Origin: an uncultured Candidatus Micrarchaeota archaeon
GTDB lineage: Archaea; Micrarchaeota; Micrarchaeia; Anstonellales; Bilamarchaeaceae
Direction of reading: 5' to 3'
NCBI GenBank assembly: GCA_903835385.1
Contig: CAILMQ010000063.1
Location: 5,234-69,233, forward strand
Length of the DNA: 64,000 bases
The position numbers and the translations under genes were made by a program. The notes under the pieces were generated by a model. The model saw only the letters and a program-made list of their open reading frames with translations. It made no database searches and had not been told where the DNA came from. How positions within the stretch are numbered: the first letter of the stretch is position 1; each line of letters begins with the position of its first letter. Below, one piece after another: positions 1-64,000 of the stretch.

Positions 1-1
1 A

Positions 2-2752
2 TATTCGCCCATATTCATGGAGCTGGACCCCTACTACTACACCTATGTCAGCCAGCAGGTCCTGGTTGGCGGGGGCAATTTCCCCAATGACCAGACCGCC
101 TGGTACCCTGACGTGATCGTGGATCACCGGGAGGTGCCGGAAATCTCCTATCTGGAGGCGACATGGTACTCGTTCTACACCGGAGGCGGGGCATACGACA
201 ACATGCTCCTGGCCGCCCTGGCATCGCTCTATCCGCCCATAGCCGCGGCATTGGCGGTGTTCTTCATCTACCTGTTCCTGTCCGCCTATTACAAGAAGGA
301 ATGGGCAGTGCTCGCGGCAGGCATCACCGCCTTCATACCCGTGTTCCTGATGAAGACCGTGGCAGGCGAGATGGAGATACAGCCCTACGCGTTCTTCTCC
401 ATCGCGTTCTTCCTCGCAATGTACGCCTCCATGCTCAGGGAGAAGCACATAAAATTCGCCTTCCTCTCGGCAATCGCATTCATAGCAATGACCCTCGGCA
501 GCGGCTCGGACCTGGTGATAATCACAGCGCTGCTGCTTTTCATCCCGCTCCAGTCGGTTTTCATCTTCCTCACGGCCGGGGAAAAGGGCAAAGAGGAGCT
601 CAGGACGCTGTGCATCAACAACGCCGTAATACTCCTGCTCGGCGTATTCCTGTTTTCCTGCGTGATAAAGGGCCTTTTCTACAATGGCGGCATTGGATTC
701 GGGCACACAATCGCCATCACCATGGCAATCGCAATCTGCGGCGCGCTCTACGCCATCCGCACCTACGTGCCTGACGCGAAGCGGGCGCGGAACATGCTCA
801 TCGCAATGATTCTCGCCGGGCTTTTCCTGTTCTTCTTCACTCCACTGGGCGATGTCGTCAGGGACATAGGCACCGCCGGCCTGGGCATAGCGCAGTTCAA
901 CGCGCCCCTCGACCGCACCATAGCGGAGCAGAACGTGGCGGGCTCGGATTTCTCAGGGGAATTCGGCTTTGTGGCAACGGCATACCCGCCGGTGATAGGC
1001 GGCGTGATGGACGTTATAACGTCCATGGTCAACACCGCCCTGGACCTGGCGGTCCGGATACTCAACTGGATTTTCAACACCAGCCTGCAATACGACCCCA
1101 AGGTCAACAGCCTGCTCATGCTCTGGCTGTTCCTGTTCGGCGCCACGCTCGCATACTCGGCCTACCGCCTGTTCAAGGGCGAGGACACGCCCGTGCTGCT
1201 CTTCGCCACGCTCATAATCCCGCCCCTGCTCGTAGGCCTGCTCAAGGCCAAATACAGCATATACTCGGGTTTCCTGCTGGCCGCGGCCATTGGATTCACG
1301 TTCGGCGAGTCCGAGCAGGCCATAACCCGGTTCCTCGCCCGTTCGGCCAAAAACGAGGATGAAAAGAAGGAGTACCTGTCCTATGCATACTACGCGCTCA
1401 CGGTCATCGCCGCCATGCTCCTCATCCTCCAGTTCACCGCAAGCGCGGGCGGCCTGTCGAAGTCGCTCGTGGTCTCCTCGCTCACGGCAACCCGGTTCCA
1501 GGACGACCCCGGGGCGCTCAAGGCGAAATTCCAGTCGCTGTGCGACGAGCTCAACTCGAAAAACATGAGCGAGCAGTCCATCTGTGACCAGTACAGCAGT
1601 TCGGGGATGGGTTTCTGCACCGCATACGACTCGCCGATTTGCACCGTCGCGGCGGACCCGGTCGCCTACGCCAGCCAGGGCACGAACAGCCAGTACAACC
1701 GCAAGCTCTGCTACTACTCGCTCATTTCCGACATACTGAACCCCAAGAACGAGGAGCTGCTTGCCGCGAACCTGAGATGCGAGCGCATATCCGAGTACTG
1801 GATAGAGTCCATGGAGTGGATAAGGTACGACACCGAGAACAATTCGCGCACCACGTCCTGGTGGGACTACGGGCACTGGATAAACTTCTTCGGCCAGAAG
1901 GACACCGTGCTCAGGAACGAGCATGCCTCCAATTTCATGATAGGCGAGGTGGCCCACGACTACATAGACGGGACCCCCGAGGACCTGGCGCAGTTCATGC
2001 GCAGCAGGAACAGCTCGTACGCCCTCTTCGACATGGAGCTCGTCGCGGGCGGCAACCCATTCGGCGGCAAATACGGCGCCCTGAACTATCTTTCCTGCGC
2101 CAGGGACAACGAGACCAACGTCTCGCTCCAGCCGGGCATGTCCCAGTGCGAGGCCGAGCACCTCTGGGAGATGGTCTACATCCCCAAGGACAGCACCGGC
2201 AGGACCTGCACCATATCCAAATCCGGGAACAAGACCGGGGTGATAGGCTACGAGGCCTACTGGACCTATGACCGCTCGGTGCAGCCCCTTCTCAGCACCA
2301 CCTACCCGAACGTCATGGGCTATAACTGCTACGGGGATCACCTCAACGACCCGACCACGCTGGCGGTATGCCAGAACATGGTCATGCTCAGGCCCACCTA
2401 CTGCGTGGGGCCCGCGCTTCTCGCGAACGGGCAGCAGACCTACGGGACCTATCTGCTCAACGAGACCTATCCGAACGGCGACCTCAAGCTCAACAAGGCC
2501 CAGCTGGTCTCGCCGCAAAGCTATGCGCAGACCTATCATCTCGGTGACGCCTACGGCGTGGCGCTCATATACAACGAGGACCCGGTGTTCCTTGAAAACG
2601 GCCAGGTGACATCCGGCTATGATGATCGGAGGACGAAATTCTACTCATCAAACATTTACCGGGCTCTGTTCGTGGGCGACCTGCCGGGCTTCAGCCTGGT
2701 TTTCCAGACCAAGGACGGCCAGGTCAAGATTTACAGGCTGAACCCGCAGTGA
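2..2752 (+). CDS. aglB: Archaeal oligosaccharyltransferase AglB (STT3 family), probably 5'-truncated by the window edge
   Basis: The frame of ORF 17..2752 stays open back to nt 2. The N-terminal half is polytopic and hydrophobic. ELDPYYY at the very start resembles the acidic first-external-loop motif of STT3, which normally follows TM1, so TM1 probably lies upstream. The canonical WWDYGHW (WWDxG) motif is present, followed by a large soluble C-terminal domain. Confidence 0.9.
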   Translation, partial: YSPIFMELDPYYYTYVSQQVLVGGGNFPNDQTAWYPDVIVDHREVPEISYLEATWYSFYTGGGAYDNMLLAALASLYPPIAAALAVFFIYLFLSAYYKKEWAVLAAGITAFIPVFLMKTVAGEMEIQPYAFFSIAFFLAMYASMLREKHIKFAFLSAIAFIAMTLGSGSDLVIITALLLFIPLQSVFIFLTAGEKGKEELRTLCINNAVILLLGVFLFSCVIKGLFYNGGIGFGHTIAITMAIAICGALYAIRTYVPDAKRARNMLIAMILAGLFLFFFTPLGDVVRDIGTAGLGIAQFNAPLDRTIAEQNVAGSDFSGEFGFVATAYPPVIGGVMDVITSMVNTALDLAVRILNWIFNTSLQYDPKVNSLLMLWLFLFGATLAYSAYRLFKGEDTPVLLFATLIIPPLLVGLLKAKYSIYSGFLLAAAIGFTFGESEQAITRFLARSAKNEDEKKEYLSYAYYALTVIAAMLLILQFTASAGGLSKSLVVSSLTATRFQDDPGALKAKFQSLCDELNSKNMSEQSICDQYSSSGMGFCTAYDSPICTVAADPVAYASQGTNSQYNRKLCYYSLISDILNPKNEELLAANLRCERISEYWIESMEWIRYDTENNSRTTSWWDYGHWINFFGQKDTVLRNEHASNFMIGEVAHDYIDGTPEDLAQFMRSRNSSYALFDMELVAGGNPFGGKYGALNYLSCARDNETNVSLQPGMSQCEAEHLWEMVYIPKDSTGRTCTISKSGNKTGVIGYEAYWTYDRSVQPLLSTTYPNVMGYNCYGDHLNDPTTLAVCQNMVMLRPTYCVGPALLANGQQTYGTYLLNETYPNGDLKLNKAQLVSPQSYAQTYHLGDAYGVALIYNEDPVFLENGQVTSGYDDRRTKFYSSNIYRALFVGDLPGFSLVFQTKDGQVKIYRLNPQ

Positions 2753-2893
2753 AGCGACGGATGCGCCAAAAAAACAAAAAGCGCGAGCGCTCGCGGGCAT
2801 TTGAAGAACGGGACGGGCGACCACGGAAATCAGGTGTCTGTTTAGAAAGTCTTTAAATGCTCAAGAAAGAAACTTCAGTTAGAGGGTGGCAGA

Positions 2894-3109
2894 ATGAAAA
2901 GGGAAAGTTTAGTGGTGATTCTTACTGAAGAAGGCAAACTTGACTCACTGATGATCGCGTCTCGTGCCTCTAGAGAGGATATCGAACTCGCACTTTCCGA
3001 AACTTACTCGCTAAATGGCATTCAATGGATGGAGATACGCAAAGTTTCAATGCAATCCCTGAAAGCACTCAATAAAGCATTTGGCAAAAGGTACACTACG
3101 CACTCATGA
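2894..3109 (+). CDS. Hypothetical small protein (71 aa) in the AT-rich islet
   Basis: ATG start preceded by GAGGGTGG (Shine-Dalgarno-like). Same strand as, and 35 nt upstream of, the DpnI-like gene. No recognisable motif. Confidence 0.35.
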   Translation: MKRESLVVILTEEGKLDSLMIASRASREDIELALSETYSLNGIQWMEIRKVSMQSLKALNKAFGKRYTTHS

Positions 3110-3143
3110 AAGATTAATAAGTTGCTGACTTGTTTTAAGCTGT

Positions 3144-3917
3144 ATGGACCTTGATTTGCATGATACCTGGGTTTTAACAAATTATAAAAGTCCTTCACAA
3201 CAAGCCCGTTTGATTACAGAACGGTGGTTCGCTTCGCAGATGTACTGCCCCAATTGTCTGAATTTGCATATTACCCCCGCGGAAACCAATGCTAAAGTTA
3301 TTGATTTTTTATGCAAGAACTGTGCCCATGAGTTTCAGCTCAAAAGTAAGAAAAGCAAAATATCTGGCAAGATAACCGATGGTGCATATCGTCCAATGAT
3401 TGAGAGGATTGAAGCCAATACTGCGCCAGACTTTTTCTTTATGGAATATTTGCCAGAAGAATGGATGGTGAAGAACCTTTTTCTTATACCGCGTTTTTTC
3501 ATGAATAAAACGATAATAGAAAAACGGCGCCCGCTCTCGAGCACTGCTGAAAGAAGAGGGTGGATTGGTTGTAACATCCTGTTTTCAAAAGTGCCGGAAG
3601 AAGGCCGAATAGCCGTAATCAAAGATGAGACCGCTATTCGAAAAGAAGATGTCCAAAAAAAATATCGAGCACTGGCCTTTTTGGACTCAAAAAACTACGC
3701 CCAGCGAGGGTGGTTTGCAGATGTTTTATATTTCGTAAGAAAATTGGACTCAAAATCCTTCAGTTTGAGTGATATGTACGGGTTTGCAGATGAATTGGAA
3801 AAATTACATCCCGAAAATAAGCATATCCATGAGAAGATACGGCAGCAACTGCAAATACTGCGAGACCGCCGTATCCTGCACTTTGACGGGAACGGAAGAT
3901 ACAGTATCGTAAAATAA
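3144..3917 (+). CDS. DpnI-family type IIM (methyl-directed) restriction endonuclease
   Basis: From memory, it is collinear with S. pneumoniae DpnI. Shared elements: YKSPSQQARLITERW, CPNC...CKNC zinc site, FQLKSKK, DGAYRPM, APDFFF, ERRGWIGCNI, and a C-terminal winged-helix tail ending HEKIRQQLQILRDRRIL..GRY. Length (257 aa) is similar. The gene is markedly more AT-rich than its flanks. Confidence 0.85.
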   Translation: MDLDLHDTWVLTNYKSPSQQARLITERWFASQMYCPNCLNLHITPAETNAKVIDFLCKNCAHEFQLKSKKSKISGKITDGAYRPMIERIEANTAPDFFFMEYLPEEWMVKNLFLIPRFFMNKTIIEKRRPLSSTAERRGWIGCNILFSKVPEEGRIAVIKDETAIRKEDVQKKYRALAFLDSKNYAQRGWFADVLYFVRKLDSKSFSLSDMYGFADELEKLHPENKHIHEKIRQQLQILRDRRILHFDGNGRYSIVK

Positions 3918-4028
3918 GGGTCAGTGTTTTCGCTGCCAGGTATTTATGGCATTATGGTGTCTATTCGCTTTTTACAAAGAACATAGTGGAGAAGCGACGA
4001 ATAACCGAACTAATGAGAATATGTAAGT

Positions 4029-6278
4029 TTATTGCAGCAGCTTGGACTTCTTCTTCCACTCCTCGATGGTGTCCTTGAACTTCTCGCGCGGTATGAAAAG
4101 CGCGCTGTCCGTATCCTCGTCCTTCATGATTACGAACACCAGCCTGTCGCCCACCGCGGCGAAGCTGGAGAGCTCGGCATGCCCGAGGGATTTGGCGAGC
4201 GAGCGCAGGTAGCCCCGCAGCTTGAGCGAGAGCGCCGCAGGGACCGTTGCTGCGCCCCGCGCCATGTGCGCCGCCGCCAGCTCGTCCTTGCGGATGACAA
4301 TGGCCCCTTCGAGCAGCCCGTGAGCCACCATGCCGGCGATGAGCGATTCGGAGGTGACCTTCTTCTTCTTTATCCCATCATGCTCGAACACAACGCCTTC
4401 GGCGGCGTGTTCCCTCGCATAGCGCGACAGGCACCATGCCCGCAGCGAGGCGGGCACGGTGATGAGCGAGCTTATATCCACCTCGTCCTGCTCGGCAAGC
4501 AGCTGGTTTATGTGCTCAGACCATTTCGGCCAGCTCGCATCCGCAGTCTTCTTCCTCTCCGCGAGCCGTTCGATGGCGCTCTCCACGTCGCCCAGGTCCT
4601 TCTCTATCATCTTCTTGCTGTCCGGCGTCATTTTCCTGGCGGACTCGTCCACCCTCTCCGGGGAGATGGAGGCCAGTATGTCGTACTCCGCGCTCACATC
4701 GAACTCCTCCCTGGAGCAGGCGTCCACCAGCTGCTGGAGTTCCGTAATCTTGTCCTTGACGCTGGCCGCCCTGGCGATGAACAGGTCCTTCTCCTCCCGT
4801 ATCACAACCCCGTAAATCCTTTCCAGCGCCATTATCTTCAGCCGGTTCTCCAGCGCAGTGTAGAGCAGGAAAAGGCCGATGAACATGCAGCCCACGCTCA
4901 CGAGCGACGCGGCCGCGTTTATGCTCAGGACGAGCCCGGTGAAATAATCCACCGAGCTGAACAGGGAGCTCGGGGCCGTCGCGTCCGGCGCCACGAACGC
5001 CGCCACGTAATAGCCGATGACGAGCAGGACGATGCCGATGATGGCGTCAGTCTTCCAGCGGGGCTCCGCCTTGCCGATGGCCTTGCGGACTCCGGCCATC
5101 ACGCCCAGCTTGTTCATCTCTGCCCATGCCACATTATATGCGATGGCCAGCAGGTTGACCGCTATCATGAGGATTATGAGCGTGAGCGAGAGCGATATGC
5201 CGAGCGCTATGAAGAAGCTGCCCGTGATGCCGTAGAGGATGTTGAACAGTGAGTCGGGCACTATGAAAAGCCTGAGGTCAAGCTTGTTCACCACGAACGC
5301 GGGGGAATGCAGGCCTGCCACAAGCTCTTCGGGCAGCCTGGCTGACTTGAACCTGTACGCCATCATGTCGCCCGAGGACGTCGTCCGTTCCGAATCCCAG
5401 TCTATGGTGTAGGCGGAGCCGTTCCTGGCAACCTTTATCAGCTGGTTGGAGCTCAGGTTGTCCTCGCTTGCCAAAAATCCAGGCGGGATGGTGTCCGCGA
5501 GCTCCACGTTGCTGCCGGGTTCGCCATTGGTCCAAACAGTGACGAAATAGTTGTAGCTCGCAGGCCGGGCTTCGTAGGTGCCTATCTGGCCCGCTGTGGA
5601 GGCGAGCATGTCCGCCCCTACATCCGTCCTTGTGCAGAGCAGCAGTTGCTGGCTGTTGTACATCGGGTTGCTGTACATGTCGGCCATGGCCCCGACCAGG
5701 CCGAGCACCTTGTTGAGATAGGCGTTCTTTTCGTCCACCGACGCGTTCCTCTGCCTGATGATTTCGTCGCGCACCTGGAAGAAAATCCCGTCCATGCGGT
5801 TCCTGTCGTTTACGAATTCCACCATCGAGGCGGGCACCGCGTCCTGGTAGCCGGTGAGCAGCTTGTTGCATTTGTAGGCGCCCTTGCACAGCGCGGTGCA
5901 GGTGCTGACGTCGGTGCAGTCCTTCTTCAATCCGGCGTTGGCCGCGCACGCCTCGAAGGCGAGGGAAGAGTCTCCCGAAACCGCATCAAGATTCGAGCGC
6001 ATGGTCACGAGCTGGAGGTCGCTGAGGTTCTTGAAGGACGTGTAAGCGGCAGTGTTGTGCACCGCCACCGCGATTTGCCTCCTTATGGTGTGGCCTTCCA
6101 CAGTGACCGGGTAGAAATCATAGACCATGAGGTCCGTCGCCCCGTCCCCGTCCAGGTCGTACTTCTGCGTATTGAATACGGTTTCCTGCTTCGTCTCGGG
6201 ATAGGCCTTGGTTATGGTGCAGCCGTATGCCATTGACAGGGCTAGCACGGCTAGGAGGATGAGGGCCGGATTGCGCAT
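4029..6278 (-). CDS. Large membrane protein with lipoprotein-like signal peptide, function unknown
   Basis: N-terminus MRNPALILLAVLALSMAYGC resembles a signal peptide with lipobox Cys. A DLDGDGATD Ca-binding-like loop is present. A Cys-rich extracellular region is followed by a cluster of TM helices mid-protein and a charged, coiled-coil-like C-terminal domain. Confidence 0.6.
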   Translation of the reverse strand: MRNPALILLAVLALSMAYGCTITKAYPETKQETVFNTQKYDLDGDGATDLMVYDFYPVTVEGHTIRRQIAVAVHNTAAYTSFKNLSDLQLVTMRSNLDAVSGDSSLAFEACAANAGLKKDCTDVSTCTALCKGAYKCNKLLTGYQDAVPASMVEFVNDRNRMDGIFFQVRDEIIRQRNASVDEKNAYLNKVLGLVGAMADMYSNPMYNSQQLLLCTRTDVGADMLASTAGQIGTYEARPASYNYFVTVWTNGEPGSNVELADTIPPGFLASEDNLSSNQLIKVARNGSAYTIDWDSERTTSSGDMMAYRFKSARLPEELVAGLHSPAFVVNKLDLRLFIVPDSLFNILYGITGSFFIALGISLSLTLIILMIAVNLLAIAYNVAWAEMNKLGVMAGVRKAIGKAEPRWKTDAIIGIVLLVIGYYVAAFVAPDATAPSSLFSSVDYFTGLVLSINAAASLVSVGCMFIGLFLLYTALENRLKIMALERIYGVVIREEKDLFIARAASVKDKITELQQLVDACSREEFDVSAEYDILASISPERVDESARKMTPDSKKMIEKDLGDVESAIERLAERKKTADASWPKWSEHINQLLAEQDEVDISSLITVPASLRAWCLSRYAREHAAEGVVFEHDGIKKKKVTSESLIAGMVAHGLLEGAIVIRKDELAAAHMARGAATVPAALSLKLRGYLRSLAKSLGHAELSSFAAVGDRLVFVIMKDEDTDSALFIPREKFKDTIEEWKKKSKLLQ

Positions 6279-6315
6279 GGCGAACCTTTATTAGATTACG
6301 TTTAAATCCTTTACC

Positions 6316-7632
6316 ATGCCTTCCCATTTGTTCAGAGACGTGCTTGAGCGGATACGGCCCTCCAGGAAGGAGCGCGAGGAGGAGCTGCTGGTCGCCAGGC
6401 GCCTGATACGGAAGGTGGCCTCCGTGCGGCCAAAAGGCTGCAGGGTGGTGCTCACGGGCTCTGTCGCCAAGGGCACGTTCCTTCGCGATTCCAAGGACAT
6501 AGACGTGTTCGTGCTTTTCAGCCGCACCTTCCCGAAGTCGGGATTCGAGCCCGCCATCGAAGCGATGGTGAAGAAGGCGTTTCCGGGCCTTGGCTACAGG
6601 CTGAGCTATGCCGAGCACCCATATGCAAGGTTCCATTTCCAGGGCAGGCGCATAGACCTGGTGCCTGCCTACGCAATAAAAGGGGCGCAGGAGCGGCTGA
6701 GCGCGGTGGACCGCTCCGTGCTCCATACGAAGTACGTGCTCGGCAACATGGGCGCACGGCAAAAAGACGAGGTGCTCCTCCTCAAGCAGTTCCTGAAGGC
6801 GAACGGCCTCTATGGCGCGGAAATAAAGGTGGAGGGGTTCTCCGGCTACCTCTGCGAGCTGCTCGTAGTGCAATACGGCTCCTTCGCGAGGCTGCTCTCG
6901 GCCGCATCCTGCTGGAAGCTTCCGCTGCTCGTGGACCCGAAGGGGTTGTATCGCAGGGCTGGCAAAAAGGAGCGGGAGGCGCTGTTCGCGGGTTTCGGCT
7001 CCGATTTCCTGGTGATAGACCCGACAGACAGGGACAGGAACGTGGCGGCAGCGGTTTCAGGGGAAAACGTCGCGCGCTTCGCCGGCCTTGCCAGGCGGTT
7101 CCGGAAGCGGCCGTCCGCCGGTTTCTTTTTCAGGACGCAACCCTCCTTCGCCGGGAGGGCCGCCGCCCTCGCCTCCAGGGGCCATGCATACGTAATCAGC
7201 CTGATGAAGCCGGATGTGGTGGACGACGTGCTCTGGGGCCAGCTCAAGAAGGCCATGAAGCAGCTGTCCGCCCGGCTCATGGAAGACGGTTTCCGGTCCC
7301 GCGTCCCGGGTTTTGGCATGGAGGCCGACGATTCCGGAGGCCTGCTGAGAATCGCATTTTCCGTTGAACAAGACCTGCTCCCCAGGTCCGCAATGGTGGA
7401 AGGCCCCCCTATTTCCATGCTCCAGCCCACGCTGAACTTCATGAGGCATCACGCCCATGCCAAATTCGCGAGGAAGAGGGGCAGGATATCCGCGGTCGTG
7501 CGGCGCGCGATACGGATGCCGGAACAGTCCGTGGATGCAGTCTTCTCGTCAATGTGCGGGAAGGGGAAATCGCATTTGTTTTACCCGCTGTCGGTGGCGA
7601 AGGTGCCGAAGCCGGAAAAGAAGCGAAGATGA
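6316..7632 (+). CDS. cca: CCA-adding tRNA nucleotidyltransferase (archaeal class I)
   Basis: The motif GSVAKGTFLRDSKDIDVFVLF is the class-I nucleotidyltransferase signature. Length and architecture (438 aa) are typical of archaeal CCA enzymes. The tRNA in this window lacks an encoded CCA. Confidence 0.85.
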   Translation: MPSHLFRDVLERIRPSRKEREEELLVARRLIRKVASVRPKGCRVVLTGSVAKGTFLRDSKDIDVFVLFSRTFPKSGFEPAIEAMVKKAFPGLGYRLSYAEHPYARFHFQGRRIDLVPAYAIKGAQERLSAVDRSVLHTKYVLGNMGARQKDEVLLLKQFLKANGLYGAEIKVEGFSGYLCELLVVQYGSFARLLSAASCWKLPLLVDPKGLYRRAGKKEREALFAGFGSDFLVIDPTDRDRNVAAAVSGENVARFAGLARRFRKRPSAGFFFRTQPSFAGRAAALASRGHAYVISLMKPDVVDDVLWGQLKKAMKQLSARLMEDGFRSRVPGFGMEADDSGGLLRIAFSVEQDLLPRSAMVEGPPISMLQPTLNFMRHHAHAKFARKRGRISAVVRRAIRMPEQSVDAVFSSMCGKGKSHLFYPLSVAKVPKPEKKRR

Positions 7633-7769
7633 GCTACGGTACGTACGGAAAGTACGCAAAAGGATAATTCAACAAAAACTTCAAGGTTCGAGCAGTTCGC
7701 GAATCAATAGCGAGGTCCGCGAGACCGAAGAATCGGGCGCGAGCTCGTTTCGAGCGAACGATAAGCGAA

Positions 7770-7785
7770 TTTTTTTTTATTTTTT
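7770..7785 (+). terminator. T-tract (T9 A T6), candidate archaeal terminator downstream of cca
   Basis: Long oligo-T run on the + strand in the gap between the convergent cca and beta-CASP genes. Confidence 0.35.
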
Positions 7786-7811
7786 AGGCGAATCAAGGGT
7801 AAGTCAAGCCG

Positions 7812-9059
7812 CTACAATTCCAGCCTTTCGCCCGTCTTGGGAGCCACGGCATCATAGCCGAAGTCGTCCCGCAGCTCGGTGGCGAACCTTTCGGTTTCGT
7901 CCCCGTGCACGAGGACTATGCGCCCGGGGTTGGCCCATTTTATGAAGTTCAGCAAATCCGCCCTGCCTGCGTGCGCGGAAAGGTCGAAATACTCAACCGG
8001 CAGGTCCACCTCCAGGTCCCGCTCGTCCACCGTGATGTAGCCGTCCTTCTGGAGCTTCCAGCCGTTCGTGCCCTCGATGCAGTATCCCGTGAACACCACC
8101 CTGGAGTCCTGGTTGACATTGAACAGGTAATTCAGTATCGGGCCTCCGGACAGCATGCCTGCCGACGAGATTATCACCCCTGGCGTCTGGACCGCCTCCC
8201 GCTTGTCGTTGGGGCCCCGCACCATAGTTGCGCTCCTGACCGCCTTCTTGAAAAAGTTCGGGTCCTTGAGGTACTTCGGGTGCTTCATGTAGATGTCGGT
8301 TATTTTCCTGCCCATGCCGTCCACATATATCGGGACCCGCGGCTCGTGCTTCCGCACGAGCGATAGGAGCTCCTGGGTCCTGCCCAGCGAAAACGAGGGG
8401 AACAGCATGGTGCCGCCCTCCTTCACCGTCGCCCTCACCTCGTCCATGACCTGCTTCTCCACCTCCGCCCTGGGCGGGTGGTCGCGGAACGCGTAGGTGC
8501 ACTCTATTATCAGGGTGTCCACGTCCTCCACGGGCCTGGCGCCGCGGTGCATGCAGGTCTCCTCCATCTTCAGGTCGCCGGTATAGCAGATGGTCTTTCC
8601 CCCGTGCTCTATGTTCACTATCGCCGCGCCGGATATGTGGCCGGCGTCGCTCAGGGTTATCTTCGTGTCCCCGGTGTGGAGCGTCTGCCCGTACATGACC
8701 GGCGTCCAGTCCTTGAGAGCCTTATTCAAATGGCTGTCCTGGTAGGGGAGCTGGGGGCCCATGATTTTCATGGAGTCGGCCCAGAGCAGCTCGCAGAATT
8801 CCACCGTAGGCGGAGTGGCATACCACCGCAGCCTCTTGTTGCCCTTGTAAAGCGCGGGTACGAATCCGGAATGGTCCAGGTGGGCGTGGGATATCACCGC
8901 GAAATCGGGATTTATACCCTCGAGCGGGAACTGCGGCTGGCCTGTCTTGTCGAATATCTTCACGCCGTAGTCAAGAAGCACTTTTTTGTCGGTCTGGAGA
9001 AGGAAGGCGCTCCGGCCCACTTCCCCTGATGCGCCGTAGCAGTCAAGATGTATGGTCAT
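7812..9059 (-). CDS. Metallo-beta-lactamase / beta-CASP family ribonuclease (aCPSF2-like)
   Basis: HAHLDHSG metallo-beta-lactamase motif. About 415 aa with a beta-CASP-like C-terminal half. The ORF-track start at 9068 is TTG; the first ATG is at 9059 (MTIHLDCYG...). Confidence 0.8.
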   Translation of the reverse strand: MTIHLDCYGASGEVGRSAFLLQTDKKVLLDYGVKIFDKTGQPQFPLEGINPDFAVISHAHLDHSGFVPALYKGNKRLRWYATPPTVEFCELLWADSMKIMGPQLPYQDSHLNKALKDWTPVMYGQTLHTGDTKITLSDAGHISGAAIVNIEHGGKTICYTGDLKMEETCMHRGARPVEDVDTLIIECTYAFRDHPPRAEVEKQVMDEVRATVKEGGTMLFPSFSLGRTQELLSLVRKHEPRVPIYVDGMGRKITDIYMKHPKYLKDPNFFKKAVRSATMVRGPNDKREAVQTPGVIISSAGMLSGGPILNYLFNVNQDSRVVFTGYCIEGTNGWKLQKDGYITVDERDLEVDLPVEYFDLSAHAGRADLLNFIKWANPGRIVLVHGDETERFATELRDDFGYDAVAPKTGERLEL

Positions 9060-9113
9060 ACACCACAATTACCTGTGCAATGTTTATATTGTTTTCCGAT
9101 TCTAACTCCGAAT

Positions 9114-9518
9114 ATGCCAGACCTCCGGGACGTGCTAAAGAACCTTTACATGTCGGTAGCGCTCCTCTGCATAATTTATGTCGTGGGAACGGTATTCTAT
9201 CACCACGTCGAGGGATGGTCCTACCTGGACTGCGTATACTTCATCACCACGACCGTGGCGACAGTCGGCTATGGGGACCTCCACCCGGTAACCCCTCTGG
9301 GCAAAATGTTCACCATAGGCCTTATACTCGTCGGAGTGTCCATCGCGCTGTCGGCGATTTATTCCATAGCGGCCTACCGCGAACGGACCTTCGACCAGCA
9401 GCTACTGAACAGGCTGTCCATACTCCGGAACCTCACATCGCTCCATGGCCTCCGCCACGAGGACAAGAAGAAGCCCAAGTTCCTCCAGTCCCTTGGCCAA
9501 AAAATCGGCGAAGTCTGA
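9114..9518 (+). CDS. Minimal two-TM potassium channel (KcsA-like pore)
   Basis: TTVATVGYGD selectivity filter flanked by two hydrophobic helices. The ATG at 9114 avoids overlap with the divergent gene that starts at 9059. Confidence 0.75.
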   Translation: MPDLRDVLKNLYMSVALLCIIYVVGTVFYHHVEGWSYLDCVYFITTTVATVGYGDLHPVTPLGKMFTIGLILVGVSIALSAIYSIAAYRERTFDQQLLNRLSILRNLTSLHGLRHEDKKKPKFLQSLGQKIGEV

Positions 9519-9523
9519 TTCAG

Positions 9524-10207
9524 ATGCCATACCAGGGGAAATTCTCCAGGAATTTTCCATCGCTCAGTGCGAAACAGCAGGCGAAAGTACGAAGCTCGCG
9601 TTTCTGCATCATCGGGCTCGGGGGAACGGGCGGATTCGCGCTGGAATGCCTCTCGCGCCTGGGCGCGGAACATTTCGTTTTTTTCGACCATGACCGGTTC
9701 GGGCTGACGAATTTCAACAGGCAGCTTCTTGCGACGGACAATGCCCTTGGCATGAGAAAAACAGATGCCGCAATCTCCCGCGCCCGCTCCATAAACAAAA
9801 AAATAAAAATAAAAAAATACGGCGCGTTCGGTTCGAAAAGCGCGACATTAATTGCCAGCTGCGACATAGTCCTTGACTGCACGGACAGGTTCGCCACGAA
9901 GCTTCTCATCGCGGAATCGTGCCGCAGGGCCGGAGTTCCGTACGTCTTCTGTTCGGCACAGGGCACCCGCGGCATGGTGAGCGTTTTTGCGGGCTATCCC
10001 TTTGCGAAGGCGTTCCAAACCAATGAAAAAAAACCCACCTCCAAATCCTGCGCCTCCATACTTTGCCCGGCCGCCGCCCTCGCAGGCACGCTCGCCGCAG
10101 TGCAGGCCCTGGACCTGGCAATCGGCAAACCGGCAATCCGCGCCCCGAATGCGCTGTTTTTTGATATCTTCGACAGAAGGTTATTCTGGAAAGCGAGGCT
10201 CGGATAA
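9524..10207 (+). CDS. ThiF/MoeB/HesA-family E1-like adenylyltransferase
   Basis: IIGLGGTGG dinucleotide-binding loop followed by FDHDRFGLTNFNRQ. The true start is probably MPYQGKF at 9524; the upstream part of ORF 9029..10207 overlaps the K-channel gene. Confidence 0.75.
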   Translation: MPYQGKFSRNFPSLSAKQQAKVRSSRFCIIGLGGTGGFALECLSRLGAEHFVFFDHDRFGLTNFNRQLLATDNALGMRKTDAAISRARSINKKIKIKKYGAFGSKSATLIASCDIVLDCTDRFATKLLIAESCRRAGVPYVFCSAQGTRGMVSVFAGYPFAKAFQTNEKKPTSKSCASILCPAAALAGTLAAVQALDLAIGKPAIRAPNALFFDIFDRRLFWKARLG

Positions 10208-10489
10208 ATGGACTTTTACACGGTGGAACCCTGTGCGACGTCGAACGCGTTCGAGGTGAAGTTCAAGAAGGACGCGAGGATAGACATTGAGCGGGCGGAG
10301 AAGGCTCTTGCGAAGCTGGGCCAGGTGCTGGCCAAGACCGCGGTCGTGCTCGTGCTGAAGCGCGAGGACTGCTCTGCCAGCCTTTACGCCTCCGGAAGGA
10401 TAATGCTCAAGGGCGTGACGAGGGAGGAGGCGGAGGCGCTGGGAAAGAAGCTGTCCGCGGCGCTGGAAAAAGGGGGCGCGTTCATATGA
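10208..10489 (+). CDS. Small protein resembling a single TBP-type domain (half-TBP); function unknown
   Basis: The segment SASLYASGRIMLKGVTREEAEALGKKLSAALEKGG aligns by eye with the TBP repeat segment [22 protein letters not shown].KL. The gene abuts the thiF-like stop and overlaps the PHP gene by ATGA. Confidence 0.5.
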   Translation: MDFYTVEPCATSNAFEVKFKKDARIDIERAEKALAKLGQVLAKTAVVLVLKREDCSASLYASGRIMLKGVTREEAEALGKKLSAALEKGGAFI

Positions 10490-11139
10490 TGCGGGTGGAT
10501 TTCCACGTGCATTCAAAATACTCCATAGACACCCTTACCGAGCCGAAGGCTATTGCGGAAAAAGCTGCCAGGCTCGGAATGGTTTTCGCATGCACTGACC
10601 ATGACACAATTGATGGCCATGCGGAGTTCAGGAAACTGAAAGCAAGGTTCATTCCCGGAGAGGAGGTGGGCACCGATGCCGGCGACGTAATCGGGCTCTA
10701 CGTAAGCGAATCCATCCCCAGGAAGACCCCGATAGGGGAAACCATGGACCTCATACACGGGCAGGGCGGCCTGGTGTATTTGCCGCACATGTTCGACAGG
10801 TCCAGGCACGGCACAGGGGGGCATCCCGACGCTGCGAAGGCGGACGTAATAGAGGCATTCAATGCCCACTGCCTCCAGGCAAGCTTCAATGAAAAGGCGA
10901 AGGAGTTCGCGGAAAAAAACAACAAGCCCATGGCGGCAGGCTCGGATTCGCACGCGCTCTGGGAGTTCGGCACCACCTACACCGAGGTCCCTGATTTCGA
11001 CATTGAAAGCCCCAAAGAGCTGCTCAAGGCGCTGGGGAAATCAAGAATCGTGGGAGTGAGGGCGCCGTTCTACGCAAGGGGGCCGGGCTTCGTCACCAAG
11101 TTCTTCAAGAAGCTCGCGCACAGGGCAAAGAAAAAATAA
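10486..11139 (+). CDS. PHP-domain metal-dependent phosphoesterase
   Basis: N-terminal DFHVHSKYS and later TDHD / GSDSH histidine motifs typical of PHP domains. Confidence 0.8.
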   Translation: MMRVDFHVHSKYSIDTLTEPKAIAEKAARLGMVFACTDHDTIDGHAEFRKLKARFIPGEEVGTDAGDVIGLYVSESIPRKTPIGETMDLIHGQGGLVYLPHMFDRSRHGTGGHPDAAKADVIEAFNAHCLQASFNEKAKEFAEKNNKPMAAGSDSHALWEFGTTYTEVPDFDIESPKELLKALGKSRIVGVRAPFYARGPGFVTKFFKKLAHRAKKK

Positions 11140-11189
11140 AAGTTCGGGCCCGAAGGGATTTTCGCACCGATGAATGGTTTTTGAACCCT

Positions 11190-11410
11190 TATCTCGGGGT
11201 AGCTCCTGCAATCAGGAGAGTGCATCCGAAGCCCCGCCGGTTATCCAGGTTGCCGCACGGGCCCGTTCTGTACATTCTTCCTGTGTTCCCATTATTATGT
11301 TTTTCGTTGTCTTCTTTCTGTGTCCCTCATGTTCGACGCATCGAACATGGGGCTCCGCATCCGACGCTTCGGATGCGAAGTCTAAGAATCGCTCGTCTCC
11401 TGTTTTTTAA
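11190..11410 (+). ncRNA. Candidate structured non-coding RNA (family unknown)
   Basis: Nested hairpin CGGGG..CTCCTG-CAAT-CAGGAG..CCCCG. A pyrimidine-rich tract follows. Then come two consecutive perfect 9-bp hairpins (CATGTTCGA-CGCA-TCGAACATG and CGCATCCGA-CGCT-TCGGATGCG), followed by a T6 run at about 11403-11408. There is no convincing ORF. Confidence 0.2.
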
Positions 11411-11527
11411 ATGCTCGCGAAGTCCCCCGGTATCCGGCTCGCGTCTTCAATCTGACTCGCGCTCCGTAGGTCCATGCGCTTTTCGTTGCCGTTAGCCAGA
11501 AATAGTTATCTGAAAATAAGGGAATCG

Positions 11528-11540
11528 AAAAAAATAAATT
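11528..11540 (-). terminator. Oligo-T terminator candidate for gene 11551..12207
   Basis: An A7 run on the + strand (T7 on the - strand) lies 17 nt past the stop codon. Confidence 0.4.
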
Positions 11541-11550
11541 CTCGCTGCGT

Positions 11551-12207
11551 TCAGCGGCTTCTCAGGAACCTGCCCTTGGAAGCCTTGAACCCGGCATATT
11601 TCCTGGCCGGTGACGCGCTCCTTCTCCTTGCAGCGCTCCTGAAGCCTCGGTACCTTCTTTTCACCGCCTGCCTGTTGGTCAGCCTGCAGTATTCCTCCCA
11701 TTCGGACGGCATGCCGGTTATGGGCTCGCCCTTGTTGCCCTTGTCAACCATCCACTTCACGAAGCGTTCCAGGTCGTCCACGTCGACATTGCTCTTGCGC
11801 CTTGCATAGAACCTGGCGGCGCTGCGCAGCGTGACGCCCGCATCCGCCGCCTTGAGGTTGCATACGGCGGCAATGGAGGCCATGGCGCCCAGGCCAAGGC
11901 TGTTCCTCTCGCGGATGCTCGCGAACACGACCGTGTCCACGGGCCTCTCGGCGAGGTTCTTGAGCACGTCCACGGTGTGGAGGGTGTCCCTTATGCGGGT
12001 GTTGTCATAGCCGAGCATCCTCAGGGACTGGTGCGTCCTGGCAGAGCATGCGATGTGCTCCCCGCCTTCGGTCAGGGTGGAGAACTCGAGGTTCCTGTCC
12101 TGCAGCTCGTGGCTCTCTCGCTTGAATTCGGGCCTTTGCGCGGGTTTTTCGCTTTCTTTCTCAAACTCCAGACTCCTGGTCCGGAAGATTCTGTTGGGGC
12201 TGGTCAT
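11551..12207 (-). CDS. Hypothetical protein with basic C-terminal tail
   Basis: 218-aa ORF with an ATG start and ordinary composition. No diagnostic motif recognised. Confidence 0.5.
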   Translation of the reverse strand: MTSPNRIFRTRSLEFEKESEKPAQRPEFKRESHELQDRNLEFSTLTEGGEHIACSARTHQSLRMLGYDNTRIRDTLHTVDVLKNLAERPVDTVVFASIRERNSLGLGAMASIAAVCNLKAADAGVTLRSAARFYARRKSNVDVDDLERFVKWMVDKGNKGEPITGMPSEWEEYCRLTNRQAVKRRYRGFRSAARRRSASPARKYAGFKASKGRFLRSR

Positions 12208-12280
12208 GAAGTGATTCCGAGGAAAAACTTAAAAAGGGTTTCTCTGGCCTCCGCCGGCAACCTTCCGCGTTTCCGCCACC

Positions 12281-13186
12281 TCATTTCGTGAGGACTTCCA
12301 CGCCGTCAGCGCTTATGTAAATTGTGTGCTCGGACTGGGCCACCATGCCGCCGTCGGATTCGCGCAGCACCGGGTACGCCCTTATGAAGTGGTTCTTGAG
12401 CAGCTCCTTGAGCCCCATGCTCACCATGACCTTGGACTGGAATTCCTTCATCACCCAGCGCTCCGCAAACGGCAGCATGCCGAAGTTGGTGAGCGCGTAC
12501 TCCACTATTTTCCTTGACTGCTGCATCCTTATCTTCGCAGGCGCGAAAAGCGAGTATATCTCCACCTGGTTGAGGTCCGCCACGTAGCCGCCTCCCGTGG
12601 TCGCGAATGGCTCCACCGCGAACACGTCGCCCTCCATGAGCTCGAACGGGTCGTCGGTCTTGACGTTCGGTATTTCCACGCCCGCGTGCAGGTCGTTTGA
12701 TTTTATCATGTGCCCCGTGAGGTTCGCTATGGGCCTGTAGCCGTGCTTCTTTATGGCCTCCTCTATCACGCCGCCGATGCTGCCCACGGCCACGCCCGGC
12801 TTCATCATTTTCAGCGCCTCCTCGAGCGCCTCCTCCGAGGCCTTCACGAGGTTGCCGTTCTCCCCTCCAAGGTCTATGGTGTAGGCCGTGTCGCCGATGG
12901 CGCCCTCGAACTCCACGCCAATGTCTATCTTCACCAGGTCCTTCTCGCCGAGCATCTCAATGGAACCGGCACCCGGCGTGTAGTGTGCCGCGATTTCGTT
13001 TATGGAGATGTTCACCGGGAACGCGGGCTTCGCTCCCTCCTCGGCTATCATCTGTTCCGTTGTTTCGGCGATGTCCAGCAGCGAGGCGTCCACCATGATG
13101 AGGGATTTGCTGTCCTCGCGCACCTTGGATGCGATTCTGCCCGCCTGCCTGAAATTCTCCAGTTCTTTCTCGTCCATGGATACCAT
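12281..13186 (-). CDS. map: Methionine aminopeptidase, type 2 (archaeal)
   Basis: Pita-bread fold signatures (AFPVNISINE.AAHYTP, DIGVEFEG..GDTAYT, LTGHMI, FAVEPFATTG) and an archaeal-type length of 301 aa. Confidence 0.9.
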   Translation of the reverse strand: MVSMDEKELENFRQAGRIASKVREDSKSLIMVDASLLDIAETTEQMIAEEGAKPAFPVNISINEIAAHYTPGAGSIEMLGEKDLVKIDIGVEFEGAIGDTAYTIDLGGENGNLVKASEEALEEALKMMKPGVAVGSIGGVIEEAIKKHGYRPIANLTGHMIKSNDLHAGVEIPNVKTDDPFELMEGDVFAVEPFATTGGGYVADLNQVEIYSLFAPAKIRMQQSRKIVEYALTNFGMLPFAERWVMKEFQSKVMVSMGLKELLKNHFIRAYPVLRESDGGMVAQSEHTIYISADGVEVLTK

Positions 13187-13255
13187 TTGCCAGCGTACTT
13201 TTTAAAAAACAGCCGTGTGGTATATATTTAAAAAGAGTGGCTGTATAATATATAC

Positions 13256-13562
13256 ATGCACGTCCACATGGAGCGACTCAAGCCCGTAACGATGCAATGC
13301 GGCACGCTTAGGCCCAGAACGACCCCAAAGCTGCCCGCCCTCGAGGACATAGTGCCTCTGGTGGACATAATAGGCATACAAAAGAGGCATGACGAAAGGA
13401 GGCAGCCCGCCATCCGCCCCCAGCTCGACATACGCGATAGCGGCGAGTGCGACGGCCGGCTCCCGGAACAGGAGCGCCGGCAGCCTTCTGTCGAAGAGCC
13501 CAAACGCGGCGTGTGCATCATGTCCATGTGATTGCGCGGTCCCAGCCCCTATTTATCCTTTT
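13256..13562 (+). ncRNA. Candidate structured RNA in the map/helicase divergent gap (SRP-RNA-like; speculative)
   Basis: A roughly 400-nt gap without a convincing CDS. TATA-like AT blocks lie at 13221-13255. CACATGGA (13265-72) is complementary to TCCATGTG (13523-30). There is a 7-bp stem TGCCTCT/AGAGGCA. A GC-rich irregular hairpin CGAC-GGCCGGCUCC-C-GGAA-CA-GGAGCGCCGGCAGCC..GUCG has an apical GGAA. A T5 run sits at 13559-63. Confidence 0.3.
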
Positions 13563-13591
13563 TCGCTCCATTCTAGCCATTACTGATATTT

Positions 13592-16171
13592 ATGACAGAC
13601 GTAGCCGGCCTGGTAAAGGAAAGGTTCGGCGAGCTCACCGAAATCCAGAAACTCGCCATGCCCAGGGTCCTTGCCGGAGAGAACGTGCTAATCCTTGCCC
13701 CCACTGGCAGCGGAAAGACCGAGACCGCCCTGCTCCCGGTGCTGGAGAAGATAAGAACAGGGCAGGACAGAGGACACGGAACACTGGACACCGGAATCTG
13801 CGCGCTTTACATCACTCCGCTCCGCGCCCTGTCCCGCGATTTGCTCAAAAGGTTCCACTGGTGGTGCGAGCGGCTGGACATATCGCACGACGTGCGCACC
13901 GGGGATACGACACTCGCCGAAAGGGCCGCCCACAGGAAGAACCCGCCCAAAATCCTGCTCACCACGGTGGAATCCCTCCAGGCACTGCTTCTGGGCAGGG
14001 TTATGCGGAAACATCTCGCGAACGTGAAGTTCGTCATAGTGGACGAGGTGCACGACGTCCTGGACAACAAGCGCGGCGCCCAGCTCTCCATGGGCTTGGA
14101 GCGGCTCGGGCTCATAGCGGATTTCCAGCGCATAGGAATAAGCGCCACTGTGGCCAACGAGATGGAGGCCAGCCGCCTGCTGTTCGGGGACAGGATGCAT
14201 GCGGTCTGCGAAATGGGCAAGAACCGCAGGATGGACGTCTCGGTGGAGATGGCCGGAGACACGGAAAAACTCACTGCCAGGATGAAGGAGCTGGCGCAAA
14301 TGCACAGGGCTCTCATGTTCGTGAACACCAGGAGCATGGCCGAGGAGCTTTCCGCATCCCTGAGAAAAGCGGAGGCCCCCATAGACGTGCACCACGGCTC
14401 GCTTGCAAAGGAAATCAGGCTCGCGGCAGAGGACGGGTTCAAGTCAGGCTCGGTCCGCTCCCTGCTCGCCACGTCTTCCCTGGAACTCGGCATAGACATA
14501 GGCGACGTGGAGCTGGTGGTGCAGGTGGGCTCGCCGCACCAGGTGTTCAGGCTCATACAGCGCGTGGGCAGGTCGGGCCATTCGCTGGACAAGACTCCCA
14601 GGGGCATAGTGCTCGCCTCTGACACGGACGATTACCTGGAGGCGGAGGTCATCCGCTCCCTTGCGGAGAACGGCTGGATGGAGGACAAGAAGGCGGAGCG
14701 GGGCGCGTTGGACGTAATCGGCCACCAGCTCGTGGGGCTGTGCCTTGACCTGGGCAGGCTGGAGCTGAAAAAGGCGCACGAAATCCTTTCCAGGAGCTAT
14801 GCCTACGGGATATCCTACGACCAGCTGCGCCGCGTCGCGCTCCAGCTCTACGGGGAGAGCCTGGTCTATTACGACGAGCATCCTGACGGCGGGGTGGCCA
14901 TAAGAATCCGGCCCAGGGCGCGCGAGTACTACTATTCCAACCTCAGCACAATTCCCAAGGAGAAGCGCTACAGCCTCCGGGAGATAGCCTCCAACAGCAT
15001 AATCGCCTCCCTGGACGAGGGCTTCGTGGCGAACCTGGAGCCGGGCGCGTCCTTCCTCGCCAGGGGCAGGCCATGGCAGGTCGTAGACATAAGCGACAAG
15101 GAGGTCCTCGCCCAGCCCAGTTTTGCCTCTGACATAGCCATACCGGAATGGACAGGGGAGGACATCCCGGTTTCGTTCGAAGTGGCGCAGGGCGTCGGCA
15201 GCCTCAGGAATTCCGTGAAAAAAGACATCAGACCGCTGCCCGACGAGCGGACCGTGGTCGTGGAGATAATATCCGACGTGGTGATTGTGCATGCCTGCTT
15301 CGGCACCAGGGTGAACGAGGGCCTTGCGCGGCTGTTCTCCGCGAACCTCTCAAGGATAATCGGCGAATCCGTGCGCGCGGTCGCCGACCCCTACAGGATA
15401 ATGGTGAAGCTCCCCTTCCCGCTCGCTGAGGAGCACATCATGGGCGCCTGGGATTCCATAAACTCCGTCCGCGGCCCGCTGGAGGAGGCGCTTTCCGGGT
15501 CCTATTTGCTCAGGATGAAGTTCATCCACGTGGGCAGGCTGTTCGGCATGCTTTCAGAGGATGCGAGCGTCACCGGAAGGTTCATAACCGCTTTGCGCCA
15601 CTCCGCGGTGTACGAGGAGGCGGTGCGCTCGGTGTTCTCAAGATACTTCGACGTAGGGAAAACCGAAGATGTGCTCCGGCGGATGCGCAAAAAGGAAATC
15701 GCGCTCGTAGTTGACAAGAGGAGCAAGCCCAGCTATTTCGCAAAGCTCGGCCTGGACCGGCTCTCCAGCAAAGAGGCAATGGGCGGCTTCGAGCCCCGCG
15801 AGCAGATGGTCGCGGCTTTCAGGGAGCGGGCGCTTTCCAAGACCCTGCAGCTGAGATGCATGAGCTGCGGCGCCACGCGCTATCTTCATTTGGCAGGCGC
15901 GCCTGAGCAGCTCCCCTGCCACAAGTGCGGGGAAAAGGCCTACGCGCTGATAGAAAGGGAGGGCGAGGCAGAGGCCGAGCTGAGGTTCAAGGCGGGCCTG
16001 GTAAGGGCGTACGGGAAGAAGGCGCTCATCGCGCTCAGCACCTACGGCATAGGGGCCACGACCGCGGACCGCGTGCTCAGGAAGCTGCACCGCGACGAGC
16101 AGGGCTTTTACCTTGACCTGATAGAGGCGCAGAAGAACTTCATAAAGAACAAGCGGTTCTGGAAGCCCTGA
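13592..16171 (+). CDS. Lhr-family ATP-dependent DEAD/DEAH-box helicase
   Basis: Walker A APTGSGKTE, DEVH box (VIVDEVHD), SAT-like ISATV, helicase C motifs (HHGSL, LATSSLELGIDIG, QRVGRSGH). Long C-terminal extension with a CxxC...CxxC zinc ribbon. 859 aa. Confidence 0.85.
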   Translation: MTDVAGLVKERFGELTEIQKLAMPRVLAGENVLILAPTGSGKTETALLPVLEKIRTGQDRGHGTLDTGICALYITPLRALSRDLLKRFHWWCERLDISHDVRTGDTTLAERAAHRKNPPKILLTTVESLQALLLGRVMRKHLANVKFVIVDEVHDVLDNKRGAQLSMGLERLGLIADFQRIGISATVANEMEASRLLFGDRMHAVCEMGKNRRMDVSVEMAGDTEKLTARMKELAQMHRALMFVNTRSMAEELSASLRKAEAPIDVHHGSLAKEIRLAAEDGFKSGSVRSLLATSSLELGIDIGDVELVVQVGSPHQVFRLIQRVGRSGHSLDKTPRGIVLASDTDDYLEAEVIRSLAENGWMEDKKAERGALDVIGHQLVGLCLDLGRLELKKAHEILSRSYAYGISYDQLRRVALQLYGESLVYYDEHPDGGVAIRIRPRAREYYYSNLSTIPKEKRYSLREIASNSIIASLDEGFVANLEPGASFLARGRPWQVVDISDKEVLAQPSFASDIAIPEWTGEDIPVSFEVAQGVGSLRNSVKKDIRPLPDERTVVVEIISDVVIVHACFGTRVNEGLARLFSANLSRIIGESVRAVADPYRIMVKLPFPLAEEHIMGAWDSINSVRGPLEEALSGSYLLRMKFIHVGRLFGMLSEDASVTGRFITALRHSAVYEEAVRSVFSRYFDVGKTEDVLRRMRKKEIALVVDKRSKPSYFAKLGLDRLSSKEAMGGFEPREQMVAAFRERALSKTLQLRCMSCGATRYLHLAGAPEQLPCHKCGEKAYALIEREGEAEAELRFKAGLVRAYGKKALIALSTYGIGATTADRVLRKLHRDEQGFYLDLIEAQKNFIKNKRFWKP

Positions 16172-16199
16172 CACGCATTGCAAGCCGCGACTCCGGGCC

Positions 16200-16206
16200 T
16201 TTTTTT
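16200..16206 (+). terminator. T7 tract just after the helicase stop
   Basis: CCGGGCC followed by TTTTTTT, 29 nt after the stop at 16171. A second T6 lies at about 16231. Confidence 0.4.
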
Positions 16207-16264
16207 GCCGCCAGCAGCAGCTTTTTTAAACTCATACCAACACAGTTATTTTAGGTGTAATTCA

Positions 16265-16675
16265 ATGCACGCCAAAAGAACTGTTCACGGAGCCGGAGCC
16301 AACGAACAAGCGGGCGGGAAGCCCCATGGTTATCCGAGGCCCGGGCAGATTGAGGCTCCGGCAGGTTCGCGGACTTTGGAGGGCGCCAGGAGAAAGGTCA
16401 CCGAAGTCAAGGCGCGGATGGGCGTGGATGGCTTCAAAAGAGACCTTGGGATGGGCAGGAGTGAAGTGCGCGCCTTCTTTGCCCGGTTTAGTGAAATATT
16501 TCCAGACATTGAAACACTCCTATCCAGCACGGTAGCGGCTGATAGAAAGTTAGCAAAAGGCGCGCTCGCGGAGTTCCAAGCGGCGTGCGAAACGGTAAAG
16601 ATATACCCGCACCTGCTCGCTGTTTCCGAAGCCCCGGCTGCCCGAGCCAGCGAGCTACTAGCCAGGGCGCAATAG
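16265..16675 (+). CDS. Hypothetical protein
   Basis: ORF with its first ATG at 16265 (MHAKRT...); the track start at 16178 is further upstream. No motif recognised, so coding status is uncertain. Confidence 0.3.
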   Translation: MHAKRTVHGAGANEQAGGKPHGYPRPGQIEAPAGSRTLEGARRKVTEVKARMGVDGFKRDLGMGRSEVRAFFARFSEIFPDIETLLSSTVAADRKLAKGALAEFQAACETVKIYPHLLAVSEAPAARASELLARAQ

Positions 16676-16722
16676 CGTTCCGTCCGCGCATTCTTTTAAC
16701 TTTTCTTTGCCATTCTTCCTAC

Positions 16723-17073
16723 ATGTACAAGCAGGCAATAATCGTACGCGCGGATTTGGGCATGGGGAAAGGGAAGCTTGCGGCTCAAAGCTCGCACGCC
16801 TCGCTCAGCGCATACAAGAAGGTCCTCAAGGCTGACCCCGACGTCGCGCGCGCATGGGAAATGGAGGGCCAGAAGAAAATCGTGCTCAAGGTCCAGAGCG
16901 AAGAGGAGCTTCTGGACTGCTTCCAGAAGGCGAAGGCCGCGGGCATACCCTGCGAGCTCATCCGCGACGCGGGCCACACCCAGGTGGAGCCCGGCACCAT
17001 CACCTGTTTGGGCGCAGGCCCGTGGAACGAGGGCGAACTGGATGCCATTTTCGGGAAGCTGAAGCTGCTGTGA
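16723..17073 (+). CDS. pth2: Peptidyl-tRNA hydrolase, archaeal type (Pth2)
   Basis: MYKQAIIVRADLGMGKGKLAAQSSHASL... and the C-terminal GPWNEGELDAIFGKLKLL are typical of Pth2 (116 aa). The upstream part of ORF 16585.. is not Pth2-like. Confidence 0.85.
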   Translation: MYKQAIIVRADLGMGKGKLAAQSSHASLSAYKKVLKADPDVARAWEMEGQKKIVLKVQSEEELLDCFQKAKAAGIPCELIRDAGHTQVEPGTITCLGAGPWNEGELDAIFGKLKLL

Positions 17074-17077
17074 TGCA

Positions 17078-17656
17078 ATGAAATTCTTCCTTTTCCACTG
17101 CTGGGGCGGAGACGGGAAAAGCTGCTGGAGCGGATGGCTCAAGGAACAATCGCGTGTCCAGTGTCCTGTGTCGAGTGTCCTGAACCCGGATTTTCCGGAA
17201 ACAAACAGCCCGAAACTGGAAAAATGGCTCGCCAAAACGCGCTCGCTCGTCCCGCGCTTCGACTCTTCCGACAATTGGGTTCTCGTTGGACACAGCCTGG
17301 GCTGCCCCACAATCCTGCGATTGCTCGAAACCTTTGACGAACGCGAGCGGGCCGCGTGCATTATTCTGGTTGCCGGTTTTGCAAAGGACCTGGGAATACC
17401 GGAAATCCGCAATTTCGTGGACAGGGATTTCGACTGGGAGAAGATAAAGAAAAAAGCCGGCAAAATCATCATCATAAACTCGGACAACGACCCCTATATA
17501 GAGCTTGCCGAGGCAAAAAGGATGCAGAAGCTTCTTGGTGCGGAACTAATCGTGGAACACGGAGCAGGGCATATAAACGAGGGCGCGGGATTCACGGAAT
17601 ATCCGCATCTGCTTGAAATCATACGCGCACTGGCTGGAGAAAAAAAGGCAAAATAA
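17078..17656 (+). CDS. Alpha/beta serine hydrolase (YdeN/RBBP9-like)
   Basis: Nucleophile elbow VGHSLGC, later SDNDPY and GAGH catalytic-triad-like motifs. About 190 aa. Confidence 0.7.
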   Translation: MKFFLFHCWGGDGKSCWSGWLKEQSRVQCPVSSVLNPDFPETNSPKLEKWLAKTRSLVPRFDSSDNWVLVGHSLGCPTILRLLETFDERERAACIILVAGFAKDLGIPEIRNFVDRDFDWEKIKKKAGKIIIINSDNDPYIELAEAKRMQKLLGAELIVEHGAGHINEGAGFTEYPHLLEIIRALAGEKKAK

Positions 17657-17708
17657 GAAGGGAAAATAAAAAATAAAATGAAAAATTAAAATAAAATAAA
17701 AAAGAAAT

Positions 17709-19016
17709 TCAGCTCGCTGTCACGTTCACGTTGTCCAGTTTGCAGGTTTTGCTCACCGCGCTGGCCGTGCACTGGAACCTTATCATGAACGCGGGGTTGT
17801 TCCCGGCTGAGGCAGGCAGCACATACTGCTTGTAGGCATACGCCGCATCATTGAACACAGTGCCATGGCTCGATTCCATGACGTTCCAGTTCGTGCCGTC
17901 GAACCACTGGGCCTCGAAGTCATTAAGCGCGGTCAGCACCAGGCGGCGGTAGTAGCTCACCGTCACATTGCTGTAGTTGGCAGTGCTTATCGCAACCTGC
18001 ATGGTCGTGGCCGGGTTCGTGGTGGACATCGGCTTGCCCAGCGCGTAGTAGGCGCCCTGGTACGGCGTGTCGGTCGCAGCAGCCCAATAGTTGGCGTTTG
18101 ACTGCTTGCTCAGGGTCCACGCGCCCATGCCGTTTTCGAAACCGTCGAAAAAGAGCTGCCCTGGGGCGCTCCCGTTGGTCTGGTTCGACTGGTTGTCGGG
18201 CGGCGTGTAGGGCGGAACGTTGAAGCTGGTGTTCGCCACGGTGTTAATCATGTTGGCGAGCCACTTGTAGTTCTCCACCCTCTGCGCAGTGCTCAGGCCG
18301 CTTATGCCGTCGTTCTCAAAGGCTTCCAGGTGCACGCTTGTCAGCAGCATATTGCCGTCCATAATGACTGCCGGAAGCTGGCCCGGAATCGCGGAGAAGG
18401 TCGCATTCGCCGTTCCGGGGAACGTAGCGGGCGTCTGCCTCCAGCCCCTTGTCGGGCCGCCGTAGTATATCGCGTTCTGGCCGTTGCTCAGGCTCGTCAT
18501 CGCATAGCCCGGGGAAACGTCGTAATCCGCGATGTCTGTTATGGAGCCTTCCACTGTCGGGAATCGCATGAGCAGGTTGGGCCAGTTGTAGTACGAGCCC
18601 TGCCAGTAATAGTCGTTTGCGGCATAGTAGAAGCCCGCGCACACGCCGAAATAGGCCTTGCCGCTGTCAATGAACCCTAGGATATTGTTCTTCCCCGCCT
18701 GCCCGAGCGTCCTCTGCTGGCTATAGGCGTCCCCGCCCGGCTGCACGTACAGCTTCAGGTTGGGGTAGCCCGCCAGGTTGCAGTCGCTCTTGACATTCGT
18801 GTCGCTCAGGACAGTGTAGTTCAGCGACGAATCCTGCGTTTTCCACCAGTTGAAGAAATGCGTCATCCATGATAAACTCGGGGCTCCTACCCCTCCGGCT
18901 CCTGTCTGCCCGTACACGACTACGTTCGTGCTTGAATTTATCGGGCACGTGCCGCCTTTTGCAAAGGCAAGCGACATGAGGCAGACGCCGGCAAGTACCA
19001 GCAAAACAAGTTTCAT
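17709..19016 (-). CDS. Secreted protein with BPL_N / class-I glutamine-amidotransferase-like N-domain; function unknown
   Basis: Signal peptide MKLVLLVLAGVCLMSLAFA. The GKAYFGVCAGFYYA motif resembles the BPL_N/GATase1-like nucleophile elbow. Several N-x-S/T sequons. Confidence 0.6.
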   Translation of the reverse strand: MKLVLLVLAGVCLMSLAFAKGGTCPINSSTNVVVYGQTGAGGVGAPSLSWMTHFFNWWKTQDSSLNYTVLSDTNVKSDCNLAGYPNLKLYVQPGGDAYSQQRTLGQAGKNNILGFIDSGKAYFGVCAGFYYAANDYYWQGSYYNWPNLLMRFPTVEGSITDIADYDVSPGYAMTSLSNGQNAIYYGGPTRGWRQTPATFPGTANATFSAIPGQLPAVIMDGNMLLTSVHLEAFENDGISGLSTAQRVENYKWLANMINTVANTSFNVPPYTPPDNQSNQTNGSAPGQLFFDGFENGMGAWTLSKQSNANYWAAATDTPYQGAYYALGKPMSTTNPATTMQVAISTANYSNVTVSYYRRLVLTALNDFEAQWFDGTNWNVMESSHGTVFNDAAYAYKQYVLPASAGNNPAFMIRFQCTASAVSKTCKLDNVNVTAS

Positions 19017-19172
19017 CCTATCAACCTCCCTATTTCTTTCCGGTCCAGCCGGGATTATTCAGGACGCTCACGCGAGCAATAAAAGCGTTCATTTCCACGG
19101 CGGCGGGCCCCTTACATGGCGGGTTTGTTTGACACACATCCTGCTGCCCGCAGCCCGGTTCCACTCCCAGCG

Positions 19173-19180
19173 TTTATAAA
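19173..19180 (+). promoter_or_regulatory. TATA-box-like element (TTTATAAA)
   Basis: Lies 30 nt upstream of the ATG at 19210, a spacing compatible with a leaderless or short-leader archaeal transcript. Confidence 0.35.
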
Positions 19181-19209
19181 ACCTTTCTTACAACAATATA
19201 TGTTATAAT

Positions 19210-19821
19210 ATGCAAATTCATGGAACAAAAAACGAGGTGGATGGAATGGCTGAAGCGAGCAGAAGTGCAAAGGCGACTGCGCCTATGCAGAATGCGGTGG
19301 AGAACGCGGTCATGGCACAGCTGATAAGCGCCAGATATAGTGCAGACGAAGCCAAGCGTTTGCTGGGTTTTGCCAAGAAGCAGGGTTCAGGCAGTAACAT
19401 CACAATCGCAGCTGATTCTGATTTGAAGCTCCCGTTCAACCAGAACATAAGGAAATCCGACGTGATTGCAGTGGCGAAAGCGCTTGCAGACATACACAAC
19501 AATCCCAAATCCCAGGATATGATACTCACGAAACTCGGCGTCCGGGGGCCGCAGACGAGCCCGGAGCCCGTAAAAGCGGAAGTGCCCGGCGGCGCGGTCC
19601 AGTTATACTCAGTGAAGATAGACGGCGACAGGACCTACGCGATTTCGGTAAGGCCGGGCGGAGACCCGAAGAAGATTGCCGATGTGACGATGGCAACGGT
19701 GGTCGACCCTGTCAGCGGCAACAAAATCGATGTTACCGCAGCCTACCTGAAGGCGTTCGACAGTGCCGATTCCGAGGCAATCCACATATTCAAGCCGATT
19801 GTCCCCAGGAAGCTTCAGTGA
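19210..19821 (+). CDS. Hypothetical protein
   Basis: 203-aa ORF with an ATG start and a TATA-like box upstream. No motif recognised. Confidence 0.45.
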   Translation: MQIHGTKNEVDGMAEASRSAKATAPMQNAVENAVMAQLISARYSADEAKRLLGFAKKQGSGSNITIAADSDLKLPFNQNIRKSDVIAVAKALADIHNNPKSQDMILTKLGVRGPQTSPEPVKAEVPGGAVQLYSVKIDGDRTYAISVRPGGDPKKIADVTMATVVDPVSGNKIDVTAAYLKAFDSADSEAIHIFKPIVPRKLQ

Positions 19822-20654
19822 TTTTTGGACAGGTCCAGGTCCCAGACGCCCGGGCCATTCGCCTTTATTTCAAATTCTTGTTTTTCGTTTCCGTAGAAAA
19901 GCCTTCCGTTCCTGACTGAAAAACGCGCTTCGGAGTCCCCTGCGATGGGCAGGTATCTCGTCTCATCCTTTCCCTTGAAGGAGAACGCGATAAGATTTTC
20001 GTCCTGCGCTGCCATGAAAAGAAATCCCGAGTAATAAAACATCTTCGCCGTACCCGCCTGGAACGGCAGCCTGTAAACATGCGTTTCCGGCTTTTCCTCT
20101 CCCTCGTCGAACAGAACCACGGTCAGCTCACGGTCGTGCGTCAGCACGTAGCACGCGCCATACGACTGTTCCCACGTGGCGACGCCTTTAGCGGCAAAAT
20201 CAATCTCGACCCACGACTCTTTTGACTGGGGGGTAATCTCCATTTTTCCCATGCGGCTCTTCCTCCCCCCCTCTTCCGCCGCGTCCACGTTGGTTATGGA
20301 CAGCAATCTCTTGCTGGTCAGTATGAAAGCGCGGTCCTGGATGCATGCGCTGCGGAGCACCTTCTCGCCATCGCGCAACGATACCGGCACTGTGTTCGTG
20401 CCCTCGGGCGAGTAATATTCCACCTGTTTGTCATTTACCCTGCAGCCCAGCTGGCTCTTGCCCGGCTTTCTCATAATCTCGTTCTTCGGCGCCCTGTCCA
20501 GCATGGGCCCCCTTGCCGTGGTTCTGGCCGTTGCAAAAGCATCCGATGCAAACCCATATGCGCGTGGCACCGGCCCTGCCAGTGTGAACATGATTGCGGC
20601 CCCGATTAGCGGCCTCGCAAATCCCCTGCCGTAAGCGAGCGTTTTCCTGTCCAT
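19815..20654 (-). CDS. Hypothetical protein, possibly exported
   Basis: 279-aa ORF. Its N-terminal hydrophobic stretch (LIGAAIMFTLAGPV) follows a basic segment. It converges on and slightly overlaps the previous gene. Confidence 0.5.
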   Translation of the reverse strand: MDRKTLAYGRGFARPLIGAAIMFTLAGPVPRAYGFASDAFATARTTARGPMLDRAPKNEIMRKPGKSQLGCRVNDKQVEYYSPEGTNTVPVSLRDGEKVLRSACIQDRAFILTSKRLLSITNVDAAEEGGRKSRMGKMEITPQSKESWVEIDFAAKGVATWEQSYGACYVLTHDRELTVVLFDEGEEKPETHVYRLPFQAGTAKMFYYSGFLFMAAQDENLIAFSFKGKDETRYLPIAGDSEARFSVRNGRLFYGNEKQEFEIKANGPGVWDLDLSKNH

Positions 20655-20741
20655 GAATACCGATACTACCTTTGTTTGTTATATTTTATAATACTATGTG
20701 TGTCTGCGTTTCACGCCTGTTTTCCATCAGCCCGTGCCGCA

Positions 20742-21818
20742 TCATCGGAAAGGCCTCCCCGCTCTGCGCAGCGGCCTTGCAGCGCCCCCTGTGAGCGCGA
20801 ACAGCGAGCGTTTTATCTTGTCCATCTCGAGGGGCCCGAGCGCCGCGCACATGTCGGCCTCTATGAGCGCAGCCGGATATGCGAACGCCCTGCTTATTGA
20901 CGAGAGCGCGTAAACCGCGGACGCGATTTCGGCAGCGCTCTTTTCCTGCGCCAGGAACTCTATGCGCAGCGGCATGTCAACGCCGGAGGGCTTCATGTAG
21001 AACAGCCTCATCCTGTTGCCCCATTCGCCCAGGCTTTTGAGGACCTGGTGTTTCTGAGGGTCGTTGCTGTATGCCACCGAAGAAGTGCGCTCGCCTTCCT
21101 CCAGAAGCGCGTCCGCGAGCATGGCGTCCGGAACGTCCACAAGCAGCTGCCCCTTCAGGATTTCGGCAAGCCGCTTCCCCCTGCTGTCCTTTATCACTCC
21201 CACGAGCTGGCAGTTGAGCGAATCGCATTTTTCGTATAGTTTTTTGTAGGACGCGAGCAGCGAGGCGTATTCTTCGTACAGCGCAGAGCCATCCCCGGGC
21301 CTGTCAGAGCCCAGCAGAGCGACGGAGCCGTCCAGCAGCAGGAAGTTTGGCCTGAACCTGTCCAGGGCCTCCATCGCATTGCCTATCTCGCCCCTGAGCC
21401 TGAACAGCGAGCGGAAAACAAGCGCCTCGCGCTCGTCCAGGCCGCTGCGGAAATCCACCTCGTTTTCAGGGAATTTCCTGGGGTGGTGCTCCACCGAGGC
21501 GAGCTTCCCATTGGCGTATCTGAAGCAGGCGGCAACCGAGCGCCGCACCAGGATGTCCGAGCCCGTGAACCTGTCCGCAAGGAGCCCGCCGTCCACTGCG
21601 CAAACTGAGAAATCCGCCGCAGCGCGCTCCATCCGGACCACGAGCCTTCCCTCGTACAGTTCCGGCATCGCGCCGTCACTCTTCCTTATCTCCGACGCGT
21701 TCTCCGCCAGTCTCCGCCTCGCCTCCCGGATGCGCTGCGCCAGCGGCTCCAATCCCTCAAGCATGGGAGTAAGGTCGTCGGGAAGTGATTTTAAACCATG
21801 GCGGAGGAATAGGGCCAT
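20742..21818 (-). CDS. nurA: NurA-like 5'-3' nuclease (start uncertain: 21818 or 21764)
   Basis: The CAVDGG... and LLLDGSVAL motifs resemble NurA catalytic Asp motifs, and the size fits. ORF-track residues upstream of 21818 would overlap dcd. Confidence 0.55.
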   Translation of the reverse strand: MALFLRHGLKSLPDDLTPMLEGLEPLAQRIREARRRLAENASEIRKSDGAMPELYEGRLVVRMERAAADFSVCAVDGGLLADRFTGSDILVRRSVAACFRYANGKLASVEHHPRKFPENEVDFRSGLDEREALVFRSLFRLRGEIGNAMEALDRFRPNFLLLDGSVALLGSDRPGDGSALYEEYASLLASYKKLYEKCDSLNCQLVGVIKDSRGKRLAEILKGQLLVDVPDAMLADALLEEGERTSSVAYSNDPQKHQVLKSLGEWGNRMRLFYMKPSGVDMPLRIEFLAQEKSAAEIASAVYALSSISRAFAYPAALIEADMCAALGPLEMDKIKRSLFALTGGAARPLRRAGRPFR

Positions 21819-22332
21819 GACGTTTTCGGATGTCGACATAAGGGAATACCTGAAGAAAGGCGCCATAAGGATAGAGCCGCTGGACGAGGCCCAGATAGGG
21901 CCGGCGTCCGTGGACCTCACGCTCAGCGACGAGTGGTATTTCTTCAAGGCCAAATACAAGGGAAAGCGGGTGGACCTGTCCAAAACGCCCTTTACCGAGG
22001 CCTACAGCATGAGAAAGGCCGCCAGCATCGAGCTCAAGCCGGGCGAGATGTGCCTGGGGAAGACCGTGGAAAAGGTCACGCTGGCGCCCAACATCATCGG
22101 CAAGCTGGAAGGGCGGTCGCGCTACGCCCGCATGGGGCTCATCATCCACATCACGGCCGCCGTGGTCCAGCCAGGGAGCGACAACCACCAGGTGCTGGAA
22201 ATCGTCAATCTCGCACCGTTTCCCGTGGTGCTCAGGGCCGGGATGAGGATATCCCAGATACTTTTCGAGGAGCTCAGGAGCCCCACGTCACGGCCCTATG
22301 CGAAGTACGGGGAGATAGCCAAGAGGCAGTGA
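21817..22332 (+). CDS. dcd: dCTP deaminase
   Basis: MTFSDVDIREYLKKGAIRIEP...GPASVDLTL and the later GRSRYARMGL motif are typical of Dcd. GGAGG lies 10 nt upstream of the ATG at 21817. Confidence 0.85.
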   Translation: MTFSDVDIREYLKKGAIRIEPLDEAQIGPASVDLTLSDEWYFFKAKYKGKRVDLSKTPFTEAYSMRKAASIELKPGEMCLGKTVEKVTLAPNIIGKLEGRSRYARMGLIIHITAAVVQPGSDNHQVLEIVNLAPFPVVLRAGMRISQILFEELRSPTSRPYAKYGEIAKRQ

Positions 22333-22342
22333 GGACGAGCGA

Positions 22343-22984
22343 ATGCCCAGATTCAACATTCCGCACTTCAATCTACAGGACCAGAAGCTCATACTCGCAA
22401 CCGTAATACTGGTGCTGATACTGGTGTTCGCGTCCCTGACGCTCAAGCCCCAGCTCGACAACCCGCAATTCGTGGCCAGGGAAGCGCCGCTTCTGAAAAA
22501 CGCGAAGCTGGCAATATCACCGGGCGAGAGCTATACCTATGAGTACACCATGGGGAATGCCTCGGCCAACCTCACCTATGTCATCCTGGGCGGCAATGGC
22601 TGCACCGTGATAGCCCTCGCCGAAGCCCAGGGGGCGTCCGTATGCGTGGACAAGGGGGGCAATGACGCCACCATGCAGAACGCCAGCTACGGGGTGCCAA
22701 CCATAATCCTGACCCGGCCCTGGATGCTCGCAGTGCATGGGGGATGGCGCTGGAACGTCTCAAATTACATGATGTTCGGCACCTGGGGGAAGCATCTGGT
22801 GGACACGAACTACACCGTTGTCAGGGAGGAGGACTACCGGGGCAGGGACGCCTACGTGGTAAGGGTGGAATCCAGCGAGGGGAACCTGGCCATGGACTGG
22901 GTGGATGCGGAAAAGAGGATACTTCTCAGGGAAGCCGGCCAAGGCTACGAGATTGTGCTCACCGAAGGGCTTCCATTGAACTGA
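22343..22984 (+). CDS. N-terminally membrane-anchored hypothetical protein
   Basis: One TM helix (LILATVILVLILVFASLTL) followed by a soluble domain containing N-x-S/T sequons. Confidence 0.5.
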   Translation: MPRFNIPHFNLQDQKLILATVILVLILVFASLTLKPQLDNPQFVAREAPLLKNAKLAISPGESYTYEYTMGNASANLTYVILGGNGCTVIALAEAQGASVCVDKGGNDATMQNASYGVPTIILTRPWMLAVHGGWRWNVSNYMMFGTWGKHLVDTNYTVVREEDYRGRDAYVVRVESSEGNLAMDWVDAEKRILLREAGQGYEIVLTEGLPLN

Positions 22985-22996
22985 TGAACGGAGTTC

Positions 22997-23167
22997 CTAG
23001 CCCCGCATGACGGAGAGCGGGAGCACCTTTTTTTCGAGTTCCAGCTCTGCCACGTTTATGAAGCTCATCTCCTGCCCCGGCTTCACCAGCGGCGGGGCTC
23101 CGGTGGCCAGCTGCAGCGCCCGTGCGCCGATTATGCGCGCGAGCTCGTATTTCGTCAGGTCTTCCAT
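22997..23167 (-). CDS. rpoK: DNA-directed RNA polymerase subunit K (Rpo6/omega-like); absent from the ORF track because it is under 60 aa
   Basis: Hand translation of the - strand gives MEDLTKYELARIIGARALQLATGAPPLVKPGQEMSFINVAELELEKKVLPLSVMRG followed by a stop (56 aa). LTKYE.ARIIGARALQL..GAP is the RpoK/Rpb6 signature. Confidence 0.8.
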   Translation of the reverse strand: MEDLTKYELARIIGARALQLATGAPPLVKPGQEMSFINVAELELEKKVLPLSVMRG

Positions 23168-23201
23168 AAAGTTCACTACTCAATTAGCGGAATCACTATG
23201 C

Positions 23202-24362
23202 CTACAAAACAATATAAACATTGCCCTTTTTGCTGATGGTGAGCGCGGTTTCCCCTGAGAACTCGAACGTCTTGACGTATCCCTTGACTATGCGTATCTT
23301 CACGCCGGCCTTCACTCCGCTGCCCCTGCCGTCGAACAGGTACACCACACCCTCGTTGCCCTCCTCGTCGTTCACCAGCATGCGCGTGACCGTGCCCTTC
23401 ACTTTCTTGCTCTTTTCATATTCCATGCTTTCCGCTTCCTTCACGAGCAGGTCCTCGGTGTTCACGTTGCGCATGCCATTCCTTATCTTGGTGATATGGG
23501 TGATATTGGTCTCCTTGAACCTCTTCCTCGCGAGCGTGTAGGCGAGCTTGACATCGTGTTTCGCGTTCTTGATCGCCCGCTCCATCTCGTGCTTCATTAT
23601 CTCGTCATCGCCGTCCGAAAGCATCATGGCCTCATAGGCCTTCTTGAAAACAGTGTCCGGCAGCCTTTCCACGGTGATGTCCTGCCTTCTTTCCGTGACT
23701 TCCTCGGCCGCCTCTATCTCGCCCACTTCCCGGGCGACCATCTCGAACTGCTTCTCCTTGGTCGCCACCTCGCCCAGCTCGTCCGCCAGCTGCTCGCGCA
23801 CCTGGAACTCGTCCGGAACCGCGTCTCGTTTATCCTCGGCCTCGGGCCGTGGCGGCGTCATCTCCCCGACATCCGAAACCGCCTCCAGGTATGACGTCAG
23901 GAACTCCTGCATGGCCTGCCTGCCTGACTCCTCGGTGGGTTCCCTTTCGCGGTCTTCAACGGTCTTCATGTATATCTTTTCTATGGCCGGCATCATCTTC
24001 TGCCTCACGCGGTCGGCCTTCTCCTTGCCCAGCCTTTTTTCGAACAGCATGGTTATGGGCTGAAGCACCTTCTCCTTGGTGTCCATGGGCTGGTTGGCGC
24101 CGCGGGGCTCCTCCTTCCTGCCGCTGGAGAACATCTCCGCAAACGACATGACCTCCTTCTCGCTCCTCTTCTTCTGGTCCAATATGTCCTGGGCTATCGT
24201 CTTTACTGTTGGGTCCTTGTCATAACTGAGCTCCACGAGGGCGAAAAGCGCGGCCGGGTCGTCCAGCGCGCCCAGCGATTTGGCAGCCTCCCTTCTGACC
24301 TTGGGGCTTTCATCGAAAGTGAGCGAAACGAGCTTGTTGAGCGACGGCGGCGCGGACTGCAT
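23202..24362 (-). CDS. HEAT-repeat protein with acidic linker and C-terminal beta-rich (OB-like) domain
   Basis: DESPKVRREAAKSLGALDDP..LVELSYDKDPTVKTIA are HEAT/PBS-lyase-type repeats. The track start at 24401 is TTG; the first ATG is at 24362. Confidence 0.6.
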   Translation of the reverse strand: MQSAPPSLNKLVSLTFDESPKVRREAAKSLGALDDPAALFALVELSYDKDPTVKTIAQDILDQKKRSEKEVMSFAEMFSSGRKEEPRGANQPMDTKEKVLQPITMLFEKRLGKEKADRVRQKMMPAIEKIYMKTVEDREREPTEESGRQAMQEFLTSYLEAVSDVGEMTPPRPEAEDKRDAVPDEFQVREQLADELGEVATKEKQFEMVAREVGEIEAAEEVTERRQDITVERLPDTVFKKAYEAMMLSDGDDEIMKHEMERAIKNAKHDVKLAYTLARKRFKETNITHITKIRNGMRNVNTEDLLVKEAESMEYEKSKKVKGTVTRMLVNDEEGNEGVVYLFDGRGSGVKAGVKIRIVKGYVKTFEFSGETALTISKKGNVYIVL

Positions 24363-24402
24363 GAGGGCACCCTTGTGATTCCGGTTATATCTCCGCAACA
24401 AA

Positions 24403-25476
24403 CTATTTAAGCGTGCCTACCTTTTCCAGCACGAGCTCCAGCTCCTGCTGCGTGAAGTTGCCGATGTGGCAGATTCGTATCATTTTCTCCTTGGTTTCAC
24501 CCATTCCGGTCGCGATCTCAATGTCATATCTCTCGCGCATCTGCTTCTTGATTTCCTTTGCCTTGTCTGTCCAGAGCGCGGTGATGGTGTTGGAGCGGAA
24601 ACCCGGCTCCGCGACGACCCCCATGTTATTCATTTGCGCCCATTCCTGCGTGAACTGCGCCGCCTTCATGTGCCTATGTTCGCAGCCCCTGGGCCCTCCC
24701 TCGGCATCCAGATGGCCGAACGCGGCCTTGAGTGCGAAATAAAGCGAGACCGCGGGCGTGAAGGGGGTCTGTTTCTTTTCCACAAAGAATTTCCTGTGCT
24801 TTTTCATGTTCATGTAAAAGGACGGAATCGGCTCGGCGCGCTTTTCGCTGAATTCCGCGCCCTCCTTGCTCACTGCGAGCATGGCGATTCCCGGAGGTGC
24901 CGCTATCGCCTTCTGGGAGCCTGTGGAGAAGAAGTCAATGCCCATGGCCTTGATGTCCAGCTCTGTCGCGGGCCAGGCCGACACGCCGTCGATTATCGTG
25001 CGCATGCCCTTCTTCTTCGCATAGAGGCAGATTTCCTTTATGTGGTTTCGCGTCCCGTTGGAGGTTTCGTTATACACCATGCCAAAAACACCAACACCCC
25101 TCGCGCTCGAATCATCTATAATCGCCTTGGTGCGCTCGAGATTCCATCCTTTTCCGATTTCGGTTTTTTGTTCCTCGACATTGTCGCAATGCACGCGCGC
25201 TATCTCCGCGAACCTCTTCCCGAACTCGCCGTTGGCGAGCGTGAGCATCCTGTCGCCACGCCTCACGCAGTTGAGGATGTTCATCTCTATGCCGAGCGTG
25301 CCCGAGCCCGTGACCAGGTATGCCTCCTGGGCGTTGGTGTATTTCTTGAACCGCTCCACGAGGCCTCCGTACAGCTCGCTCCACCGCTGCTCGCGGTGCG
25401 ATATCATCTCCTGCGACTGCGCGATGCGTATCTCGTCTGTCAGCTTAACCGGTCCGGGGGTGAATAGCATGGTCAT
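24403..25476 (-). CDS. Class V (AGXT/SerC-like) pyridoxal-phosphate aminotransferase
   Basis: N-terminal LFTPGPV, then GSGT, DGVS, and SGSQKA (PLP-lysine motif). About 357 aa. Confidence 0.8.
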   Translation of the reverse strand: MTMLFTPGPVKLTDEIRIAQSQEMISHREQRWSELYGGLVERFKKYTNAQEAYLVTGSGTLGIEMNILNCVRRGDRMLTLANGEFGKRFAEIARVHCDNVEEQKTEIGKGWNLERTKAIIDDSSARGVGVFGMVYNETSNGTRNHIKEICLYAKKKGMRTIIDGVSAWPATELDIKAMGIDFFSTGSQKAIAAPPGIAMLAVSKEGAEFSEKRAEPIPSFYMNMKKHRKFFVEKKQTPFTPAVSLYFALKAAFGHLDAEGGPRGCEHRHMKAAQFTQEWAQMNNMGVVAEPGFRSNTITALWTDKAKEIKKQMRERYDIEIATGMGETKEKMIRICHIGNFTQQELELVLEKVGTLK

Positions 25477-25547
25477 TTTAATCACCTGAGGGACTTTAGA
25501 ACGAGAAAACGATAAAAGGGGCGCGGTTCAAGCCCAGCCCGTTGAAG

Positions 25548-26348
25548 TCAGTATATTACTACAACCGGCTCGTAGTACTTGCGCACGTTGCCGCTGTAGG
25601 CGCGGCGCTTGAGCATCTCCATCATTTCCTTTTTCGCCGCCTCGCGCTCGAAGTGCAGCCAGCCGAGCTTCATGTTGAGCCGTATTATCCTGCCCGGAAT
25701 CAGGTGCCTGGTGGACTTGGGCGGGAACGGGGCATGGTCTTTGGCGGATTTCACTATCTCTTCCTTTGTGTAGGGCCTCCTGTAAAGGGCAGTGTATCCC
25801 CGCCCAAGCCACTGGTCCAGTTCGTTGTCATGGACATAGGTCACGTCCGCATCGCTGAAAAGGGAGAGCAGGAACACCTGTTCCTCCACCATCTCGCGGA
25901 GCTTGTATTTGCCCGGGTTGAGCAGGAACGCGGCCTTTGACTTCCTGCTGAATGCGGCAAAGGGCGCCCGCGTGGCCCCAACGGCCGCAACGGCAGCGGA
26001 GCGGTCCGCCTTCTCGGCCTTGACATTTGCCATTTTGATTATTTCCTCAGGCTCCTTCTTCACCACCGGCAGCCAGGTTCCGACCTTTATCTCCGGGTTC
26101 TGGTAATCCACCACCTGGCATGCGGAATTCGGGCACTCTATTATCTCCAGCACCTTGAGCCTGTGGTTGCCGTCCAGCACCACGTTGGTTTTGCCATCCA
26201 CTATCAGGGGGTCCACCAGGTGCCCGATGTTGAGCATGCCCTCCTTCAGGCGCTTGAGGTTCTTGGATATGGTCTGCTCGTGGCTGAGCAGGTCCTTGGT
26301 CGGTCTCACGTCCAGCACGGACATCAGTTCTTCAGGCAGGTCTTCCAT
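25548..26348 (-). CDS. ParB/sulfiredoxin-fold protein (possible small-molecule kinase such as SerK; unverified)
   Basis: LVDPLIVDGKTNVVLDGNHRLKVLE is a ParB-like N-terminal domain motif. The start was chosen at MEDLPEEL (26348). Confidence 0.6.
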   Translation of the reverse strand: MEDLPEELMSVLDVRPTKDLLSHEQTISKNLKRLKEGMLNIGHLVDPLIVDGKTNVVLDGNHRLKVLEIIECPNSACQVVDYQNPEIKVGTWLPVVKKEPEEIIKMANVKAEKADRSAAVAAVGATRAPFAAFSRKSKAAFLLNPGKYKLREMVEEQVFLLSLFSDADVTYVHDNELDQWLGRGYTALYRRPYTKEEIVKSAKDHAPFPPKSTRHLIPGRIIRLNMKLGWLHFEREAAKKEMMEMLKRRAYSGNVRKYYEPVVVIY

Positions 26349-26463
26349 TTCATGCACCGCTGTGATTACGATTTGAAAAATTACATCGGACGAGGGTTTA
26401 TATTGGTTCCGCGCTCGCGGGCGGAATTTTGGCGATTGACGATGTGCTTTCCGGTGAAATCTG

Positions 26464-27030
26464 CTAAGGGCCAAGTGCGTAACCAATGAGGAATACAATG
26501 AACAGGATGGCTATCAGGGCAATCATGGCGGTATGGACATATTTCCATGGGCGTGTTTTGAAATCCAGGATGCACATCATTCCGACAAGCCCTACTGCCA
26601 TGCCCGCCCCCTGGGCGGTTTCTCCGGCCCTGGCCACAGACTTATTGCCAATCAAATTGCCCCCGCTTTGGGCAAGAGTGCCGGCTGCGACCCCCGCACC
26701 TCCGATTCTGGCCAAACCTACCGCCTTTTCATAATTAAGTCCCACTTCTGCCAGGGGGACAAAGAAGGCCAGCACGAACGGGGCCAGGCATGCGATTGTG
26801 CTGGCCACCAATATTTTCGTAGTCGCGTAGTCGAGCGTAAAATTGATATAATGCCAAAGGTACCATGTAAAGGCCGTGAGGATGGCGTAAAGTATCAGCC
26901 ACGGGACCACTTTTGAGAACGGGATGGCCACCTTCTTGGCCAGCATGGCGCGCCACAAAACAGTCGCTATGAACAGGAAGTACAAATCAGACAATATGAA
27001 CGCCCAGCCTCCATATGCCGCCAGATTCAT
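26464..27030 (-). CDS. Integral membrane protein, function unknown
   Basis: 188 aa with about five hydrophobic helices. Confidence 0.5.
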   Translation of the reverse strand: MNLAAYGGWAFILSDLYFLFIATVLWRAMLAKKVAIPFSKVVPWLILYAILTAFTWYLWHYINFTLDYATTKILVASTIACLAPFVLAFFVPLAEVGLNYEKAVGLARIGGAGVAAGTLAQSGGNLIGNKSVARAGETAQGAGMAVGLVGMMCILDFKTRPWKYVHTAMIALIAILFIVFLIGYALGP

Positions 27031-27304
27031 GGATTGCCATGGGGCTTAGATTTAATTATTCTATGCTTTGGGCGCAAGCAGAATCGCGGCAGGGAGCCAG
27101 AACGCCAGCAACCGTGTTCAAGCCAAGCACTCATCGCTTTTCGTAGCACGAGTCAAACACCGATTAACTTTCGGAGCATCAGTCAAACTGAAGACGACGA
27201 ATTCTAAGAAAACAGTAAGAACATGATGAATTACCGCACTAACGAGAAAATGTAATAAAACACAGATGCGACAGAGTGGTCGGCGCACCGACCACGTGTC
27301 CCAA

Positions 27305-27322
27305 ATTTTGTAAAACAAAATT
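27305..27322 (-). terminator. T-rich tract immediately 3' of tRNA-Gly
   Basis: The - strand reads AAATTTTGTTTTACAAAATTTGG directly after the tRNA 3' end. It also forms a 9-bp AT-rich palindrome (CAAATTTTG/CAAAATTTG). Confidence 0.45.
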
Positions 27323-27394
27323 TGCGACCGCCGGGAATTGAACCCGGTCCGCGAGATTGGCAACCTCGAATCATAACCGGTAGACTACGGTCGC
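27323..27394 (-). tRNA. tRNA-Gly (anticodon GCC), no encoded CCA
   Basis: The reverse complement is GCGACCGTAGTCTACCGGTTATGATTCGAGGTTGCCAATCTCGCGGACCGGGTTCAATTCCCGGCGGTCGCA. It has a 7-bp acceptor stem, anticodon stem CGAGG/TCTCG with loop TTGCCAA, and a T-arm GGGTTCAATTCCC. Confidence 0.9.
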
Positions 27395-27509
27395 TGCAAT
27401 AGAGAAAGACTGATTGTTGAGAAAGTTAATTAATGATTGGCATTGTTGCCCGCAAAACCGGCAAAGAACGGGGTGAGCTTTTTAAAGCTTCGCTTTCTAT
27501 TTAAGGCAC

Positions 27510-28808
27510 ATGAATTTCCGCTATTTGCTATTACTCCTATTGTTGCCATGCATGGTATGCTCGGCAGATACGCTCAGCACGGACACGCCCGAGTGCAACG
27601 TGTCATTCCATGATACGCTGCTGATGCGGGCGCTGGATGCCGCGCACAGGCCCATCGAGGGCGCGGCGCTATACGCATATTACCAGTACTCGGGTTCCAT
27701 CGGGACCCACGGCCAAGACAGCACCTACTATGGCGTGGGCCCGCTCACCACGAACAGCTCCGGCCTGGCGCAGGCCCAGATAGTGAACATCGAGGCTGAT
27801 GAATCCAGGGTGGACTGCAACGTGGAAATAAGCGCCGTGGCCGGGGGAGTGAACGTCACCACGGACATAACCGCCATGCAGCACCCGCATATCATAGACG
27901 TGGGCATCCCCGTATACCTGGTGGTTTTCCATGTCATCGACCCGACCGCAGCCCCGCTCGCGAACGCAACCGTGTGGTTCAACAACGAAACCAAAACCAC
28001 GGACGCGCGGGGGTTCGCGAAGTTCTACGCCCCGATTGGCGCAGCGGACTACCTCATCAGCTATCTGGACGGCAAGCAGCCTGGCAGCATCATGGTTTCC
28101 AACGATGTCAATTTCCAGGCTATAATAAAGTATTACCCGGTCACGGTCCAGGTGGTTGACGATAACGGCAATCCGCTCAATGCCACGCTCGCAACCGGCA
28201 CCAAAGTGGTCCAGCTCGGTTCCAACGGCACCTATTACGACCCGAAGGTCTTCGGCAACAGCTTCCAGTTCAACGTTTCCTACGCGGGCGTGGTCAAGGA
28301 GTCCGTGATGAATCCGGAAACCGACAACCCGAAAAAGGTCCTATACGATTTCACATCGCCGGCCATCGGCACAGTCGTCAAATCGGAGTCGGACGGCAAG
28401 GTCAGGCTTACCATACCGGTCACTGACCCCGGCCTCTACCCGAGTGGCGTGGACCCGGCAAGCATCTCGGTCACCTACAGGGCGGAGTCTGCGACACAGT
28501 GGAGCAGGGCGGTCACTTTCACATCAGCGAAAGGCGTGTTCGCGGCGGATTTTCCGGAGTTCCCTCCGAACAGCGTGATCCAGTTCAAGGTTGAGGCGTC
28601 GGACCTGGAGGGCAACAAGGCCTCGGTGGACGGCCGCTTCAGCACGCTGCCTCCGCCGCCTGCAAACAGCTCCAACAGCTCCATAACCCCGCAGTCACAG
28701 GCGCCCGCGGGGCAGGGGCTTCCGCTGGTCGGCATAGTGGGCGCAATCGCGCTCCTCATTTTCCTGGTTTACATGTTCTATCGTCTGAAAGGGGGTGGTG
28801 ATTCATAA
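27510..28808 (+). CDS. Secreted surface protein with C-terminal TM anchor (S-layer/adhesin-like)
   Basis: Signal peptide MNFRYLLLLLLLPCMVCSA. Many N-x-S/T sequons. A Pro/Ser-rich stalk is followed by LPLVGIVGAIALLIFLVYMFY and a basic tail. Confidence 0.6.
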   Translation: MNFRYLLLLLLLPCMVCSADTLSTDTPECNVSFHDTLLMRALDAAHRPIEGAALYAYYQYSGSIGTHGQDSTYYGVGPLTTNSSGLAQAQIVNIEADESRVDCNVEISAVAGGVNVTTDITAMQHPHIIDVGIPVYLVVFHVIDPTAAPLANATVWFNNETKTTDARGFAKFYAPIGAADYLISYLDGKQPGSIMVSNDVNFQAIIKYYPVTVQVVDDNGNPLNATLATGTKVVQLGSNGTYYDPKVFGNSFQFNVSYAGVVKESVMNPETDNPKKVLYDFTSPAIGTVVKSESDGKVRLTIPVTDPGLYPSGVDPASISVTYRAESATQWSRAVTFTSAKGVFAADFPEFPPNSVIQFKVEASDLEGNKASVDGRFSTLPPPPANSSNSSITPQSQAPAGQGLPLVGIVGAIALLIFLVYMFYRLKGGGDS

Positions 28809-28912
28809 GTGGTAAATGTGGTTAAAAAAGGCAGGTTTAAAAACGCTATGTTTTATAAGTAAGTACATAAGTGTTCATAAAGTGCAATATGTAGGTATGA
28901 AGCAAGGTGATT

Positions 28913-29653
28913 ATGATGCCACGGGGGAAAAAGATTGTTATTGAAACTGAAATAGAAGACGAATTCATTGACAAGTACAGGTCAATCGACCTGGTGGGCA
29001 TAAAGGCCCGCAGGGACAATGTGGAAAAGGGTCTCGCAAGCTCTGTGGCCAGCGTGTTCAAGGTGGCCCAGAACCTTTACAAGCAGAAGGCGAGCGAGGA
29101 CGAGCTCGAAGGCAAGCATGAGCTCTTCTCCGTAAGGTCGGCCTACGACTACCTCAAGGAGAACGGAGTGTACATCTCCTTCAGGGCGTTCGGCGGCAGG
29201 ATAGAGCGCGGCACAGTCCCGTTCGTGAAGGTCGGAAGGAAGAGATTCATCCCGAAAGCCATATTGGAAGACGTGGTGAACACCAAGAGCGAGTTCTTCA
29301 CCGTGAAGGAAGCCTACCAGGAGTACAAGAAATCCAATCCGCAGATAAACTTCCGCGCGTTCATAGGCAGGATAGAGAAGGGCTCCGTGCCATCCGTGAA
29401 ATTCGGCACCAGGAGGCTCGTGCCGAGGGATGCCGTGGATGCGCTCACACACATCAGCAACAATTACTTCTCCGTGAGCCAGGCGGTGAAGGAGCTCCAC
29501 AAGAACGGCATAAGGCTGAAGCGCAACGCCTTCGAGCGCAGGCTCGACCGCGGCAGGATACCGCACGAGAAGGTCGGCGGCAGGCGCTTCATCCACGAAG
29601 ACGTCCTCCAGGAGCTGGTGGACAAGGAAGTCGCGCTTCGCTCCAGGCAGTAA
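28913..29653 (+). CDS. DNA-binding protein with three tandem excisionase/MerR-type HTH repeats
   Basis: Three repeats of about 55 aa share F(S/T)V..A...(L/Y)......I..RAF..RI(E/D)(R/K)G..P..K.G.RR(F/L)(I/V)P. The track start at 28907 is GTG; the first ATG is at 28913. Confidence 0.6.
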   Translation: MMPRGKKIVIETEIEDEFIDKYRSIDLVGIKARRDNVEKGLASSVASVFKVAQNLYKQKASEDELEGKHELFSVRSAYDYLKENGVYISFRAFGGRIERGTVPFVKVGRKRFIPKAILEDVVNTKSEFFTVKEAYQEYKKSNPQINFRAFIGRIEKGSVPSVKFGTRRLVPRDAVDALTHISNNYFSVSQAVKELHKNGIRLKRNAFERRLDRGRIPHEKVGGRRFIHEDVLQELVDKEVALRSRQ

Positions 29654-29707
29654 AGCCCGGAGTCCTTATTTTTTATTCTCTTTTCTTCTAATCATACCTG
29701 ATTCTGA

Positions 29708-32155
29708 ATGGTTATCCGCAAGGCTTACCTGCTTGACGTCGATTACATCGTGAGGAACGGCCAGTCCTACATCCGCCTCCTGGTGAAAGGCAAAAAGGCG
29801 GCCCGGCTCTACTACCGCTACGACCCCTATTTCTACGCCGAGGTTCCCCTGGAGCGGAAGGAGGAGCTGCTCAACATGGCGGCATACGCCAGGGACGGCA
29901 CAAGGGTGAGCCCGAAGGAAGTGCTGGAGGCCGAGCTGCAATGGGGCCAGAAAAAGAAGCGGCTCGTGAAGGTGGTCTGCAAACAGCCGTCGGACGTCCC
30001 GGTCCTGCGCAGTGCGATTCCATTTCCCTGCTACGAGGACGGCATCCCGTTCGGCCGCAGGTTCATATTCGACATGCGGCTCACCCCGCTCGGCCTCATC
30101 CGCTACGAGCGCGAAAAGCAGCTTATAAAGAGGATAATATCGTGCGAACCGGGCACAATGTTGCCGCTTTCTTCGCAGCGGCAACGTGCGCCTTGTTCGC
30201 CCGAGGCGAACAAGTGCGACCCGAAACTCAATACCCTCGCCTTTGACATAGAAACGTACAATCCCGCCGGAGCGCCGCGCGAAAAGGTCGACCCTGTCAT
30301 AATGATAAGCTGGTGCGGCAAGGACGAGGGCGTGCTCACGACCAAGCCGGACAGCCAGCCGTTCGTGCGAACAGTGGGCAGCGAGAAAATGATGCTCGAG
30401 GAATTCGGCCGCCTGGTAAAGGAGCAGGACCCTGACATAATTTTCGGGTACAACAGCGCGAATTTCGACCTCCCCTACCTCGCCACCCGTTCCACGGCCA
30501 CTGCCGCCGGCCTGCAGCTGGGCCGCTACAGGGCGCAGCTGAAGCAAACCAAGCGCGGTCTGACCACCGGGGTTAAAATAGCGGGCAGGATTCACGTGGA
30601 CATCTATCCCATGCTCCGTTTCTTCGGCCACATCGGCATGATAAAGGTGCCGGACTACACGCTGCGAACAGTCGCGGCGGCGCTCACCAAGAGCGGCAAG
30701 AAGGATGTGAAAGGGGACGACATCTGGAGGCTCTGGGATTCGGATAACATAGGGGAGCTGGCTGAATACGCGCTCACGGACTCCAGGGTCACGAAGGAAA
30801 TCGGAGACCGCTACCTTCAGGTTGAGGCGGAACTATCCAGCCTAGCCAAGCTTCCGCTCTACGACACATCGCTGGCCACCTCGGGCCAGCTGGTGGAGAA
30901 CCTGCTGATGTTCGAGGCGGTCGGCAAGGGCATGCTCATACCCCCCAAGCCAGCCGGAGGCGCAATAGCGGAACGGCTCGCGGCCCCCATACAGGGCGCC
31001 TATGTCAAGCTCCCCGAGCCGGGCGTGTACGAGAACATCGCGGTGCTGGATTTCCGCGGCCTGTACCCGTCCATAATAGTCGCCTACAACATAGACCCGG
31101 GAACCATGGTGGCGGACGGCGCCGGCCCCAAAGAGGAAGATACCAATATATCGCCAACCGGTGCGCTATTCCTCAAATCCCCGACCGGTCTCATCCCATC
31201 CGTGCTCGACCACCTCATCGACGTCAGGTCCGAAATCAAGAAGCAGCTCAAGGCGCTGGACAAGGATTCCGACGAGTACCGGATGCTGCACGCCCGTTCC
31301 AACGCAATCAAGGTGGTGTCCAATTCCTTCTACGGCTACCTCGCCTACGCCCGCTCGAGATGGTACTCCCGCGAGTGCGGCGAATCCGTGACCGCCTACG
31401 GCCGCAAGCACATCATGGAAACCATGGACAAGGCCGAGAAATTAGGGTTCAGGGTGCTGTACGGCGATACTGACAGCGTGATGTTAATCTACAAAAACAA
31501 AGACGATGTCCTGAAATTCATGAAGGACACGAACGCATCCCTTCCCGAGAAGATGGAGCTCGAGCTCGAGGGCTTCTACCCCCGCGGAGTGTTCGTTTCG
31601 AAAAAAGGCGGAAGCGAGAAGGGCGCCAAGAAAAAATACGCGCTGCTCGGCGACGACGGCCGCATAAAGATACGGGGATTCGAGCTGGTGCGCAGGGACT
31701 GGTCCCAGATAGCGAAAAAGACGCAGTTCGCGGTGCTCGAGGCCATACTCCGCGACGGTTCAAAGGAGAAGGCGGTGAAAATCGTGCGGGACACCTTAGA
31801 GCGGGTGCTGCGCGGCGACGTTTCCATGGAGGAGCTCACAATAGTGACGCAGCTCAAGAAGGACCCCCGCGGCGGCTACGAGGTCGCGTCCCCGGAGCTG
31901 TCCGCGGCGCAAAAGGGCATCGGGCGGGGCATGGCAATGGAGACCGGCAGCGTGGTCTCCTTCGTGATAACGAAGAAAGGAAAGTCCATATCCGAAAAAG
32001 CCGAGCTGGCCGAATATGCGAAGGACTACGACCCGGACTACTATATAAACAATCAGATACTCCCCGCGGTGATGAAAATCCTCAAGGAGCTGGGCTACGA
32101 CGAGTACAGCCTGAAGGTCGGCGGCAGGCAGAAGACGCTGGACCTTTTCGTCTGA
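29708..32155 (+). CDS. polB: Family B DNA polymerase
   Basis: Exo I FDIETYN, pol motif A DFRGLYPSIIVAYNI, motif B KVVSNSFYGY, motif C YGDTDS. 815 aa. Confidence 0.92.
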   Translation: MVIRKAYLLDVDYIVRNGQSYIRLLVKGKKAARLYYRYDPYFYAEVPLERKEELLNMAAYARDGTRVSPKEVLEAELQWGQKKKRLVKVVCKQPSDVPVLRSAIPFPCYEDGIPFGRRFIFDMRLTPLGLIRYEREKQLIKRIISCEPGTMLPLSSQRQRAPCSPEANKCDPKLNTLAFDIETYNPAGAPREKVDPVIMISWCGKDEGVLTTKPDSQPFVRTVGSEKMMLEEFGRLVKEQDPDIIFGYNSANFDLPYLATRSTATAAGLQLGRYRAQLKQTKRGLTTGVKIAGRIHVDIYPMLRFFGHIGMIKVPDYTLRTVAAALTKSGKKDVKGDDIWRLWDSDNIGELAEYALTDSRVTKEIGDRYLQVEAELSSLAKLPLYDTSLATSGQLVENLLMFEAVGKGMLIPPKPAGGAIAERLAAPIQGAYVKLPEPGVYENIAVLDFRGLYPSIIVAYNIDPGTMVADGAGPKEEDTNISPTGALFLKSPTGLIPSVLDHLIDVRSEIKKQLKALDKDSDEYRMLHARSNAIKVVSNSFYGYLAYARSRWYSRECGESVTAYGRKHIMETMDKAEKLGFRVLYGDTDSVMLIYKNKDDVLKFMKDTNASLPEKMELELEGFYPRGVFVSKKGGSEKGAKKKYALLGDDGRIKIRGFELVRRDWSQIAKKTQFAVLEAILRDGSKEKAVKIVRDTLERVLRGDVSMEELTIVTQLKKDPRGGYEVASPELSAAQKGIGRGMAMETGSVVSFVITKKGKSISEKAELAEYAKDYDPDYYINNQILPAVMKILKELGYDEYSLKVGGRQKTLDLFV

Positions 32156-32208
32156 AGCCCCATCTCAAGCTATTTTAACCTTGCCTGAGATAGGTTAATG
32201 GCGATTAT

Positions 32209-32673
32209 ATGGCGGGGCCTGCACCAGAGCAAAAAACCAAAAAAAAGGAACAGAGCAAACTGGACGAGCAGTTCGCACAACTTATGCAACAGCCGCTCTC
32301 GAAACCGAAGGTTGTGGAAACCGAGCTGAAGGAATACGAGAAACTGGCCCTTGCGCAGGCCAAATCGCCGGGCCTGTCCTGGCGCGTTTTCCTCAAGAAG
32401 GTCCTGGAATCCCCGCTTCCTAAGGACGAGGATCAGTCACTTGAGGGCTATGTGAAGGCTGCCATATCGTCCCAGACCCCAATTCCGGTAAAAAAGGCCG
32501 AACCTGAGAGCGTCCGGGCTATAAAGGACATGGTCGCGATGAAAACCCCCAGCGATGCCAAGCTCACCAAAGAAGCCGTCGCCGACACATTGAAGCTGGC
32601 GCTCATCCTGGAGGCGCATGACCCCAGAACGAACTTCCGGAAAAATTGGTGCGGAGAGGAGAAGGTGGTTTGA
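32209..32673 (+). CDS. Hypothetical protein
   Basis: 154-aa ORF abutting the next gene (stop 32671-73, next ATG at 32674). No motif recognised. Confidence 0.45.
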   Translation: MAGPAPEQKTKKKEQSKLDEQFAQLMQQPLSKPKVVETELKEYEKLALAQAKSPGLSWRVFLKKVLESPLPKDEDQSLEGYVKAAISSQTPIPVKKAEPESVRAIKDMVAMKTPSDAKLTKEAVADTLKLALILEAHDPRTNFRKNWCGEEKVV

Positions 32674-33021
32674 ATGGTGGATTTCGATTATGTGAGCGAG
32701 GACACTAAGCGTACGATAATGAGCATCTGGACCGGCATGTCCGAATCCGACAAGACCCATTTCATAAACCAGGTGGCCCTTGCCCTGAGCGTTTGGGGCG
32801 ACGACGTGAGGGGCAAGCGGCTGGTGGTGGAAGTCCTCGAGCGCATGGCGGAGAACAGCACAAAGACGCTCGCGGATTTCGGGATTTACGCAAGAAAGGC
32901 CGAGGACTCGCGGCTCGCCCGCGACCGGGTGGCCAGGATGAAAAGGGCATCCCTCGTCCTGGAAGGCTACCGCATAAAGCACGGCCTGCCCTCAATGCCT
33001 CACAAAGAGCTAGGCCTATGA
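32674..33021 (+). CDS. Hypothetical protein
   Basis: 115-aa ORF that overlaps the pus10 start by ATGA. Confidence 0.45.
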   Translation: MVDFDYVSEDTKRTIMSIWTGMSESDKTHFINQVALALSVWGDDVRGKRLVVEVLERMAENSTKTLADFGIYARKAEDSRLARDRVARMKRASLVLEGYRIKHGLPSMPHKELGL

Positions 33022-34109
33022 ATAAGCCGCCCAAAAGCGTGGCAGCGCTGGTGAAAACCGCACTGCCCCTGCTTTCTGCAGCATCCTCCTTCTCAATATC
33101 CACGAAAATCCCCAAGGAATGGCTCTCAGCCGAGGAATCGGGCTTCGACAGGAAGCTCGCCTGGGCCGAATCAATAAAAAGCGCGCTCAACAAAAAAATA
33201 TCCTCGGCGCTCGCAAAGTCGTCCGGTATCCCCTACGACGCCGAGGGCGACGTGCGCGTGGTTTTCGATTTCACAGGCGACAAGGCAATAGTCTCAAGCG
33301 AACGCATCCCTTTGTTCGTTTTCGGCAGGTACAGGAAGCTCGTGCCCGGGCTGTCCCAGAGCAGGTGGATTTGCGCGGACTGCCAGGGCAAGGGATGCGG
33401 AAAGTGCGCCGGCAGGGGCAGGCACTACGACTCCGTGGAAGAGCGCATCGGGGACGTGATGAAAAAATATTTCGCAGCAGAAGATTACACCATACACGCG
33501 TCCGGCCGCGAGGACGTTGACGCGACGAATACCGGGGGAAGGCCGTTCGTGATGGAGATAAAAAACCCTGGCAGCCGCAAAGCAGACATCCATGCAATCG
33601 AGAGCGAGGTCGCCTCGGGCAAGGAGGTCGCAATAGCCAATTCCATCATAGTCCCGCGCACCTTTGTCGAGCTCGTTACGGAGTCGCATTTCGACAAGGA
33701 GTACGAGGCGGAAGTGGAGTTCGAAAAGGACGCGCTCGTGCCTGAATTGCAAAAAATCCTGGCGCTCGCAGGCACGGTCCTGGAGCAGCAGACTCCTGAA
33801 CGCGTGGCGCACAGGAGGGCGGACCTGGTCCGCAAACGCAAAGTCATCGAGCTTGAACTCATCGAGACCCAAGACTCGACGCGAGGAAGCGAAGCTTCCG
33901 GGCGTCCCCTGCCCGAAACAACGGGCAAGTGGAGACATGCGACCTTCAGGATAAAGGCAGAGGCAGGAACCTACATCAAGGAACTGGTTTCCGGGGACAA
34001 CGGCCGGACAATTCCGAGTTTCACCGGGGTTTTGGGCTTCGGTGCGAAATGCACGCGGCTCGCAGTCACGAAAATAGAGGACGGGTTTCTGGACACCTGC
34101 CTTCCCTAG
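33018..34109 (+). CDS. pus10: tRNA pseudouridine synthase Pus10
   Basis: Zinc ribbon CADCQGKGCGKCAGRG, the GREDVDATNTGGRPFVMEI catalytic-Asp motif, and C-terminal YIKELVSGDNGRT. The start at MNKPPKS (33018) removes the non-homologous track extension. Confidence 0.8.
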   Translation: MNKPPKSVAALVKTALPLLSAASSFSISTKIPKEWLSAEESGFDRKLAWAESIKSALNKKISSALAKSSGIPYDAEGDVRVVFDFTGDKAIVSSERIPLFVFGRYRKLVPGLSQSRWICADCQGKGCGKCAGRGRHYDSVEERIGDVMKKYFAAEDYTIHASGREDVDATNTGGRPFVMEIKNPGSRKADIHAIESEVASGKEVAIANSIIVPRTFVELVTESHFDKEYEAEVEFEKDALVPELQKILALAGTVLEQQTPERVAHRRADLVRKRKVIELELIETQDSTRGSEASGRPLPETTGKWRHATFRIKAEAGTYIKELVSGDNGRTIPSFTGVLGFGAKCTRLAVTKIEDGFLDTCLP

Positions 34110-34762
34110 ACGCCGTACTTTTTCCTGTAGGCCAGGAACGATTCGTAGCTCTCGTTGTCCACGTACACCTTCCCGTCAATGTCCCTGCCCTTGAGGTGCT
34201 CGAAGATATCCGCGATGGTCGTTATGGGGAAGACGGGAATTCCCATGTCCTCCGTGAACTCCGCAACGGCGCTGCCCCTCCTGCCGCGCTCCATCCTGTC
34301 CACTGCGATGACTATGCCGCACACCTCGGCCTTCAGCCCCTTCTGGAGCTTGGCTATGGCCTCCAGCTTGGTCTCGCCCGTGGTCATCACGTCGTCCACC
34401 ATCACAATCCTGGCGCCGTGGTCCACGGAGCCCACGAACGCGCCAGCGTCCCCGTAGGTCTTCTTCTCCTTCCTGTCGAAAAGCCAGCTTTTGTTCATCC
34501 CGAAATCCTTTGCCAATGCCACGCTCGCGCAAACCGCGAGCGGTATTCCCTTGTAGGCAGGGCCGAAGACCGCATCAAATTGGTCCCCGAACGAGTCCTT
34601 TATCTTCTGCGCATAGTGCCTGCCCAGCTCGTAGGACACGGCTCCTGCGGACAGGTCTCCGGTGGATATGAAATAGGGCGACTCCCTGCCTGATTTGAGC
34701 ACGAAATCCCCGAATTTGACAGCCCCGGTCCTGGCCAGGAATTCTATGAATGAGGTATTCAA
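34106..34762 (-). CDS. pyrE: Orotate phosphoribosyltransferase
   Basis: GDFVLKSGRESPYFI and the PRPP-binding loop IVMVDDVMTTGETK. There is an apparent TTG start at 34762 and no nearby in-frame ATG. Confidence 0.8.
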   Translation of the reverse strand: MNTSFIEFLARTGAVKFGDFVLKSGRESPYFISTGDLSAGAVSYELGRHYAQKIKDSFGDQFDAVFGPAYKGIPLAVCASVALAKDFGMNKSWLFDRKEKKTYGDAGAFVGSVDHGARIVMVDDVMTTGETKLEAIAKLQKGLKAEVCGIVIAVDRMERGRRGSAVAEFTEDMGIPVFPITTIADIFEHLKGRDIDGKVYVDNESYESFLAYRKKYGV

Positions 34763-34819
34763 TGTATCACCGTAGCCATTTACCAGTTAAACTTATTTAC
34801 CTTGCGCGGCAAAGGTGCG

Positions 34820-35677
34820 ATGATGAAAGGGAAACTCGGTGCAGCGAAGCTGTCGTTTTTCGTGAATCTCACCCTGCTCGCCAGCAAAATCGCAGCCGCA
34901 TTCATAACCAACAGCATCGGCCTTTACGCCGAATCAGCCCACTCCCTTTTCGACCTCCTGGCCTCCGTGCTCGCCTACCTGGGCATAAAGAAGGCGGGCG
35001 AGCCCGAGGACGCGGACCACCACTACGGCCATGAGAAGTTCGAGACGCTCTCGTCCATGCTACAGGCGCTCCTCATAGCCGGCACCGCGCTCGTCATCCT
35101 GTTCGAGGCATGGCAGAAGCTCTCCTCGCCCGGAAAGGTGGAGATGTCCGAAGTGGGCATCGGCCTCATGCTCCTGTCCATCCCCCTGGCTTACCTGACA
35201 TCCAAGAAACTCGAGCGTGCGGCGAAGGAGGCCGGCGGCAGCCAGGCGCTGGAGGCGGATTCCGCGCATTTCACCACCGACATAATCAGCTCGCTCGCGG
35301 TCCTCTTAGGCCTGGTGCTCGTGCGCTTGGGCTATGCGGCCGGGGATCCGGTAGCGGCGTTCGTGGTCGCGCTGGTGATGCTCTACATATCCTTCGAGCT
35401 GCTCTCCCGCTCATTCATTGTTTTCATGGATTTCAGCCCTGACCAGGGTACCATGAACCTGATAGAGGGAATACTAACCACCGACGGGAGAATAACCCGG
35501 TTCCACAAGCTCAGGGCAAGGTATGCCGGGAGCAGAATCCTGGTGGACGTCCATATCCAGGTGCCGCACCATACGGGCATAAAGCAGGCCCATTCAATCG
35601 CCCACGAAGTGAAGGGGAAGATAATGAAGGCGGTGCCTGCGGTCAAGGAAGTGAACATACACATAGAGCCGGACTAG
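34820..35677 (+). CDS. Cation diffusion facilitator (CDF) family metal efflux transporter
   Basis: AHSLFDLLAS, HHYGHEKFE and DSAHFTTD motifs, six hydrophobic helices and a C-terminal cytoplasmic domain. The first ATG is at 34820. Confidence 0.8.
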   Translation: MMKGKLGAAKLSFFVNLTLLASKIAAAFITNSIGLYAESAHSLFDLLASVLAYLGIKKAGEPEDADHHYGHEKFETLSSMLQALLIAGTALVILFEAWQKLSSPGKVEMSEVGIGLMLLSIPLAYLTSKKLERAAKEAGGSQALEADSAHFTTDIISSLAVLLGLVLVRLGYAAGDPVAAFVVALVMLYISFELLSRSFIVFMDFSPDQGTMNLIEGILTTDGRITRFHKLRARYAGSRILVDVHIQVPHHTGIKQAHSIAHEVKGKIMKAVPAVKEVNIHIEPD

Positions 35678-35692
35678 TTGCGCTTCGCCAAT

Positions 35693-36379
35693 TCAGAACC
35701 CGAAAATCACGTACTTCAGAATCATCCATGCCGCGTAGAACACCATTCCAACGGCAAAAGTTGCAACAGTATCCCTCGAATTTATTTCGCTCATGCTTCC
35801 GTCGGACTGGCGTATGGTTTGGGGGGCTCCGGGCCCGAAATTCTTCCTGACAAGCGCCAGGTTTTCAGCCTCGGTTTTCGGGAAAATCCTTGCCATTGCC
35901 TTTCCCATCCAGGTTCCAAAAAACAGTACCCCGAAAATGCCAACCCCATACCAGACGAAAAGAACCACGAAAGAACCGGGGTTCATGACTGCGTAATAAG
36001 CTTCCTGCCCGATGGACAGGAAAAAAAGCGCGACAGGCAGGATAGAGTCATCCCCTCTTTTCCTGATCTTGCGGACAACCAGATAAGAGGCAAGGAACGC
36101 GAACAATAAAAGTATCGGCAAGCCGTTGCATACGTTGCACAACCCACCCCGCAGGAGCATGTCCGGCACGCCCTTAAGAAGCATATAAGGCACTAGTACG
36201 AGAACGAAACTGAGCAGGAATATAATGTAATTGTCCTCGCTCGCCGTGACCAGCCAGACCGCCCATTTTTTGGGCTCGAAATAGCGGGATATGAAAACCC
36301 AGGCAAGGGCAAGGTAGTTGAATATGAGAAACGCGGTGCCGAGATAGCCGATTGCCTGCGACGGAAAATCAAACGCCAT
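35693..36379 (-). CDS. Integral membrane protein, function unknown
   Basis: 228 aa with multiple hydrophobic helices. Confidence 0.5.
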   Translation of the reverse strand: MAFDFPSQAIGYLGTAFLIFNYLALAWVFISRYFEPKKWAVWLVTASEDNYIIFLLSFVLVLVPYMLLKGVPDMLLRGGLCNVCNGLPILLLFAFLASYLVVRKIRKRGDDSILPVALFFLSIGQEAYYAVMNPGSFVVLFVWYGVGIFGVLFFGTWMGKAMARIFPKTEAENLALVRKNFGPGAPQTIRQSDGSMSEINSRDTVATFAVGMVFYAAWMILKYVIFGF

Positions 36380-36381
36380 AT

Positions 36382-37146
36382 TTATCTGCTCTTCGCCCCT
36401 TCCCTTACCGCTTTCACAATCTCCTTTATCTTGGAAACAGAGCCCTCCCTTTCGAACGCGGTTCCGACCTGGATGATGTCGGCGCCCGCCTTCACAACGG
36501 CCCGCGCCTCATCCGGCGTCCTTATGCCACCTGCCGCGATGTACGGGATTGATATCGAGGACTTCACGGCCTTCACCATGTCAAGGGGGATGTGCCCTTC
36601 AGCGGGATTGCTTCCGGCATCCGTGATGAAGAACCTGAAGCCCATGCATTCGGCGGCCATTCCGAAGGCCGCGGCGATTTTCGGCTTGTTCCTGGGTATG
36701 CGCTTGGCGTCCCCGACCCAGCCCACGGTTCCCCCGGGTTCCACGACCACATAGGCCACTGGAAGCGGCTCCACGCCGTACATCCTCACCATAGGCGCGG
36801 CGAGCATCTGCGCCTCGCTTATCCAGTAGGTGTTGCGCGAATTGAGCATGGACATGAAATAGACCGCGTCCGCGTATTTGGTGAGCGTGCCTACGTTGCC
36901 CGGGAAAAGCACGACCGGCTTGGACACGCTCTCCTTTATCTGTTTCGCGATTGAGTCCAGCGGCTCGCCCTGCACTCCGGTGCTTCCGCCTATGAGTATG
37001 ACGTCAGCGTCCGCCTCGTCCGCGTTCTTCGCGGTCCTGACTGCCTCTGCCGGCGACTTGTAATCCAACGGGTCTATGAGCGCGAACAGGAGGCCTTTTT
37101 TCCTTCCCAGTTCGTCCAGTATGTATTTTTCCGTCTTTCCTATCAT
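36382..37146 (-). CDS. Geranylgeranylglyceryl phosphate synthase (PcrB/GGGPS family)
   Basis: LIDPLD..., ILIGGSTGV, FPGN and AGGIRT..EA motifs of the TIM-barrel GGGPS family. Adjacent to a geranylgeranyl reductase gene. Confidence 0.8.
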   Translation of the reverse strand: MIGKTEKYILDELGRKKGLLFALIDPLDYKSPAEAVRTAKNADEADADVILIGGSTGVQGEPLDSIAKQIKESVSKPVVLFPGNVGTLTKYADAVYFMSMLNSRNTYWISEAQMLAAPMVRMYGVEPLPVAYVVVEPGGTVGWVGDAKRIPRNKPKIAAAFGMAAECMGFRFFITDAGSNPAEGHIPLDMVKAVKSSISIPYIAAGGIRTPDEARAVVKAGADIIQVGTAFEREGSVSKIKEIVKAVREGAKSR

Positions 37147-37180
37147 GGAAAAGTATTAGGTGCGCTACCCTTAAAAAGCG

Positions 37181-38263
37181 TCATTCCAGCCCAATCAGCG
37201 CCCTTGCAACATGGGAGAGCATCTGCGGCTTTATCATCCTGGTGGGCCTGTCCATGCTGCCGTGCCTGGAAAGATAGCTGTCCAGCCGCAGCCGCTTGAG
37301 ATGCCTCGCAAGGCCCGCGAGCTGGTGGTCCTGCAAGCTGTCCAGGTGGTCCCTGAGTTTCCTGTGCAAAAACAGGTCCGGCCCGAACCGCGCCCGCCAT
37401 TCCAGCTCGTAGCCACGGGGGCTGTGGGCATGCTTCCCGGCCAGCGCGGCGCAGTTGCCCCCGAAAATCACGCCTCCGCCGGTCGTCGCCTTCACCTGGC
37501 CCGCCGCATCTCCCGCGAGCAGCACTTTCAGCTTTCCGGATTGCATGGAGGTCCTGCGCCTGGGCTCCACCGGTATGATGTCCGAAGCCACCCTGCGCGG
37601 CTTCCTCACGCCGTACATGCCAAGCAGGTGGTCCCAGGCCGCGCCGGCAGGCCCGGGCAGCGCCACTCCGACGCCGAACTCCGCCAGGTCGTTGGCATGC
37701 GGTATCATCCACCCGAAAAATCCCGGGAAGCGCTTCTGGGAGAGGTGCATCGTAATTATGGACCTGTCGGTTTTCGCCGCCACGTCGTATTCCATCACGG
37801 CCTTCATGGTGCAGACGTACCTTCCCATAGGAGGGAAATGGAAATGCCTCGCCACGAAAGAGCCGGGCCCGTCCGCCCCTATCACGCAGTCCGCCCTGAA
37901 CACGCCCTTCACGGTTTCGTTGTAAACGACCTTCGCGCCCGCCGACTCCGCGTTTTCCGCAAGCTTGGCGTCGAACGCGTGCCGGTCGCAGACATATGCC
38001 ACCGGCTCTTTCGTCCTGACCGAGAGCACCTCGTCCGCGAAATGGATGTCCGCCCCCTTTATCCGGTTCACCACCAGTTTCCTGTAATCTATGAAATCCG
38101 AGAGCGACCTGAGCCCTTCCGCAGAGAAAAGCCCGGAGCAGGTGGCGTGGCTGCCCGCATCAGCGTGCTGCTCCGACACGACGACGCGGTGGCCCTGCCT
38201 GGTTGCGGCCATGGCTGCTATGGAACCCGCCGGCCCTGCGCCTACCACGTGGACATCTGTCAT
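37181..38263 (-). CDS. Geranylgeranyl reductase family flavoprotein (archaeal lipid saturation)
   Basis: FAD-binding VVGAGPAGS, later GADGP and LAGDAAG motifs. The first ATG is at 38263 (the track start at 38272 is TTG). Confidence 0.8.
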   Translation of the reverse strand: MTDVHVVGAGPAGSIAAMAATRQGHRVVVSEQHADAGSHATCSGLFSAEGLRSLSDFIDYRKLVVNRIKGADIHFADEVLSVRTKEPVAYVCDRHAFDAKLAENAESAGAKVVYNETVKGVFRADCVIGADGPGSFVARHFHFPPMGRYVCTMKAVMEYDVAAKTDRSIITMHLSQKRFPGFFGWMIPHANDLAEFGVGVALPGPAGAAWDHLLGMYGVRKPRRVASDIIPVEPRRRTSMQSGKLKVLLAGDAAGQVKATTGGGVIFGGNCAALAGKHAHSPRGYELEWRARFGPDLFLHRKLRDHLDSLQDHQLAGLARHLKRLRLDSYLSRHGSMDRPTRMIKPQMLSHVARALIGLE

Positions 38264-38281
38264 AATCGCCAACCTGGATTG

Positions 38282-39514
38282 TTATTGCCTGGAAGGATAT
38301 AAAACAAGCAGCCCGAGAAGGAGGAATGCCGTTGGGCAGGCCTGCGCAGGCTCGTTCCCGCCGCCATTAGTGCCCGGAGCCGGCAGCGCCGGCACGTCCA
38401 GGCTCAGGTTCCCCGAGACCGACGCGTCGTCCAGCGATGCCGCCAGCGGCATGGTGTAATGGTAGCCCGGCTTGAGCATGGAAAAGTCCAGGCCGTATTC
38501 CCTGGCCGCGTTCTCATAGGGCCCCAGGAGCACCACCGTGCTCTCATTCACCCCGCCGGCCCCGGAAAGCTGCGCCTGGTACATGCCGAAAACATAGTCG
38601 TCCCTCCCGTTCTCCAGCGTGACATTGAGCTCATGGGCAGGCCCGTCGAAAACGAATGACAGGCTGCGGCCTTTCGGGTCATTGCTCTGGTTTATGAACT
38701 CCGCGGTACCGCTCGTGTTGAACCGGAGACCGCCGTTCCCGGGCCCCAACGAGCGCACAATGTCGAACACGTCGTTCTGGTCCCTCCCCTTCTCGCCGGC
38801 AACATGGGAATTGTCCAGCATGCCGGCTTCTCCGAAGGTGGAATCCACGGGCAGCCAGCCGTAACCCGGCACGTATATCTCGGCCCATGCATGCGGCTGC
38901 CATCCCCCTCCGTTCACGAACCCGCTTACGAACCTGGTGTCCATGCCGAGATAGCGGGCCATGGATATGGTGAGGTGCGAATATTCCACGCACACCCCCT
39001 GCCGAACCGCGTAGACGTCCGTGGCGCTGAGCACCCTGCCGAAATACGAGTCGTTGTAGGTGATGTAGCCGTGGACGAAATTCGTTATGTTCCTGACGGT
39101 CTCCAGCGTGGTGTCCGCAGCGAGGCCGTCCGCTGCGGCCGCGATATCCGGGTTCCACCTGGTGAGGTTCGTTGCGTTGAGCGGCCACGTCCTGCCCAAT
39201 GCCGGGTCAGCCCTGATGTCGCTGTTGAAATCCACCAGGACAACGGCGCTCGCCCTGAGCGTGCTTTCCGTTCCGTTGTATCTCAGGCGGATGTTGCCTT
39301 CCTGGTCGCTGACCACCTGCATCGGCGGGTCCGTCTCTATGCCCAGCACCTTCTGGTTGGAATCATTGACCGCCAGCGCGCCTTCGAAATAATAGCCGCC
39401 GCTGCTCACAATGGTCCAGGTGCGCTCCACCCTGACCGTTGCAGGGCCGAAGCCCATGCCGAGGCAGGACGATGCGAGGACGAGCAGGAGCAGGGCGGCA
39501 ACCGGGGTTTTCAT
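38282..39514 (-). CDS. Secreted transglutaminase-like cysteine protease-fold protein
   Basis: Signal peptide MKTPVAALLLLVLASSCLG. GVCVEYSH (Cys), HAWAEIY (His) and PVDST (Asp) form a transglutaminase-core triad. There is a hydrophobic C-terminal segment. The start overlaps the purD stop (ATGA). Confidence 0.7.
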   Translation of the reverse strand: MKTPVAALLLLVLASSCLGMGFGPATVRVERTWTIVSSGGYYFEGALAVNDSNQKVLGIETDPPMQVVSDQEGNIRLRYNGTESTLRASAVVLVDFNSDIRADPALGRTWPLNATNLTRWNPDIAAAADGLAADTTLETVRNITNFVHGYITYNDSYFGRVLSATDVYAVRQGVCVEYSHLTISMARYLGMDTRFVSGFVNGGGWQPHAWAEIYVPGYGWLPVDSTFGEAGMLDNSHVAGEKGRDQNDVFDIVRSLGPGNGGLRFNTSGTAEFINQSNDPKGRSLSFVFDGPAHELNVTLENGRDDYVFGMYQAQLSGAGGVNESTVVLLGPYENAAREYGLDFSMLKPGYHYTMPLAASLDDASVSGNLSLDVPALPAPGTNGGGNEPAQACPTAFLLLGLLVLYPSRQ

Positions 39515-40803
39515 TTTCTCAGCTCCTTCATGTGCTCCACGCGCTTTTGGACGAGTTCCGGGGTCCCTATGTCATGCCTGTGCCACACCGGGCCTGAGAC
39601 GCATTTGCATCCCTTCTCGGCAATCCCCTCGGCCTCTGCAAGCGTGCCGCCCATGCCCAGTATGCCGAAGGTGCGGGAGCCCGTGGTATAGACATTGCCT
39701 TCTTTTTCATAAACCGACGCATAGTACGCGCTCGCGCCGGTTTCTGCGAGCGCAGCCTCGTCCACCTTCACTTCAGCGTCAGCCCTTGACTTGCCAGGGT
39801 ATCCCTCGGGCACGAGGTATTTGACCACCGTGCATTGATTTGCGAATTCCGGCTTCAGGAGTTTTCCCTCGGCCATGGAGCGGAAGACCTCCGGAAGCGG
39901 CGTGCGCAGCAAGGCGAGCACGTTCATTGCCTCCGGGTCCCCGAAGCGCGAGTTGAACTCTATCACCTTGGGTCCGTCCGCGGTTATCATGAACTGGCCG
40001 TAGAGCACGCCGGTGAAAGGCGCGCCCTCCTTTTTCATGGCGTTTATCACGTGCTGCATTATGGCCTGCGCCTTTTCCAGGTCAACATCATTCATGAACG
40101 GCAGCAGCCTGCCTGTGGAATATGAGCCCATGCCACCCGTGTTTGGCCCGAGGTCTCCCACGAACGCCCTTTTATGGTCCTGGACCGGCGGCATGAACGC
40201 AAGCACGTTTCCGTCGCAGAACGCCTGGAGCGTGAATTCCTCCCCGATGAGCTTTTCCTCTATGAGCACGGAGCCGTCCTTTGCAATGAGCTCCTGCGCA
40301 TAGGCGAACTTCTCCTCCATGTTCTTGAAATGGTCGCCCGAGACCTTCACGCCCTTCCCGCCCGTGAGCCCCAGGGGCTTCACTGCCACCATGCCGTACT
40401 CCCTTATCGTGGCTATGGCTTCGTTGTCCTCCTGTACGACCCTGTGCCTCGGCAGGCCGGCTATCCTGTGCCTCACCATGAGCGAGCGCATGAAGCCCTT
40501 GTCCCATTCTATCCTTGCCGCGGCCTTGAGCGGCGATGCGGCGGCCATGCCCTTTTCCACGAGCGCGTCCGTCACTCCTGCTGCAAGAACCGCATCAGGG
40601 CTTGCGAATACCAAATCAGCCACAACGTCCACCGCCTTTGCGACAGCGGCCGCATCCGTGGTGTTGGCTATCCAGTATTTCTTGCACAGCCTGGCTATGG
40701 CCGGGTTCTTCCTGGACATCACTGCGTAAAGGTCCGCATCAGCGGCCAGCTTCTCCGCGATTATGTGCTCCCTTGCCCCGTCGCCCACAAGAAGTATTTT
40801 CAT
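39511..40803 (-). CDS. purD: Phosphoribosylamine-glycine ligase
   Basis: MKILLVGDGAREH start, ATP-grasp motifs (VKPLGLTGGKGV, EEKL.GEEF), GPNTGGMGSY, EFNSRFGDPE. 430 aa. Confidence 0.92.
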   Translation of the reverse strand: MKILLVGDGAREHIIAEKLAADADLYAVMSRKNPAIARLCKKYWIANTTDAAAVAKAVDVVADLVFASPDAVLAAGVTDALVEKGMAAASPLKAAARIEWDKGFMRSLMVRHRIAGLPRHRVVQEDNEAIATIREYGMVAVKPLGLTGGKGVKVSGDHFKNMEEKFAYAQELIAKDGSVLIEEKLIGEEFTLQAFCDGNVLAFMPPVQDHKRAFVGDLGPNTGGMGSYSTGRLLPFMNDVDLEKAQAIMQHVINAMKKEGAPFTGVLYGQFMITADGPKVIEFNSRFGDPEAMNVLALLRTPLPEVFRSMAEGKLLKPEFANQCTVVKYLVPEGYPGKSRADAEVKVDEAALAETGASAYYASVYEKEGNVYTTGSRTFGILGMGGTLAEAEGIAEKGCKCVSGPVWHRHDIGTPELVQKRVEHMKELRK

Positions 40804-40855
40804 GATTTCCTTTGCCTGACTTCATTTTATAAACATTATCCGGCTAGATTATGCC

Positions 40856-41266
40856 ATGAAGAAGAAGCAGGACAGGCCGAAGGGGGTTTCCGCGCCCTTT
40901 TTCACAAGTGCCATAAACCCGACCCAGCTTGCAATCAACATCGAGCCCGCCCCGGGACAGGAGGCCCGCATCTTCGAGGCCAGGAGCAGCGCGGTGAAGG
41001 AGCATTTCGACCATGACATGGAGCGCCTGCGCCAGTCGCTCGCCCCTGGAAGGCTTGAGGCAAAGCCGGCTATGGCGCATTCAAACACTCCTGCGGACCT
41101 GCACCTCGCGATGAGGCAGAACATAGACCCGAGAACCGGCAATGTGGATGGCACGAAGATGCTGCCGGCAGGGCCGGTTGCTTCGCTACTGCCAAATGCC
41201 AATCATCCGATGCACCCCGAGAACCAACTAACCGCTGCGATGAAAAAGCTGGGGCACAGGCTCTGA
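40856..41266 (+). CDS. Hypothetical protein
   Basis: 136-aa ORF with no motif recognised. Its Pro/Ala-rich composition suggests disorder. Confidence 0.4.
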   Translation: MKKKQDRPKGVSAPFFTSAINPTQLAINIEPAPGQEARIFEARSSAVKEHFDHDMERLRQSLAPGRLEAKPAMAHSNTPADLHLAMRQNIDPRTGNVDGTKMLPAGPVASLLPNANHPMHPENQLTAAMKKLGHRL

Positions 41267-41464
41267 CGTATCCGCCTTCTATTTCCTTCCGCCGCCAATC
41301 ATCTGCGCGAGCGTGTCGAAAAGCGACTTCTCCATGGGCTTCTTGATGAGGAAGCGGCGATGCGATGGATAGTTCTTCAGGATGTCAAAAGAGTATTGCC
41401 TGACTACCATCTATTCCACCGCCCGCTGCCATTGGAAATCCAGCCCGTCCGTTTCCATCCTCAC

Positions 41465-42169
41465 CTATTCCACCTTCCGTTTGATGTAGCCCTCCTTTAT
41501 GAGCATGTTCAGCCCGTCCTCCACGCGCCCCGGAGGCACGCTGCTGGCCTTGCCGAACTCCATGATGTCTATGTCGCCATTGTGCATCTTGAGCCAGTTG
41601 TAGAGCTCCTCCCTGAGCCGCTCGTCCGACATGGCGCGGAGCTTTTCCAGCAGCTCCCGCAGCTCGTCCCTGCGCCTCTCGCATTCAAGCAGTATGCGCG
41701 CGTTCTCCTCGCTGGAGCCGACCAGGTCCTGGTACCTGGCATTGAGCGAATCCGCCTTCGCCTTCAGCTCCTCAAGCTCCGCCGAGAGCTCCACCGCGTC
41801 CCTGCCCACGACCTTGGATATGTCCGAGAGCAGGCCTATGAGGTGCGAGAATATGGCCGACGGCTTCACTTCGTAATAGTCCTCGGAGAGCGTGAGCACG
41901 TTCATGAGCACGGGCAGCAGCTCCAGCATGCGCACCCGCTTGGAAACGTTCGGCGGAATGCCGTAGACCATCTCTATGGTGCTTTCCAGGAACGTTATCC
42001 GATAATCCAGGTTCGGCTTGCCCTTGAGGTCCTCGCCCTGGACCCTCTCCACAACGAGCCTTTCGTTGGTGTAAGTTATTGAGGTGAAACCCAGCTCGCC
42101 AAGCGCCGAAGCCAGCTTTGCAAGCTGCCCCTTCCTAGACGCCGGCACAGTTATCCTTTCTTCGCTCAT
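41465..42169 (-). CDS. Coiled-coil protein with C-terminal winged-helix-like domain; third gene of the VirB4-like ATPase operon
   Basis: The start lies 2 nt after the ATPase stop. A central heptad-rich segment (ELSAELEELKAKADSLNARYQDL...) is present. The C-terminal IDIMEFGKASSVPPGRVEDGLNMLIKEGYIKRK resembles a wHTH. Confidence 0.55.
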   Translation of the reverse strand: MSEERITVPASRKGQLAKLASALGELGFTSITYTNERLVVERVQGEDLKGKPNLDYRITFLESTIEMVYGIPPNVSKRVRMLELLPVLMNVLTLSEDYYEVKPSAIFSHLIGLLSDISKVVGRDAVELSAELEELKAKADSLNARYQDLVGSSEENARILLECERRRDELRELLEKLRAMSDERLREELYNWLKMHNGDIDIMEFGKASSVPPGRVEDGLNMLIKEGYIKRKVE

Positions 42170-42171
42170 GC

Positions 42172-43608
42172 CTATTCCTCCAGCACAACGTCGACCAGGC
42201 CCTTGGTCGCCTTCCTCATCTTAACGAGCGAGAAGGTCCTTATGAGGTTCCTCTCGTCCATGCCCAGCTGCCTCAGGAACGATATTATCGCGGACTTGCT
42301 GTAGCCGAACTTCTCGAGCATGGCCACGAACTGCTCGCTGTCCATGAGCCCGTCGGTCTTCTCGAACTCCCTTTTTATGAGGCCGAGCTGGTCCTCGGTC
42401 AGGCCGAGCTCGTAGAGCATCTTGACCAGCTGCTCCCTCTCCACCTCTATGTCCATGCCATCACCCGTTATCTTCATGAGGAAAAGCGGTTCCTCGCCGT
42501 CTATCTTGTCCATGAGGAAGGTGTTTATCTTCGATTGCCTCCTCGCGAATATCATGTTCACCGCCGCATCGCCCACTCCGAACTTGCCTATCTCGTTGTC
42601 TATGAACTGGGAGTACCCGATGGAGGTGCGCACGTAGTCCCTGTATTCCCTGAGCACGAGCCGCATCACGAATATGGTCCCGATGTTCGAGAATATGGTC
42701 TTGTGCATGTCCGTCGGGTTCTGGGTGGCCATCAGGAGCGCGAAATTGTACTTGCGCCCCTCGCGCACTATTGCGATGACCTCAGAGCGCTCGTCCTGCG
42801 CGATTTTCCACGCCTCGTCCAGCACTATGAACAGCCGCACCCCGGCTTCCTCCGCCGCGCCCTCGGCCCTCATTATTTCCTTCACGTACTGGAGTATGGT
42901 GAGCCCTGCGAGCGAGCGCACCTCCTCGGTGGGAAGGCTGTGCAGGTCCAGGCACACGAGCCCGGAGCTGGTGAGCGCCTTTATGTCCAGCGTGGAATCG
43001 CCGGCGAAGAAATCGCAGCCCTCGGACGTGAACCTCTTGAGCAGCCGCGCGGCCTTCTTCCTCTTCTTCTTGTCCAGCCACCTGACCACGTCCGAGAGGT
43101 TCGCCTTCTTCTTGGAGCCGTAGACCGCCTCAAGCGCCTCCTCTATCTCGTCGCGCTCGCGGGGGAAGGATTTGAGGTCCACAAGTATGTCCAGTGCGGA
43201 CACTATCTGCTTGATGCGGGAGCTTTTCGGCAGCCCGCCCACCAGGTCCAGCAGGTTGAGCCGCTCCTTGCCCAGGTCAATCACCCGGCCGCCGGCCTGC
43301 CTCACCCATTTGTCGTACTCGCCCACCCAATCCAGTATCAGGGCATTGGAGTTCCAAATCAGCGCGGCCCTTGTGAGGAACGTCTTCACCAGGTAGGACT
43401 TGCCGGAACCGGTTATGCCCACCACCGCCATGTGAGGGTTGATGAGCTTGCGGTGGTCCCAGAACACGGGCGCGTGGAGGAACCTGGTCTTGCCCAGGTA
43501 GATGCCCTCGCCGGGCATGGAGAGCAGCAGCTCCTTGCGCGGCTCCGGCGGATGGACCAGTATCATCTTGCGCGCCAGGTCCTTGGAAAAAAGGTAGGAA
43601 AGCTTCAT
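42172..43608 (-). CDS. VirB4/TraC-type (FtsK-HerA superfamily, DUF87-like) ATPase
   Basis: Walker A GITGSGKSY, ILDWVGEY (compare VirB4 DPKGEY), Walker B FIVLDEAWKI, REGRKYNFALLMATQNPTDM (VirB4-like RK..../ATQ motif). Confidence 0.75.
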   Translation of the reverse strand: MKLSYLFSKDLARKMILVHPPEPRKELLLSMPGEGIYLGKTRFLHAPVFWDHRKLINPHMAVVGITGSGKSYLVKTFLTRAALIWNSNALILDWVGEYDKWVRQAGGRVIDLGKERLNLLDLVGGLPKSSRIKQIVSALDILVDLKSFPRERDEIEEALEAVYGSKKKANLSDVVRWLDKKKRKKAARLLKRFTSEGCDFFAGDSTLDIKALTSSGLVCLDLHSLPTEEVRSLAGLTILQYVKEIMRAEGAAEEAGVRLFIVLDEAWKIAQDERSEVIAIVREGRKYNFALLMATQNPTDMHKTIFSNIGTIFVMRLVLREYRDYVRTSIGYSQFIDNEIGKFGVGDAAVNMIFARRQSKINTFLMDKIDGEEPLFLMKITGDGMDIEVEREQLVKMLYELGLTEDQLGLIKREFEKTDGLMDSEQFVAMLEKFGYSKSAIISFLRQLGMDERNLIRTFSLVKMRKATKGLVDVVLEE

Positions 43609-43622
43609 TCAATCGCTCCGCC

Positions 43623-44402
43623 CTAAAAAATCTCGTCCTTGATGTCTTCCTGCGTCGTGGGGAAGAACTGCTCCCACTCGAAGCACCTGAGCATGTCCAG
43701 GTCCGAAAGCTCGGAGATGTCGCAGCCCAGCGAGCTGGACAGTATGGTTTTCAGCTCCTTAGCCTGCCTGGCCGCCCTGGAAGCCGCCTCGTCCCTTGTG
43801 AGCCCGAATGAGGTCGTTGATGCGAACGCGATGAGCTCCACGGGCCTCTCGCCCCTGGTTATCCTGTCCAGCATCCTGTTCCACATGGCGATTTCCCTGT
43901 CCAGGCGCACTATCTCGTCCGAGGACGAGCCCGCCTTGGCCTTCTTCGCCTCCGCGGCGGAGCGCCTGGTCTTTATGTCCTCCAGCTCTCTTGAAAGCTC
44001 CACTGCGGATACCAGCAGCGATATCTTGACCACGTACTTGAGCGCGGCTATGGCCCTTTCAAAGGATTCGAACATGGTCGTCTTGTCCGCCTCGTTCTTG
44101 TCCATGGAACTCTCGTAGAAACGGATTTCCAGGAATTTCGTGGCGTAGTATCCGGAGGCGGTCTTCTTCGTTATGTAATCCCTGGTCGGGGGCACCTCGT
44201 ATCCGGACCTGACCTCCACCACGTTCGCCGCCCGGGTTATCATGGGTATGAGTATGTAGCCGTATTTCCAGACCGTGAGGCTGGTGCAGAAAAGCAGCGC
44301 GGCAGCCAGCGCCACCACCGAATTGCCATAAACCAGCGATGCGGCAAGCGCCAGCAGGCCGCCGGCGAGGGCTGTGACTGTGATTGCTCGGTTGACAAAC
44401 AT
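43623..44402 (-). CDS. Two-TM membrane protein with cytoplasmic helical domain (VirB3 / VirB4-N-terminal-like position)
   Basis: Two N-terminal hydrophobic helices are followed by a charged helical domain. It ends 14 nt before the ATPase start. Confidence 0.55.
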   Translation of the reverse strand: MFVNRAITVTALAGGLLALAASLVYGNSVVALAAALLFCTSLTVWKYGYILIPMITRAANVVEVRSGYEVPPTRDYITKKTASGYYATKFLEIRFYESSMDKNEADKTTMFESFERAIAALKYVVKISLLVSAVELSRELEDIKTRRSAAEAKKAKAGSSSDEIVRLDREIAMWNRMLDRITRGERPVELIAFASTTSFGLTRDEAASRAARQAKELKTILSSSLGCDISELSDLDMLRCFEWEQFFPTTQEDIKDEIF

Positions 44403-44462
44403 GGTTCTCCCATGGTGCTTTTGACCTGAATGTATTTAAAATACCACTGGCGAAGTGAAACA

Positions 44463-45209
44463 ATGACAAGAACCATCAGAGAAGCCTATCAGAAGATAAT
44501 GGACAAGGAGCCCCATGGGAAAAACCAGGAAGGCAGCCTCCTGCGGCAGGTGATTCTCGGCGGCCAGGACGGGCTTGTCAACGTGCTGGGCATAGTGCTG
44601 GGCCTTGCCGGCGCGGTGGCCGTGAATCCGAACATAAGCTCCAGCGCCCTTCTCGTGGGCGGCCTGGCCGCAACGTTCGCGGAATCCGTAAGCATGGCAG
44701 CGGTCGCCTATACCTCGGGAAAGGCGCAGCGCGATTTCTATTACAAGGAGCTGGAAACCGAGAAAAGAGAGATGAGGGAGATACCCGAAGTGGAGCGCCA
44801 GGAGATAAGGCTAATCTACATGAAAAAGGGCTTCCGCGGCAGGCAGCTGGAAGGCATAGTGGAAAAAATCTGCAGCGACGACGAGCTGTGGCTGGAGACC
44901 ATGATGACCGAGGAACTGGGGCTCGCCGAAAGCAGGAGCATCAACCCTTTGCGCGAGGGCGCGGTGGTCGGGTTCGCGTCTTTCATAGGTTCGCTCGTGC
45001 CTTTGGCCCCGTTCTTTTTCATGAACGCGTCCGCGGCAATAGTCCCGTCGCTTGCAGTCACGGCGGCCGTGCTTTTCGGAGCCGGTGCGTACAAGGGAAG
45101 GACCACGGCCGGCGAGTGGTGGAAAGCCGGGCTGGAGATGGCGCTAATCGGCATGGGCGCCGCCGTCATCGGGTACATCGTCGGCAGCCTGGCAGGAAAA
45201 GTGTTCTAG
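44463..45209 (+). CDS. VIT1/CCC1-family iron/manganese transporter
   Basis: LRQVILGGQDGLVNVLGIVLG and GLAATFAESVSMA motifs, a cytoplasmic acidic helical insert, and C-terminal TM helices. Confidence 0.75.
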   Translation: MTRTIREAYQKIMDKEPHGKNQEGSLLRQVILGGQDGLVNVLGIVLGLAGAVAVNPNISSSALLVGGLAATFAESVSMAAVAYTSGKAQRDFYYKELETEKREMREIPEVERQEIRLIYMKKGFRGRQLEGIVEKICSDDELWLETMMTEELGLAESRSINPLREGAVVGFASFIGSLVPLAPFFFMNASAAIVPSLAVTAAVLFGAGAYKGRTTAGEWWKAGLEMALIGMGAAVIGYIVGSLAGKVF

Positions 45210-45235
45210 CCCGCGTGTCCGGGCTGTTTCTGTTA

Positions 45236-46318
45236 TCAGATATTTATTACCGAAGACAGCCCGATTTCCGAGCCCAGCAGCTTTCCGGCCTCATTCACGA
45301 ATACGATAGTGACCGCAAGCGAAAGCAGCGGTGCGAGGACGGAATAAAGCAGCACCTTTGCCAGGGAATCGGAGTTGGATTGCGCAATCAGCGTGAGGTC
45401 ACCGGTGAAATCCGCCCTGCCGCCGGGGACCGCCATGCCCCCAGTGAAATTGGAGCAGGACGAGTTGGCGGATGAGACGTTGGTAGAATTGCCGGTCATG
45501 TTGCCGGGCAATCCAGCGGTTGAATTGCCGGGCGAACTGCCGGCCGCGCACCTGCCTGACATCAGGTCCAGTTTGCCTGCGATGGCATAGTTGCTGTTCA
45601 GGTCAATCACAGGCACCGTGGCATAAAGGCTGTTGGACGTGAAATTCGCCATCACTTCCGTGGCATTTGCCAGCGACGGCCCGGGGTCCGGGAAAACCAG
45701 CACGAACGCAGGGTAGAATATGTAGAGCCCTATGGCGAGCGCGATGAGGAAGCCGCCTGCCTTCCTGGTTGCGAAAAGCGTCCTGAGCACCAGGCCGACG
45801 GGCAGCAAAAGCAGGAGCGAGTTCTGGGCCACGAAATTCAGCAGCTGTATGTTTAGCTCCAGCAGCATGAGCAGCAGCTGCATGGAGAAGAGCTGTCCTG
45901 CCAGGATGTTGGCCACTCCGGAAAGGTTCATGAAAGGCTGTATGGAGAACGCGACGAAATCCAGCTTGAGCGACTGGTAATAGCCCACCAGCTCCGCGGC
46001 CCTGGATGTCTCCTGGAGCAGGGAAAAGAGCGCGGCCTTCACGCCTCCGAGCGTGCAGGCGAGCTGTGCAGGGGCGTCCCCGGTGCCGCACTGGGTGGTG
46101 ACCAGGGACGAGCTTATTCCCGACATGAGGGCTATGACGGACGCGAGGCCGCCTATTATGGCGGCGTTTATCACGGACTGGGCGAGCTCATCCACGCCGA
46201 AGTTTTCCACCCGCTTGTATCCGAAGGCCCTTCCCACCCCTATTAGTATGCCTGCGAGCGCTATGGATGCGGCCACTATTACGACCGCTATGGACATCCC
46301 AACGTATTGCTCCGCCAT
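45236..46318 (-). CDS. Polytopic membrane protein with Asn/Ser-rich extracellular loop (VirB6-like topology; unverified)
   Basis: At least five hydrophobic helices. An N-x-S/T-rich loop (NSTAGLPGNMTGNSTNVSSANSSCSNFT) is present. It lies 37 nt downstream of the Cys-rich repeat protein gene on the same strand. Confidence 0.55.
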   Translation of the reverse strand: MAEQYVGMSIAVVIVAASIALAGILIGVGRAFGYKRVENFGVDELAQSVINAAIIGGLASVIALMSGISSSLVTTQCGTGDAPAQLACTLGGVKAALFSLLQETSRAAELVGYYQSLKLDFVAFSIQPFMNLSGVANILAGQLFSMQLLLMLLELNIQLLNFVAQNSLLLLLPVGLVLRTLFATRKAGGFLIALAIGLYIFYPAFVLVFPDPGPSLANATEVMANFTSNSLYATVPVIDLNSNYAIAGKLDLMSGRCAAGSSPGNSTAGLPGNMTGNSTNVSSANSSCSNFTGGMAVPGGRADFTGDLTLIAQSNSDSLAKVLLYSVLAPLLSLAVTIVFVNEAGKLLGSEIGLSSVINI

Positions 46319-46355
46319 CCAGGTGATAGTGTGGGGATAGTTAATTAAATGTTAT

Positions 46356-48143
46356 TCACTGTGGCTGGCTGCTGTTGCCGCCTCCGAAAAGGCTTCCGAG
46401 GAATTTGGATATTGCGTCAAATATGCTCGGCTGGAACCCCCCTGCGCCGGTCCCTCCGTTCGTTGGGGAAGGCGGAGGCGCGCCCGCATTGGGGCATGAG
46501 CGCGTTTCAGTGCCGTCGGTGCAAACCTTGTATTCGCATCCGTTGGCATCGGTCACGCTCTTGCATTCCACGGTTTCTTTTCCCGGGCAGCTCGTCCCCA
46601 CGTACTGGCTGCCGCAGGTTTTCACCGAGCATCCGTTCGCGTCGCTAGCCACGGTGCAGTTCTGCTCGTTGCAGTATCTTTCCGTGAAGCCGTTGGTGCA
46701 GGTTTTCACGCTGCAGCCGTTCTCATCATAGACCTTGCACTCCACGTTGTCCTGCGGCGCCGCAGGGCAGTCCTTGGCCTTGTAGCCGTCGCTGCATTCC
46801 TTTATCCGGCATCCGCTCGCCGGGTCCGTGGTCACGTTGCACTGCTGGGTGGCGTTCTGGCAGTAAATGCCGCTTGTGCCATCGCTGCACTTCTTGACGT
46901 CGCAGCCTTTGTTGTCCTTCTCCACGGAGCAGGCCACGGTCGTTGGATTTGCCGTTGGCGTGGCCGCGCACTGCTTCTCCTCATACCCGTCCTCGCAAAC
47001 CTTGTGGTAGCACCCGTTCTGGTCCGTGTACTCCTTGCACACCACCCTGCATTGCAGGAGAAGCTTGCAGGAGTTGTAGTAATAGCCGTCGCTGCACTGG
47101 ATTTCCACGCAATTGTTCTGGTCCACTGACTTATTGCAGCCCGTGGTCTGGCCCGTGCCGGAGCAACGGACCTGCCTGCACCCGAAGTTGTCCTGGTAGG
47201 TGTCGTAGGTTCCGCCTTTGAGCTTGCATCCGCTCATTTGTGCCTGGAGCGCCGTATCGTCAGGGCAGGTAGCCTTGCTGCACGTGACCACCGCGCAGCC
47301 ATTGCTGTCTTTTGTCAATTCATAGTCATAATCCGATTCCTTGCAGGCTTCCGCCTTCCTTTTCATGTCCTCGTCAGACGGGCAAACCGTTGGCTGTTTG
47401 CAGTTTACTACCATGCACTGGTTGCTGTCATAGGAATATGAGACGTCGAAGCCCGCACCAATGCACTTCCTCTCTTCGGCCGCGAGCTGCTCCTTGTCCG
47501 GGCACGGATTCGTGGCCGCGCACTGCCCCGTAGCGCAGTTGCCGGTTGGCGTTGCGTTGCCGGTGGCAGTCTGGTTCACGCATTTGACCTGTTCGCACTT
47601 GTATTGGTCGTAGTAATATTCATACCCCTGCCCGTATCTCTTGCATTCCGTCACCGAAGCGTCGAGCTTGTCGCTTGTAGGGCACGGATTCGTGGCCGCG
47701 CACTGCCCCGTAGCGCAGTTGCCGCCCGGCGTCGCATTCGTGCCTGTGGAGGTCTGGTTCACGCATTTGACCTGCTGGCACTGGTATTGGTCATAGTAAT
47801 ATTCGTATCCGTATCCGCTTGCCTTGCATTCTGACACCGAAGCGCCCAAATCGTCGCTTGTCGGGCATGGATTCGTGGCCGCGCACTGCCCCGTAGCGCA
47901 GTTGCCGGTTGGCGTTGCGTTGCCGGTGGCAGTCTGGTTCACGCATTTGACCTGCTGGCACTGGTATTGGTCATAGTAATATTCGTATCCGTACCCGGTT
48001 CTCTTGCATTCCGTCACCGAAGCGTCGAGCTTGTCGCTTGTCGGGCATACATACCCTGCGACCGCGGTGTTCTGGGTAACGGAGAGCGCCGCGCTGAGAG
48101 AAACCCCAACCAACATCAGAATGAGAAATACGTGCGTCTTCAT
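46356..48143 (-). CDS. Secreted cysteine-rich repeat protein
   Basis: Signal peptide MKTHVFLILMLVGVSLSAALS (ATG at 48143). Three near-identical 60-aa repeats (CPTSD.L.ASV.ECK..GYGYEYYYDQYQCQQVKCVNQT..GN...CATGQCAATNP) are followed by many shorter D.NGC.VK.C.DG....C modules and a Gly-rich tail. Confidence 0.65.
   Translation of the reverse strand: MKTHVFLILMLVGVSLSAALSVTQNTAVAGYVCPTSDKLDASVTECKRTGYGYEYYYDQYQCQQVKCVNQTATGNATPTGNCATGQCAATNPCPTSDDLGASVSECKASGYGYEYYYDQYQCQQVKCVNQTSTGTNATPGGNCATGQCAATNPCPTSDKLDASVTECKRYGQGYEYYYDQYKCEQVKCVNQTATGNATPTGNCATGQCAATNPCPDKEQLAAEERKCIGAGFDVSYSYDSNQCMVVNCKQPTVCPSDEDMKRKAEACKESDYDYELTKDSNGCAVVTCSKATCPDDTALQAQMSGCKLKGGTYDTYQDNFGCRQVRCSGTGQTTGCNKSVDQNNCVEIQCSDGYYYNSCKLLLQCRVVCKEYTDQNGCYHKVCEDGYEEKQCAATPTANPTTVACSVEKDNKGCDVKKCSDGTSGIYCQNATQQCNVTTDPASGCRIKECSDGYKAKDCPAAPQDNVECKVYDENGCSVKTCTNGFTERYCNEQNCTVASDANGCSVKTCGSQYVGTSCPGKETVECKSVTDANGCEYKVCTDGTETRSCPNAGAPPPSPTNGGTGAGGFQPSIFDAISKFLGSLFGGGNSSQPQ
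47501..48043 (-). repeat. Three tandem coding repeats of about 180 bp inside the Cys-rich protein gene
   Basis: Units start at 47501, 47681 and about 47864, each opening with GGCA(C/T)GGATTCGTGGCCGCGCACTGCCCCGTAGCGCAGTTGCC. The third unit matches unit 1 in its first half and unit 2 in its second half, which is a mosaic pattern. Confidence 0.75.
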
Positions 48144-48194
48144 GAGGCGGCTATTCCAGCCAAGATTTAAAAATCTGGACTGTTTCTTCCTGTC

Positions 48195-48956
48195 ATGGAG
48201 CCGTTCCTGAAAAAACTGTATTCCCCGCCGAAGCTTTCGCACAAGGGGCAGAACGGCAAGCTGCTAATCATCGGAGGGAGCAGGCGCTACCACGGCGCGC
48301 CGGTGTTCTCGCTCCTTGCAGCCAGGAGGTTCGTGGACCTGCTTTATTTCTATCCAGGGGAGAACGACCCTCAGCTCATACACGCGGTCAAGCGCATACC
48401 CGAGGCCATGGTGGTCTGGGACCTGAAGCACACCGCCGAGATGGACTGCGTGCTCTTCGGCATAGGCCTCTCGGATGCGAGGTTCGACGTGAATTTCGTG
48501 CTGGAATACGCGCGTTCCGTTGTCGTGGACGGCGACGGGCTGAAGCTGGTGAAAGGGCGCGTGCCGGCCGGCTCCATAATCACGCCGCATGAGGGCGAGT
48601 TCAGGATGCTCTTCGGCATGGAAGGCACGAGGAAGAACGTGCAATCAATGGCAAAGGAGCACAGCTGCGTGATAATCAAGAAGGACCCTGCCGCGGACAT
48701 CATAAGCGACGGGAAGCGGACCGTGCTGAACACGGTCCACAACCAGGGCATGACCAAGGGCGGCACCGGCGACGTGCTCGCAGGCCTCATAGCAGCGTTC
48801 GCGTGCAAGAACGACCCGTTCACAGCTGCGGTCGCAGGCACATATCTCAACGGATATGCAGGAAACCGGCTCGTGAAGCGGTTCGGATACAACTTCTGCG
48901 CATCGGATTTGGCCGAGGAACTCGCCCTATCACTTAAAACACTTTCTAGGAAATAA
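48195..48956 (+). CDS. ADP-dependent NAD(P)H-hydrate dehydratase (YjeF C-terminal / carbohydrate-kinase family)
   Basis: HKGQNGKLLIIGGS..YHGAP near the N-terminus and the GGTGDVLAG motif near the C-terminus. Confidence 0.8.
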   Translation: MEPFLKKLYSPPKLSHKGQNGKLLIIGGSRRYHGAPVFSLLAARRFVDLLYFYPGENDPQLIHAVKRIPEAMVVWDLKHTAEMDCVLFGIGLSDARFDVNFVLEYARSVVVDGDGLKLVKGRVPAGSIITPHEGEFRMLFGMEGTRKNVQSMAKEHSCVIIKKDPAADIISDGKRTVLNTVHNQGMTKGGTGDVLAGLIAAFACKNDPFTAAVAGTYLNGYAGNRLVKRFGYNFCASDLAEELALSLKTLSRK

Positions 48957-48962
48957 CCCCTC

Positions 48963-50075
48963 ATGGCAGGAAAGAAACCGTCAGACGAGATTAGCCACGA
49001 GCAGAGGAAAAAAAACAAGGAATGGCGCCAGCCTGAGGAATACGGGGACGGATATTCAGACGGGCTCCAGGCGCTCACCGCGCTCGATTTGTCCAAATGC
49101 AAGACGGTTAACGATCTCGTGCGCGGCATGGGCACGTGCTCGTTCGGAGCCCGCGAAGTTGGCGAGGCAGCAGACGTGCTCGAGCTAATGGTGCGCGATC
49201 GGAAATGCTTCAAGGTGCTCACGCTCTCGGGTGCAATGACAATCGCGAAAATGGGCCTTGTTGTCTGCGACATGATAGACCTGGGCATGGTGGACGCAAT
49301 AGTGAGCACCGGAGCCCTTATCACGCACGGCTTCGTTGAAACCGTGGGCGGCAGGCATTTCAAATACAAGTTCGGCACAATGGACGACAAGCAGCTATAC
49401 CGCAAAGGGTACAACCGCGTGTACGACACGCTTGAGCTGGAGAAAAATCTCGACGACACGGAAAAGATAATAGAAGCCGTGTTGGACGGCTGGCCAAAGG
49501 AGAAAGAGCTTTATTCAAGCGAGCTCAACCGGAGGCTCGGCGAATATCTCGCTAAGAATGCATCAGGCAGGGGCATACTCAAGTCCGCTTACCAAAAGGG
49601 AGTGCCGGTTTACATTCCGGCATTCACTGACAGCGAGATGGCGCTGGACGTGGGAACGTACAGGAGGAGGCAGATTCTCCGTGGAGAGGCGCCCCTCAAA
49701 TACAACCCCTACTACGACCTTGAGGATTACACCGAGCGCGTGCTCAAGTCCGAGCGCATGGGCATATTCACGATTGGAGGCGGCGTTCCCCGCAACTGGG
49801 CGCAGCAGGTGGGCCCGTATCTTGACATAATAGAGAGCCGCATAGGCCAGGGAGGCGGGTTCAGAAGATTCCATTACGCGGTCAGGATTTGCCCTGAGCC
49901 TGCGCACTGGGGCGGGCTCAGCGGCTGCACCTATTCCGAGGGAGTGAGCTGGGGCAAGTTCGTTCCTGAATCAGAGGGCGGCAGGCAGGTGGAGGTTTTG
50001 GAGGACGCGACGGTTGCCTGGCCCTTGGTCATGAAGGCGGTAATGGAGCGGCTGGAAAAGAATCCGGTGAAGTAG
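48963..50075 (+). CDS. dys: Deoxyhypusine synthase
   Basis: LSGAMTIAKMG....MID.GMVDAIVSTGA.ITHG, IPAFTDSE and GGGVPRNW motifs typical of DHS. 370 aa. Confidence 0.85.
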   Translation: MAGKKPSDEISHEQRKKNKEWRQPEEYGDGYSDGLQALTALDLSKCKTVNDLVRGMGTCSFGAREVGEAADVLELMVRDRKCFKVLTLSGAMTIAKMGLVVCDMIDLGMVDAIVSTGALITHGFVETVGGRHFKYKFGTMDDKQLYRKGYNRVYDTLELEKNLDDTEKIIEAVLDGWPKEKELYSSELNRRLGEYLAKNASGRGILKSAYQKGVPVYIPAFTDSEMALDVGTYRRRQILRGEAPLKYNPYYDLEDYTERVLKSERMGIFTIGGGVPRNWAQQVGPYLDIIESRIGQGGGFRRFHYAVRICPEPAHWGGLSGCTYSEGVSWGKFVPESEGGRQVEVLEDATVAWPLVMKAVMERLEKNPVK

Positions 50076-50077
50076 CT

Positions 50078-50362
50078 TTATCTCCGGTACACCCTGTCAT
50101 GATGGTCGAACTGCACAAAAAGAACGTGCCTCTCCTTTTTGAAAACCCTGAAAATCAGCACGAAACTTCGGTCTATGTGCACTCGCTTGTAGTCTGACAA
50201 ATCATGCCTTAAATTCTTATAATGCTCTATCGCGTCTCCGTCGCTTTCGATTATTTCCTGAATCTTCTTGCGGATTATCTCCGAGCGCCGCGAGTCCTTT
50301 TTCGCGAGTTTCTCCAGCGTTTCGCGCAGTTGGTCTGTCAGATCGAAAGTAAAAGGCATCAT
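50078..50362 (-). CDS. RelE/ParE-superfamily type II toxin (putative)
   Basis: 94 aa, basic C-terminal half (YKRVHIDRSFVLIFRV.KKERHVLFVQFDHHDRVY) typical of RelE-like toxins. Its start overlaps the upstream small gene by ATGA. Confidence 0.6.
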   Translation of the reverse strand: MMPFTFDLTDQLRETLEKLAKKDSRRSEIIRKKIQEIIESDGDAIEHYKNLRHDLSDYKRVHIDRSFVLIFRVFKKERHVLFVQFDHHDRVYRR

Positions 50363-50619
50363 TCCGCCCCGGTTACTTTCTTTAGTTCAGCCATGGACAT
50401 CCGGCGCATCCCGTGCTTCTTTATATGGGCATTGCAGGACGCGATTATTTCCTCTACGACATCCTCCCGTACTTCCTTGTTTATGAACTGTTCCCCGAAC
50501 ATTTCCACGAATTTGTTGAGTGCCTCGGACTTGTTCCTGAGGCCGAACATCTCCTTTATAACTCCAAGCACCCGGTTCGTATAATCGTTCACATGCACGT
50601 TCAACGTAGCTTCGGTCAT
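50359..50619 (-). CDS. Putative antitoxin
   Basis: An 86-aa acidic protein immediately upstream of, and overlapping, the RelE-like gene. Confidence 0.5.
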   Translation of the reverse strand: MTEATLNVHVNDYTNRVLGVIKEMFGLRNKSEALNKFVEMFGEQFINKEVREDVVEEIIASCNAHIKKHGMRRMSMAELKKVTGAE

Positions 50620-50620
50620 A

Positions 50621-50654
50621 TAACCACCAATAACTTCTTATAACTTCTTATAAC
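50621..50654. promoter_or_regulatory. Phased 10-bp direct repeats (TAACcaccaa TAACTTCTTA TAACTTCTTA TAAC), candidate toxin-antitoxin operator
   Basis: Four TAAC motifs at exact 10-bp spacing begin 2 nt upstream of the antitoxin start codon. Confidence 0.3.
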
Positions 50655-50885
50655 TAAACGTTATTAAACCTAACTATCGGAGCCGATTATAAACTCCGGT
50701 CAGCATTATTCTTATTGGCGCGTGCCTAATGGCTCTCCGAGCTTTTAGCGATGAAGGATGAGTTGAACAGCACGCGCTACTATTTTACTTCTGGATACTC
50801 ATCAGTGCGGTTTTACGTCGCCTCTTTTCTGCCCATCCCCAAATGATTATAAACTTCCCTCTCCAATATAATATTCTAGTTCTAT

Positions 50886-51974
50886 ATGGCACGAGGCGGA
50901 ACACGGGCAGTTTTGCTGCTTCAGGATGGCACTGCGCTTCAGGGCGAAGGGTTCGGAGCGCGAGCGATTTCTCAGGGCGAGCTTGTTTTCAACACCTCCA
51001 TGACCGGCTACCAGGAGGCGCTCACGGACCCGAGCTATGCCGGCCAGATACTTCTCATGACAAACCCGCTCATCGGGAACTACGGAATCAACGCCAAGGA
51101 TTTCGAGAGCGACAAGGTCCAGCCGCGCGGCTTCGTTGTCAGGAACCTGAGCCCGGACTTCTCCCACATGGAGGCGATTGAAGGCGTGGACGCGTTCCTG
51201 GAAAGATACGGGGTTCCGGGCATAACCGGAATAGATACGCGTTTCCTCGTCAGGAAAATAAGGACAAAGGGCGTGATGCCAGCGCTTCTCGCAACATATG
51301 AGGGCGATTTCGACTTCAAGAAACTGAAAGTGGATTTCGATTATTCGGGCAAGGATTTCGTGCGCGAGGTCACCACGCAAAAACCAAAAACATTCGGCAC
51401 CAGCGGCCCGAGCGGCAAGCGTGTCGTCCTGATTGACTACGGAGTGAAGATGGGAATCGTCCGTGAGCTTGTCGCAAGGGGGTGCGAGGTGATCGTTGTT
51501 CCCAGTTTCTCGACCGTGGAACAGATAAAATCGCACAAGCCTGACGGCATCCTGCTTTCCAACGGGCCAGGAGACCCGGCAATACTCACGGAAACGCACA
51601 AAACAATACGCGAACTCGCCAAAAGCCACCCGGTTTTCGGAATCTGCCTCGGCCACCAGCTACTCGCCCATGCGTTCAAGGGCTCCACCTACAAGCAGAA
51701 ATTCGGGCACAGGGGCGCGAACCACCCTGTGCTGGAGCGGAAGACCGGGCGTGTTTCCATAACCACGCAAAACCACGGGTACGCTGTGGACCCGGAGCGC
51801 GTGCCGGACGGGTTCGAGATAACGCACGTGAATCTGAATGACAATACGGTGGAGGGCATGGAGCACAAAGAGTTGCCGGTGTTCAGTGTCCAGTATCATC
51901 CTGAGGCGAGCCCGGGGCCGCACGACTCAAAGCAGCTGTTCGACAGGTTCGTGAAAATGATGGAGGCGAGATGA
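50886..51974 (+). CDS. carA: Carbamoyl-phosphate synthase small (glutaminase) subunit
   Basis: N-terminal LLQDGT...GE.VFNTSMTGYQE..TDPSY. GATase catalytic GICLGHQL and the HRG.NHPV and H..YHPE motifs. Overlaps carB by ATGA. Confidence 0.92.
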   Translation: MARGGTRAVLLLQDGTALQGEGFGARAISQGELVFNTSMTGYQEALTDPSYAGQILLMTNPLIGNYGINAKDFESDKVQPRGFVVRNLSPDFSHMEAIEGVDAFLERYGVPGITGIDTRFLVRKIRTKGVMPALLATYEGDFDFKKLKVDFDYSGKDFVREVTTQKPKTFGTSGPSGKRVVLIDYGVKMGIVRELVARGCEVIVVPSFSTVEQIKSHKPDGILLSNGPGDPAILTETHKTIRELAKSHPVFGICLGHQLLAHAFKGSTYKQKFGHRGANHPVLERKTGRVSITTQNHGYAVDPERVPDGFEITHVNLNDNTVEGMEHKELPVFSVQYHPEASPGPHDSKQLFDRFVKMMEAR

Positions 51975-54900
51975 GGATGGCAGGCACGAAAAAAGTCCTC
52001 GTCATAGGAAGCGGCCCCATAGTCATAGGCCAGTCCGCAGAGTTCGACTACTCCGGCACCCAGGCATGCCGTGCCTTGCGCGAGGAGGGAGTGGAGGTCG
52101 TTCTGGTGAACTCCAACCCCGCCACGATCCAGACCGACAAAGAGACCGCGGACCGCGTATACATAGAGCCGCTCACCGCGGAAATCCTGGAGCGCATAAT
52201 AGAGCGCGAGAAGCCCAGCGGCATACTCGCAACAGTGGGCGGCCAGACCGGGCTCAACCTGGCAATGGAGCTCCACCGCAAGGGAATCCTCCAAAAGCAC
52301 GGCGTGGAATTCATGGGCACGGACGCCGAGGCCATAGAGAAGGCGGAGTCGAGGGAAAAATTCAACGTGACCATGCGCTCCATCGGAATCCCGCTGCTGC
52401 CAGGGCAGATAGTCCATGATTTCGAAAGCGCGAAAAAATTCGCGGAGAAAATCGGGTATCCCGTTATTGCCCGCCCCTCATTCACGCTCGGCGGCACGGG
52501 CGGCGGAACCGCTTATGACGAGTCACAGCTAAAAGACATACTGGACCTGGGCTTCCGCCTGAGCGCGACCGGCGAGGTGCTGGTGGAAAAATCCGGAATC
52601 GGCTGGGGCGAGTTCGAGTACGAGGTAATCCGTGACGCGGACGGGAATTCCGTCATCATCTGCACCATGGAGAATTTCGACCCCCTGGGAATCCACACCG
52701 GCGAGTCCATAGTCGCGGCTCCGGTCCAGACCCTTTCGGACAGGGACAACCAGATGCTCCGTGACGCGTCCATCCGCATAGTGGGCGCAATAGGGGTGAA
52801 GGGCAGCTGCAACGTGCAGTTCGCGCTCAACCAGCAGACCGGCCAGTACGTCGTCATAGAGGTGAACCCGAGGCTGTCACGCTCCTCAGCGCTCGCTTCA
52901 AAGGCAACAGGATACCCGATTGCGCGCGTAGCCACCAAAATCGCGCTCGGAAAAAAACTTCATGAGGTGAAGAACGCGATAACAGGCACGAGCGCGGCGT
53001 TCGAGCCCGCCCTTGATTACGTTGTTTTGAAAATCCCCCGCTGGCCCTTTGACAAGTTCTCCAAGAGCAACCGGACGCTGGGCACCATGATGAAGAGCAC
53101 GGGCGAGGCAATGGCCATAGGCCGCACATTCGAGGAGGCGCTCATGAAGGCCATGCGCAGCCTGGACGTGAAGCCTCCGAAGGCGATAAGGCCCCAGTGG
53201 CATCTCAACCCCGCGACAGACCAGCGGCTCTATGCGATTTTCGAGGCCTTGCGCAAGGGGATGACGGTTGACGAGCTGAACAAAGAAACGAAAATCCACA
53301 AATGGTTCCTGGAAAGGGTGAAAGGGCTGGTGGCGCTCGAAACTGAAATCGCAAATACAAACCAGCCACTCACGCCCGAACTCCTTCTTCGCGCGAAACG
53401 GAACGGATTTCCCGATTCGCTGATTGCTAATTTGAAAAGCATGAACGAGCTCGAAGTCCGCTCGCTCAGGAAGAAACACGGTATCCTTCCGACGTACAAA
53501 ATCGTGGACTCCTGCGCAGGCGAGTTCGAGGCAGTCACCCCGTATTATTATTCCACTTACGAAAAGGAAAACGAGGCAATTCCTGAGGCAGCGAGGAAAA
53601 TCCTGGTAATCGGCTCGGGCCCGATACGAATCGGGCAGGGAATCGAATTCGATTATTGCTGCTCCCATGCAGCATTCGCACTCAGGGAACTGGGCATAAA
53701 GAGCATAATGGTGAACAACAACCCCGAGACCGTGAGCACGGACTTCGATTCCAGCGACAGGCTCTATTTCGAGCCCCTTGTTTTCGAGGATGTCATGAAC
53801 ATAGTGGAGAACGAGAATCCCGAAGGCGTGATTGTCCAGCTGGGCGGCCAGACCAGCCTGAATTTGGCGCACAGGCTCGCGGACGCGGGCGTGCGCATAC
53901 TGGGAACGCAGCTGGAAGGCATAGACGTGGCCGAGAACCGCGAGCGCTTCAGGGAGCTATCCGAAAAGCTCGCGATTCCCCAGCCGCCCAACGGCACGGC
54001 GACCGGGGACGGCGAGGCGCACAGAATCGCGAACCGCATCGGCTATCCAGTGGTCGTGCGCCCGAGCTACGTGATTTCAGGGAGGGGAATGGCCATAGTT
54101 AATGACGACAACGAGCTCACCGCGTTCATGGCCGGTGCCGCCGAGATAAGCAACGGCTCGCCGGTGCTCATAGACAAGTACCTGGACAACGCCATAGAGG
54201 CGGAAGTGGATGCCATAGGCGACGGGAAGGACCTGTTCATCGGCGCAATCATGGAGCACATCGAGCCGGCAGGAGTGCATTCCGGCGACGCGAACATAGT
54301 GCTGCCTCCGCTTCGCATGAGCAAAGAGGCGAGGAAAACCATAGTGGAATACAGCGAAAAAATCGCCAGCTCCCTTGCGACAGTCGGCCTCATCAACATC
54401 CAGTACGCAGTGAAGGACAACAAGGTTTACATCTTGGAGGCCAACCCCCGCGCCAGCCGCACCGTCCCCTATGTGAGCAAGGCGATAGGCGTGCCAATGG
54501 TGAAGATGGCAGTGCGCGTCATACTGGGCGAGAAGCTGAAGAATCTCAAGCCTTCGCCCCGTGGCAAAATATTCGCGGTCAAGTCCGTGGTGTTCCCGTT
54601 CCTGAAGCTCGCGGGCACGGACATCTCGCTCGGGCCGGAGATGAGGAGCACCGGAGAAACCATGGGGCTCGGGAAAACCTTCGAGCTCGCCTATTACAAG
54701 GCGCTGATGGCAGCCGGAGTTTCCATGAAGCAGGCTGGCAACGTACCGGTGGCGTTCCTCAGCCTTCGGGACGAGGATAAGAAAATGGTGCCTGAACTGG
54801 CGAAAGTGCTCGCTTCGCTCGGGTTCGAGGTGTGTGGCACCAAAGGCACGGTGGAGGGCATCCCGGGCGCGTGCCCGATTCCGAAAATAGGCCAGGGCTC

Positions 54901-55129
54901 GCCGGACGTGCTGGACACCATACGCTCGAGAAAGGTCGGCATAATCATCAACACGCCTAGAAAGGGCGGAAGCTCCAGCACGGACGGCTTCAAGATACGG
55001 CGCGCGGCGATAGAGCAGGGAATCCCCTGCCTGACCAACATAAACACGGCATTCGAGTTTTTGAAAGCGCTGAAAGAACTGAAGGACAAGCCGCTGGAAG
55101 TGCGCACTGTGGAAGAATGGATTCAATAA
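51971..55129 (+). CDS. carB: Carbamoyl-phosphate synthase large subunit
   Basis: Duplicated ATP-grasp halves (VLVIGSGPIVIGQSAEFDYSGTQA and ILVIGSGPIRIGQGIEFDYCC). IEVNPRLSRSSALASKATGYPIA is present, plus a C-terminal MGS-like domain. 1052 aa. Confidence 0.95.
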   Translation: MRMAGTKKVLVIGSGPIVIGQSAEFDYSGTQACRALREEGVEVVLVNSNPATIQTDKETADRVYIEPLTAEILERIIEREKPSGILATVGGQTGLNLAMELHRKGILQKHGVEFMGTDAEAIEKAESREKFNVTMRSIGIPLLPGQIVHDFESAKKFAEKIGYPVIARPSFTLGGTGGGTAYDESQLKDILDLGFRLSATGEVLVEKSGIGWGEFEYEVIRDADGNSVIICTMENFDPLGIHTGESIVAAPVQTLSDRDNQMLRDASIRIVGAIGVKGSCNVQFALNQQTGQYVVIEVNPRLSRSSALASKATGYPIARVATKIALGKKLHEVKNAITGTSAAFEPALDYVVLKIPRWPFDKFSKSNRTLGTMMKSTGEAMAIGRTFEEALMKAMRSLDVKPPKAIRPQWHLNPATDQRLYAIFEALRKGMTVDELNKETKIHKWFLERVKGLVALETEIANTNQPLTPELLLRAKRNGFPDSLIANLKSMNELEVRSLRKKHGILPTYKIVDSCAGEFEAVTPYYYSTYEKENEAIPEAARKILVIGSGPIRIGQGIEFDYCCSHAAFALRELGIKSIMVNNNPETVSTDFDSSDRLYFEPLVFEDVMNIVENENPEGVIVQLGGQTSLNLAHRLADAGVRILGTQLEGIDVAENRERFRELSEKLAIPQPPNGTATGDGEAHRIANRIGYPVVVRPSYVISGRGMAIVNDDNELTAFMAGAAEISNGSPVLIDKYLDNAIEAEVDAIGDGKDLFIGAIMEHIEPAGVHSGDANIVLPPLRMSKEARKTIVEYSEKIASSLATVGLINIQYAVKDNKVYILEANPRASRTVPYVSKAIGVPMVKMAVRVILGEKLKNLKPSPRGKIFAVKSVVFPFLKLAGTDISLGPEMRSTGETMGLGKTFELAYYKALMAAGVSMKQAGNVPVAFLSLRDEDKKMVPELAKVLASLGFEVCGTKGTVEGIPGACPIPKIGQGSPDVLDTIRSRKVGIIINTPRKGGSSSTDGFKIRRAAIEQGIPCLTNINTAFEFLKALKELKDKPLEVRTVEEWIQ

Positions 55130-55130
55130 A

Positions 55131-55164
55131 TTACCGAAAGGTATATTAAATTATCTTTCGGTAA
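55131..55164. terminator. 10-bp perfect inverted repeat TTACCGAAAG-(14 nt AT-rich)-CTTTCGGTAA between carB and the MNT gene
   Basis: Lies 2 nt after the carB stop and 7 nt before the MNT start. It could act as a terminator hairpin, as an operator for the MNT-HEPN pair, or both. Confidence 0.4.
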
Positions 55165-55170
55165 ATAATT

Positions 55171-55710
55171 ATGTCATTCCGGTCGTTTGCAGGCCTGCGC
55201 CTGCTCGAGTGGTTTCTCGCAAACCCCACCCAAAGAATCCATTTCAAGGAATTGTGCCGCAGGCTCGGGCTCGCGCCGCTGTCCGTGAAAACTTATTGCG
55301 AGGAATTCCTTGCGCAGGGGTGGATACTTGAAGACCGGACCGCAAACCTCAGGATATTCCATCTGAACGACGCGGACTGCCGCATCAGGGCCATGAAAAA
55401 GGCATGGTTCCTGCAAATCCTGAGCGAATTAAAGATAGAAACCGTTGTTGATGACAGGGCCATATCCTTCGCTCTGTTCGGAAGCCATGCGTCGGGCGGT
55501 TTTGACGAAAAAAGCGACATAGACCTTATCGTTATAGGCAGGAAAGAGAACGTTGATTACAGCCGCGCGGAAAAGCTCGGGGATATCATAAAAAAGCAGG
55601 TCCAGCTCACCGTGATACCATTGGCCAGGTGGGAGAAGAACAAAGCCACCGACCCGTTCATCATGTCCGTTGCCAGGAACCACGTTCTGCTCAGGGGGCT
55701 GACGCTATGA
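55171..55710 (+). CDS. Minimal nucleotidyltransferase (MNT) with N-terminal winged-helix domain
   Basis: LFGSHASGGFDEKSDIDLIVI matches the GSxAxG...SDxDLxV MNT motif. The N-terminal roughly 90 aa look like a wHTH. Confidence 0.75.
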   Translation: MSFRSFAGLRLLEWFLANPTQRIHFKELCRRLGLAPLSVKTYCEEFLAQGWILEDRTANLRIFHLNDADCRIRAMKKAWFLQILSELKIETVVDDRAISFALFGSHASGGFDEKSDIDLIVIGRKENVDYSRAEKLGDIIKKQVQLTVIPLARWEKNKATDPFIMSVARNHVLLRGLTL

Positions 55711-56120
55711 CGTTCGAGGATTGCATCAGGAAAGGTTTGATCAGGAAATCCGAAAGCACGAAAGAAAAGATCGAACAGTCTCTCGCCCTTGGCGACAAGT
55801 TCCTCAAAGCCGCCGGGAAAAACCTCAAAATGGAAGAATACGAGGTTTCCGAAATCATATCCTACAATGCACTGTTTCATTATGCCCGGGCATTGCTTTT
55901 CCAAAAAGGGTATAACGAAAGAAGCCACGCCTGCCTTTTCCTGGCATTGAAGGAACTTTATCCGGACAACAAAGAGCTTTTCGACAAGGCTGATAAAATC
56001 AGGGCCGAGCGGCATAACCTTCAATATTCCGGACTGGCCACGGACCTGGAATCGGTTGAGTACGTGCTCGGATTCGTAAAGGAATTCAGGGTCAAGGCGG
56101 AAAAACTGCTGAAACGCTGA
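55707..56120 (+). CDS. HEPN-domain protein (partner of MNT)
   Basis: Overlaps the MNT stop by ATGA. All-helical, 137 aa, with an IRAERHNLQY motif of the R..R(N/H)...Y HEPN type. Confidence 0.7.
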   Translation: MTFEDCIRKGLIRKSESTKEKIEQSLALGDKFLKAAGKNLKMEEYEVSEIISYNALFHYARALLFQKGYNERSHACLFLALKELYPDNKELFDKADKIRAERHNLQYSGLATDLESVEYVLGFVKEFRVKAEKLLKR

Positions 56121-56163
56121 GGCTGGCCAGCCTAACCGACCGAACAGGCAGGCGTTATCGCCT

Positions 56164-56907
56164 TCAATCGGTCTCTATTCTCGGTGCAAGGTAGTACGTT
56201 ACCTGGGCTCCCTCTATTTCATACTGGAGCTTCATGGGCCTGTCGGTTTCCAGGTTCACGGTGACAATCGAGCTCCCGCTCGTCGCCTTTATCATGTCCT
56301 CCAGGTACTGGAGCGGGAAGGTCGCCCTCGCGCCCTTTTCTGTCACTATTTCAGAGACCTCGCCGCCGCCAGCCTCGAACTCCTCCTTCACGTCGCCGTT
56401 CTCGCCCCTCACTTCTATGAGGAACGTGTTCTTGTCCAGGAGCAGCTTGACATGGGAGCTGACGAGCTTCGCATCCTTGAGCGTCTCCTTGAGCGCTTCA
56501 GCGGTGACTTTCGCGTGGCTCGTGTACTCCATCTTGGGCTCGCGCGAGAGCCCCTCCCCTATTTCTATGAGCGGTATCTTGAATGTCCTCTTGCGCTTGT
56601 CCGCGAAGAACTTCACCACCAGCCTGCCGTCCTCCAGGCTGAGCTCGGCCTTCTCCCCCTTCTTGCCGCGTGCGAGCACGTTGCTGAGCTGGCCGATATC
56701 CAGGCCGATTTTCCTCTCCTCCGGCACGTTATACTCCACAAAGGCGCTTTTGGGCATGTGGAAGGACACCATGGAAATCTGCGACGGGTCCATTGCCCGC
56801 AGGTGCAGGCCATCCGCCTTAACCTCGAACTGGCCTTCTTCCACAAGGCTGACAATTGAATCAATGGCTGACTTTAGCGCAGGTGCCTCCTGTACAACGA
56901 GTTTCAT
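56164..56907 (-). CDS. pcn: DNA polymerase sliding clamp PCNA
   Basis: 247 aa. The typical archaeal PCNA N-terminus (..A..LK.AIDSIV.LVEEG.F.V..DGL.LRAMDPS.I.MV) and a two-domain repeat layout. Confidence 0.9.
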   Translation of the reverse strand: MKLVVQEAPALKSAIDSIVSLVEEGQFEVKADGLHLRAMDPSQISMVSFHMPKSAFVEYNVPEERKIGLDIGQLSNVLARGKKGEKAELSLEDGRLVVKFFADKRKRTFKIPLIEIGEGLSREPKMEYTSHAKVTAEALKETLKDAKLVSSHVKLLLDKNTFLIEVRGENGDVKEEFEAGGGEVSEIVTEKGARATFPLQYLEDMIKATSGSSIVTVNLETDRPMKLQYEIEGAQVTYYLAPRIETD

Positions 56908-56991
56908 AAAAAGACCTCCCGCTCATTTGGATGTTCGGTAGATAATAAAAAAGAATCGGGTGGCATGTGAAATCCAACCCATCACCCATCA

Positions 56992-56999
56992 TTTTAAAT
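56992..56999 (+). promoter_or_regulatory. TATA-box-like TTTTAAAT upstream of the HTH_10 regulator
   Basis: Ends 23 nt before the ATG at 57022. Confidence 0.35.
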
Positions 57000-57021
57000 C
57001 CCAGTCTGCGATTTCCCCCTT

Positions 57022-57762
57022 ATGGAAGGAAGAGAGGGCAAAAGGGTCGTGCGCTACACCCACCCGGTGCTCTTTGAAGTGGACATAAACCACCTCTGCT
57101 GGTTCGTTGACCTCACCGAGAGGAACCCGGATGCCAGGCTGGTTTCCACGCTGTCCACGGTCCATGGGAACACAATCATCAACATCGTCCAGCTTTCCTC
57201 CCCAACGCCGAAAAAGGACATAGACTTCATCAAAAGGCATCCGCTTGTCAAGGCCGTGGAAATAGTGATGCTCAACCCCTCGTCCGCGATGCTCAAAGTC
57301 ACGTCCAGCTACCAGGCTATGACGTATCACATCCTTCACCGGACGAACGTCACGCTCCTAGAATCCCCGGTCACCAGCAACGGCCTTGACACGGAACTCC
57401 TGCTCGCCAAGTCGCACAAGGACATGGACGAACTACTCAGCATGTGGAAGGAGCAGAAGGATTACTACGACGTGAAGCTGAAAAAGAAGCGCTACCTGGA
57501 GCCCGGGGAGTCGGCCACGTTCAACGTTTTCAGGACAAGCGGCTTCTTTGACCTCAAAAGCGCGAAGGGCATGCTCACCCCCAAGCAGTTGGAGGTGTTC
57601 CGGCTCGCCTGCGACTACGGCTATTACGACATGCCCAAGAGGATCACAATAGAGGAGCTCGCGGAGCGGACCGGCCTCTCCCCATCCACGCTCGCCGAGC
57701 ACCTCCGCAAGGCAGAGACCAGGCTGCTGCCCGTGCTCTGGAAAGTGCTGAACAAGATGTAG
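57022..57762 (+). CDS. Bat-type HTH_10 transcriptional regulator
   Basis: The C-terminal LTPKQLEVFRLACDYGYYDMPKRITIEELAERTGLSPSTLAEHLRKAETRLL is the bacterio-opsin-activator-type HTH_10 domain. Confidence 0.7.
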   Translation: MEGREGKRVVRYTHPVLFEVDINHLCWFVDLTERNPDARLVSTLSTVHGNTIINIVQLSSPTPKKDIDFIKRHPLVKAVEIVMLNPSSAMLKVTSSYQAMTYHILHRTNVTLLESPVTSNGLDTELLLAKSHKDMDELLSMWKEQKDYYDVKLKKKRYLEPGESATFNVFRTSGFFDLKSAKGMLTPKQLEVFRLACDYGYYDMPKRITIEELAERTGLSPSTLAEHLRKAETRLLPVLWKVLNKM

Positions 57763-57789
57763 CAAACCCGCTGCAGAGCGGCATCAGGG

Positions 57790-57797
57790 ATATATCC
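57790..57797 (+). promoter_or_regulatory. TATA-like ATATATCC upstream of the first array gene
   Basis: Lies 23-30 nt upstream of the ATG at 57820. A second AT block, TATAATTAT, abuts the ATG. Confidence 0.3.
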
Positions 57798-57819
57798 GAG
57801 TTATCAGCAGTATAATTAT

Positions 57820-58593
57820 ATGCAACCAGAGTTACAGGAAGCGCTGAGCAAGGGGTGGAAAAGCACCTGCAAATCAATCTTCGGCGAAGAAATCGGCGAG
57901 CTGGAGGAATACGCGGATTACCTGGGGGAGGCGGTGGTCGGGAGGACGGCGAAATCCTCCTTTTCGGGAAAAAGCCTCTGGGTGGCCTCCAGGAACCATT
58001 GCGAAGGCGCGAGGTTCTTCGACTTTACGGAGGAAAGCGCCCAGCTGGCGAAATTGAAGGGCTCGCTGGACATCAACCGCATAAAGGACATTGATTCGCT
58101 GCTTGAAGGGCTCAGGGAAACCCTGGTATACAGCGGCAACAAGGTGACCGGGAACTCGAAATTCGTGGAGCATTCCGACTCCGTGATAGACAGCATGCTC
58201 ATATTCAACTCCTCCATGGTCATCGGCGGCAAATGCCAGGCATATACCTACGTGCAGCAGTACGCCGAATACGCGTTCGGCTCAACCTCAAGCGGCCAGT
58301 CCGCGAACATCATAAGGTGCTTCTACAACAACAGCCTCAACCGGTGCTTCGAGGTGTGCGCCACGGTGAAGGCCTCGGACTCCCATTTTTCCTACAACAT
58401 CTGGAGCTGCAGCGACTGCATGTTCTCATTCAACCTCAGGAACAAGACGCACAACATAGCCAATGTCCAGCTGGGCAAGGAGCAGTACCACGGCCTCAAA
58501 TGCAAGCTGCTGGCTGAGATTTCCCAGGAGCTGAAGAGGAAAAAGCGGCTGGATTACTCCATACTGGACATAGCAAACGGGGCGGTCGCATGA
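57820..58593 (+). CDS. Cys-rich hexapeptide-periodic paralog, A-type module (A1)
   Basis: N-terminal LSKGWKSTCKSIFGEEIGELEEYADYL, mid INRIKDIDS, C-terminal CSDCMFSFNLRNKTHNIANVQL...Y..LK.KLLAEI. No signal peptide or TM helix. Confidence 0.75.
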   Translation: MQPELQEALSKGWKSTCKSIFGEEIGELEEYADYLGEAVVGRTAKSSFSGKSLWVASRNHCEGARFFDFTEESAQLAKLKGSLDINRIKDIDSLLEGLRETLVYSGNKVTGNSKFVEHSDSVIDSMLIFNSSMVIGGKCQAYTYVQQYAEYAFGSTSSGQSANIIRCFYNNSLNRCFEVCATVKASDSHFSYNIWSCSDCMFSFNLRNKTHNIANVQLGKEQYHGLKCKLLAEISQELKRKKRLDYSILDIANGAVA

Positions 58594-59399
58594 ACGAGGA
58601 GCTGGAAAAGGAGTTTCAGAACACCACGCGGCTGCTGGTTGGGAAGGAGTTGCACGGCCTGGACGACTATTCCGAATGGCTCGGCCAAAGGGTCCCGCTT
58701 CCAAGGGAAACCAAGTCCGCAATCAGCGGCAAGGAGGCCTGGGTCGGCCCGCCGCTAATCTATCTCGGAAAGGAGTTCAACCTCAGGAACGCCATCCTGC
58801 TGGAGGAGATGGACCAGGCGAACGAATCGCCTTTCACTGCCGAAGACGTTGCCAAGGCCTCGCTTAGGGGCATAATGGGGAAGCTCCTGAGCCCTGTCAG
58901 GTACCATATCGCGAACATGCGCTACCAGGCCCATGAAAACGTCTGGAAATGCAGCGGCGCCGGAGGGGGGAGGAACATCTACCATTGCGACGACGTGTAC
59001 CTGGACGTGAAGAACGTGGCATATTCCAACTACACCCTGTGGTCGCACAACGCGTTCGGGTGCCACGGGGTGACGAGTTCCGGCTTCGTGATGCACGCCT
59101 ACAACTGCTCCAGGCTGGCCCGCTGCTTCGAGGTTGACGGCTGCTCGGACTCCAGTGGCCTGCTGTTCTGCCACAACTGCGAGAACGTGCAGGACTCCAT
59201 GTTCTGCTTCAATGCCAAGAACCTGCGCTACGCCATAGGCAACCTGCAGGTTCCGCCGGACAGATACAAGGAGATAAAATCACGCGTTCTCGCTGAAATC
59301 GCCGCAGAGCTGGAGAAAAACAAGTGCCTGAAATGGGACATATTCAACATCGGGTGCAAGAGGGAAGCGCTATGGTATCGCAGGCTTACGACGCCCTGA
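58590..59399 (+). CDS. Cys-rich hexapeptide-periodic paralog, B-type module (B1)
   Basis: ATGA overlap with A1. N-terminal EKEFQNTTRLLVGKELHGLDDYSEWL, C-terminal RCFEVDGCSDS..LFCHNCENVQDSMFCFNAKNLRYAIGN...ELEKNKCLKWDIFNIG. Confidence 0.75.
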   Translation: MNEELEKEFQNTTRLLVGKELHGLDDYSEWLGQRVPLPRETKSAISGKEAWVGPPLIYLGKEFNLRNAILLEEMDQANESPFTAEDVAKASLRGIMGKLLSPVRYHIANMRYQAHENVWKCSGAGGGRNIYHCDDVYLDVKNVAYSNYTLWSHNAFGCHGVTSSGFVMHAYNCSRLARCFEVDGCSDSSGLLFCHNCENVQDSMFCFNAKNLRYAIGNLQVPPDRYKEIKSRVLAEIAAELEKNKCLKWDIFNIGCKREALWYRRLTTP

Positions 59400-60955
59400 A
59401 CCGCTCGTGGAAAAGCACCTGCAGGGTCCTGCTCGGCGATGAAATCGGCGAGCTTGCGAAGTACGAGCCCTGGCTTTCCGAGCACCGCGTGCCTTTGCTT
59501 AGGAAAAAATCAGCCCTCTCGCAAAAGGACATCTATTGCGCGACGACCGATTACGCGGACGGCGCGGAGTTCGTTTCCCTCGACGAGGTGGACTACGGCA
59601 AAAAGTTCCAGCCCCTGGGCATCAACGAGATAAAGGACATCGACTCCATTGTGGGGGCGGTCGGGGAGCGCTTCCGATACTGCGGGAACGTGGTTCTAGG
59701 GAATTCAAGCCACGTGGAAAACAGCTCAGACGTCCAGAACTCGTTCTATGTGCTCGGGTCCAACTTCATCTATGATTCCGAATACGTCGCCTATTCCTCC
59801 TATTGCCGCGGAAGCAAGCACCTTTTCGCGGTCATCAGCGACTACAGTTGCGACCACCTCATAAGGGTGTTCGAAACCCACAAGCAATCCCGCTGCCTTG
59901 AGGCGTGGAAATGCTACAATTCCAGCGACTGCTACTTCTGCTGCAGCGTGGAAGGCTCCCAGGACGCGATGTTCTCCTTCAACCAGAAGAACAAAAGGAA
60001 CGTTATCGGGAACATGGAGCTCCCCAGGGAGAGGTATTTGCAACTGAAGGAAAAGCTCGTCTCGGAAATAAGGGAGGAGCTGCTCAGGAACAAAAAACTT
60101 TTGTCCCTGATGGAAATCGTCTCCGCCAGCGCCAAACCCATGAAACTTCCGAAGCTGGAATCCAAAGTGCTTGGCGAGGATGGCGACAAGGCGCCCATTG
60201 AGGCGGCGTTCGGGAAAACCACGAACGTGGTGCTGGGAAAACCGCTCCATGACTTCGAATCCTACGGCCCATGGCTCAAACAGCACGTCCCCCCCGTGCT
60301 TGAGCGGCGCTCGGCCGCGACCGGGAAAAGAATGCACATTCCCGGCGTAACGCCCTGCACCCTTTTTCCGTCCGACCGCCTTGTGGATATGGACGAGTAC
60401 TGGCAGATAGGCGAGAGCACAAGGCTGGACGAGCCGGACATCAAGTCCCTGGACAGCATAAAGGAATCAGTCGGGAAGATCGCCTTCGCCAATCCGAACG
60501 GCACGCTGGGCGAATGCAGGAATATCATGCTCGTGCCCCTTTGCAACACCTCCATAAACTGTTACTGCTGCCCCATAGCCTCGTTCAACGAAGGCGCGGC
60601 GTTTTCGTACTGGCCAAGGACCTCCAAGTTCGTGTTCGGCTCGGCCCTGGCGTTCTCGTCCAGTTTCTGCATAAACAGCTATTACTCCGTGAACCTTTCC
60701 CGAACGTTCGAGGTGGACGGGTGCAACAACTGCTCGGACGCGTATTTCTGCCACAACTGCGAGAACGTGCAGGACTCCATGTTCTGCTTCAATGCCAAGA
60801 ACCTCAGGTTCGCAATCGGGAACTCGCAGATGCGGCCCGAGGAATACAAAAAGGCGAAAACCCTCATCTTGGGCCAGATTGCGGACGAGCTGGAGAAAAA
60901 CAAGAGCCTGAAATGGGATATATTCAACATAGGAGCCAGGACGGTGGGAACATGA
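59372..60955 (+). CDS. Fused A-type + B-type module protein (A2-B2)
   Basis: The ATG at 59372 gives MVSQAYDALNRSWKSTC..., the same N-terminus as A1/A3/A4. The A-type end (AMFSFNQKNKRNVIGN...EIREELLRNKKL) is joined by a linker to a B-type start at about 60197 (IEAAFGKTTNVVLGKPLHDFESYGPWL). The B-type end is CHNCENVQDSMFCFNAKNLRFAIGN...ELEKNKSLKWDIFNIG. Confidence 0.75.
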   Translation: MVSQAYDALNRSWKSTCRVLLGDEIGELAKYEPWLSEHRVPLLRKKSALSQKDIYCATTDYADGAEFVSLDEVDYGKKFQPLGINEIKDIDSIVGAVGERFRYCGNVVLGNSSHVENSSDVQNSFYVLGSNFIYDSEYVAYSSYCRGSKHLFAVISDYSCDHLIRVFETHKQSRCLEAWKCYNSSDCYFCCSVEGSQDAMFSFNQKNKRNVIGNMELPRERYLQLKEKLVSEIREELLRNKKLLSLMEIVSASAKPMKLPKLESKVLGEDGDKAPIEAAFGKTTNVVLGKPLHDFESYGPWLKQHVPPVLERRSAATGKRMHIPGVTPCTLFPSDRLVDMDEYWQIGESTRLDEPDIKSLDSIKESVGKIAFANPNGTLGECRNIMLVPLCNTSINCYCCPIASFNEGAAFSYWPRTSKFVFGSALAFSSSFCINSYYSVNLSRTFEVDGCNNCSDAYFCHNCENVQDSMFCFNAKNLRFAIGNSQMRPEEYKKAKTLILGQIADELEKNKSLKWDIFNIGARTVGT

Positions 60956-61752
60956 CGGACACGGCCTCTGGAACGGATGACAGCGTCCTGTACGCGGCGC
61001 TGGACAAGGCGTGGAAATCCACGTGCAAGGCGGTCCTGAAAGGCGAAATCGGGGACCTGAAAGACTACAGGGAATACCTGAAAAAATACACCGACCCTGT
61101 GGAATACAGGCGCTCCTTCATTTCAGGGAAAGAGGTGTCCATATCCTCCAGCCGCTTCAACAGCAATGCGCGCTTCCTGGACAACAACGAGGCCGCGGAA
61201 TACAACAGCAGGCTCGCTGCCATGCCCCTGGGCATAAACAGCATAAAGGACATGGACTCCGTTGCGGAGGCGATTTCCGAGAGGGCGTGCTATGCAGGCA
61301 ACATCGTTCTGGGCAATTCCGCGCACGTCGCACGGTCCCACCGCGTGGTGAACACTAACTACGCGCTGGAATGCCAGGACATCTATGACGGGAAATACGT
61401 CGCCTACGCCTCATCCATGCGCTACCCCGAGTATTTCTTCGGAGGCGGGGTGGGGAGCGTGTCCCAGTTCTGCATAAAGACGCAGGAGAACTACAAGATG
61501 GCCAGGTGCATGGAGACCATACACATGAATATCACGTCCGACTGCTATTTCTGCGCCAGTCTGGAGAACTGCAGCGACTGCATGTTCTCCTTCAACCAGA
61601 AGCACAAGCGTTTCCTGATAGGCAACCTCCAGCTGCAGAAGGACGATTATGCCGCGCTCAAGGACAAGCTTCTCGCCGAGATACGCGAGACGCTGCAACG
61701 GGACAAATCCGTCATCTCCATAGCTGAAATCATAGGTGGTCAGCGTGGATGA
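60952..61752 (+). CDS. Cys-rich hexapeptide-periodic paralog, A-type module (A3)
   Basis: ATGA overlap with A2-B2. LYAALDKAWKSTCKAVLKGEIGDLKDYREYL, GINSIKDMDS, SDCYFCASLENCSDCMFSFNQKHKRFLIGNLQL. Confidence 0.75.
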   Translation: MTDTASGTDDSVLYAALDKAWKSTCKAVLKGEIGDLKDYREYLKKYTDPVEYRRSFISGKEVSISSSRFNSNARFLDNNEAAEYNSRLAAMPLGINSIKDMDSVAEAISERACYAGNIVLGNSAHVARSHRVVNTNYALECQDIYDGKYVAYASSMRYPEYFFGGGVGSVSQFCIKTQENYKMARCMETIHMNITSDCYFCASLENCSDCMFSFNQKHKRFLIGNLQLQKDDYAALKDKLLAEIRETLQRDKSVISIAEIIGGQRG

Positions 61753-62524
61753 GTACGAAAAGGCGTTCCAGTCAATCGCCTCGGTCGTGCTGGGAAGGAA
61801 GCTCGCAGGATACCGCGATTACGAGGTATGGCTCACCAGGGGCATAAATGGCATGACCGAGGTCCGGTCTGCCATGAGCGGAAAGCGGACGTACCTGCCG
61901 CTGTTTTCCTTTTACGATGCAATACGCCATAGGCTGCTGACCGAGGACGAGGCCTATGGGACGGCTGGAAAGAGGCACCTGTCCGAAGAGGAGGTGCGCG
62001 GCCTGTCCCTGGCGAACGCAACTCAGGCGCTGAAGGGCATCTCAATCACCACCTCCGAGACGTCCATGGGCACATGCAGCCGCATCAAGGAATGCGGGGT
62101 GTATTTCGATTCCTCGGCGTGCTTCAGGAGCAGCCTCGTGGCCATGAGCAAGTATGCGATTTACACCTTCTGGCCCAGGAATTCGGAATACGTCCTGGGG
62201 TGCAATTACGTCTTCTCGTGCAGCTTCTGCGCCAGGTGCTTCAATTCCGAGAACCTGGCCCGCTGCTTCGAGGTCAGCGATTCAGCCAACTGCAGCGACT
62301 GCTATTTCTGCTACAACTGCGACAGCCTACAGGACTGCATGTTCTGCTTCAATGCCAAGGCCAAGAAATACGCCATAGGCAACGTGCAGCTGCCGCCCGA
62401 GCAATACCGGAAGATAAAGGGATTGCTTCTGGCCCAGATGGCGGACGAGCTGGAGAAAAACAAGAGCCTGAAATGGGGCGTATTCAGCATCGGAGCGCCG
62501 CAGCCAGGGAAGCGGCCGGAATAA
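61736..62524 (+). CDS. Cys-rich hexapeptide-periodic paralog, B-type module (B3); GTG start
   Basis: There is no in-frame ATG near the A3 stop; GTG candidates are at 61736 and 61745. YEKAFQSIASVVLGRKLAGYRDYEVWL start and RCFEVSDSANCSDCYFCYNCDSLQDCMFCFNAKAKKYAIGN...ELEKNKSLKWGVFSIG end. Confidence 0.7.
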   Translation: MVSVDEYEKAFQSIASVVLGRKLAGYRDYEVWLTRGINGMTEVRSAMSGKRTYLPLFSFYDAIRHRLLTEDEAYGTAGKRHLSEEEVRGLSLANATQALKGISITTSETSMGTCSRIKECGVYFDSSACFRSSLVAMSKYAIYTFWPRNSEYVLGCNYVFSCSFCARCFNSENLARCFEVSDSANCSDCYFCYNCDSLQDCMFCFNAKAKKYAIGNVQLPPEQYRKIKGLLLAQMADELEKNKSLKWGVFSIGAPQPGKRPE

Positions 62525-62534
62525 GGGGCAGGAC

Positions 62535-64000
62535 ATGACGCCGCAGGCTTATGACGTACTAAACCGCGCATGGAAGAGCACCTGCAGGGTGGTTCTCGGC
62601 GCCGAGGTCGGCGAGCTGGAAGAATACAAGGGATGGCTCGGGGAATACCTTCCGCCAGTTGGGAAAAGGAAATCCTATATTTCGGGCAGGGAGGTCACGC
62701 TCGCAAACCCGCGCTATCCGGATGACGCAAGGTTCGTCTCCATGGAGGAAATACGCGAGAAGAAAGCCGACCCCTTGGGCATCAACGACATAAAGGACAT
62801 GGATTCCGTAGTCCGGGCGGTCTCCGAGCAATGGGAATACGCCGGCAACAGGGTGCAGGGCAATTCCGCCATGGTGGAAGCGTCCGATATCGTGGTTGAC
62901 TCCCAGTCGGTTTCAGGCTCCACGGACATAGCGCAGTCGCAATATGTCTTTTCTTCGTTCATGGTCAGGGGCGGGTCAAAGTACATATTCGGCTCCGGCT
63001 GGTTCAGCAAAACCGAATTCGCCATAAGGCACGTGAGCGGGTTCAACAATGCCCGGATTCTTGACAGCTCCCTTGTCACGGATAGCAGCGACATATACTA
63101 TTGCCATAACATGGCCGGTTGCATGGACGCGATGTTCTCTTTCTCCCAGAGGAATTCCAGGCATTGCATCGGGAACCTCGTGCTTCCCAAGGACAAATAC
63201 CTGCCTTTGAAGTCCAAGCTCCTCTCGGAGATAAGGGAAGAGCTGAAGGCGAAGAAAAGGTTTCCGTCCCTGATGGACATGGTGGCGGATAAAGGAACGG
63301 CCGGCGGAACCCTCGAGCTGCCGGAGAGGAATGAGAAAACCGACATCGTTCCGGTGGAAAAGGCGTTCTCATCGCTTTTCCGGATCTTGTTCGCGAAAGA
63401 ACCCGCAGGAATGGGCCCGTGCGAGAACTGGCTGCTAAGGAACATCCCGCCCATCCAGGAAGTGGAATCGCCGTTCGGGCGCAGGACATTCGTGCCGGCT
63501 GACGAGTCATTCGCCTGTTTCTACAGGTTCCCCAGAAACCGGATTGTCACGCTTTACGAGGCGCTGGAACTTGGGAAATTGAGATTGAACGAGCGCGATA
63601 TGGCCAGCCTGGGAAAAATACAGGAAAACCTGAAGGAAATAGCATTCTTCACGGCAGAGCTTGTCGGAGGCAATTCCAGCAATGCAATGAAGTCCCCGGT
63701 GGTCTATAACTCATCCAACATATACAAGGTATACGACGCCACATATTCCGAATACGCCAGCATGGGCTCGCTCAGCCTGAATTCCAAATACGCGTTCGGC
63801 TGCTACCGGATAATAGACTCCGAGTTCTGCCTCAAATGCAACAACTCCCTGCGCCTCAGCCGCTGCTTTGAGATGGACAGCTCCTCTAACTGCCTGGATT
63901 CCATGTTCTGCCATAACTCCGAGGCGCTGAGCGACTGCATGTTTTGTTTCAATGCCAAGGCCAAAAGGCATGCCATCGGCAATGCCCAGTTAGCGCCCGA
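62535..64000 (+). CDS. Fused A-type + B-type module protein (A4-B4), 3'-truncated by the window edge; absent from the ORF track
   Basis: Hand translation from the ATG at 62535 finds no stop through nt 63998. MTPQAYDVLNRAWKSTCRVVLGAEVGELEEYKGWL..., GINDIKDMDS, GCMDAMFSFSQRNSRHCIGN. The B-type start is at about 63354 (VEKAFSSLFRILFAKEP...ENWL), leading to SRCFEMDSSSNCLDSMFCHNSEALSDCMFCFNAKAKRHAIGN. Confidence 0.75.
   Translation, partial: MTPQAYDVLNRAWKSTCRVVLGAEVGELEEYKGWLGEYLPPVGKRKSYISGREVTLANPRYPDDARFVSMEEIREKKADPLGINDIKDMDSVVRAVSEQWEYAGNRVQGNSAMVEASDIVVDSQSVSGSTDIAQSQYVFSSFMVRGGSKYIFGSGWFSKTEFAIRHVSGFNNARILDSSLVTDSSDIYYCHNMAGCMDAMFSFSQRNSRHCIGNLVLPKDKYLPLKSKLLSEIREELKAKKRFPSLMDMVADKGTAGGTLELPERNEKTDIVPVEKAFSSLFRILFAKEPAGMGPCENWLLRNIPPIQEVESPFGRRTFVPADESFACFYRFPRNRIVTLYEALELGKLRLNERDMASLGKIQENLKEIAFFTAELVGGNSSNAMKSPVVYNSSNIYKVYDATYSEYASMGSLSLNSKYAFGCYRIIDSEFCLKCNNSLRLSRCFEMDSSSNCLDSMFCHNSEALSDCMFCFNAKAKRHAIGNAQLAP

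Follow-up and report, generated by a model that had tools for sequence, protein, structure and literature searches.

A solitary DpnI-family endonuclease gene and its conserved 71-residue partner in an inserted, AT-rich islet of a Micrarchaeota genome

The window analysed here is a 64,000-nucleotide stretch of a contig from an uncultured Candidatus Micrarchaeota archaeon. Close to its left end, an AT-rich islet lies between an aglB-like gene and a gene for a large membrane protein. The features of the locus are as follows.

17 to 2752, plus strand: aglB-like oligosaccharyltransferase gene, the left flank; its 5' end lies beyond the window, and its product has a WWDYG motif and weak AglB_core/STT3 core matches
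2779 to 2795, no strand: GC-rich palindrome GCGCGAGCGCTCGCG with A/T runs on either side, just past the aglB stop; terminator-like match
2841 to 2858, plus strand: BRE/TATA-like promoter motif TTTAGAAAGTCTTTAAA; the ATG of orf71 follows about 35 nt downstream
2894 to 3109, plus strand: orf71, a small conserved protein of 71 aa, the DpnI partner; predicted fold beta-beta-alpha-beta-alpha
3144 to 3917, plus strand: DpnI-family type IIM endonuclease, 257 aa; PD-(D/Q)XK domain with a Cys4 Zn site, then a C-terminal winged-helix domain
3918 to 4028, no strand: 3' end of the islet, AT-rich and containing the T-runs GTGTTTTCGC and CGCTTTTTAC; no homology to the sister cassettes
4029 to 6278, minus strand: 749-aa membrane protein, the right flank; a conserved family-level gene

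The AT-richness that had been noticed by eye was confirmed by measurement: the GC content of 2760–4028 is 41.6%, against a mean of 56.9% over equally long genome windows (z = −4.45), of which only 0.38% have GC as low. The GC break is sharp on both sides. The low-GC stretch of the islet proper begins at about 2830, and the palindrome at 2779–2795 is probably host DNA and a terminator, because GC is still high there. orf71 and the DpnI gene are the only ORFs of the islet. On its left side the mobile module is bounded by the BRE/TATA-like motif at 2841–2858, a putative archaeal promoter; motifs of the same kind (TTAGAAAGgTTTTAAA or GGAAAGCTTTTAAA) lie upstream of orf71 homologues in L162, L168, L163, L165/166 and L040. 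Nucleotide homology to the sister cassettes on contigs L036 and L037 spans only about 2857–3925, stopping a few bases past the DpnI stop codon.

Direct evidence for insertion came from a closed genome of the same genus, G002, in which aglB and the 749-aa gene are convergent with 64 bp between them, and the empty site shows neither a GC dip nor restriction-modification (R-M) genes. Because the flanking genes are only 64 bp apart in this genome, the islet is a true insertion, and the horizontal acquisition originally suggested by base composition gains an empty-site control. The 749-aa gene has orthologs in 12 of the 13 genomes searched, its own included (11 of 12 relatives), with 75% identity in G002, and its product gave no match to Pfam or PADLOC. 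The islet sits within an 81-kb contig, and 100%-identical contigs from independent peat and freshwater-sediment metagenome runs cross both junctions. With its two ORFs the islet carries no integrase, and no tRNA gene was found in 1–10000. The best flanking repeat, a 12-nt pair at 2751–2762 and 3991–4002 (11 of 12 nt matching), was considered as a target-site duplication and rejected, since many chance pairs are as good.

The 3144–3917 product is a full-length member of the DpnI family, as first proposed from its motifs. It matches PF06044 (DpnI; 6.5e-64, 215.4 bits with a cut-off of 26.7, residues 7–182 on profile positions 6–182 of 183), PF17726 (DpnI_C; 4.2e-26, 91.4 bits with a cut-off of 23, residues 187–253), the PADLOC profile mREase_II (1.3e-79) and the solved R.DpnI structures 4ESJ/4KYW (2.9e-69, residues 5–254); NCBIfam and PHROGs searches with the protein gave no match. 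Residues are numbered here on R.DpnI, with roles taken from two structural studies (PMC3424567 and PMC4117772). Catalytic E25, D53 and K66 are kept as E26, D54 and K67. The two CXXC pairs of the Zn site, which has a structural role in R.DpnI (PMC3424567), are C35-x2-C38 and C57-x2-C60 in the window protein's own numbering and are invariant in all 121 aligned sequences, which comprise R.DpnI and 120 database sequences, the window's own among them. The GATC base contacts N48, R126 and R135 and the methyl-binding cleft L129, R135, W138 and G140 (PMC4117772) are identical in the window protein, and the DNA-binding K229 and R231 of the winged helix are kept there and in 121 of 121. The claim of a motif-for-motif match thus stands for the Zn, recognition and winged-helix residues and for the C-terminal 'EKIRQQLQILRD', which is present; it does not stand for the EXK glutamate, which is Gln65. 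Comparison with the copy on L036 gave a dN/dS of 0.10, so the gene is under purifying selection. No methyltransferase gene adjoins it, and the description as a solitary type IIM gene is accurate.

All of the closest homologues of the window protein come from DPANN archaea. Several of them carry the NCBI names "DpnI domain-containing protein" or "restriction endonuclease" already. An archaeal DpnI is thus not noteworthy in the way the original prediction held, on the view that the family is mainly bacterial. In the tree, the window protein falls in a well-supported clade of Micrarchaeota sequences, nested in a larger Micrarchaeota/Iainarchaeota group, with further DPANN homologues from Nanoarchaeota, Woesearchaeota and Pacearchaeota nearby. 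Together with the conserved BRE/TATA-like motif, this placement suggests that the cassette is of archaeal provenance. Persistent Dam-like GATC methylation is known from several archaeal taxa (PMC10609329). Among the 41 genomes surveyed, DpnI occurs in three and never alongside a strong Dam; strong D12 methyltransferases occur in 7 of the 40 relatives, and three of these seven, all of the same family, have complete DpnM-DpnII-DpnA-like cassettes (PF04556, 6e-91). DpnII cassettes and DpnI are mutually exclusive across the 41. One DpnI-positive relative, G013, has a divergent D12-class methyltransferase (9e-17).

The expectation that the host lacks a Dam-type methyltransferase was upheld: neither a D12-class Dam (PF02086) nor a phage-type Dam (PF05869) was found in this Micrarchaeota metagenome-assembled genome (MAG), which is 88.8% complete, and no Dam-type enzyme was found in two genomes of the same genus. 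Because the genome is only 88.8% complete, a Dam gene could lie on the missing DNA. A methyltransferase motif scan of all ORFs returned only two Eco57I/type IIG-like genes and one weak N6_N4 candidate, a 400-aa SPPY protein on contig C47 that is below threshold for PF01555 and unlike DpnA-like enzymes beyond the motifs. GATC sites do occur in the host sequence, at 115 and 122 where two had been reported near nt 113–126, and once inside the islet, at 2953. The observed/expected (O/E) ratio of GATC is 0.21 in this genome, and depletion is order-wide, at 0.09–0.9 in relatives from which 20–400 kb per genome was sampled. We dropped a causal link in which carrying DpnI brings about extreme GATC depletion or requires it, because genomes with DpnII, genomes with Dam alone and genomes lacking both are depleted too; the DpnI-positive G013 has a ratio of 0.72.

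Taken together, we consider it likely that the islet is a horizontally inserted orf71-DpnI cassette that provides R.DpnI-like defence against Dam-methylated DNA. A cassette of about 1.1 kb (roughly 2830–3925) with its own archaeal-type promoter would have landed where, in a DPANN genome, aglB and the conserved membrane-protein gene converge with their 3' ends. [quoted passage not shown] The few GATC sites of the host would stay unmethylated, and hence uncut, because the host has no Dam-type methyltransferase, and incoming DNA from Dam-methylating sources would be destroyed. Possible sources are viruses or plasmids grown in any of the numerous Micrarchaeota relatives with DpnII-type or Dam systems, or in other Dam-positive archaea and bacteria. 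Points that count against this reading are the loss of activity in the E64A mutant of R.DpnI, the incompleteness of the genome, the N6_N4/SPPY and type IIG-like enzymes in it, the D12 methyltransferase of G013, and the failure to find an integrase, a tRNA or convincing terminal repeats at the insertion.

The small gene upstream of DpnI had been described as an orphan. While the ORF is there, it is not an orphan: a homologue lies directly upstream of DpnI in eight further loci, and the arrangement holds in 9 of 11 distinct clade loci examined, with the partner confined to the closest DpnI sub-clade. Homologues are 72, 68 and 67% identical, and only about 8 small-protein clusters were found among 1.84 billion representatives. 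A dN/dS of 0.32 relative to L036 places orf71 under purifying selection. No match was found in Pfam, NCBIfam, PHROG or PADLOC. The AlphaFold model (pLDDT 72) gave no significant PDB match in a fold search, the best being T7 Gp2 (E = 0.17, TM 0.45). Other small phage inhibitor and antitoxin folds appeared at a similar noise level. In L038, L169 and L002, DpnI is preceded by ORFs of 64, 73 and 87 aa, none of which is an orf71 homologue. In L040 an orf71 homologue precedes a type IIG enzyme; no orf71 paralogue was found upstream of this genome's own type IIG gene.

On the sister contigs L036 and L037, the same orf71-DpnI module, with a DpnI 86% identical to that of the window, lies between two gene stumps. 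The Dam stump, a 61-aa 5' part, shares 79% identity with L024's intact Dam, and the second stump, 72 aa from the 5' end of a convergent 176-aa PD-(D/E)XK-like gene, shows 67% identity. Relatives G015 and G039 have both genes, Dam and PD-(D/E)XK-like, intact, and on L036 and L037 the module physically replaces the inner halves of this pair. On L163, the orf71 homologue carries 14 aa of a Dam N-terminus (EEAKPFVKWASGK) as an in-frame fusion. These loci, along with the mutual exclusion of DpnII cassettes and DpnI, could mean that the cassette is mainly selfish, spreading by displacing Dam/nuclease (DpnII-like) loci, with the window copy having landed secondarily in neutral intergenic DNA and defence being a by-product. 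DpnI occupies a former Dam/GATC R-M locus on L036/L037 and L163 but not in the window, where a tblastn search of the islet turned up no remnant of a Dam or nuclease gene, and G002 has no R-M genes at its empty site. Such stumps are also missing around the module in at least six different genomic settings. A selfish cassette would also be compatible with a defence function, so that the emphasis alone shifts. On balance we regard a mainly selfish cassette as unlikely.

Given that orf71 lies upstream of DpnI in 9 of 11 loci and is once fused in frame to a Dam stump, and given its purifying selection and its lack of relatives in known families or solved structures, it may be a new DpnI-dedicated partner. 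It might, for example, be an establishment controller or inhibitor that restrains the nuclease until an invaded Dam-methylated genome has lost its methylation, so that orf71-DpnI could overwrite GATC R-M loci in Micrarchaeota. This is a doubtful proposal, and any regulatory role for orf71 is a guess.

A different concern is the active site. The middle EXK residue, E64 in R.DpnI, is Q65 in the window protein (QLK), and the enzyme might therefore be impaired or altered, a methyl-GATC binder or a nickase in place of a double-strand endonuclease. However, Gln is the majority residue, in 96 of the 121 aligned sequences with Glu in the other 25, and the Gln forms occur in archaea and bacteria; (Q/E)XK is therefore the family's own consensus. 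A QXK active site is also present in HinP1I. The case for impairment comes from the E64A substitution, which kills the activity of S. pneumoniae R.DpnI. On the other side, PD-QXK is a recognised variant among Mrr-type nucleases (PMC11037411), the remaining catalytic and recognition residues are invariant, and the selection noted above is strong. The QXK variant would thus be expected to be active, and an impaired enzyme is improbable.

R.DpnI-like defence is also to be set against a role in symbiosis. Micrarchaeota are DPANN episymbionts with reduced genomes (0.8–1.6 Mb in all 40 relatives searched), and the known hosts of cultivated members are Thermoplasmatales. The nuclease might distinguish the episymbiont's own DNA from that of a GATC-methylating partner, with imported host DNA cut for nucleotide salvage or to keep out host-derived elements, and Thermoplasma species are reported to methylate GATC (PMC11033074). 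However, a core symbiosis function fits poorly because DpnI has a patchy distribution (3 of 41 genomes) and was recently acquired; we consider this very improbable. Although a sharp GC break on both sides is what an assembly or binning artefact would give, a bacterial fragment chimerically joined to an archaeal contig is hardly credible with an islet inside an 81-kb contig, identical junction-crossing contigs from independent peat and sediment runs, Micrarchaeota genes as nearest relatives and an archaeal promoter motif.

Under the preferred reading, R.DpnI-like defence by an inserted cassette, the islet belongs to a common type of defence islet, and its DpnI gene holds no surprise, with dozens of DPANN homologues already in public databases. 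Its value is as a clean, well-bounded case of a methylation-dependent restriction gene gained by a DPANN archaeon, backed by an empty-site control, independent metagenomes and a predicted archaeal promoter. New here are orf71 as a conserved DpnI partner, the Dam/nuclease stumps on sister contigs, the DpnII cassettes in the family and the order-wide depletion of GATC. The opposed DpnI/DpnII logic of the pneumococcus recurs within one family of ultra-small, strongly GATC-depleted archaea, and such opposed GATC systems are relevant to the way in which symbionts with reduced genomes keep incoming DNA in check.

The closest characterised system is R.DpnI of S. pneumoniae (dpnC, type IIM; PDB 4ESJ, 4KYW). 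The two proteins share a two-domain architecture, similar length (257 and 254 aa) and about 50% identity end to end, as well as the Cys4 Zn site, E25/D53/K66, N48/R126/R135, L129/R135/W138/G140 and K229/R231. The window protein differs in its Gln for the EXK glutamate, its Micrarchaeota host and its predicted archaeal promoter. The gene order also differs: the pneumococcal DpnI cassette has dpnD downstream, whereas here the partner is the 71-aa ORF upstream. That small ORF resembles the controller (C) proteins of type II R-M systems in lying immediately upstream of a restriction gene in the same orientation, and a homologue precedes the type IIG enzyme of L040, but its predicted beta-beta-alpha-beta-alpha fold is not a helix-turn-helix, and searches by sequence and by structure gave no match. 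At the level of populations, there is a parallel with the DpnI/DpnII cassettes of S. pneumoniae, since DpnM-DpnII-DpnA-like cassettes and DpnI both occur in one archaeal family, but never in the same genome. There is a further parallel with the neisserial dam-replacing gene (drg/NmeBII), in that the sister-contig modules replace parts of a Dam/nuclease pair; Pfam names PF06044 the "Dam-replacing family". Unlike drg and the DpnI/DpnII cassettes, the window copy lies between aglB and the membrane-protein gene and not at a former Dam locus. The annotated DpnI proteins of DPANN archaea (Micrarchaeota, Diapherotrites/Iainarchaeota, Nanoarchaeota, Woesearchaeota and Pacearchaeota) are 55–88% identical to the window protein and form one clade with it (SH-aLRT 97); they are likewise solitary, with GC below that of their flanks, and differ from it in nothing of substance.

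The original prediction of a DpnI-family endonuclease at 3144-3917 was borne out, with full-length matches to Pfam (DpnI, 6.5e-64; DpnI_C, 4.2e-26), to the PADLOC entry "type II methyl-directed restriction enzyme" (1.3e-79) and to the R.DpnI structure in the PDB (4ESJ/4KYW, 2.9e-69, residues 5-254).

3144-3917: DpnI-family endonuclease, 257 aa, full-length by Pfam, PADLOC and PDB matches

Residues were compared across 121 aligned sequences, comprising R.DpnI of Streptococcus pneumoniae and the best 120 database sequences, the window's own protein among the 120, with residue roles taken from earlier work on R.DpnI (PMC3424567, PMC4117772). Catalytic residues E25 (the upstream Glu), D53 (the "PD" Asp) and K66, the four zinc cysteines, the guanine/base contacts N48, R126 and R135, the methyl-cleft residues L129, R135, W138 and G140, and K229 and R231 of the winged helix are all kept in the window protein and near-invariant in the family. 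The predicted likeness to DpnI therefore stood for the catalytic, zinc, GATC and methyl residues but missed the sole exception among the published residues: E64 of the EXK motif is Gln65 in the window protein. The substitution E64A abolishes activity of the pneumococcal enzyme (PMC3424567, PMC4117772). Because Gln is the majority state at this position (96/121 aligned sequences) and PD-QXK sites are on record in Mrr-type nucleases (PMC11037411), Gln65 is read from the alignment as a natural active-site variant rather than a sign of decay. A dN/dS of 0.10 against an 86%-identical copy on contig L036 indicates that the gene is under strong purifying selection. Elsewhere in the family, the homologues of a Woesearchaeota MAG (L013) and an Acidobacteriaceae MAG (L015) each align as two overlapping pieces and are thus probably frameshifted pseudogenes.

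Evidence that the surrounding islet (2760-4028) is an insertion came from base composition and from a related genome. Its GC content is 41.6%, compared with a mean of 56.9% (sd 3.4) for same-size genome windows (z = -4.45), only 0.38% of which are equally low, in agreement with the AT-richness first noted. In G002, a closed same-genus genome, aglB converges with a 75%-identical ortholog of the 749-aa gene, only 64 bp away and without a GC dip. Nucleotide homology to the sister cassettes on L036 and L037 is limited to ~2857 to ~3925, ending a few bases past the DpnI stop codon. The islet is an insertion, and these data support the proposed horizontal arrival. An assembly artefact was ruled out as the origin of the join, since both junctions are crossed by short contigs that match at 100% and come from independent runs, on sediment in a 2020 study and on peat in studies of 2020 and 2025. 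No integrase, tRNA or convincing terminal repeat was found at the islet. The two Eco57I/TaqI_C-type (type IIG-like) restriction-modification genes of the host genome (G000) also lie within low-GC islets, and islets of this kind number ~13 in G000.

G000 C8:1-3970: type IIG-like islet, 34.8% GC
G000 C32:about 22000-25600: type IIG-like islet, 39.6% GC

The host is a Micrarchaeota (DPANN) archaeon, whose assembly (1.29 Mb, 68 contigs, 56.7% GC, 88.8% complete) includes the window as C63:5234-69233; genome size is 0.8-1.6 Mb in every one of the 40 relatives searched. The window's sequence was found again in peat and freshwater-sediment metagenomes. As had been expected, neither a D12-class (Dam) methyltransferase nor a phage-type Dam was found in this 88.8% complete genome, and D12 enzymes were likewise absent from two same-genus genomes. 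Outside type IIG a single candidate DNA methyltransferase was found, which falls below the N6_N4_Mtase family cut-off and resembles DpnA-like enzymes in the catalytic motifs only. When every ORF of at least 120 aa in G000 was scanned for motifs, no further methyltransferase emerged.

G000 C47:56385-57600: putative DNA methyltransferase, 400 aa, SPPY motif, weak N6_N4_Mtase match

No palindromic tetramer is more under-represented in G000 than GATC, with 842 sites observed and 3929 expected under a Markov model (O/E 0.21); CTAG is also low (O/E 0.34). Across sampled stretches (L041-L159) of the 40 relatives, GATC O/E lay between 0.09 and 0.9, and a single value exceeded 1. The ratio was 0.12 and 0.72 in the DpnI-carrying genomes G040 and G013, 0.64 in G002, which has neither system, and 0.18-0.82 in genomes with DpnII cassettes. 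Depletion is thus order-wide and not linked to present-day carriage of DpnI, DpnII or Dam, which led us to reject it as an effect of the window's DpnI gene. We read it as a long-lasting mark left on the lineage by GATC-directed restriction pressure.

The 71-aa ORF (orf71, 2894..3109) proved not to be the orphan it was first taken for: it has homologues at 72/68/67% identity, and in loci with DNA to examine the gene lies 18-49 nt upstream of DpnI and co-oriented with it (in the window and on stretches L036/37, L173, L162, L163/164, L165/166, L167 and L168). It is absent from this position in L038/39 and L169-172. The family is small; of 1.84 billion representatives searched with its profile, only ~8 small-protein clusters matched. 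In a single case (L040, 631-3455), a 63-aa homologue directly precedes a type IIG Eco57I/MmeI-like enzyme instead of DpnI. That enzyme closely resembles a 1032-aa gene on C32 of G000, upstream of which no orf71 copy was found. The dN/dS of orf71 is 0.32, and its AlphaFold model (beta-beta-alpha-beta-alpha, pLDDT 72) has no significant PDB neighbours. Our best guess, held with low confidence, is a regulatory or nuclease-restraining role. A second family of small ORFs upstream of DpnI carries the C-terminal motif ...DAKK-FPEFKEFF-MEG-FFGDF....

2841-2858: BRE/TATA-like archaeal motif TTAGAAAGnTTTTAAA, kept upstream of orf71 homologues
L167 326-643: second small ORF family, ahead of orf71
L169 183-404: second small ORF family, replacing orf71 in L169-L172

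On the metagenomic contigs L036 and L037, the orf71-DpnI module sits between the 5' stumps of two genes (L036 2706-2891 and 3953-4171): 61 aa are left of a Dam gene and 72 aa of a convergent 176-aa PD-(D/E)XK-like gene. Genomes G015 and G039 keep this gene pair intact, with identities to the stumps of 79% for Dam and 67% for the PD-(D/E)XK-like gene. On L163 (5001-5267), a 14-residue Dam N-terminus is joined in frame to an orf71 homologue. The stumps and the fusion show that the module can replace GATC methylase/nuclease loci. No Dam/nuclease remnant is present in the window, so such a replacement did not happen there. Two neighbourhoods have further features. A 484-aa GGDEF-domain gene (L036 848-2302) adjoins the cassette on an otherwise Micrarchaeota-like contig; the description of GGDEF proteins in archaea is recent (PMC13725321). 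On L163 (2781-4798; Micrarchaeota contig JAPLWU010000036.1), genes with AbiJ_NTD4 and RelA_SpoT domains adjoin the orf71-DpnI pair, which suggests a small defence island.

The view that DpnI is unusual in archaea did not hold. A tree of 86 homologues places the window protein, along with NCBI-annotated Micrarchaeota proteins, in a clade of 11 members (SH-aLRT 97) that is nested in a larger Micrarchaeota/Iainarchaeota group; other DPANN phyla lie elsewhere, and the pneumococcal enzyme lies among bacterial sequences, far from this clade. Several of these proteins carry the NCBI label "DpnI domain-containing protein". Surveys of archaeal R-M systems report widespread GATC methylation and do not cover DpnI-type enzymes (PMC10609329, PMC11033074). 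Archaeal DpnI is already known in kind, the window gene being one more member, and the point of interest left is the role of orf71.

Within the order, DpnI occurs in 3/41 genomes (G000, G013 and G040), with a different genomic neighbourhood in each. DpnI-positive G013 also has a four-gene cluster (L098, G013:C20, 12906-17166), in which a 562-aa ATPase-like protein and two unknown proteins are encoded alongside a divergent 353-aa D12-class methyltransferase (DPPY); the cluster may be a separate defence system. Strong D12 methyltransferases occur in seven other genomes, three of which, from the same Micrarchaeota family, have complete cassettes (G012, L018; G007, L020; G018, L023) of a DpnM-like D12 methyltransferase, a DpnII endonuclease (PF04556, 6.4e-91) and a DpnA-like N6_N4 methyltransferase. 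Since none of the seven has DpnI, complementary DpnI and DpnII states, as in S. pneumoniae, recur here as the same opposition among genomes of one Micrarchaeota family.

Follow-up and report, generated by a model that had tools for sequence, protein, structure and literature searches.

Sulfolobales and Thermoproteales possess the Ced and Ted systems, in which CedB/TedB is VirB4-like, CedA/TedA is VirB6-like and CedA1/TedC is a VirB2-like pilin. Ced proteins are the only experimentally characterised archaeal relatives of the locus described here, and they import DNA (PMC9905601, PMC11868833). Structurally, the N-terminal domains of CedB and CedD are homologous to that of VirB4, and approximately half of these proteins bear TM helices (Wu et al. 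2025, PMC11868833).

We analysed a locus in a 64-kb stretch of DNA (64,000 nucleotides; hereafter the window) from an uncultured Candidatus Micrarchaeota archaeon. On balance, this locus probably encodes a domesticated machine for membrane translocation, derived from T4SS, of the Ced/Ted type and with a split VirB4-type motor. Like Ced and Ted, the Micrarchaeota module is chromosomal and has neither relaxase nor integrase. It also resembles them in its VirB4-like ATPase, anchored via N-terminal TM helices, its polytopic partner and, in relatives, a small two-TM pilin. The closest relatives outside Micrarchaeota adjoin Pfam CedA1 proteins, in the order CedA1 pilin, CedA1-domain polytopic protein, small TM protein, ATPase. 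Unlike Ced and Ted, the motor is divided between two genes and carries an extra helical C-terminal domain, two further genes (g3 and g4) have no counterpart there, and the window contains no CedD-like second ATPase, for which the one weak candidate lies in clade C loci. The hosts also differ: Ced and Ted belong to free-living Crenarchaeota, whereas this module belongs to a DPANN symbiont lineage.

Similar parallels can be drawn with the inner-membrane core of bacterial T4SS (VirB3-VirB4-VirB6 plus VirB2), especially the monoderm MPF-FATA type. These comprise VirB4-type ATPase and N-terminal domains, a two-TM element before the ATPase that recalls VirB3 and VirB3-VirB4 fusions, a TrbC/VirB2 pilin in relatives, and the order pilin, polytopic protein, ATPase. 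In contrast to bacterial T4SS, the module has no VirB8, VirB1, coupling protein or relaxase, and its split falls between the N-terminal and ATPase domains rather than between VirB3 and VirB4.

Organization and Conservation of the Locus

A preliminary description of this DNA reported three minus-strand genes (g1, g2 and g3) with gaps of 14 nt (g1/g2) and 2 nt (g2/g3), in exact agreement with our ORF list. It limited the module to these three genes, which proves too narrow: g0 and the 43-aa g4 also belong, being co-conserved with g1-g2-g3 in most of the clade-A loci examined. As judged from gene order and sequence conservation, the module comprises five genes (g0–g4) rather than three. Its features, numbered from the first nucleotide of the window, are as follows.

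46341–46349, minus strand: putative g0 promoter, TATA-box-like TTTAATTAA, from sequence reading
45236–46318, minus strand: g0, ORF of 360 aa
44433–44443: putative promoter of g1-g2-g3(-g4), TATA-box-like, AT-rich, TATTTAAAATA, from sequence reading
43623–44402, minus strand: g1, ORF of 259 aa
42172–43608, minus strand: g2, ORF of 478 aa
41465–42169, minus strand: g3, ORF of 234 aa
41279–41410, minus strand: g4, ORF of 43 aa

The Shine-Dalgarno-like sequences GGAG and GGAGGA lie 7–9 nt before the start codons of g2 and g3, an arrangement that fits co-translation. The TATTTAAAATA element, a putative promoter, is located 31–41 nt 5′ of the g1 start codon, either between g1 and a divergent VIT gene or within the annotated 5′ end of the latter. 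The TTTAATTAA element lies ∼23–31 nt 5′ of the g0 start codon; if it is the g0 promoter, g0 would be leaderless or short-leadered.

The neighbours in the window are housekeeping genes (PolB, PcrB, purD, CPSase, deoxyhypusine synthase and PCNA), and GC content is even along its length. No integrase, relaxase, coupling protein or capsid gene is present among the neighbours in the 64 kb. The flanking purD and transglutaminase-like genes recur in clade-A species genomes, with the same purD synteny. By these features the locus appears chromosomally fixed in Micrarchaeota (DPANN) and has no mobile-element character. A conjugative element (plasmid or ICE), already considered not obvious in the preliminary description, was rejected because of the housekeeping flanks, the constant location across clade-A species genomes and the lack of relaxase, coupling protein and integrase.

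Nearly all of the ∼70 clade-A loci, drawn from a variety of Micrarchaeota assemblies and species genomes, have their genes in the order g0-g1-g2-g3(-g4). Two more paralogous clades retain g1-g2 with g0 and/or g3 (g1-g2-g3 in clade B, g0-g1-g2 in clade C), and the three-gene neighbourhood singled out at first is kept in orthologues and in these two clades. Two or three paralogous clusters occur per genome, and the locus is present in every Micrarchaeota genome recovered in our searches. Large-database searches give identities of 68%–100% for g2 among the 120 homologues listed, and of 60%–92% for g1 and 40%–100% for g3 among the matches listed. Together with the conserved gene order, these identities indicate that g1–g3 are not chance ORFs.

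A Predicted Split Motor

The two N-terminal TM helices described previously for g1 are found both in a hydropathy scan, as hydrophobic segments, and in an AF2 model of moderate confidence (pLDDT 67), as helices 2–25 and 28–56. They form a two-helix membrane hairpin, followed by a cytoplasmic α/β domain. An HMM of g1, built from 111 sequences, matches residues ∼2–263 of all nine of nine fused, 870–913-aa homologues (E 4e-14 to 6.5e-5), and hhalign of g1 against the N termini of these fused forms gives a probability of 91.3% (E 9.6e-7). The fused forms span the NCBIfam CedB model from position 51–75 to position 587 of 590. In a Foldseek search with g1, the TrwK/VirB4 chains 7o41_A and 8rtd_V rank top by probability (0.90–0.96), with E values of 0.035–0.047 that are non-significant alone.

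No Pfam or NCBIfam profile, those of VirB3 included, matches g1 at E ≤1. We rejected the identification of g1 as VirB3, as it has 259 aa rather than ∼100 aa and no profile match, and only its TM-hairpin topology and position are analogous. The comparison with VirB3 in the preliminary description fits the hairpin but leaves out the remainder, which carries a VirB4/CedB-type N-terminal domain. From these alignments we conclude that g1 encodes the front half of the motor as a separate protein, providing its membrane anchor and VirB4/CedB-type N-terminal domain. Since g1 is homologous to the fused N-terminal domain and g2 is the motor domain, the two together represent a split VirB4/CedB-like protein. 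In other systems the VirB4/CedB motor is one polypeptide, and no earlier description of the split motor, g3 or g4 was found in the literature searched.

The fused CedB-like ATPases come from Thermoproteota and Thaumarchaeota MAGs (for example, P0161, P0168 and P0174; loci L163–L165, L268 and L271) and are the closest relatives of g2 found outside Micrarchaeota, with 31%–35% identity. Their first ∼260 residues are homologous to g1, and upstream of them lies the same polytopic partner as for g2, with a matching motif. They differ in being a single polypeptide rather than g1 plus g2, and in having a C-terminal wHTH and PD-(D/E)xK-like domain where Micrarchaeota have a helical domain and a separate g3.

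The ATPase Domain

The 478-aa translation of g2 contains all of the motifs quoted in the preliminary description, namely Walker A (GITGSGKSY, residues 64–72), DWVGEY (93–98), Walker B (VLDEAW, 262–267) and RKYNFALLMATQNPTD. Residues ∼30–352 correspond to a VirB4/CedB/HerA-type P-loop motor domain. The helical C-terminal domain (residues ∼370–478) is common to all three Micrarchaeota clades sampled and absent from the outside relatives examined; in L108–L110 it forms an ORF of its own, 100 aa in length. In several species the P-loop of the g2 homologue is interrupted by a homing-endonuclease intein.

Pfam assigns g2 to AAA_10 (1e-16) and DUF87 (4e-15), both above gathering scores. The best NCBIfam match is CedB (99.8 bits, 1.4e-28, model positions 249–572 only), followed by VirB4-like CD1110 (2e-23), VirB4_plasma and TraC (2e-16). 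Repair HerA scores 35–38 bits, HerA equivalogs score 35–51 bits versus cut-offs of 800–970, and VirB4_CagE (TIGR00929) scores 53.6 bits versus a cut-off of 643, in the C-terminal domain only; all curated profile scores of g2 are far under family cut-offs. With a CedB (NF041017) cut-off of 700, g2 is a distant relative and no orthologue, and we rejected it as CedB proper. Membership of TIGR00929 was likewise rejected, on its score and on the location of the N-terminal domain on a separate gene.

Scores of the ATPase core do not separate VirB4 from HerA. A PDB profile search gives 78–87 bits for HerA and 69 bits for VirB4, and PADLOC HerA models match at up to 82.6 bits, with mad8 also matched. 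The best plasmid tblastn matches are annotated as VirB4-like or TraC, and relatives outside Micrarchaeota are mostly VirB4/TrbE, MPF-FATA VirB4 and Sulfolobales CedD/CedB-like proteins, with two HerA-like. In a rough NJ tree whose deep nodes have bootstrap values of ≤20, the g2 family groups with the fused Thermoproteota forms (bootstrap 53), and HerA forms a separate clade (bootstrap 100) with g2 outside; a grouping of the ATPase with HerA repair helicases was looked for in this tree and not seen. What decides for VirB4 is the N-terminal domain, on g1, and the gene context. The initial preference for VirB4 over HerA agrees with this, although the motifs from which it was drawn are indecisive alone, and its broader reading of a membrane-associated VirB4/Ced-like translocation ATPase module is borne out by CedB as the best profile and by the position outside the HerA clade.

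HerA of HerA-NurA repair and of defence systems has its FtsK-HerA P-loop fold in common with g2. Unlike HerA, g2 has no HAS barrel, for which a Walker A motif at residue 64 leaves no space, and no NurA, Mre11, Rad50 or effector partner, and it is membrane-anchored through g1. We rejected g2 as a repair or defence HerA helicase on the missing barrel and partners and on HerA profile scores far below cut-offs.

The Partner Genes g3 and g4

The AF2 model of g3 (pLDDT 85) comprises an N-terminal α/β domain (residues 1–101), a single 76-residue helix (103–178), probably a coiled coil, and, at the C terminus, a three-helix bundle (182–226) with a wHTH-like sequence pattern. The coiled coil and wHTH-like end had been recognised previously and agree with the model; the α/β domain had been overlooked. 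Clades A and B conserve the gene directly 3′ of the ATPase gene, clade C does so weakly, and among the matches listed its homologues are confined to Micrarchaeota. No significant fold or sequence match to g3 was found in PDB or BFVD; there is a weak match to an archaeal SMC-related protein. From its modelled architecture, g3 is a candidate cytoplasmic DNA- or substrate-binding adaptor.

The product of g4 is a small, basic, conserved protein with the core motif Y.F.FE.l+.YP..R.f.iK.Pl++S..D....l.G. In L001 and L002, the small gene after g3 has a conserved C-terminal core, and g4 matches this core. An intact ORF follows g3 in 57 loci, with K/R-rich N-terminal extensions that vary; as for g3, no recognisable relatives were found outside this family.

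These partners bear on whether the locus might be a HerA-type anti-virus defence system, or what is left of a conjugative element or provirus that had integrated. Such an origin would account for the PADLOC HerA and mad8 matches of g2 and for the defence-type HerA chains that are its top PDB sequence matches. However, none of the partners has a significant match in PADLOC or Pfam (the best, of the g3 coiled coil to LmuB, has a non-significant E of 0.008), effector domains such as nuclease or Sir2 are absent from them, and Walker A begins too early for a HAS-barrel N-terminal domain. The window has no integrase, relaxase or capsid genes and an even GC content, and the constancy of gene order and housekeeping flanks across clade-A species genomes is the opposite of patchy defence islands and mobile elements. 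We consider this explanation very improbable.

The Membrane Protein g0 and the Pilin

The upstream gene g0 encodes a polytopic protein with ∼6 TM segments and an extracellular loop of ∼105 residues, in which there are 8 N-glycosylation sequons. Its first extracellular loop has an invariant pair of Cys residues (C77 and C88), and the protein contains the conserved motif LP.G..LR..F.TRK.GG. Orthologues with 52%–54% identity lie directly 5′ of g1 in relatives (most clade-A and clade-C loci), and in the divergent clade C the g0 HMM matches with E ∼1e-60 to 1e-78. Against the CedA-like polytopic proteins of Ced-type clusters, hhalign gives probabilities of 35%–61% (E 2e-5 to 3.5e-4) in collinear alignments of 240–277 columns, versus ≤12.8% for reversed and block-shuffled controls. 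The same comparison by plain HMM search scores ∼0 bits; g0 has no match in Pfam or PDB sequences, and no likeness to VirB6 was detected directly. The relationship of g0 to CedA is suggestive, and by analogy g0 is a candidate for a VirB6/CedA-like channel.

No pilin is encoded in the window, as a pilin HMM run over six frames of the 64 kb confirms. The earlier statement to this effect does not extend to the module as a whole, since many relatives have a TrbC/VirB2-type pilin directly before g0. In L063, an 80-aa gene directly 5′ of g0 matches Pfam TrbC/VirB2 (PF04956) at 29.3 bits versus a gathering score of 27.9, the pilin genes of other relatives match T4SS_pilin with E down to 4e-4, and 22 of the 32 pilin loci have the gene order pilin-g0-g1. 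Within the sublineage of the window, the pilin is unlinked, its gene lying on another contig, and the VIT gene is inserted between g0 and g1.

Both g0 and the pilin are relevant to the possibility that the locus is a housekeeping DNA pump, in which an FtsK-like anchored g1/g2 translocase clears or segregates the chromosome at division with g3 as its DNA-binding partner, and the likeness to T4SS reflects shared FtsK-HerA ancestry. The presence of the locus in all Micrarchaeota genomes recovered, the very high identity among the 120 g2 homologues listed and the replication and biosynthesis neighbours are consistent with such a role. So are the P-loop intein, a trait typical of essential, conserved genes, and the wHTH, long coiled coil and SMC-related match of g3. 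Yet the nearest relatives lie in Ced-type clusters with CedA1 pilins, many Micrarchaeota have a pilin gene immediately before g0, a large extracellular g0 loop with predicted glycosylation would be superfluous for a division pump, and two or three paralogous clusters per genome would be unusual for one. This makes a division role distinctly improbable.

The same genes could form a T4SS-like machine without DNA transfer, one that assembles a surface filament or translocates protein or host-derived molecules at a host contact site. VirB4 is primarily a pilus-assembly and translocon ATPase, and pilin, polytopic protein and VirB4 make up a minimal set, here without relaxase or coupling protein; T4SS clusters of Patescibacteria that lack a relaxase have been proposed as co-opted for other functions (PMC12102498). 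In opposition to this, the nearest relatives' ATPase is, by our reading of the sequence, fused to wHTH and PD-(D/E)xK-like domains, g3 has a wHTH-like end, and the only archaeal relatives with an experimentally characterised function import DNA (PMC9905601, PMC11868833). We regard a role of this kind as rather unlikely.

A Model for Translocation

For the Ced/Ted-like translocation machine that we favour, g1 would give a two-helix anchor and a VirB4-type N-terminal domain, and g2 a hexamer-forming P-loop ATPase domain and a helical C-terminal domain. The g1/g2 complex would probably dock onto the six-TM g0, which has the position, and probably the fold, of the VirB6/CedA channel; a polymer would be driven through the latter by ATP hydrolysis. 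In the cytoplasm, g3 and g4, which is small and basic, would be adaptors that bind the substrate or hand it over. The sequences show the homology of g1 and g2 to the two halves of CedB/VirB4-like proteins, the conservation of g0–g4 together, the pilin homologue of relatives and the housekeeping surroundings; we infer that the complex assembles, that g0 serves as its channel, what is carried and which way transport runs. The most likely substrate is DNA: Ced, by analogy, imports it, and the nearest relatives have wHTH and nuclease domains as fusions. The module may be a route by which tiny symbiotic archaea move DNA or large molecules across the membrane.

A tentative and doubtful extension of this model would make the module the Micrarchaeota counterpart of the Patescibacteria T4SS, domesticated and phylum-wide, and pulling host DNA (for genes or nucleotides) or macromolecules at cell-cell contact. 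If so, it would be essential for the episymbiotic lifestyle, and this lineage would have adapted its host-feeding conduit through the split VirB4, g3 and g4.

A second, independent split arrangement is found in L264 and L266, where a g1-like gene of 264–265 aa precedes the ATPase (assigned by HMM in L264, E 1.5e-12, and by size and position only in L266). A protein with a weak CedA1-Pfam match is encoded alongside.

Gene Organization and Genomic Setting

The module is built around an ATPase gene, g2, which lies with g1 and g3 on the minus strand; the three ORFs, separated by gaps of 14 and 2 nt, have exactly the coordinates assigned to them in the preliminary description. That account took the cluster to be a three-gene operon, and the three genes stand, but the module extends to a membrane protein gene (g0) and a small ORF (g4) and so comprises more than three genes.

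Genes of the module (positions in the window)
g0, 45236-46318: 360-aa membrane protein, orthologue of a 364-368-aa membrane protein in relatives
g1, 43623-44402, minus strand: 259-aa protein
g2, 42172-43608, minus strand: 478-aa ATPase
g3, 41465-42169, minus strand: 234-aa protein
g4, 41279-41410: 43-aa ORF, matching the conserved core of the small gene of relatives

SD-like GGAG and GGAGGA sequences lie upstream of the g2 and g3 start codons. The Walker A, DWVGEY, Walker B and RKYN...ATQNPTD motifs described earlier are all found in the translation of g2, and g1 has the two hydrophobic helices described at its N terminus.

Every close homolog of g2 belongs to a Micrarchaeota (DPANN) assembly; among genomes, the 1.57-Mb chromosome OY970229.1 is nearest (96% identity). 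The neighboring genes are of housekeeping type (family B DNA polymerase, GGGP synthase [PcrB], purD, carbamoyl-phosphate synthase, deoxyhypusine synthase and PCNA), and GC content is uniform across the window; on these two grounds, we rejected a mobile element. As previously noted, no integrase, relaxase or coupling protein is found among the neighboring genes.

Between g0 and g1, the opposite strand carries an inserted gene for a VIT-family iron/manganese transporter (44430-45209, plus strand). Its insertion is restricted to the sublineage of the window (the window and locus L004), the g0-g1 spacing being 30-70 nt in most relatives. Its true start is probably the ATG at 44463, because the annotated ATG overlaps a TATA-like box.

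Conservation across Micrarchaeota

The g2 family is compact: an exhaustive representative search returned 111 representatives at E ≤1e-30, and the whole group of 68-100% identity collapses into one 50% cluster. We distinguish three clades of the ATPase, A (which includes the window), B and C, the latter two being paralogous or divergent clades within the same phylum. The order found in relatives is a 364-368-aa membrane protein (52-54% identical to g0), a 260-aa protein, the ATPase, a 234-237-aa protein, a small ORF, purD and a transglutaminase-like gene. About 70 clade A loci, drawn from both assemblies and GTDB species genomes, show the order g0-g1-g2-g3(-g4) almost without exception. Clade B, with ATPases 42-49% identical, retains g1-g2-g3, and clade C (Micrarchaeaceae and others, 25-35% identical) retains g0-g1-g2 together with small TM proteins and a second, weak ATPase. 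We also asked whether purD and the transglutaminase-like gene belong functionally to the module and rejected this reading, as their linkage is found in clade A only and is probably incidental.

The ATPase Resembles CedB and VirB4

Against Pfam, g2 matches AAA_10 and DUF87, both above gathering scores. Against NCBIfam, where all of its scores fall far below the family cut-offs, CedB is the top match (99.8 bits, E 1.4e-28), followed in order by VirB4-like CD1110, VirB4_plasma, TraC, CedD and VirB4_CagE; defence HerA scores 49-51 bits and repair HerA 35-38 bits. The family profile searched against PDB sequences gave 78-87 bits for HerA chains and 69 bits for the VirB4 C-terminal domain 4AG5, and the best plasmid tblastn matches are annotated VirB4-like or TraC. 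These scores taken together show that the P-loop core alone cannot separate HerA from VirB4. The earlier preference for VirB4, drawn from motifs, was not decisive; it is the N-terminal domain and the genomic context that settle the choice. One database record carries the automatic label "CedB" for a g2 orthologue.

Outside the phylum, the relatives of g2 are mostly VirB4/TrbE, MPF-FATA VirB4 and Sulfolobales CedD/CedB-like proteins, with two HerA-like ones. In a rough neighbor-joining tree (47 sequences, 313 columns, 200 bootstraps), HerA forms a separate clade (bootstrap 100), clades A and B are joined (94), and the Micrarchaeota clades group with fused Thermoproteota forms (53). The tree places g2 outside the HerA clade, but its deeper nodes are poorly supported (bootstrap ≤20). 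PADLOC matches to HerA models are limited to the ATPase, and its partners have no significant match, for which reason we rejected a defence system; that the cluster is such a system or the relic of a mobile element seems to us highly improbable.

In several Micarchaeota species (L060:4240-7284, L066:4213-7227, L067:2406-5483 and L070:2490-5489), the g2 orthologue is an ORF of ∼1000-1025 aa whose Walker A loop is interrupted, immediately after GITGSGK, by an insert of ∼516-524 aa containing LAGLIDADG-type motifs. The insert begins with Ser, ends in ...VHN and is followed by Ser, the signature of an intein; g2 of the window is uninterrupted. In some clade B loci (L108:7538-7840, L109:7708-8010 and L110:1992-2294), the ATPase is followed by a stand-alone 100-aa ORF homologous solely to the C-terminal helical domain of the ATPase (HMM positions 386-475), which marks this domain as an independent module.

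A Motor Split into Two Proteins

The N terminus of g2 lies just ∼55 residues ahead of the P-loop, and the protein covers positions 249-572 of the 590-position CedB model. A set of more distant homologs, 870-913-aa fused forms from Thaumarchaeota/Thermoproteota MAGs, spans this model almost fully (residues 102-641 of P0161 correspond to model positions 75-587, and residues 69-634 of P0174 to 51-587). These proteins comprise two TM helices, a domain of ∼200 aa, the ATPase, a wHTH and a PD-(D/E)xK-like domain. An alignment of g1 matches their N-terminal region with an hhalign probability of 91.3% (E 9.6e-7), and an HMM of 111 g1 sequences from all three Micrarchaeota clades matches residues ∼2-263 in nine of nine fused proteins (E 4e-14 to 6.5e-5). 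Profiles are needed to see this link, since BLASTP of g1 against one fused N terminus gave 17% identity and was not significant. The AF2 model of g1 has a pLDDT of 67, and its top Foldseek matches by probability (0.90-0.96) are TrwK/VirB4 chains of the R388 T4SS, with weak E values of 0.035-0.047. The g1 and g3 profiles found nothing beyond coiled-coil noise among PDB sequences.

According to Wu et al. 2025 (PMC11868833), parts of the VirB4 N-terminal domain can be superposed with the N-terminal domains of CedB and of CedD. Model coverage, homology to the fused forms and the Foldseek matches identify g1 and g2 as a VirB4/CedB-like protein split between its N-terminal and ATPase domains; by sequence comparison, g1 is the front portion of the motor that g2 lacks.

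Two Ced-type clusters, L264:3035-6911 and L266:2070-5857, likewise have a split motor. In both, a protein with a weak CedA1 Pfam match and a 271-281-aa polytopic protein come first, then a g1-like gene of 264-265 aa and then an ATPase of 618-636 aa that bears wHTH and nuclease-like domains. The g1-like gene of L264 matches the g1 HMM (E 1.5e-12); for that of L266, the assignment is based on size and position only. It is possible that the split arose repeatedly or that it is older than Micrarchaeota.

Putative Channel, Pilin and Additional Partners

With about six TM segments, g0 exposes an extracellular loop of 105 residues that bears eight N-glycosylation sequons. Its first extracellular loop contains an invariant Cys pair, and a cytoplasmic motif is conserved. 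Neither the single sequence nor 20 family members matched Pfam, the profile matched no PDB sequence, and the g0 HMM scored ∼0 bits against two Thermoproteota polytopic partners, no better than shuffles. Suggestive results came only from profile-profile comparison with CedA-like partners (5-8 template sequences), which gave probabilities of 35-61% (E 2e-5 to 3.5e-4), collinear over 240-277 columns, against 0.1% for a reversed control and ≤12.8% for 20 block-shuffled ones. When metagenome contigs were scanned for further fused-form loci, the matches were all distant ATPases (≤32% identity) and did not serve to enlarge the CedA-like alignment. We regard g0 as a probable, as yet unproven, VirB6/CedA-type channel.

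The non-Micrarchaeota relatives, fused and split, lie in Ced-type clusters that run from an 84-104-aa CedA1 protein through a 271-300-aa polytopic protein and a small TM protein to the ATPase. The polytopic protein itself carries a CedA1 domain in two loci, as described for CedA (Beltran et al. 2023, PMC9905601). In clade C and part of clade A, a small signal-peptide or two-TM protein is encoded directly upstream of g0. One member (80 aa, L063) reaches 29.3 bits against the Pfam TrbC/VirB2 pilin family (gathering score 27.9), and others match T4SS_pilin down to E 4e-4. The assignment as a pilin is based on these Pfam matches and not on CedA1; by hhalign, the clade C pilin-like family showed no significant similarity to four CedA1-like sequences. 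Pilin genes were found in 32 loci, all from Micrarchaeota, with the order pilin-g0-g1 in 22 of them. The earlier statement that no pilin lies nearby is accordingly true of the 64-kb window, which contains none, but not of many relatives; in genomes of the window's sublineage, the pilin is on a different contig.

The AF2 model of g3 is confident (pLDDT 85). The coiled coil and winged helix proposed for this protein correspond to a 76-residue helix and a C-terminal three-helix wHTH-like bundle, whose pattern is that of a winged helix, but the proposal had omitted an N-terminal α/β domain. g3 has no significant sequence or structural relative, the model finding nothing below E 0.01 in PDB and BFVD; KA1, START-like and TBP-like matches were discarded as weak and inconsistent. 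g4 is a conserved basic mini-protein present in 57 loci. As far as our searches reach, both proteins occur in Micrarchaeota only.

A Candidate Translocation Machine

Starting from the homology of g1 and g2 to the halves of CedB/VirB4-like proteins, the co-conservation of g0-g4, the VirB2-type pilin of relatives and the chromosomal housekeeping context, we favor a T4SS-derived membrane translocation machine of Ced/Ted type as the likely identity of the module. In such a machine, g1 would tether hexamers of g2 to the membrane at the channel that g0 would form, and g3 and g4 might bind or deliver the substrate. By analogy with Ced, transport would be inward. The substrate would be DNA; a T4SS-like role without DNA is rather unlikely. 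A housekeeping DNA pump of FtsK type is less probable still.

Micrarchaeota and other DPANN archaea are physically attached to host cells, and both their genomes and their biosynthetic capacities are small; the module may bear on how they get what they need from their hosts. A T4SS/Ced-type core of VirB2-type pilin (in relatives), probable VirB6/CedA-type channel and VirB4-type motor is strongly conserved in recovered Micrarchaeota genomes and is a concrete candidate for a machine at the host contact site; Micrarchaeon-Thermoplasmatales co-cultures exist. A parallel is found in Patescibacteria, where one paper cites a T4SS as essential to growth as an epibiont.

Ced/Ted systems derived from T4SS are a known kind. 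The novelty lies in the division of the motor, in the additional partners g3 and g4, and in the fixation of the system in all genomes sampled from a DPANN lineage. Ced/Ted-like systems are thereby no longer confined to Crenarchaeota in their known range. The locus also indicates that a VirB4 motor can apparently work when its membrane-anchored N-terminal domain and its ATPase domain are encoded by separate genes, which should help in working out the construction of VirB4/CedB/CedD assemblies. Our literature search found no paper joining "DPANN" and "CedB"; of the few that it returned on Micrarchaeota or DPANN together with VirB4, HerA or type IV secretion, none, by title and abstract, concerns this module.

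Accessory Genes

In clade B, loci L077 and L083 have two additional genes, one for a 164-183-aa protein with two TM helices and a possibly Cys-rich N terminus, the other, located after g3, for a two-TM protein of 850-913 aa. The extra genes of clade C loci L100, L119, L125 and L132 encode a g3-like protein, three small TM proteins and a second ATPase of 722-745 aa, which resembles DUF87/CedD weakly and may be a CedD/VirD4 analogue.

In the window, a 628-aa Cys-rich protein, secreted or anchored, is encoded directly upstream of g0 (46356-48242, minus strand). It consists of several tandem modules (CPTSD.L.ASV.ECK..GYGYEYYYDQYQCQQVKCVNQT...), has no Pfam match, is absent at that position in loci L001 and L002, and could be a surface adhesin. 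A 136-aa ORF lacking a Pfam match (40856-41266, plus strand) occupies the space between g4 and purD, genes that are almost adjacent in relatives except in L004, where the gap is ∼1.6 kb. The transglutaminase-core gene (38282-39514, minus strand) overlaps the purD stop codon by 4 nt and follows purD in nearly all clade A loci; its product carries a signal or TM segment at the N terminus and a hydrophobic anchor at the C terminus, and is probably a surface protein whose gene is transcribed together with purD.

Follow-up and report, generated by a model that had tools for sequence, protein, structure and literature searches.

An unnamed Micrarchaeota family of paired A-B modules and the HerA/TrwB-type ATPase encoded near its arrays

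What eight homologous, cysteine-rich modules of no nameable family do when they are encoded one after another in a single archaeal locus is the question raised by a 64,000-nucleotide stretch of DNA from an uncultured Micrarchaeota archaeon (hereafter the window). The modules, each of about 260 aa, are encoded by six genes on the + strand that run from position 57820 to beyond position 64000 in the order A1, B1, A2-B2, A3, B3, A4-B4. Neighbouring genes overlap by 4-28 nt, two of them as an ATGA stop/start, or are spaced by 10 nt. This layout, first read from the sequence, is confirmed by the gene coordinates and by BLASTP and HMM typing of the modules, and comprises the following features:

57022-57762, + strand: HTH_10-type transcription regulator, 246 aa (Pfam HTH_10, E 2.9e-20), immediately 5' of the array and co-directional with it
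57763-57819, + strand: intergenic region with two AT-rich boxes read from the sequence, ATATAT at 57790-57795 and TATAATTAT at 57811-57819
57820-58593, + strand: A1, single A module, 257 aa, orthologous cluster 6 (split in every case)
58000-58002, + strand: Cys61 codon of A1, the A-side partner of a covarying Cys pair
58129-58464, + strand: A1 solenoid
58590-59399, + strand: B1, single B module, 269 aa with 11 Cys; start in an ATGA overlap with the A1 stop
58902-59243, + strand: B1 solenoid
59355-59357, + strand: Cys256 codon of B1 (motif NIGC), the B-side partner of the covarying Cys pair
59372-60955, + strand: A2B2, fused A-B of orthologous cluster 1, 527 aa; database protein P0001 has the identical sequence
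59372-59677, + strand: A2B2, N-domain of A
59678-60013, + strand: A2B2, solenoid of A
60014-60136, + strand: A2B2, helix and tail of A
60137-60187, + strand: A2B2, linker
60188-60496, + strand: A2B2, N-domain of B
60497-60829, + strand: A2B2, solenoid of B
60830-60952, + strand: A2B2, helix and tail of B
60952-61752, + strand: A3, single A module, 266 aa, orthologous cluster 8 (split in every case); its start overlaps the A2B2 stop (ATGA)
61291-61626, + strand: A3 solenoid
61736 or 61745 to 62524, + strand: B3, single B module of 262 aa (GTG at 61736) or 259 aa (GTG at 61745, the ENA call); its start overlaps the A3 end
62048-62383, + strand: B3 solenoid
62535-64000, + strand: A4B4, fused A-B of orthologous cluster 4, truncated at the end of the window with 488 of 527 aa visible
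62838-63176 and 63648-63983, + strand: A4 and B4 solenoids

On the same contig in ENA, A4B4 has its full length of 527 aa, ends about 118 nt beyond the window and is the last gene of the array. Upstream, an AT-rich intergenic box is a possible archaeal TATA box, which would give rise to a leaderless or short-leader transcript.

The proposal that A and B are distant paralogs is borne out by pairwise BLASTP (database size fixed at 1e8 residues) and HMMs, by which all eight modules are significantly homologous. A-A pairs are 35-46% identical (E 1e-42 to 1e-71), B-B pairs 31-40% (E 1e-22 to 1e-60) and A-B pairs 24-31% over nearly the full module length (E 1e-10 to 1e-26), and the type-A and type-B HMMs discriminate cleanly, with 250-400 bits for their own type vs 120-160 bits for the other. 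The motifs quoted in the original prediction (WKSTC, IN.IKD.DS, MFSFN, RCFEV...FCHNCEN...MFCFNAK...AIGN, and ELEKNK.LKW) are present as described, as are the 11 cysteines counted in B1. The terminal solenoid coils (MF.FN.KN..IGN) are the best-conserved part of A as well as B modules, and the C-terminal tails are conserved across all paralogs. In agreement with the earlier reading, no transmembrane helix or signal peptide is evident, since no 19-residue window has a Kyte-Doolittle mean above 1.4, and the A-B proteins look cytoplasmic, with no export signal. The modules have a near-neutral pI of 5.8-8.3, which gives no pointer to DNA binding or DNA mimicry.

The A and B modules belong to a large unnamed protein family, found here in Micrarchaeota only. 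That they match no characterised family, as had been suspected, is upheld by every search made: Pfam gives no match for the six array proteins and no recurrent family among 71 diverse members, NCBIfam, PADLOC, and PHROGs contain no match for A/B proteins, sequence and profile searches of the PDB return nothing below E 0.2, and Foldseek finds nothing at E<=1e-3 in the PDB and BFVD. Neither A nor B contains a recognisable catalytic or nucleic-acid-binding domain. Database relatives comprise more than 535 matches, all unnamed or 'hypothetical' and with named sources exclusively from Micrarchaeota (DPANN archaea), and the best 76 loci in a scan with one genome per GTDB species are likewise all from this phylum. 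Clustered at 50% identity, the relatives form at least 346 clusters at E<=1e-30, 652 at 1e-10, and 1838 at 1e-3, with orthologs 60-68% identical between genomes.

The suggested partnership of A and B holds well beyond the window. Every A is directly followed by B in 150 complete units from 77 loci and likewise in 268 database proteins, which include 234 of AB and two of ABB architecture; neither collection contains BA or AA order. A doubled B is confined to triple-module A-B'-B proteins, and a single module is all that five database proteins have, a status read from the protein and not from genomic context. Fusion, which had been taken for the exceptional state, is instead the rule, with 128 fused units (about 525 aa) among the 150 and only 22 split ones. 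Splitting is fixed in a few old clades: the fused units of the window belong to orthologous clusters 1 and 4 and its split units to clusters 6 and 8, and these clusters recur with unchanged states in loci L004, L006, L007, L008, and L058. Split pairs, encoded by two overlapping genes, are probably translationally coupled. A locus may have as few as 1 unit or as many as 7, copy number differs between strains, and the highest case given for a single genome is at least 12 A-B units. Neither a match to a known family, nor non-significant paralogy, nor independent occurrence of A and B, the three findings named beforehand as speaking against the original prediction, was encountered.

Each module is predicted to consist of an alpha/beta N-domain of about 100 aa, a thin beta-solenoid of about 112 residues, and a C-terminal helix of about 22 residues with a short conserved tail. 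The AlphaFold2 model of A2B2 (pLDDT 89, pTM 0.90) has strands at 6-residue spacing, though the B solenoid is modelled with moderate confidence (pLDDT 63-74), and the solenoid hexads follow the motif x-x-[VIL]-x-[ND]-S. Solenoid segments measure 112-114 residues in all eight modules and align nearly without gaps. Plotted against sequence separation, mean coupling rises to a lone sharp maximum at 12 residues in each of the two solenoids (0.39 and 0.38, over a background of about 0.03), with none at 18; covariation thus gives a coil of two hexads, or 12 residues, and hence about nine coils per solenoid. Both the model and the covariation are compatible with the 'beta-helical scaffold' offered earlier as a candidate.

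Covariation between modules also points to A and B forming an obligate antiparallel heterodimer with pseudo-two-fold symmetry, because a Cys pair covaries between the A N-domain (position 62) and the B C-terminal tail (position 522) alongside other inter-module couplings. This A62-B522 coupling is the third strongest overall, with Cys at both positions in 100 cases, at 62 only in 10, at 522 only in 19, and at neither in 223, and with about 40 coincident changes on the tree; the separately encoded A1 and B1 both possess the covarying Cys. Reciprocal couplings join tail with N-domain and C-terminal coils with N-domain, and the C-terminal coils and tail of each module appear to dock on the partner N-domain. 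Of the two reciprocal interfaces, the one that joins residues Y61, K88, D89, and D91 of the A N-domain to the final coils and tail of B (E447, H461, N462, E464, K476, and position 522) is by far the more conserved, with 19+22 vs 9+10 near-invariant columns, an asymmetry that holds in a more diverse alignment and suggests one functional composite site per A-B unit. It is covariation, at an effective sequence number of only about 324, that underlies the handedness, the precise geometry of the A-B pair, and the composite site.

A gene for a conserved, DNA-pump-like ATPase of HerA/TrwB type lies just outside the window, near the array. Anchored on A-B, about 20 loci have the ATPase adjoining the array; anchored on the ATPase, an A-B module is no more than 800 bp away in 37 of 56 metagenome loci, and four different orientations are represented. 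Of the 19 negatives, 14 are on contigs that stop no more than 700 nt (mostly less than 200 nt) past the 3' end of the ATPase gene, which is the commonest place of A-B, and two further negatives are not evaluable. In two loci (L103 and L126) the downstream flank extends for 2.2-2.5 kb with no A-B in it and there is next to no upstream flank, and in L088 the ATPase and the array, which begins 1.5 kb away, have a PALP gene between them. L004 and L008 have a shared operon in which the genes for A-B, a 77-aa ORF, and the ATPase overlap; in the lineage of the window the ATPase is convergent with the array and therefore not co-transcribed with it, and many A-B genes are scattered at a great distance from it. 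An HTH_10 regulator homologue often stands 5' of A-B arrays, this family being present in 27 loci of those examined, and a tandem AsnC-type regulator accompanies dispersed A-B copies. Synteny of HTH_10, A-B, ATPase, and PALP extends over about a dozen loci, although synteny kept within one phylum can partly reflect shared ancestry. These neighbourhoods show, or at least strongly support, that the locus is one copy of a core cluster, found here in Micrarchaeota only, of an HTH_10 regulator, a variable number of A-B units, and a HerA/TrwB-type ATPase.

The ATPase, highly conserved at 48-87% identity, is matched by Foldseek to HerA (E 5e-12), TrwB (TM 0.61-0.64, rmsd about 5 A), and the Sir2-HerA and DUF4297-HerA complexes, and weakly by profiles for TraG-D_C, TraD, and EccCb and for PADLOC HerA and mad8, with sequence similarity to known families confined to the surroundings of the P-loop. 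HerA family ATPases typically cooperate with the product of a neighbouring gene, for example NurA, Sir2, or DUF4297. Our best guess, put forward tentatively, is that the A-B units are interchangeable partners or clients of the adjacent ATPase, which would act as a soluble hexameric translocase. The many old paralogs would then be alternative versions of the ATPase partner, switched on individually by dedicated regulators nearby (HTH_10 at the core locus, tandem AsnC-type beside dispersed copies), and the composite polar site may bind or process whatever the ATPase handles, for which nucleic acid is the obvious candidate.

By stacking of their solenoids, either end to end or laterally, A-B units might instead build a heteropolymeric, bactofilin-like cytoskeletal or scaffold fibre that would have only loose ties to the ATPase and regulators, a reading that we regard as unlikely. 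A rigid predicted solenoid core of fixed length, the conservation of its terminal coils, ordered arrays of old paralogs with orthologs conserved across genomes, and the apparently cytoplasmic location would all suit such a fibre. The solenoid ends may, however, be capped and not free to stack, because covariation places the long helix and tail on the partner N-domain; neither bactofilins nor any other polymer-forming family is matched, copy number varies among loci and between strains, and dispersed single copies with their own regulators suit alternative isoforms better than a fibre of fixed stoichiometry.

It is quite unlikely that a TrwB/VirD4-like ATPase recruits and exports A-B heterodimers, for example toward a host cell, in the manner of type IV coupling-protein effectors, EsxA/EsxB, or PE/PPE. 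Micrarchaeota are host-dependent episymbionts, and such export would explain one highly conserved ATPase facing many diverged paired paralogs that lack Sec signals, the structural nearness of this ATPase to TrwB together with its weak TraG-D_C, TraD, and EccCb matches, and the conserved C-terminal tails, which could serve as signals; the tightly covarying Cys pair would fit a disulfide of an extracytoplasmic protein. Against this, the N-terminal domain of the ATPase is beta-rich in its model and has no helices of the membrane-anchor type, no conserved membrane channel component or secretion apparatus gene is found among the array neighbours, the conserved B tail is, by covariation, buried in the heterodimer instead of free, and the well-conserved orthologs would be unusual for fast-evolving effectors.

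A HerA-based anti-virus defence system, with A-B units as effector or sensor partners, is very unlikely. The likeness of the ATPase to HerA of the Sir2-HerA and DUF4297-HerA complexes, its weak PADLOC matches, and the variable copy number of diverse paralogs agree with it, but the ATPase and cluster are widespread in diverse Micrarchaeota, with synteny in about a dozen loci, whereas defence islands are usually patchy, A and B have no PADLOC match and no nuclease or NADase domain, and the viral contigs searched contain no A/B relatives.

The cysteines number 9-14 in most modules, and H461, C463, and C472 of B are 96-100% conserved among close relatives. The cysteines mostly line the solenoid core, at inward hexad positions 3 and 6 that exchange freely with Ser, Ala, Val, and Thr, so a metal, Fe-S or redox role, one of the original candidates, is not supported; A4 has only four Cys, no Cys-Cys column pair other than 62-522 exceeds phi 0.54, and no Fe-S or zinc-finger family recurs in Pfam among the 71 diverse members. 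A protein of that kind or a hexapeptide-repeat enzyme (an acyltransferase or a left-handed beta-helix like gamma-carbonic anhydrase) is most improbable, even though the top Foldseek matches are all left-handed beta-helix enzymes and the N-domain, beta-helix, and C-terminal helix follow one another much as in LpxD and gamma-carbonic anhydrase, as the Foldseek matches reach only E 0.06 or worse, coil length and hexad motif differ, and at least 10 paralogs per small genome would be unusual for such enzymes.

Hexapeptide proteins (gamma-carbonic anhydrase, LpxA/LpxD, GlmU, PglD) share the six-residue strand periodicity of A/B modules and are their top, non-significant Foldseek matches (TM 0.1-0.2, rmsd about 10 A), but have a coil of 18 residues and the motif [LIV]-[GAED]-X2-[STAV]-X, against a coil of 12, the motif xxVx[ND]S, and no Pfam Hexapep match in A/B. 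The single beta-solenoid brought up by PDB profile searches, weakly (E 7-10), is the Tenebrio molitor antifreeze protein (PDB 1EZG; repeat TCTxSxxCxxAx), which like A/B has 12 residues per coil and small inward residues (Cys/Ser/Ala) at every third position. The antifreeze protein is secreted, is 84 residues long, and has a disulfide in every coil and a TxT face that binds ice, whereas the A/B solenoid sits between an N-domain and a helix, without a signal peptide and with Cys not conserved as pairs. Bactofilins, which are beta-helical cytoskeletal proteins, resemble A/B in their compact core of about 110 residues and their several paralogs, often in one operon, but differ in coil length, match neither by sequence or profile nor by Foldseek, and have no counterpart to the flanking folded domains and A-B pairing.

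EsxA/EsxB and PE/PPE of type VII secretion are likewise tandem, strictly alternating, heterodimer-forming pairs, many per genome, associated with an FtsK/HerA-superfamily ATPase and lacking a Sec signal, the A-B heterodimer being covariation-based; they are helical hairpins of about 100 aa, unlike the solenoid modules of about 260 aa, and the ATPase of the A-B cluster differs in having a single P-loop domain and, in its model, no membrane anchor. The likeness to HerA-NurA, Sir2-HerA, and DUF4297-HerA lies in gene neighbourhood: a HerA ATPase stands beside its partner in each, and a HerA/TrwB-fold ATPase beside A-B in most evaluable loci and several orientations. The sequence of the latter ATPase matches known families only around the P-loop. 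A-B units differ from NurA, Sir2, and DUF4297 in showing no homology to them, in lacking a nuclease or NADase domain, and in their many paralogs per genome.

Six consecutive genes encode eight homologous modules of about 260 aa, which fall into two types, A and B, and are named here by their modules (residue numbers in the following paragraphs refer to A2B2):

57820-58593, + strand: A1, 257 aa
58590-59399, + strand: B1, 269 aa
59372-60955, + strand: A2B2, 527 aa
60952-61752, + strand: A3, 266 aa
61736 or 61745 to 62524, + strand: B3, 262 or 259 aa
62535 to beyond the window end, + strand: A4B4, 488 aa visible

In the ENA gene calls for the same contig, A4B4 has a full length of 527 aa and is the last gene of the array, and it is followed by a convergent gene for a 672-aa DUF87 ATPase and then by a PALP enzyme. 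Adjoining array genes share 4-28 nt, in two cases as an ATGA overlap, or lie 10 nt apart, and this spacing suggests a single operon with translational coupling. A population variant in ENA lacks A4B4, so that its B3-like gene (257 aa there) runs directly to the ATPase, and the copy number of the array therefore differs between close strains. The original prediction of a six-gene array of eight homologous modules is confirmed by pairwise BLASTP (database size 1e8), which is highly significant for A-A pairs (35-46% identity, E 1e-42 to 1e-71), B-B pairs (31-40%, E 1e-22 to 1e-60), and A-B pairs (24-31%, E 1e-10 to 1e-26). The Cys counts first reported, including 11 Cys in B1, were reproduced, as was the absence of transmembrane helices and signal peptides, no module segment being hydrophobic enough for either.

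Several other features of the window were recorded. A nucleotidyltransferase (NTP_transf_2, 179 aa; 55171-55710, + strand) and an overlapping HEPN-domain protein (137 aa; ~55707-56120, + strand) are located between carB and PCNA, and resemble an MNT-HEPN toxin-antitoxin-like pair. A DpnI-type methyl-directed restriction endonuclease (3144-3917, + strand; DpnI E 6.5e-64 plus DpnI_C) lies in the 2001-4000 block, the sole clearly low-GC block (48.8% GC vs ~57-60% elsewhere), and may have been acquired horizontally. The sole RNA gene detected within the 64 kb is tRNA-Gly(GCC) (27323-27394, - strand), and four large ORFs have no Pfam match at E<=1e-5:

17-2752, + strand: ORF of 911 aa
4029-6278, - strand: ORF of 749 aa
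46356-48242, - strand: ORF of 628 aa
27510-28808, + strand: ORF of 432 aa

Separate HMMs built for the A half and the B half cleanly told the module types apart, and were used to type all modules in 81 loci, 77 of which are non-redundant and served for counting complete units. In all 150 complete units each A is directly followed by B on the same strand, as a fused chain in 128 and as adjacent separate genes in 22, which upholds the earlier claim that A and B are paired. The 268 database proteins divide into 234 AB chains, 27 end-truncated fragments, three with a single A, two with a single B, and two ABB chains; neither BA nor AA occurs. The two triple-module proteins (P0035, 730 aa and N-terminally truncated, and P0043, 822 aa) have the order A-B'-B, in which the middle module, B', begins like B and carries a C-terminal tail like that of A; these longer relatives (730-822 aa) were considered as carriers of an extra informative domain, and hold the third module instead. 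The largest arrays contain seven fused units (L013) or 12 modules (L004, L008). The window array corresponds to orthologous clusters 6 (split), 1 (fused), 8 (split), and 4 (fused), and the same clusters with identical fused or split states are seen again in L004, L006, L007, L008, and L058. Being split is a fixed trait of certain orthologous clusters, kept across loci, and the split genes are therefore old and functional rather than assembly errors; a Fitch count of fusion and fission on a UPGMA tree, whose root is unreliable, gives only six changes.

The family is large and confined in its named members to one archaeal group. Searching with A2B2 retrieved more than 535 proteins, every one annotated as 'hypothetical' and without a Pfam domain, and the organism names among these matches are Candidatus Micrarchaeota, Micrarchaeia, ainarchaeum, Anstonella, and Bilamarchaeaceae only. 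A profile search of 1.84 billion representatives yielded 346, 652, and 1838 clusters (counted at 50% identity) at E<=1e-30, 1e-10, and 1e-3, respectively, the best 150 matches being nearly all ~525 aa long. Scanning one genome per GTDB species gave 270 relatives, of which the best 76 loci are all from Micrarchaeota, and at least 12 units (~19 kb) are present in one genome (contigs JBAZLG01). A viral origin was rejected on finding no relatives in IMG/VR. A full-text literature search returned no paper on the A-B family or on its association with the ATPase, and a 2026 preprint on Cys-rich repeats concerns eukaryotic repeats unrelated to these modules; the A-B proteins are already public, as 'hypothetical' entries only. 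The further prediction that the motif set belongs to no characterised family was borne out, since Pfam, NCBIfam, PADLOC, PHROGs, PDB, and Foldseek give no significant match. The six window proteins match no Pfam family at E<=1, and NCBIfam, PADLOC, and PHROGs scans gave nothing meaningful; no Pfam family is matched by more than two of 71 diverse members; PDB sequence and profile searches (full-length, two family alignments, and solenoid-only) returned nothing below E 0.2; and a Foldseek search with the A2B2 model found no match at E<=1e-3 in either PDB or BFVD.

The AlphaFold2 model of A2B2 (111-sequence alignment; pLDDT 89, pTM 0.90) predicts that each module consists of a ~100-aa N-terminal alpha/beta domain, ~18 short strands, and a 22-residue helix, and is consistent with the beta-helical candidate put forward originally in that the predicted fold is a beta-solenoid. 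The strand spacing in the model is exactly six residues (in A, residues 103-212), and the B solenoid is modelled at lower confidence (pLDDT 63-74). Mean-field direct-coupling analysis of 352 non-redundant A+B units (effective number 324) showed a single sharp peak of mean coupling at a separation of 12 in both solenoids (0.39 and 0.38; background ~0.03) and no signal at 18 in either, while secondary couplings at separation 6 connect core residues that face each other, V127 and I133 for example. The peak at 12 implies two hexads (six-residue repeats) per coil and about nine coils, and the solenoid is, as judged from covariation, a thin, two-sheet structure with a 12-residue coil. An 18-residue left-handed beta-helix, which had first been suggested by the six-residue strand period and the top Foldseek matches, was rejected on this ground. 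The hexad consensus is x-x-[VIL]-x-[ND]-S, and the eight window solenoids, of 112-114 residues each, align almost without gaps.

The Cys-rich columns all lie at hexad positions 3 and 6, which point inward, and interchange with Ser, Ala, Val, and Thr; the earlier suggestion of a metal or Fe-S protein gains no support from this pattern. The solenoid Cys columns are 16-79% Cys in the non-redundant set, with pairwise phi of 0.54 at most, A4 holds only four Cys, and the A type has no Cys position at >=90% conservation. In the B type, C433, C463, and C472 are 96-98% conserved among close relatives, where together with H461 they fall within 96-100%; in a more diverse alignment the three Cys drop below 90%, and H461 alone of these stays at or above it. 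No metal-binding Pfam family recurs among the 71 diverse members. Judged by sequence, the Cys residues are distributed as expected for packing of the core, as in TmAFP with its 12-residue helix, and not as in an Fe-S or zinc site.

The third strongest coupling of the whole protein is found between modules, joining A position 62 with B position 522. Cys occurs at both positions in 100 units, only at 62 in 10, only at 522 in 19, and at neither in 223 (phi 0.81). On the tree, these columns change 52 and 58 times, respectively, and jointly only 70 times, so that ~40 changes coincide and the signal is not simply shared ancestry. Of the window proteins, A1 and B1, encoded by separate genes, have Cys at these positions (Cys61 and Cys256, respectively), and the fused A2B2 has Ala at both. 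Among the weaker couplings, B tail residues 518-519 pair with residues 10 and 68 of the A N-domain, and A tail residues 244-250 with residues 362-373 at the end of the B N-domain. Others run from the C-terminal coils of A (185-225) to the N-domain of B (338-357), and from positions 61, 93, and 97 of the A N-domain to positions 449, 454, 479, 499, and 502 in the C-terminal coils and helix of B. Together with the pTM of 0.90, these inter-module couplings indicate that A and B are predicted to form a rigid antiparallel pseudo-two-fold dimer. The A N-domain has 19 near-invariant columns and the B C-terminal coils have 22, whereas the B N-domain has 9 and the A C-terminal coils have 10; K88, D89, D91, E447, H461, N462, E464, and K476 stay conserved in the more diverse alignment. 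Because conservation is asymmetric between the two interfaces, each unit probably contains one functional composite site and one degenerate site.

The neighborhood of the arrays is also conserved. An HTH_10 regulator (57022-57762 in the window) is encoded immediately upstream of arrays, and its family is present in 27 of the loci examined, while the DUF87 ATPase adjoins the array in about 20 loci anchored on A-B proteins. For the reverse test, an alignment of the ATPase was used to retrieve 56 metagenome loci, 37 of which have an A-B module within 800 bp of the ATPase (convergent and downstream in 24, co-directional and upstream in 8, co-directional and downstream in 5, and divergent in 1). 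In 14 of the 19 negatives the contig ends within 700 nt (mostly <200) of the ATPase 3' end, on the usual A-B side, and two more were not evaluable; L103 and L126 show no A-B modules in their 2.2-2.5 kb of downstream flank and have almost no upstream flank, and in L088 a PALP gene separates the ATPase from the A-B array. In L004 (17778-21605, - strand) and L008, a further fused A-B gene and a 77-aa ORF lie behind the ATPase on its own strand and overlap its start, an arrangement that suggests an operon of A-B gene, small ORF, and ATPase in these two loci. A regulator of ~330 aa with a pair of AsnC-type wHTH domains is often found head to head with dispersed A-B genes (L003 8949-9911, L020 939-1943, L028 8934-9959, L076 15746-16849, and others); of 20 regulators of this type, 14 have an A start within 1 kb.

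Between genomes whose A-B units share ~40% identity, the ATPase keeps 48-87% identity, and its named matches are all from Micrarchaeota. Known families match its sequence at the P-loop region only, and it has one P-loop domain. Its AlphaFold2 model (pLDDT 77.5) matches HerA (Foldseek E 5e-12) and TrwB (TM 0.61-0.64, rmsd ~5 A), as well as DndH-C and the Sir2-HerA and DUF4297-HerA complexes. The C-terminal tail is disordered (residues 579-645 of the model of homologue P0275), Pro/Glu/Lys-rich in the L004 sequence, and highly variable in length, the homologues P0269-P0388 spanning 500 to 992 aa in total. The window also encodes a second DUF87/AAA_10 ATPase (42172-43608, - strand), which at 478 aa is shorter than, and distinct from, the array-associated ATPase of ~650-700 aa and does not adjoin any A-B module.

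The structural and organisational description of the A-B units, taking in the observed pairing rule, solenoid periodicity, inter-module covariation, asymmetric conservation, and conserved neighborhood, can be given with high confidence. As to function, A and B would be obligate partners in a heterodimer with a single composite site, and this heterodimer would serve the HerA/TrwB-type ring ATPase as a partner or client, its paralogs being alternative versions under separate regulation. The role as ATPase partner is a tentative proposal. Whether the units and the ATPase constitute an undescribed, Micrarchaeota-specific machine, lacking a characterised relative in fold or system, is somewhat more doubtful, though there is a real chance of it; in such a machine a thin cytoplasmic heterodimer of 12-residue-coil solenoids, existing in numerous versions each with its own regulation, would cooperate with a ring translocase, possibly moving DNA or proteins between symbiont and host, or otherwise mediating a host-dependent lifestyle.

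It is unlikely that the A-B units instead build a structural polymer; as regards bactofilins (DUF583), they have no Pfam or NCBIfam match, and no bactofilin entry appears in the top 50 Foldseek matches. Export of the units as cargo, following type IV or type VII secretion logic, is rather less probable still. The ATPase has a weak local match to EccCb (E 1.6e-4), but the EccC of type VII secretion is a membrane-anchored, multi-domain FtsK/SpoIIIE ATPase, whereas the array ATPase has a single P-loop domain and is modelled with a beta-rich N-terminal domain instead of the N-terminal helices expected of a membrane anchor; likewise, WXG100 and PE-PPE proteins are ~100-aa helix-turn-helix hairpins with WXG or PE/PPE motifs, in contrast to the predicted ~260-aa module of alpha/beta domain, solenoid, and helix, which gave no WXG100 or PE/PPE match in Pfam. 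A HerA-based defence system is improbable: the adjoining HerA-fold ATPase gene recalls HerA-NurA, Sir2-HerA, and DUF4297-HerA, but the partners in those systems have a NurA nuclease, Sir2, or DUF4297/PD-(D/E)xK domain, and the A-B modules match none of these nor any other recognised effector domain (Pfam, NCBIfam, PADLOC). A DNA-mimic role was rejected because the module pI is 5.8-8.3. A metal or redox protein, or a left-handed beta-helix enzyme, is very improbable, the latter being opposed by a coil of 12 rather than 18 residues and by the lack of a Hexapep match.

The Micrarchaeota, DPANN archaea that depend on a host, have genomes of ~1 Mb, and no function is known for most of their lineage-specific genes. 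The heavy genomic investment in the A-B family (346 or more clusters at 50% identity and, in one genome, no fewer than 12 units, or ~19 kb), its age, the conservation of its orthologs across genomes, its own adjacent regulators, and its tie to a highly conserved ATPase point to an important and possibly lifestyle-defining function. The family is a well-defined new candidate for Pfam and for structure determination, and yields testable hypotheses, namely a 1:1 A-B complex, a contact between Cys61 of A1 and Cys256 of B1, and ATPase binding. Of structural interest are the pseudo-symmetric heterodimer arrangement, with one conserved and one degenerate site, and a cytoplasmic beta-solenoid of apparently 12 residues per coil with a core lined by Cys, Ser, and Val, an architecture otherwise known from secreted insect antifreeze proteins.

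Among known folds, left-handed beta-helix proteins are the best Foldseek matches of A2B2, yet only at E 0.06-1, TM 0.1-0.2, and rmsd ~10 A. They have three hexapeptides (18 residues) per coil, whereas the A-B coupling peak is at 12; in the Hexapep signature [LIV]-[GAED]-X2-[STAV]-X the small residue follows the aliphatic one by four positions, whereas in the A-B hexad it follows by three, and none of the 71 diverse family members matches Hexapep (PF00132). The A-B solenoid resembles TmAFP in its 12-residue coil and inward small residues at every third position, but TmAFP is secreted and has a conserved cross-core disulfide per coil, whereas A-B modules have neither conserved Cys pairs nor a hydrophobic N-terminus, and TmAFP (1EZG) appears in the PDB profile searches only at E 7.3 and 9.9 and is absent with the solenoid-only profile. 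The A-B family is outside the hexapeptide left-handed beta-helix, TmAFP, bactofilin, WXG100, PE-PPE, and any tested Pfam or NCBIfam family. By analogy, the best model for how it works would be a beta-solenoid heterodimer joined to a HerA-type system, its closest structural counterpart being the 12-residue TmAFP helix and its closest system counterpart HerA with an adjacent partner.
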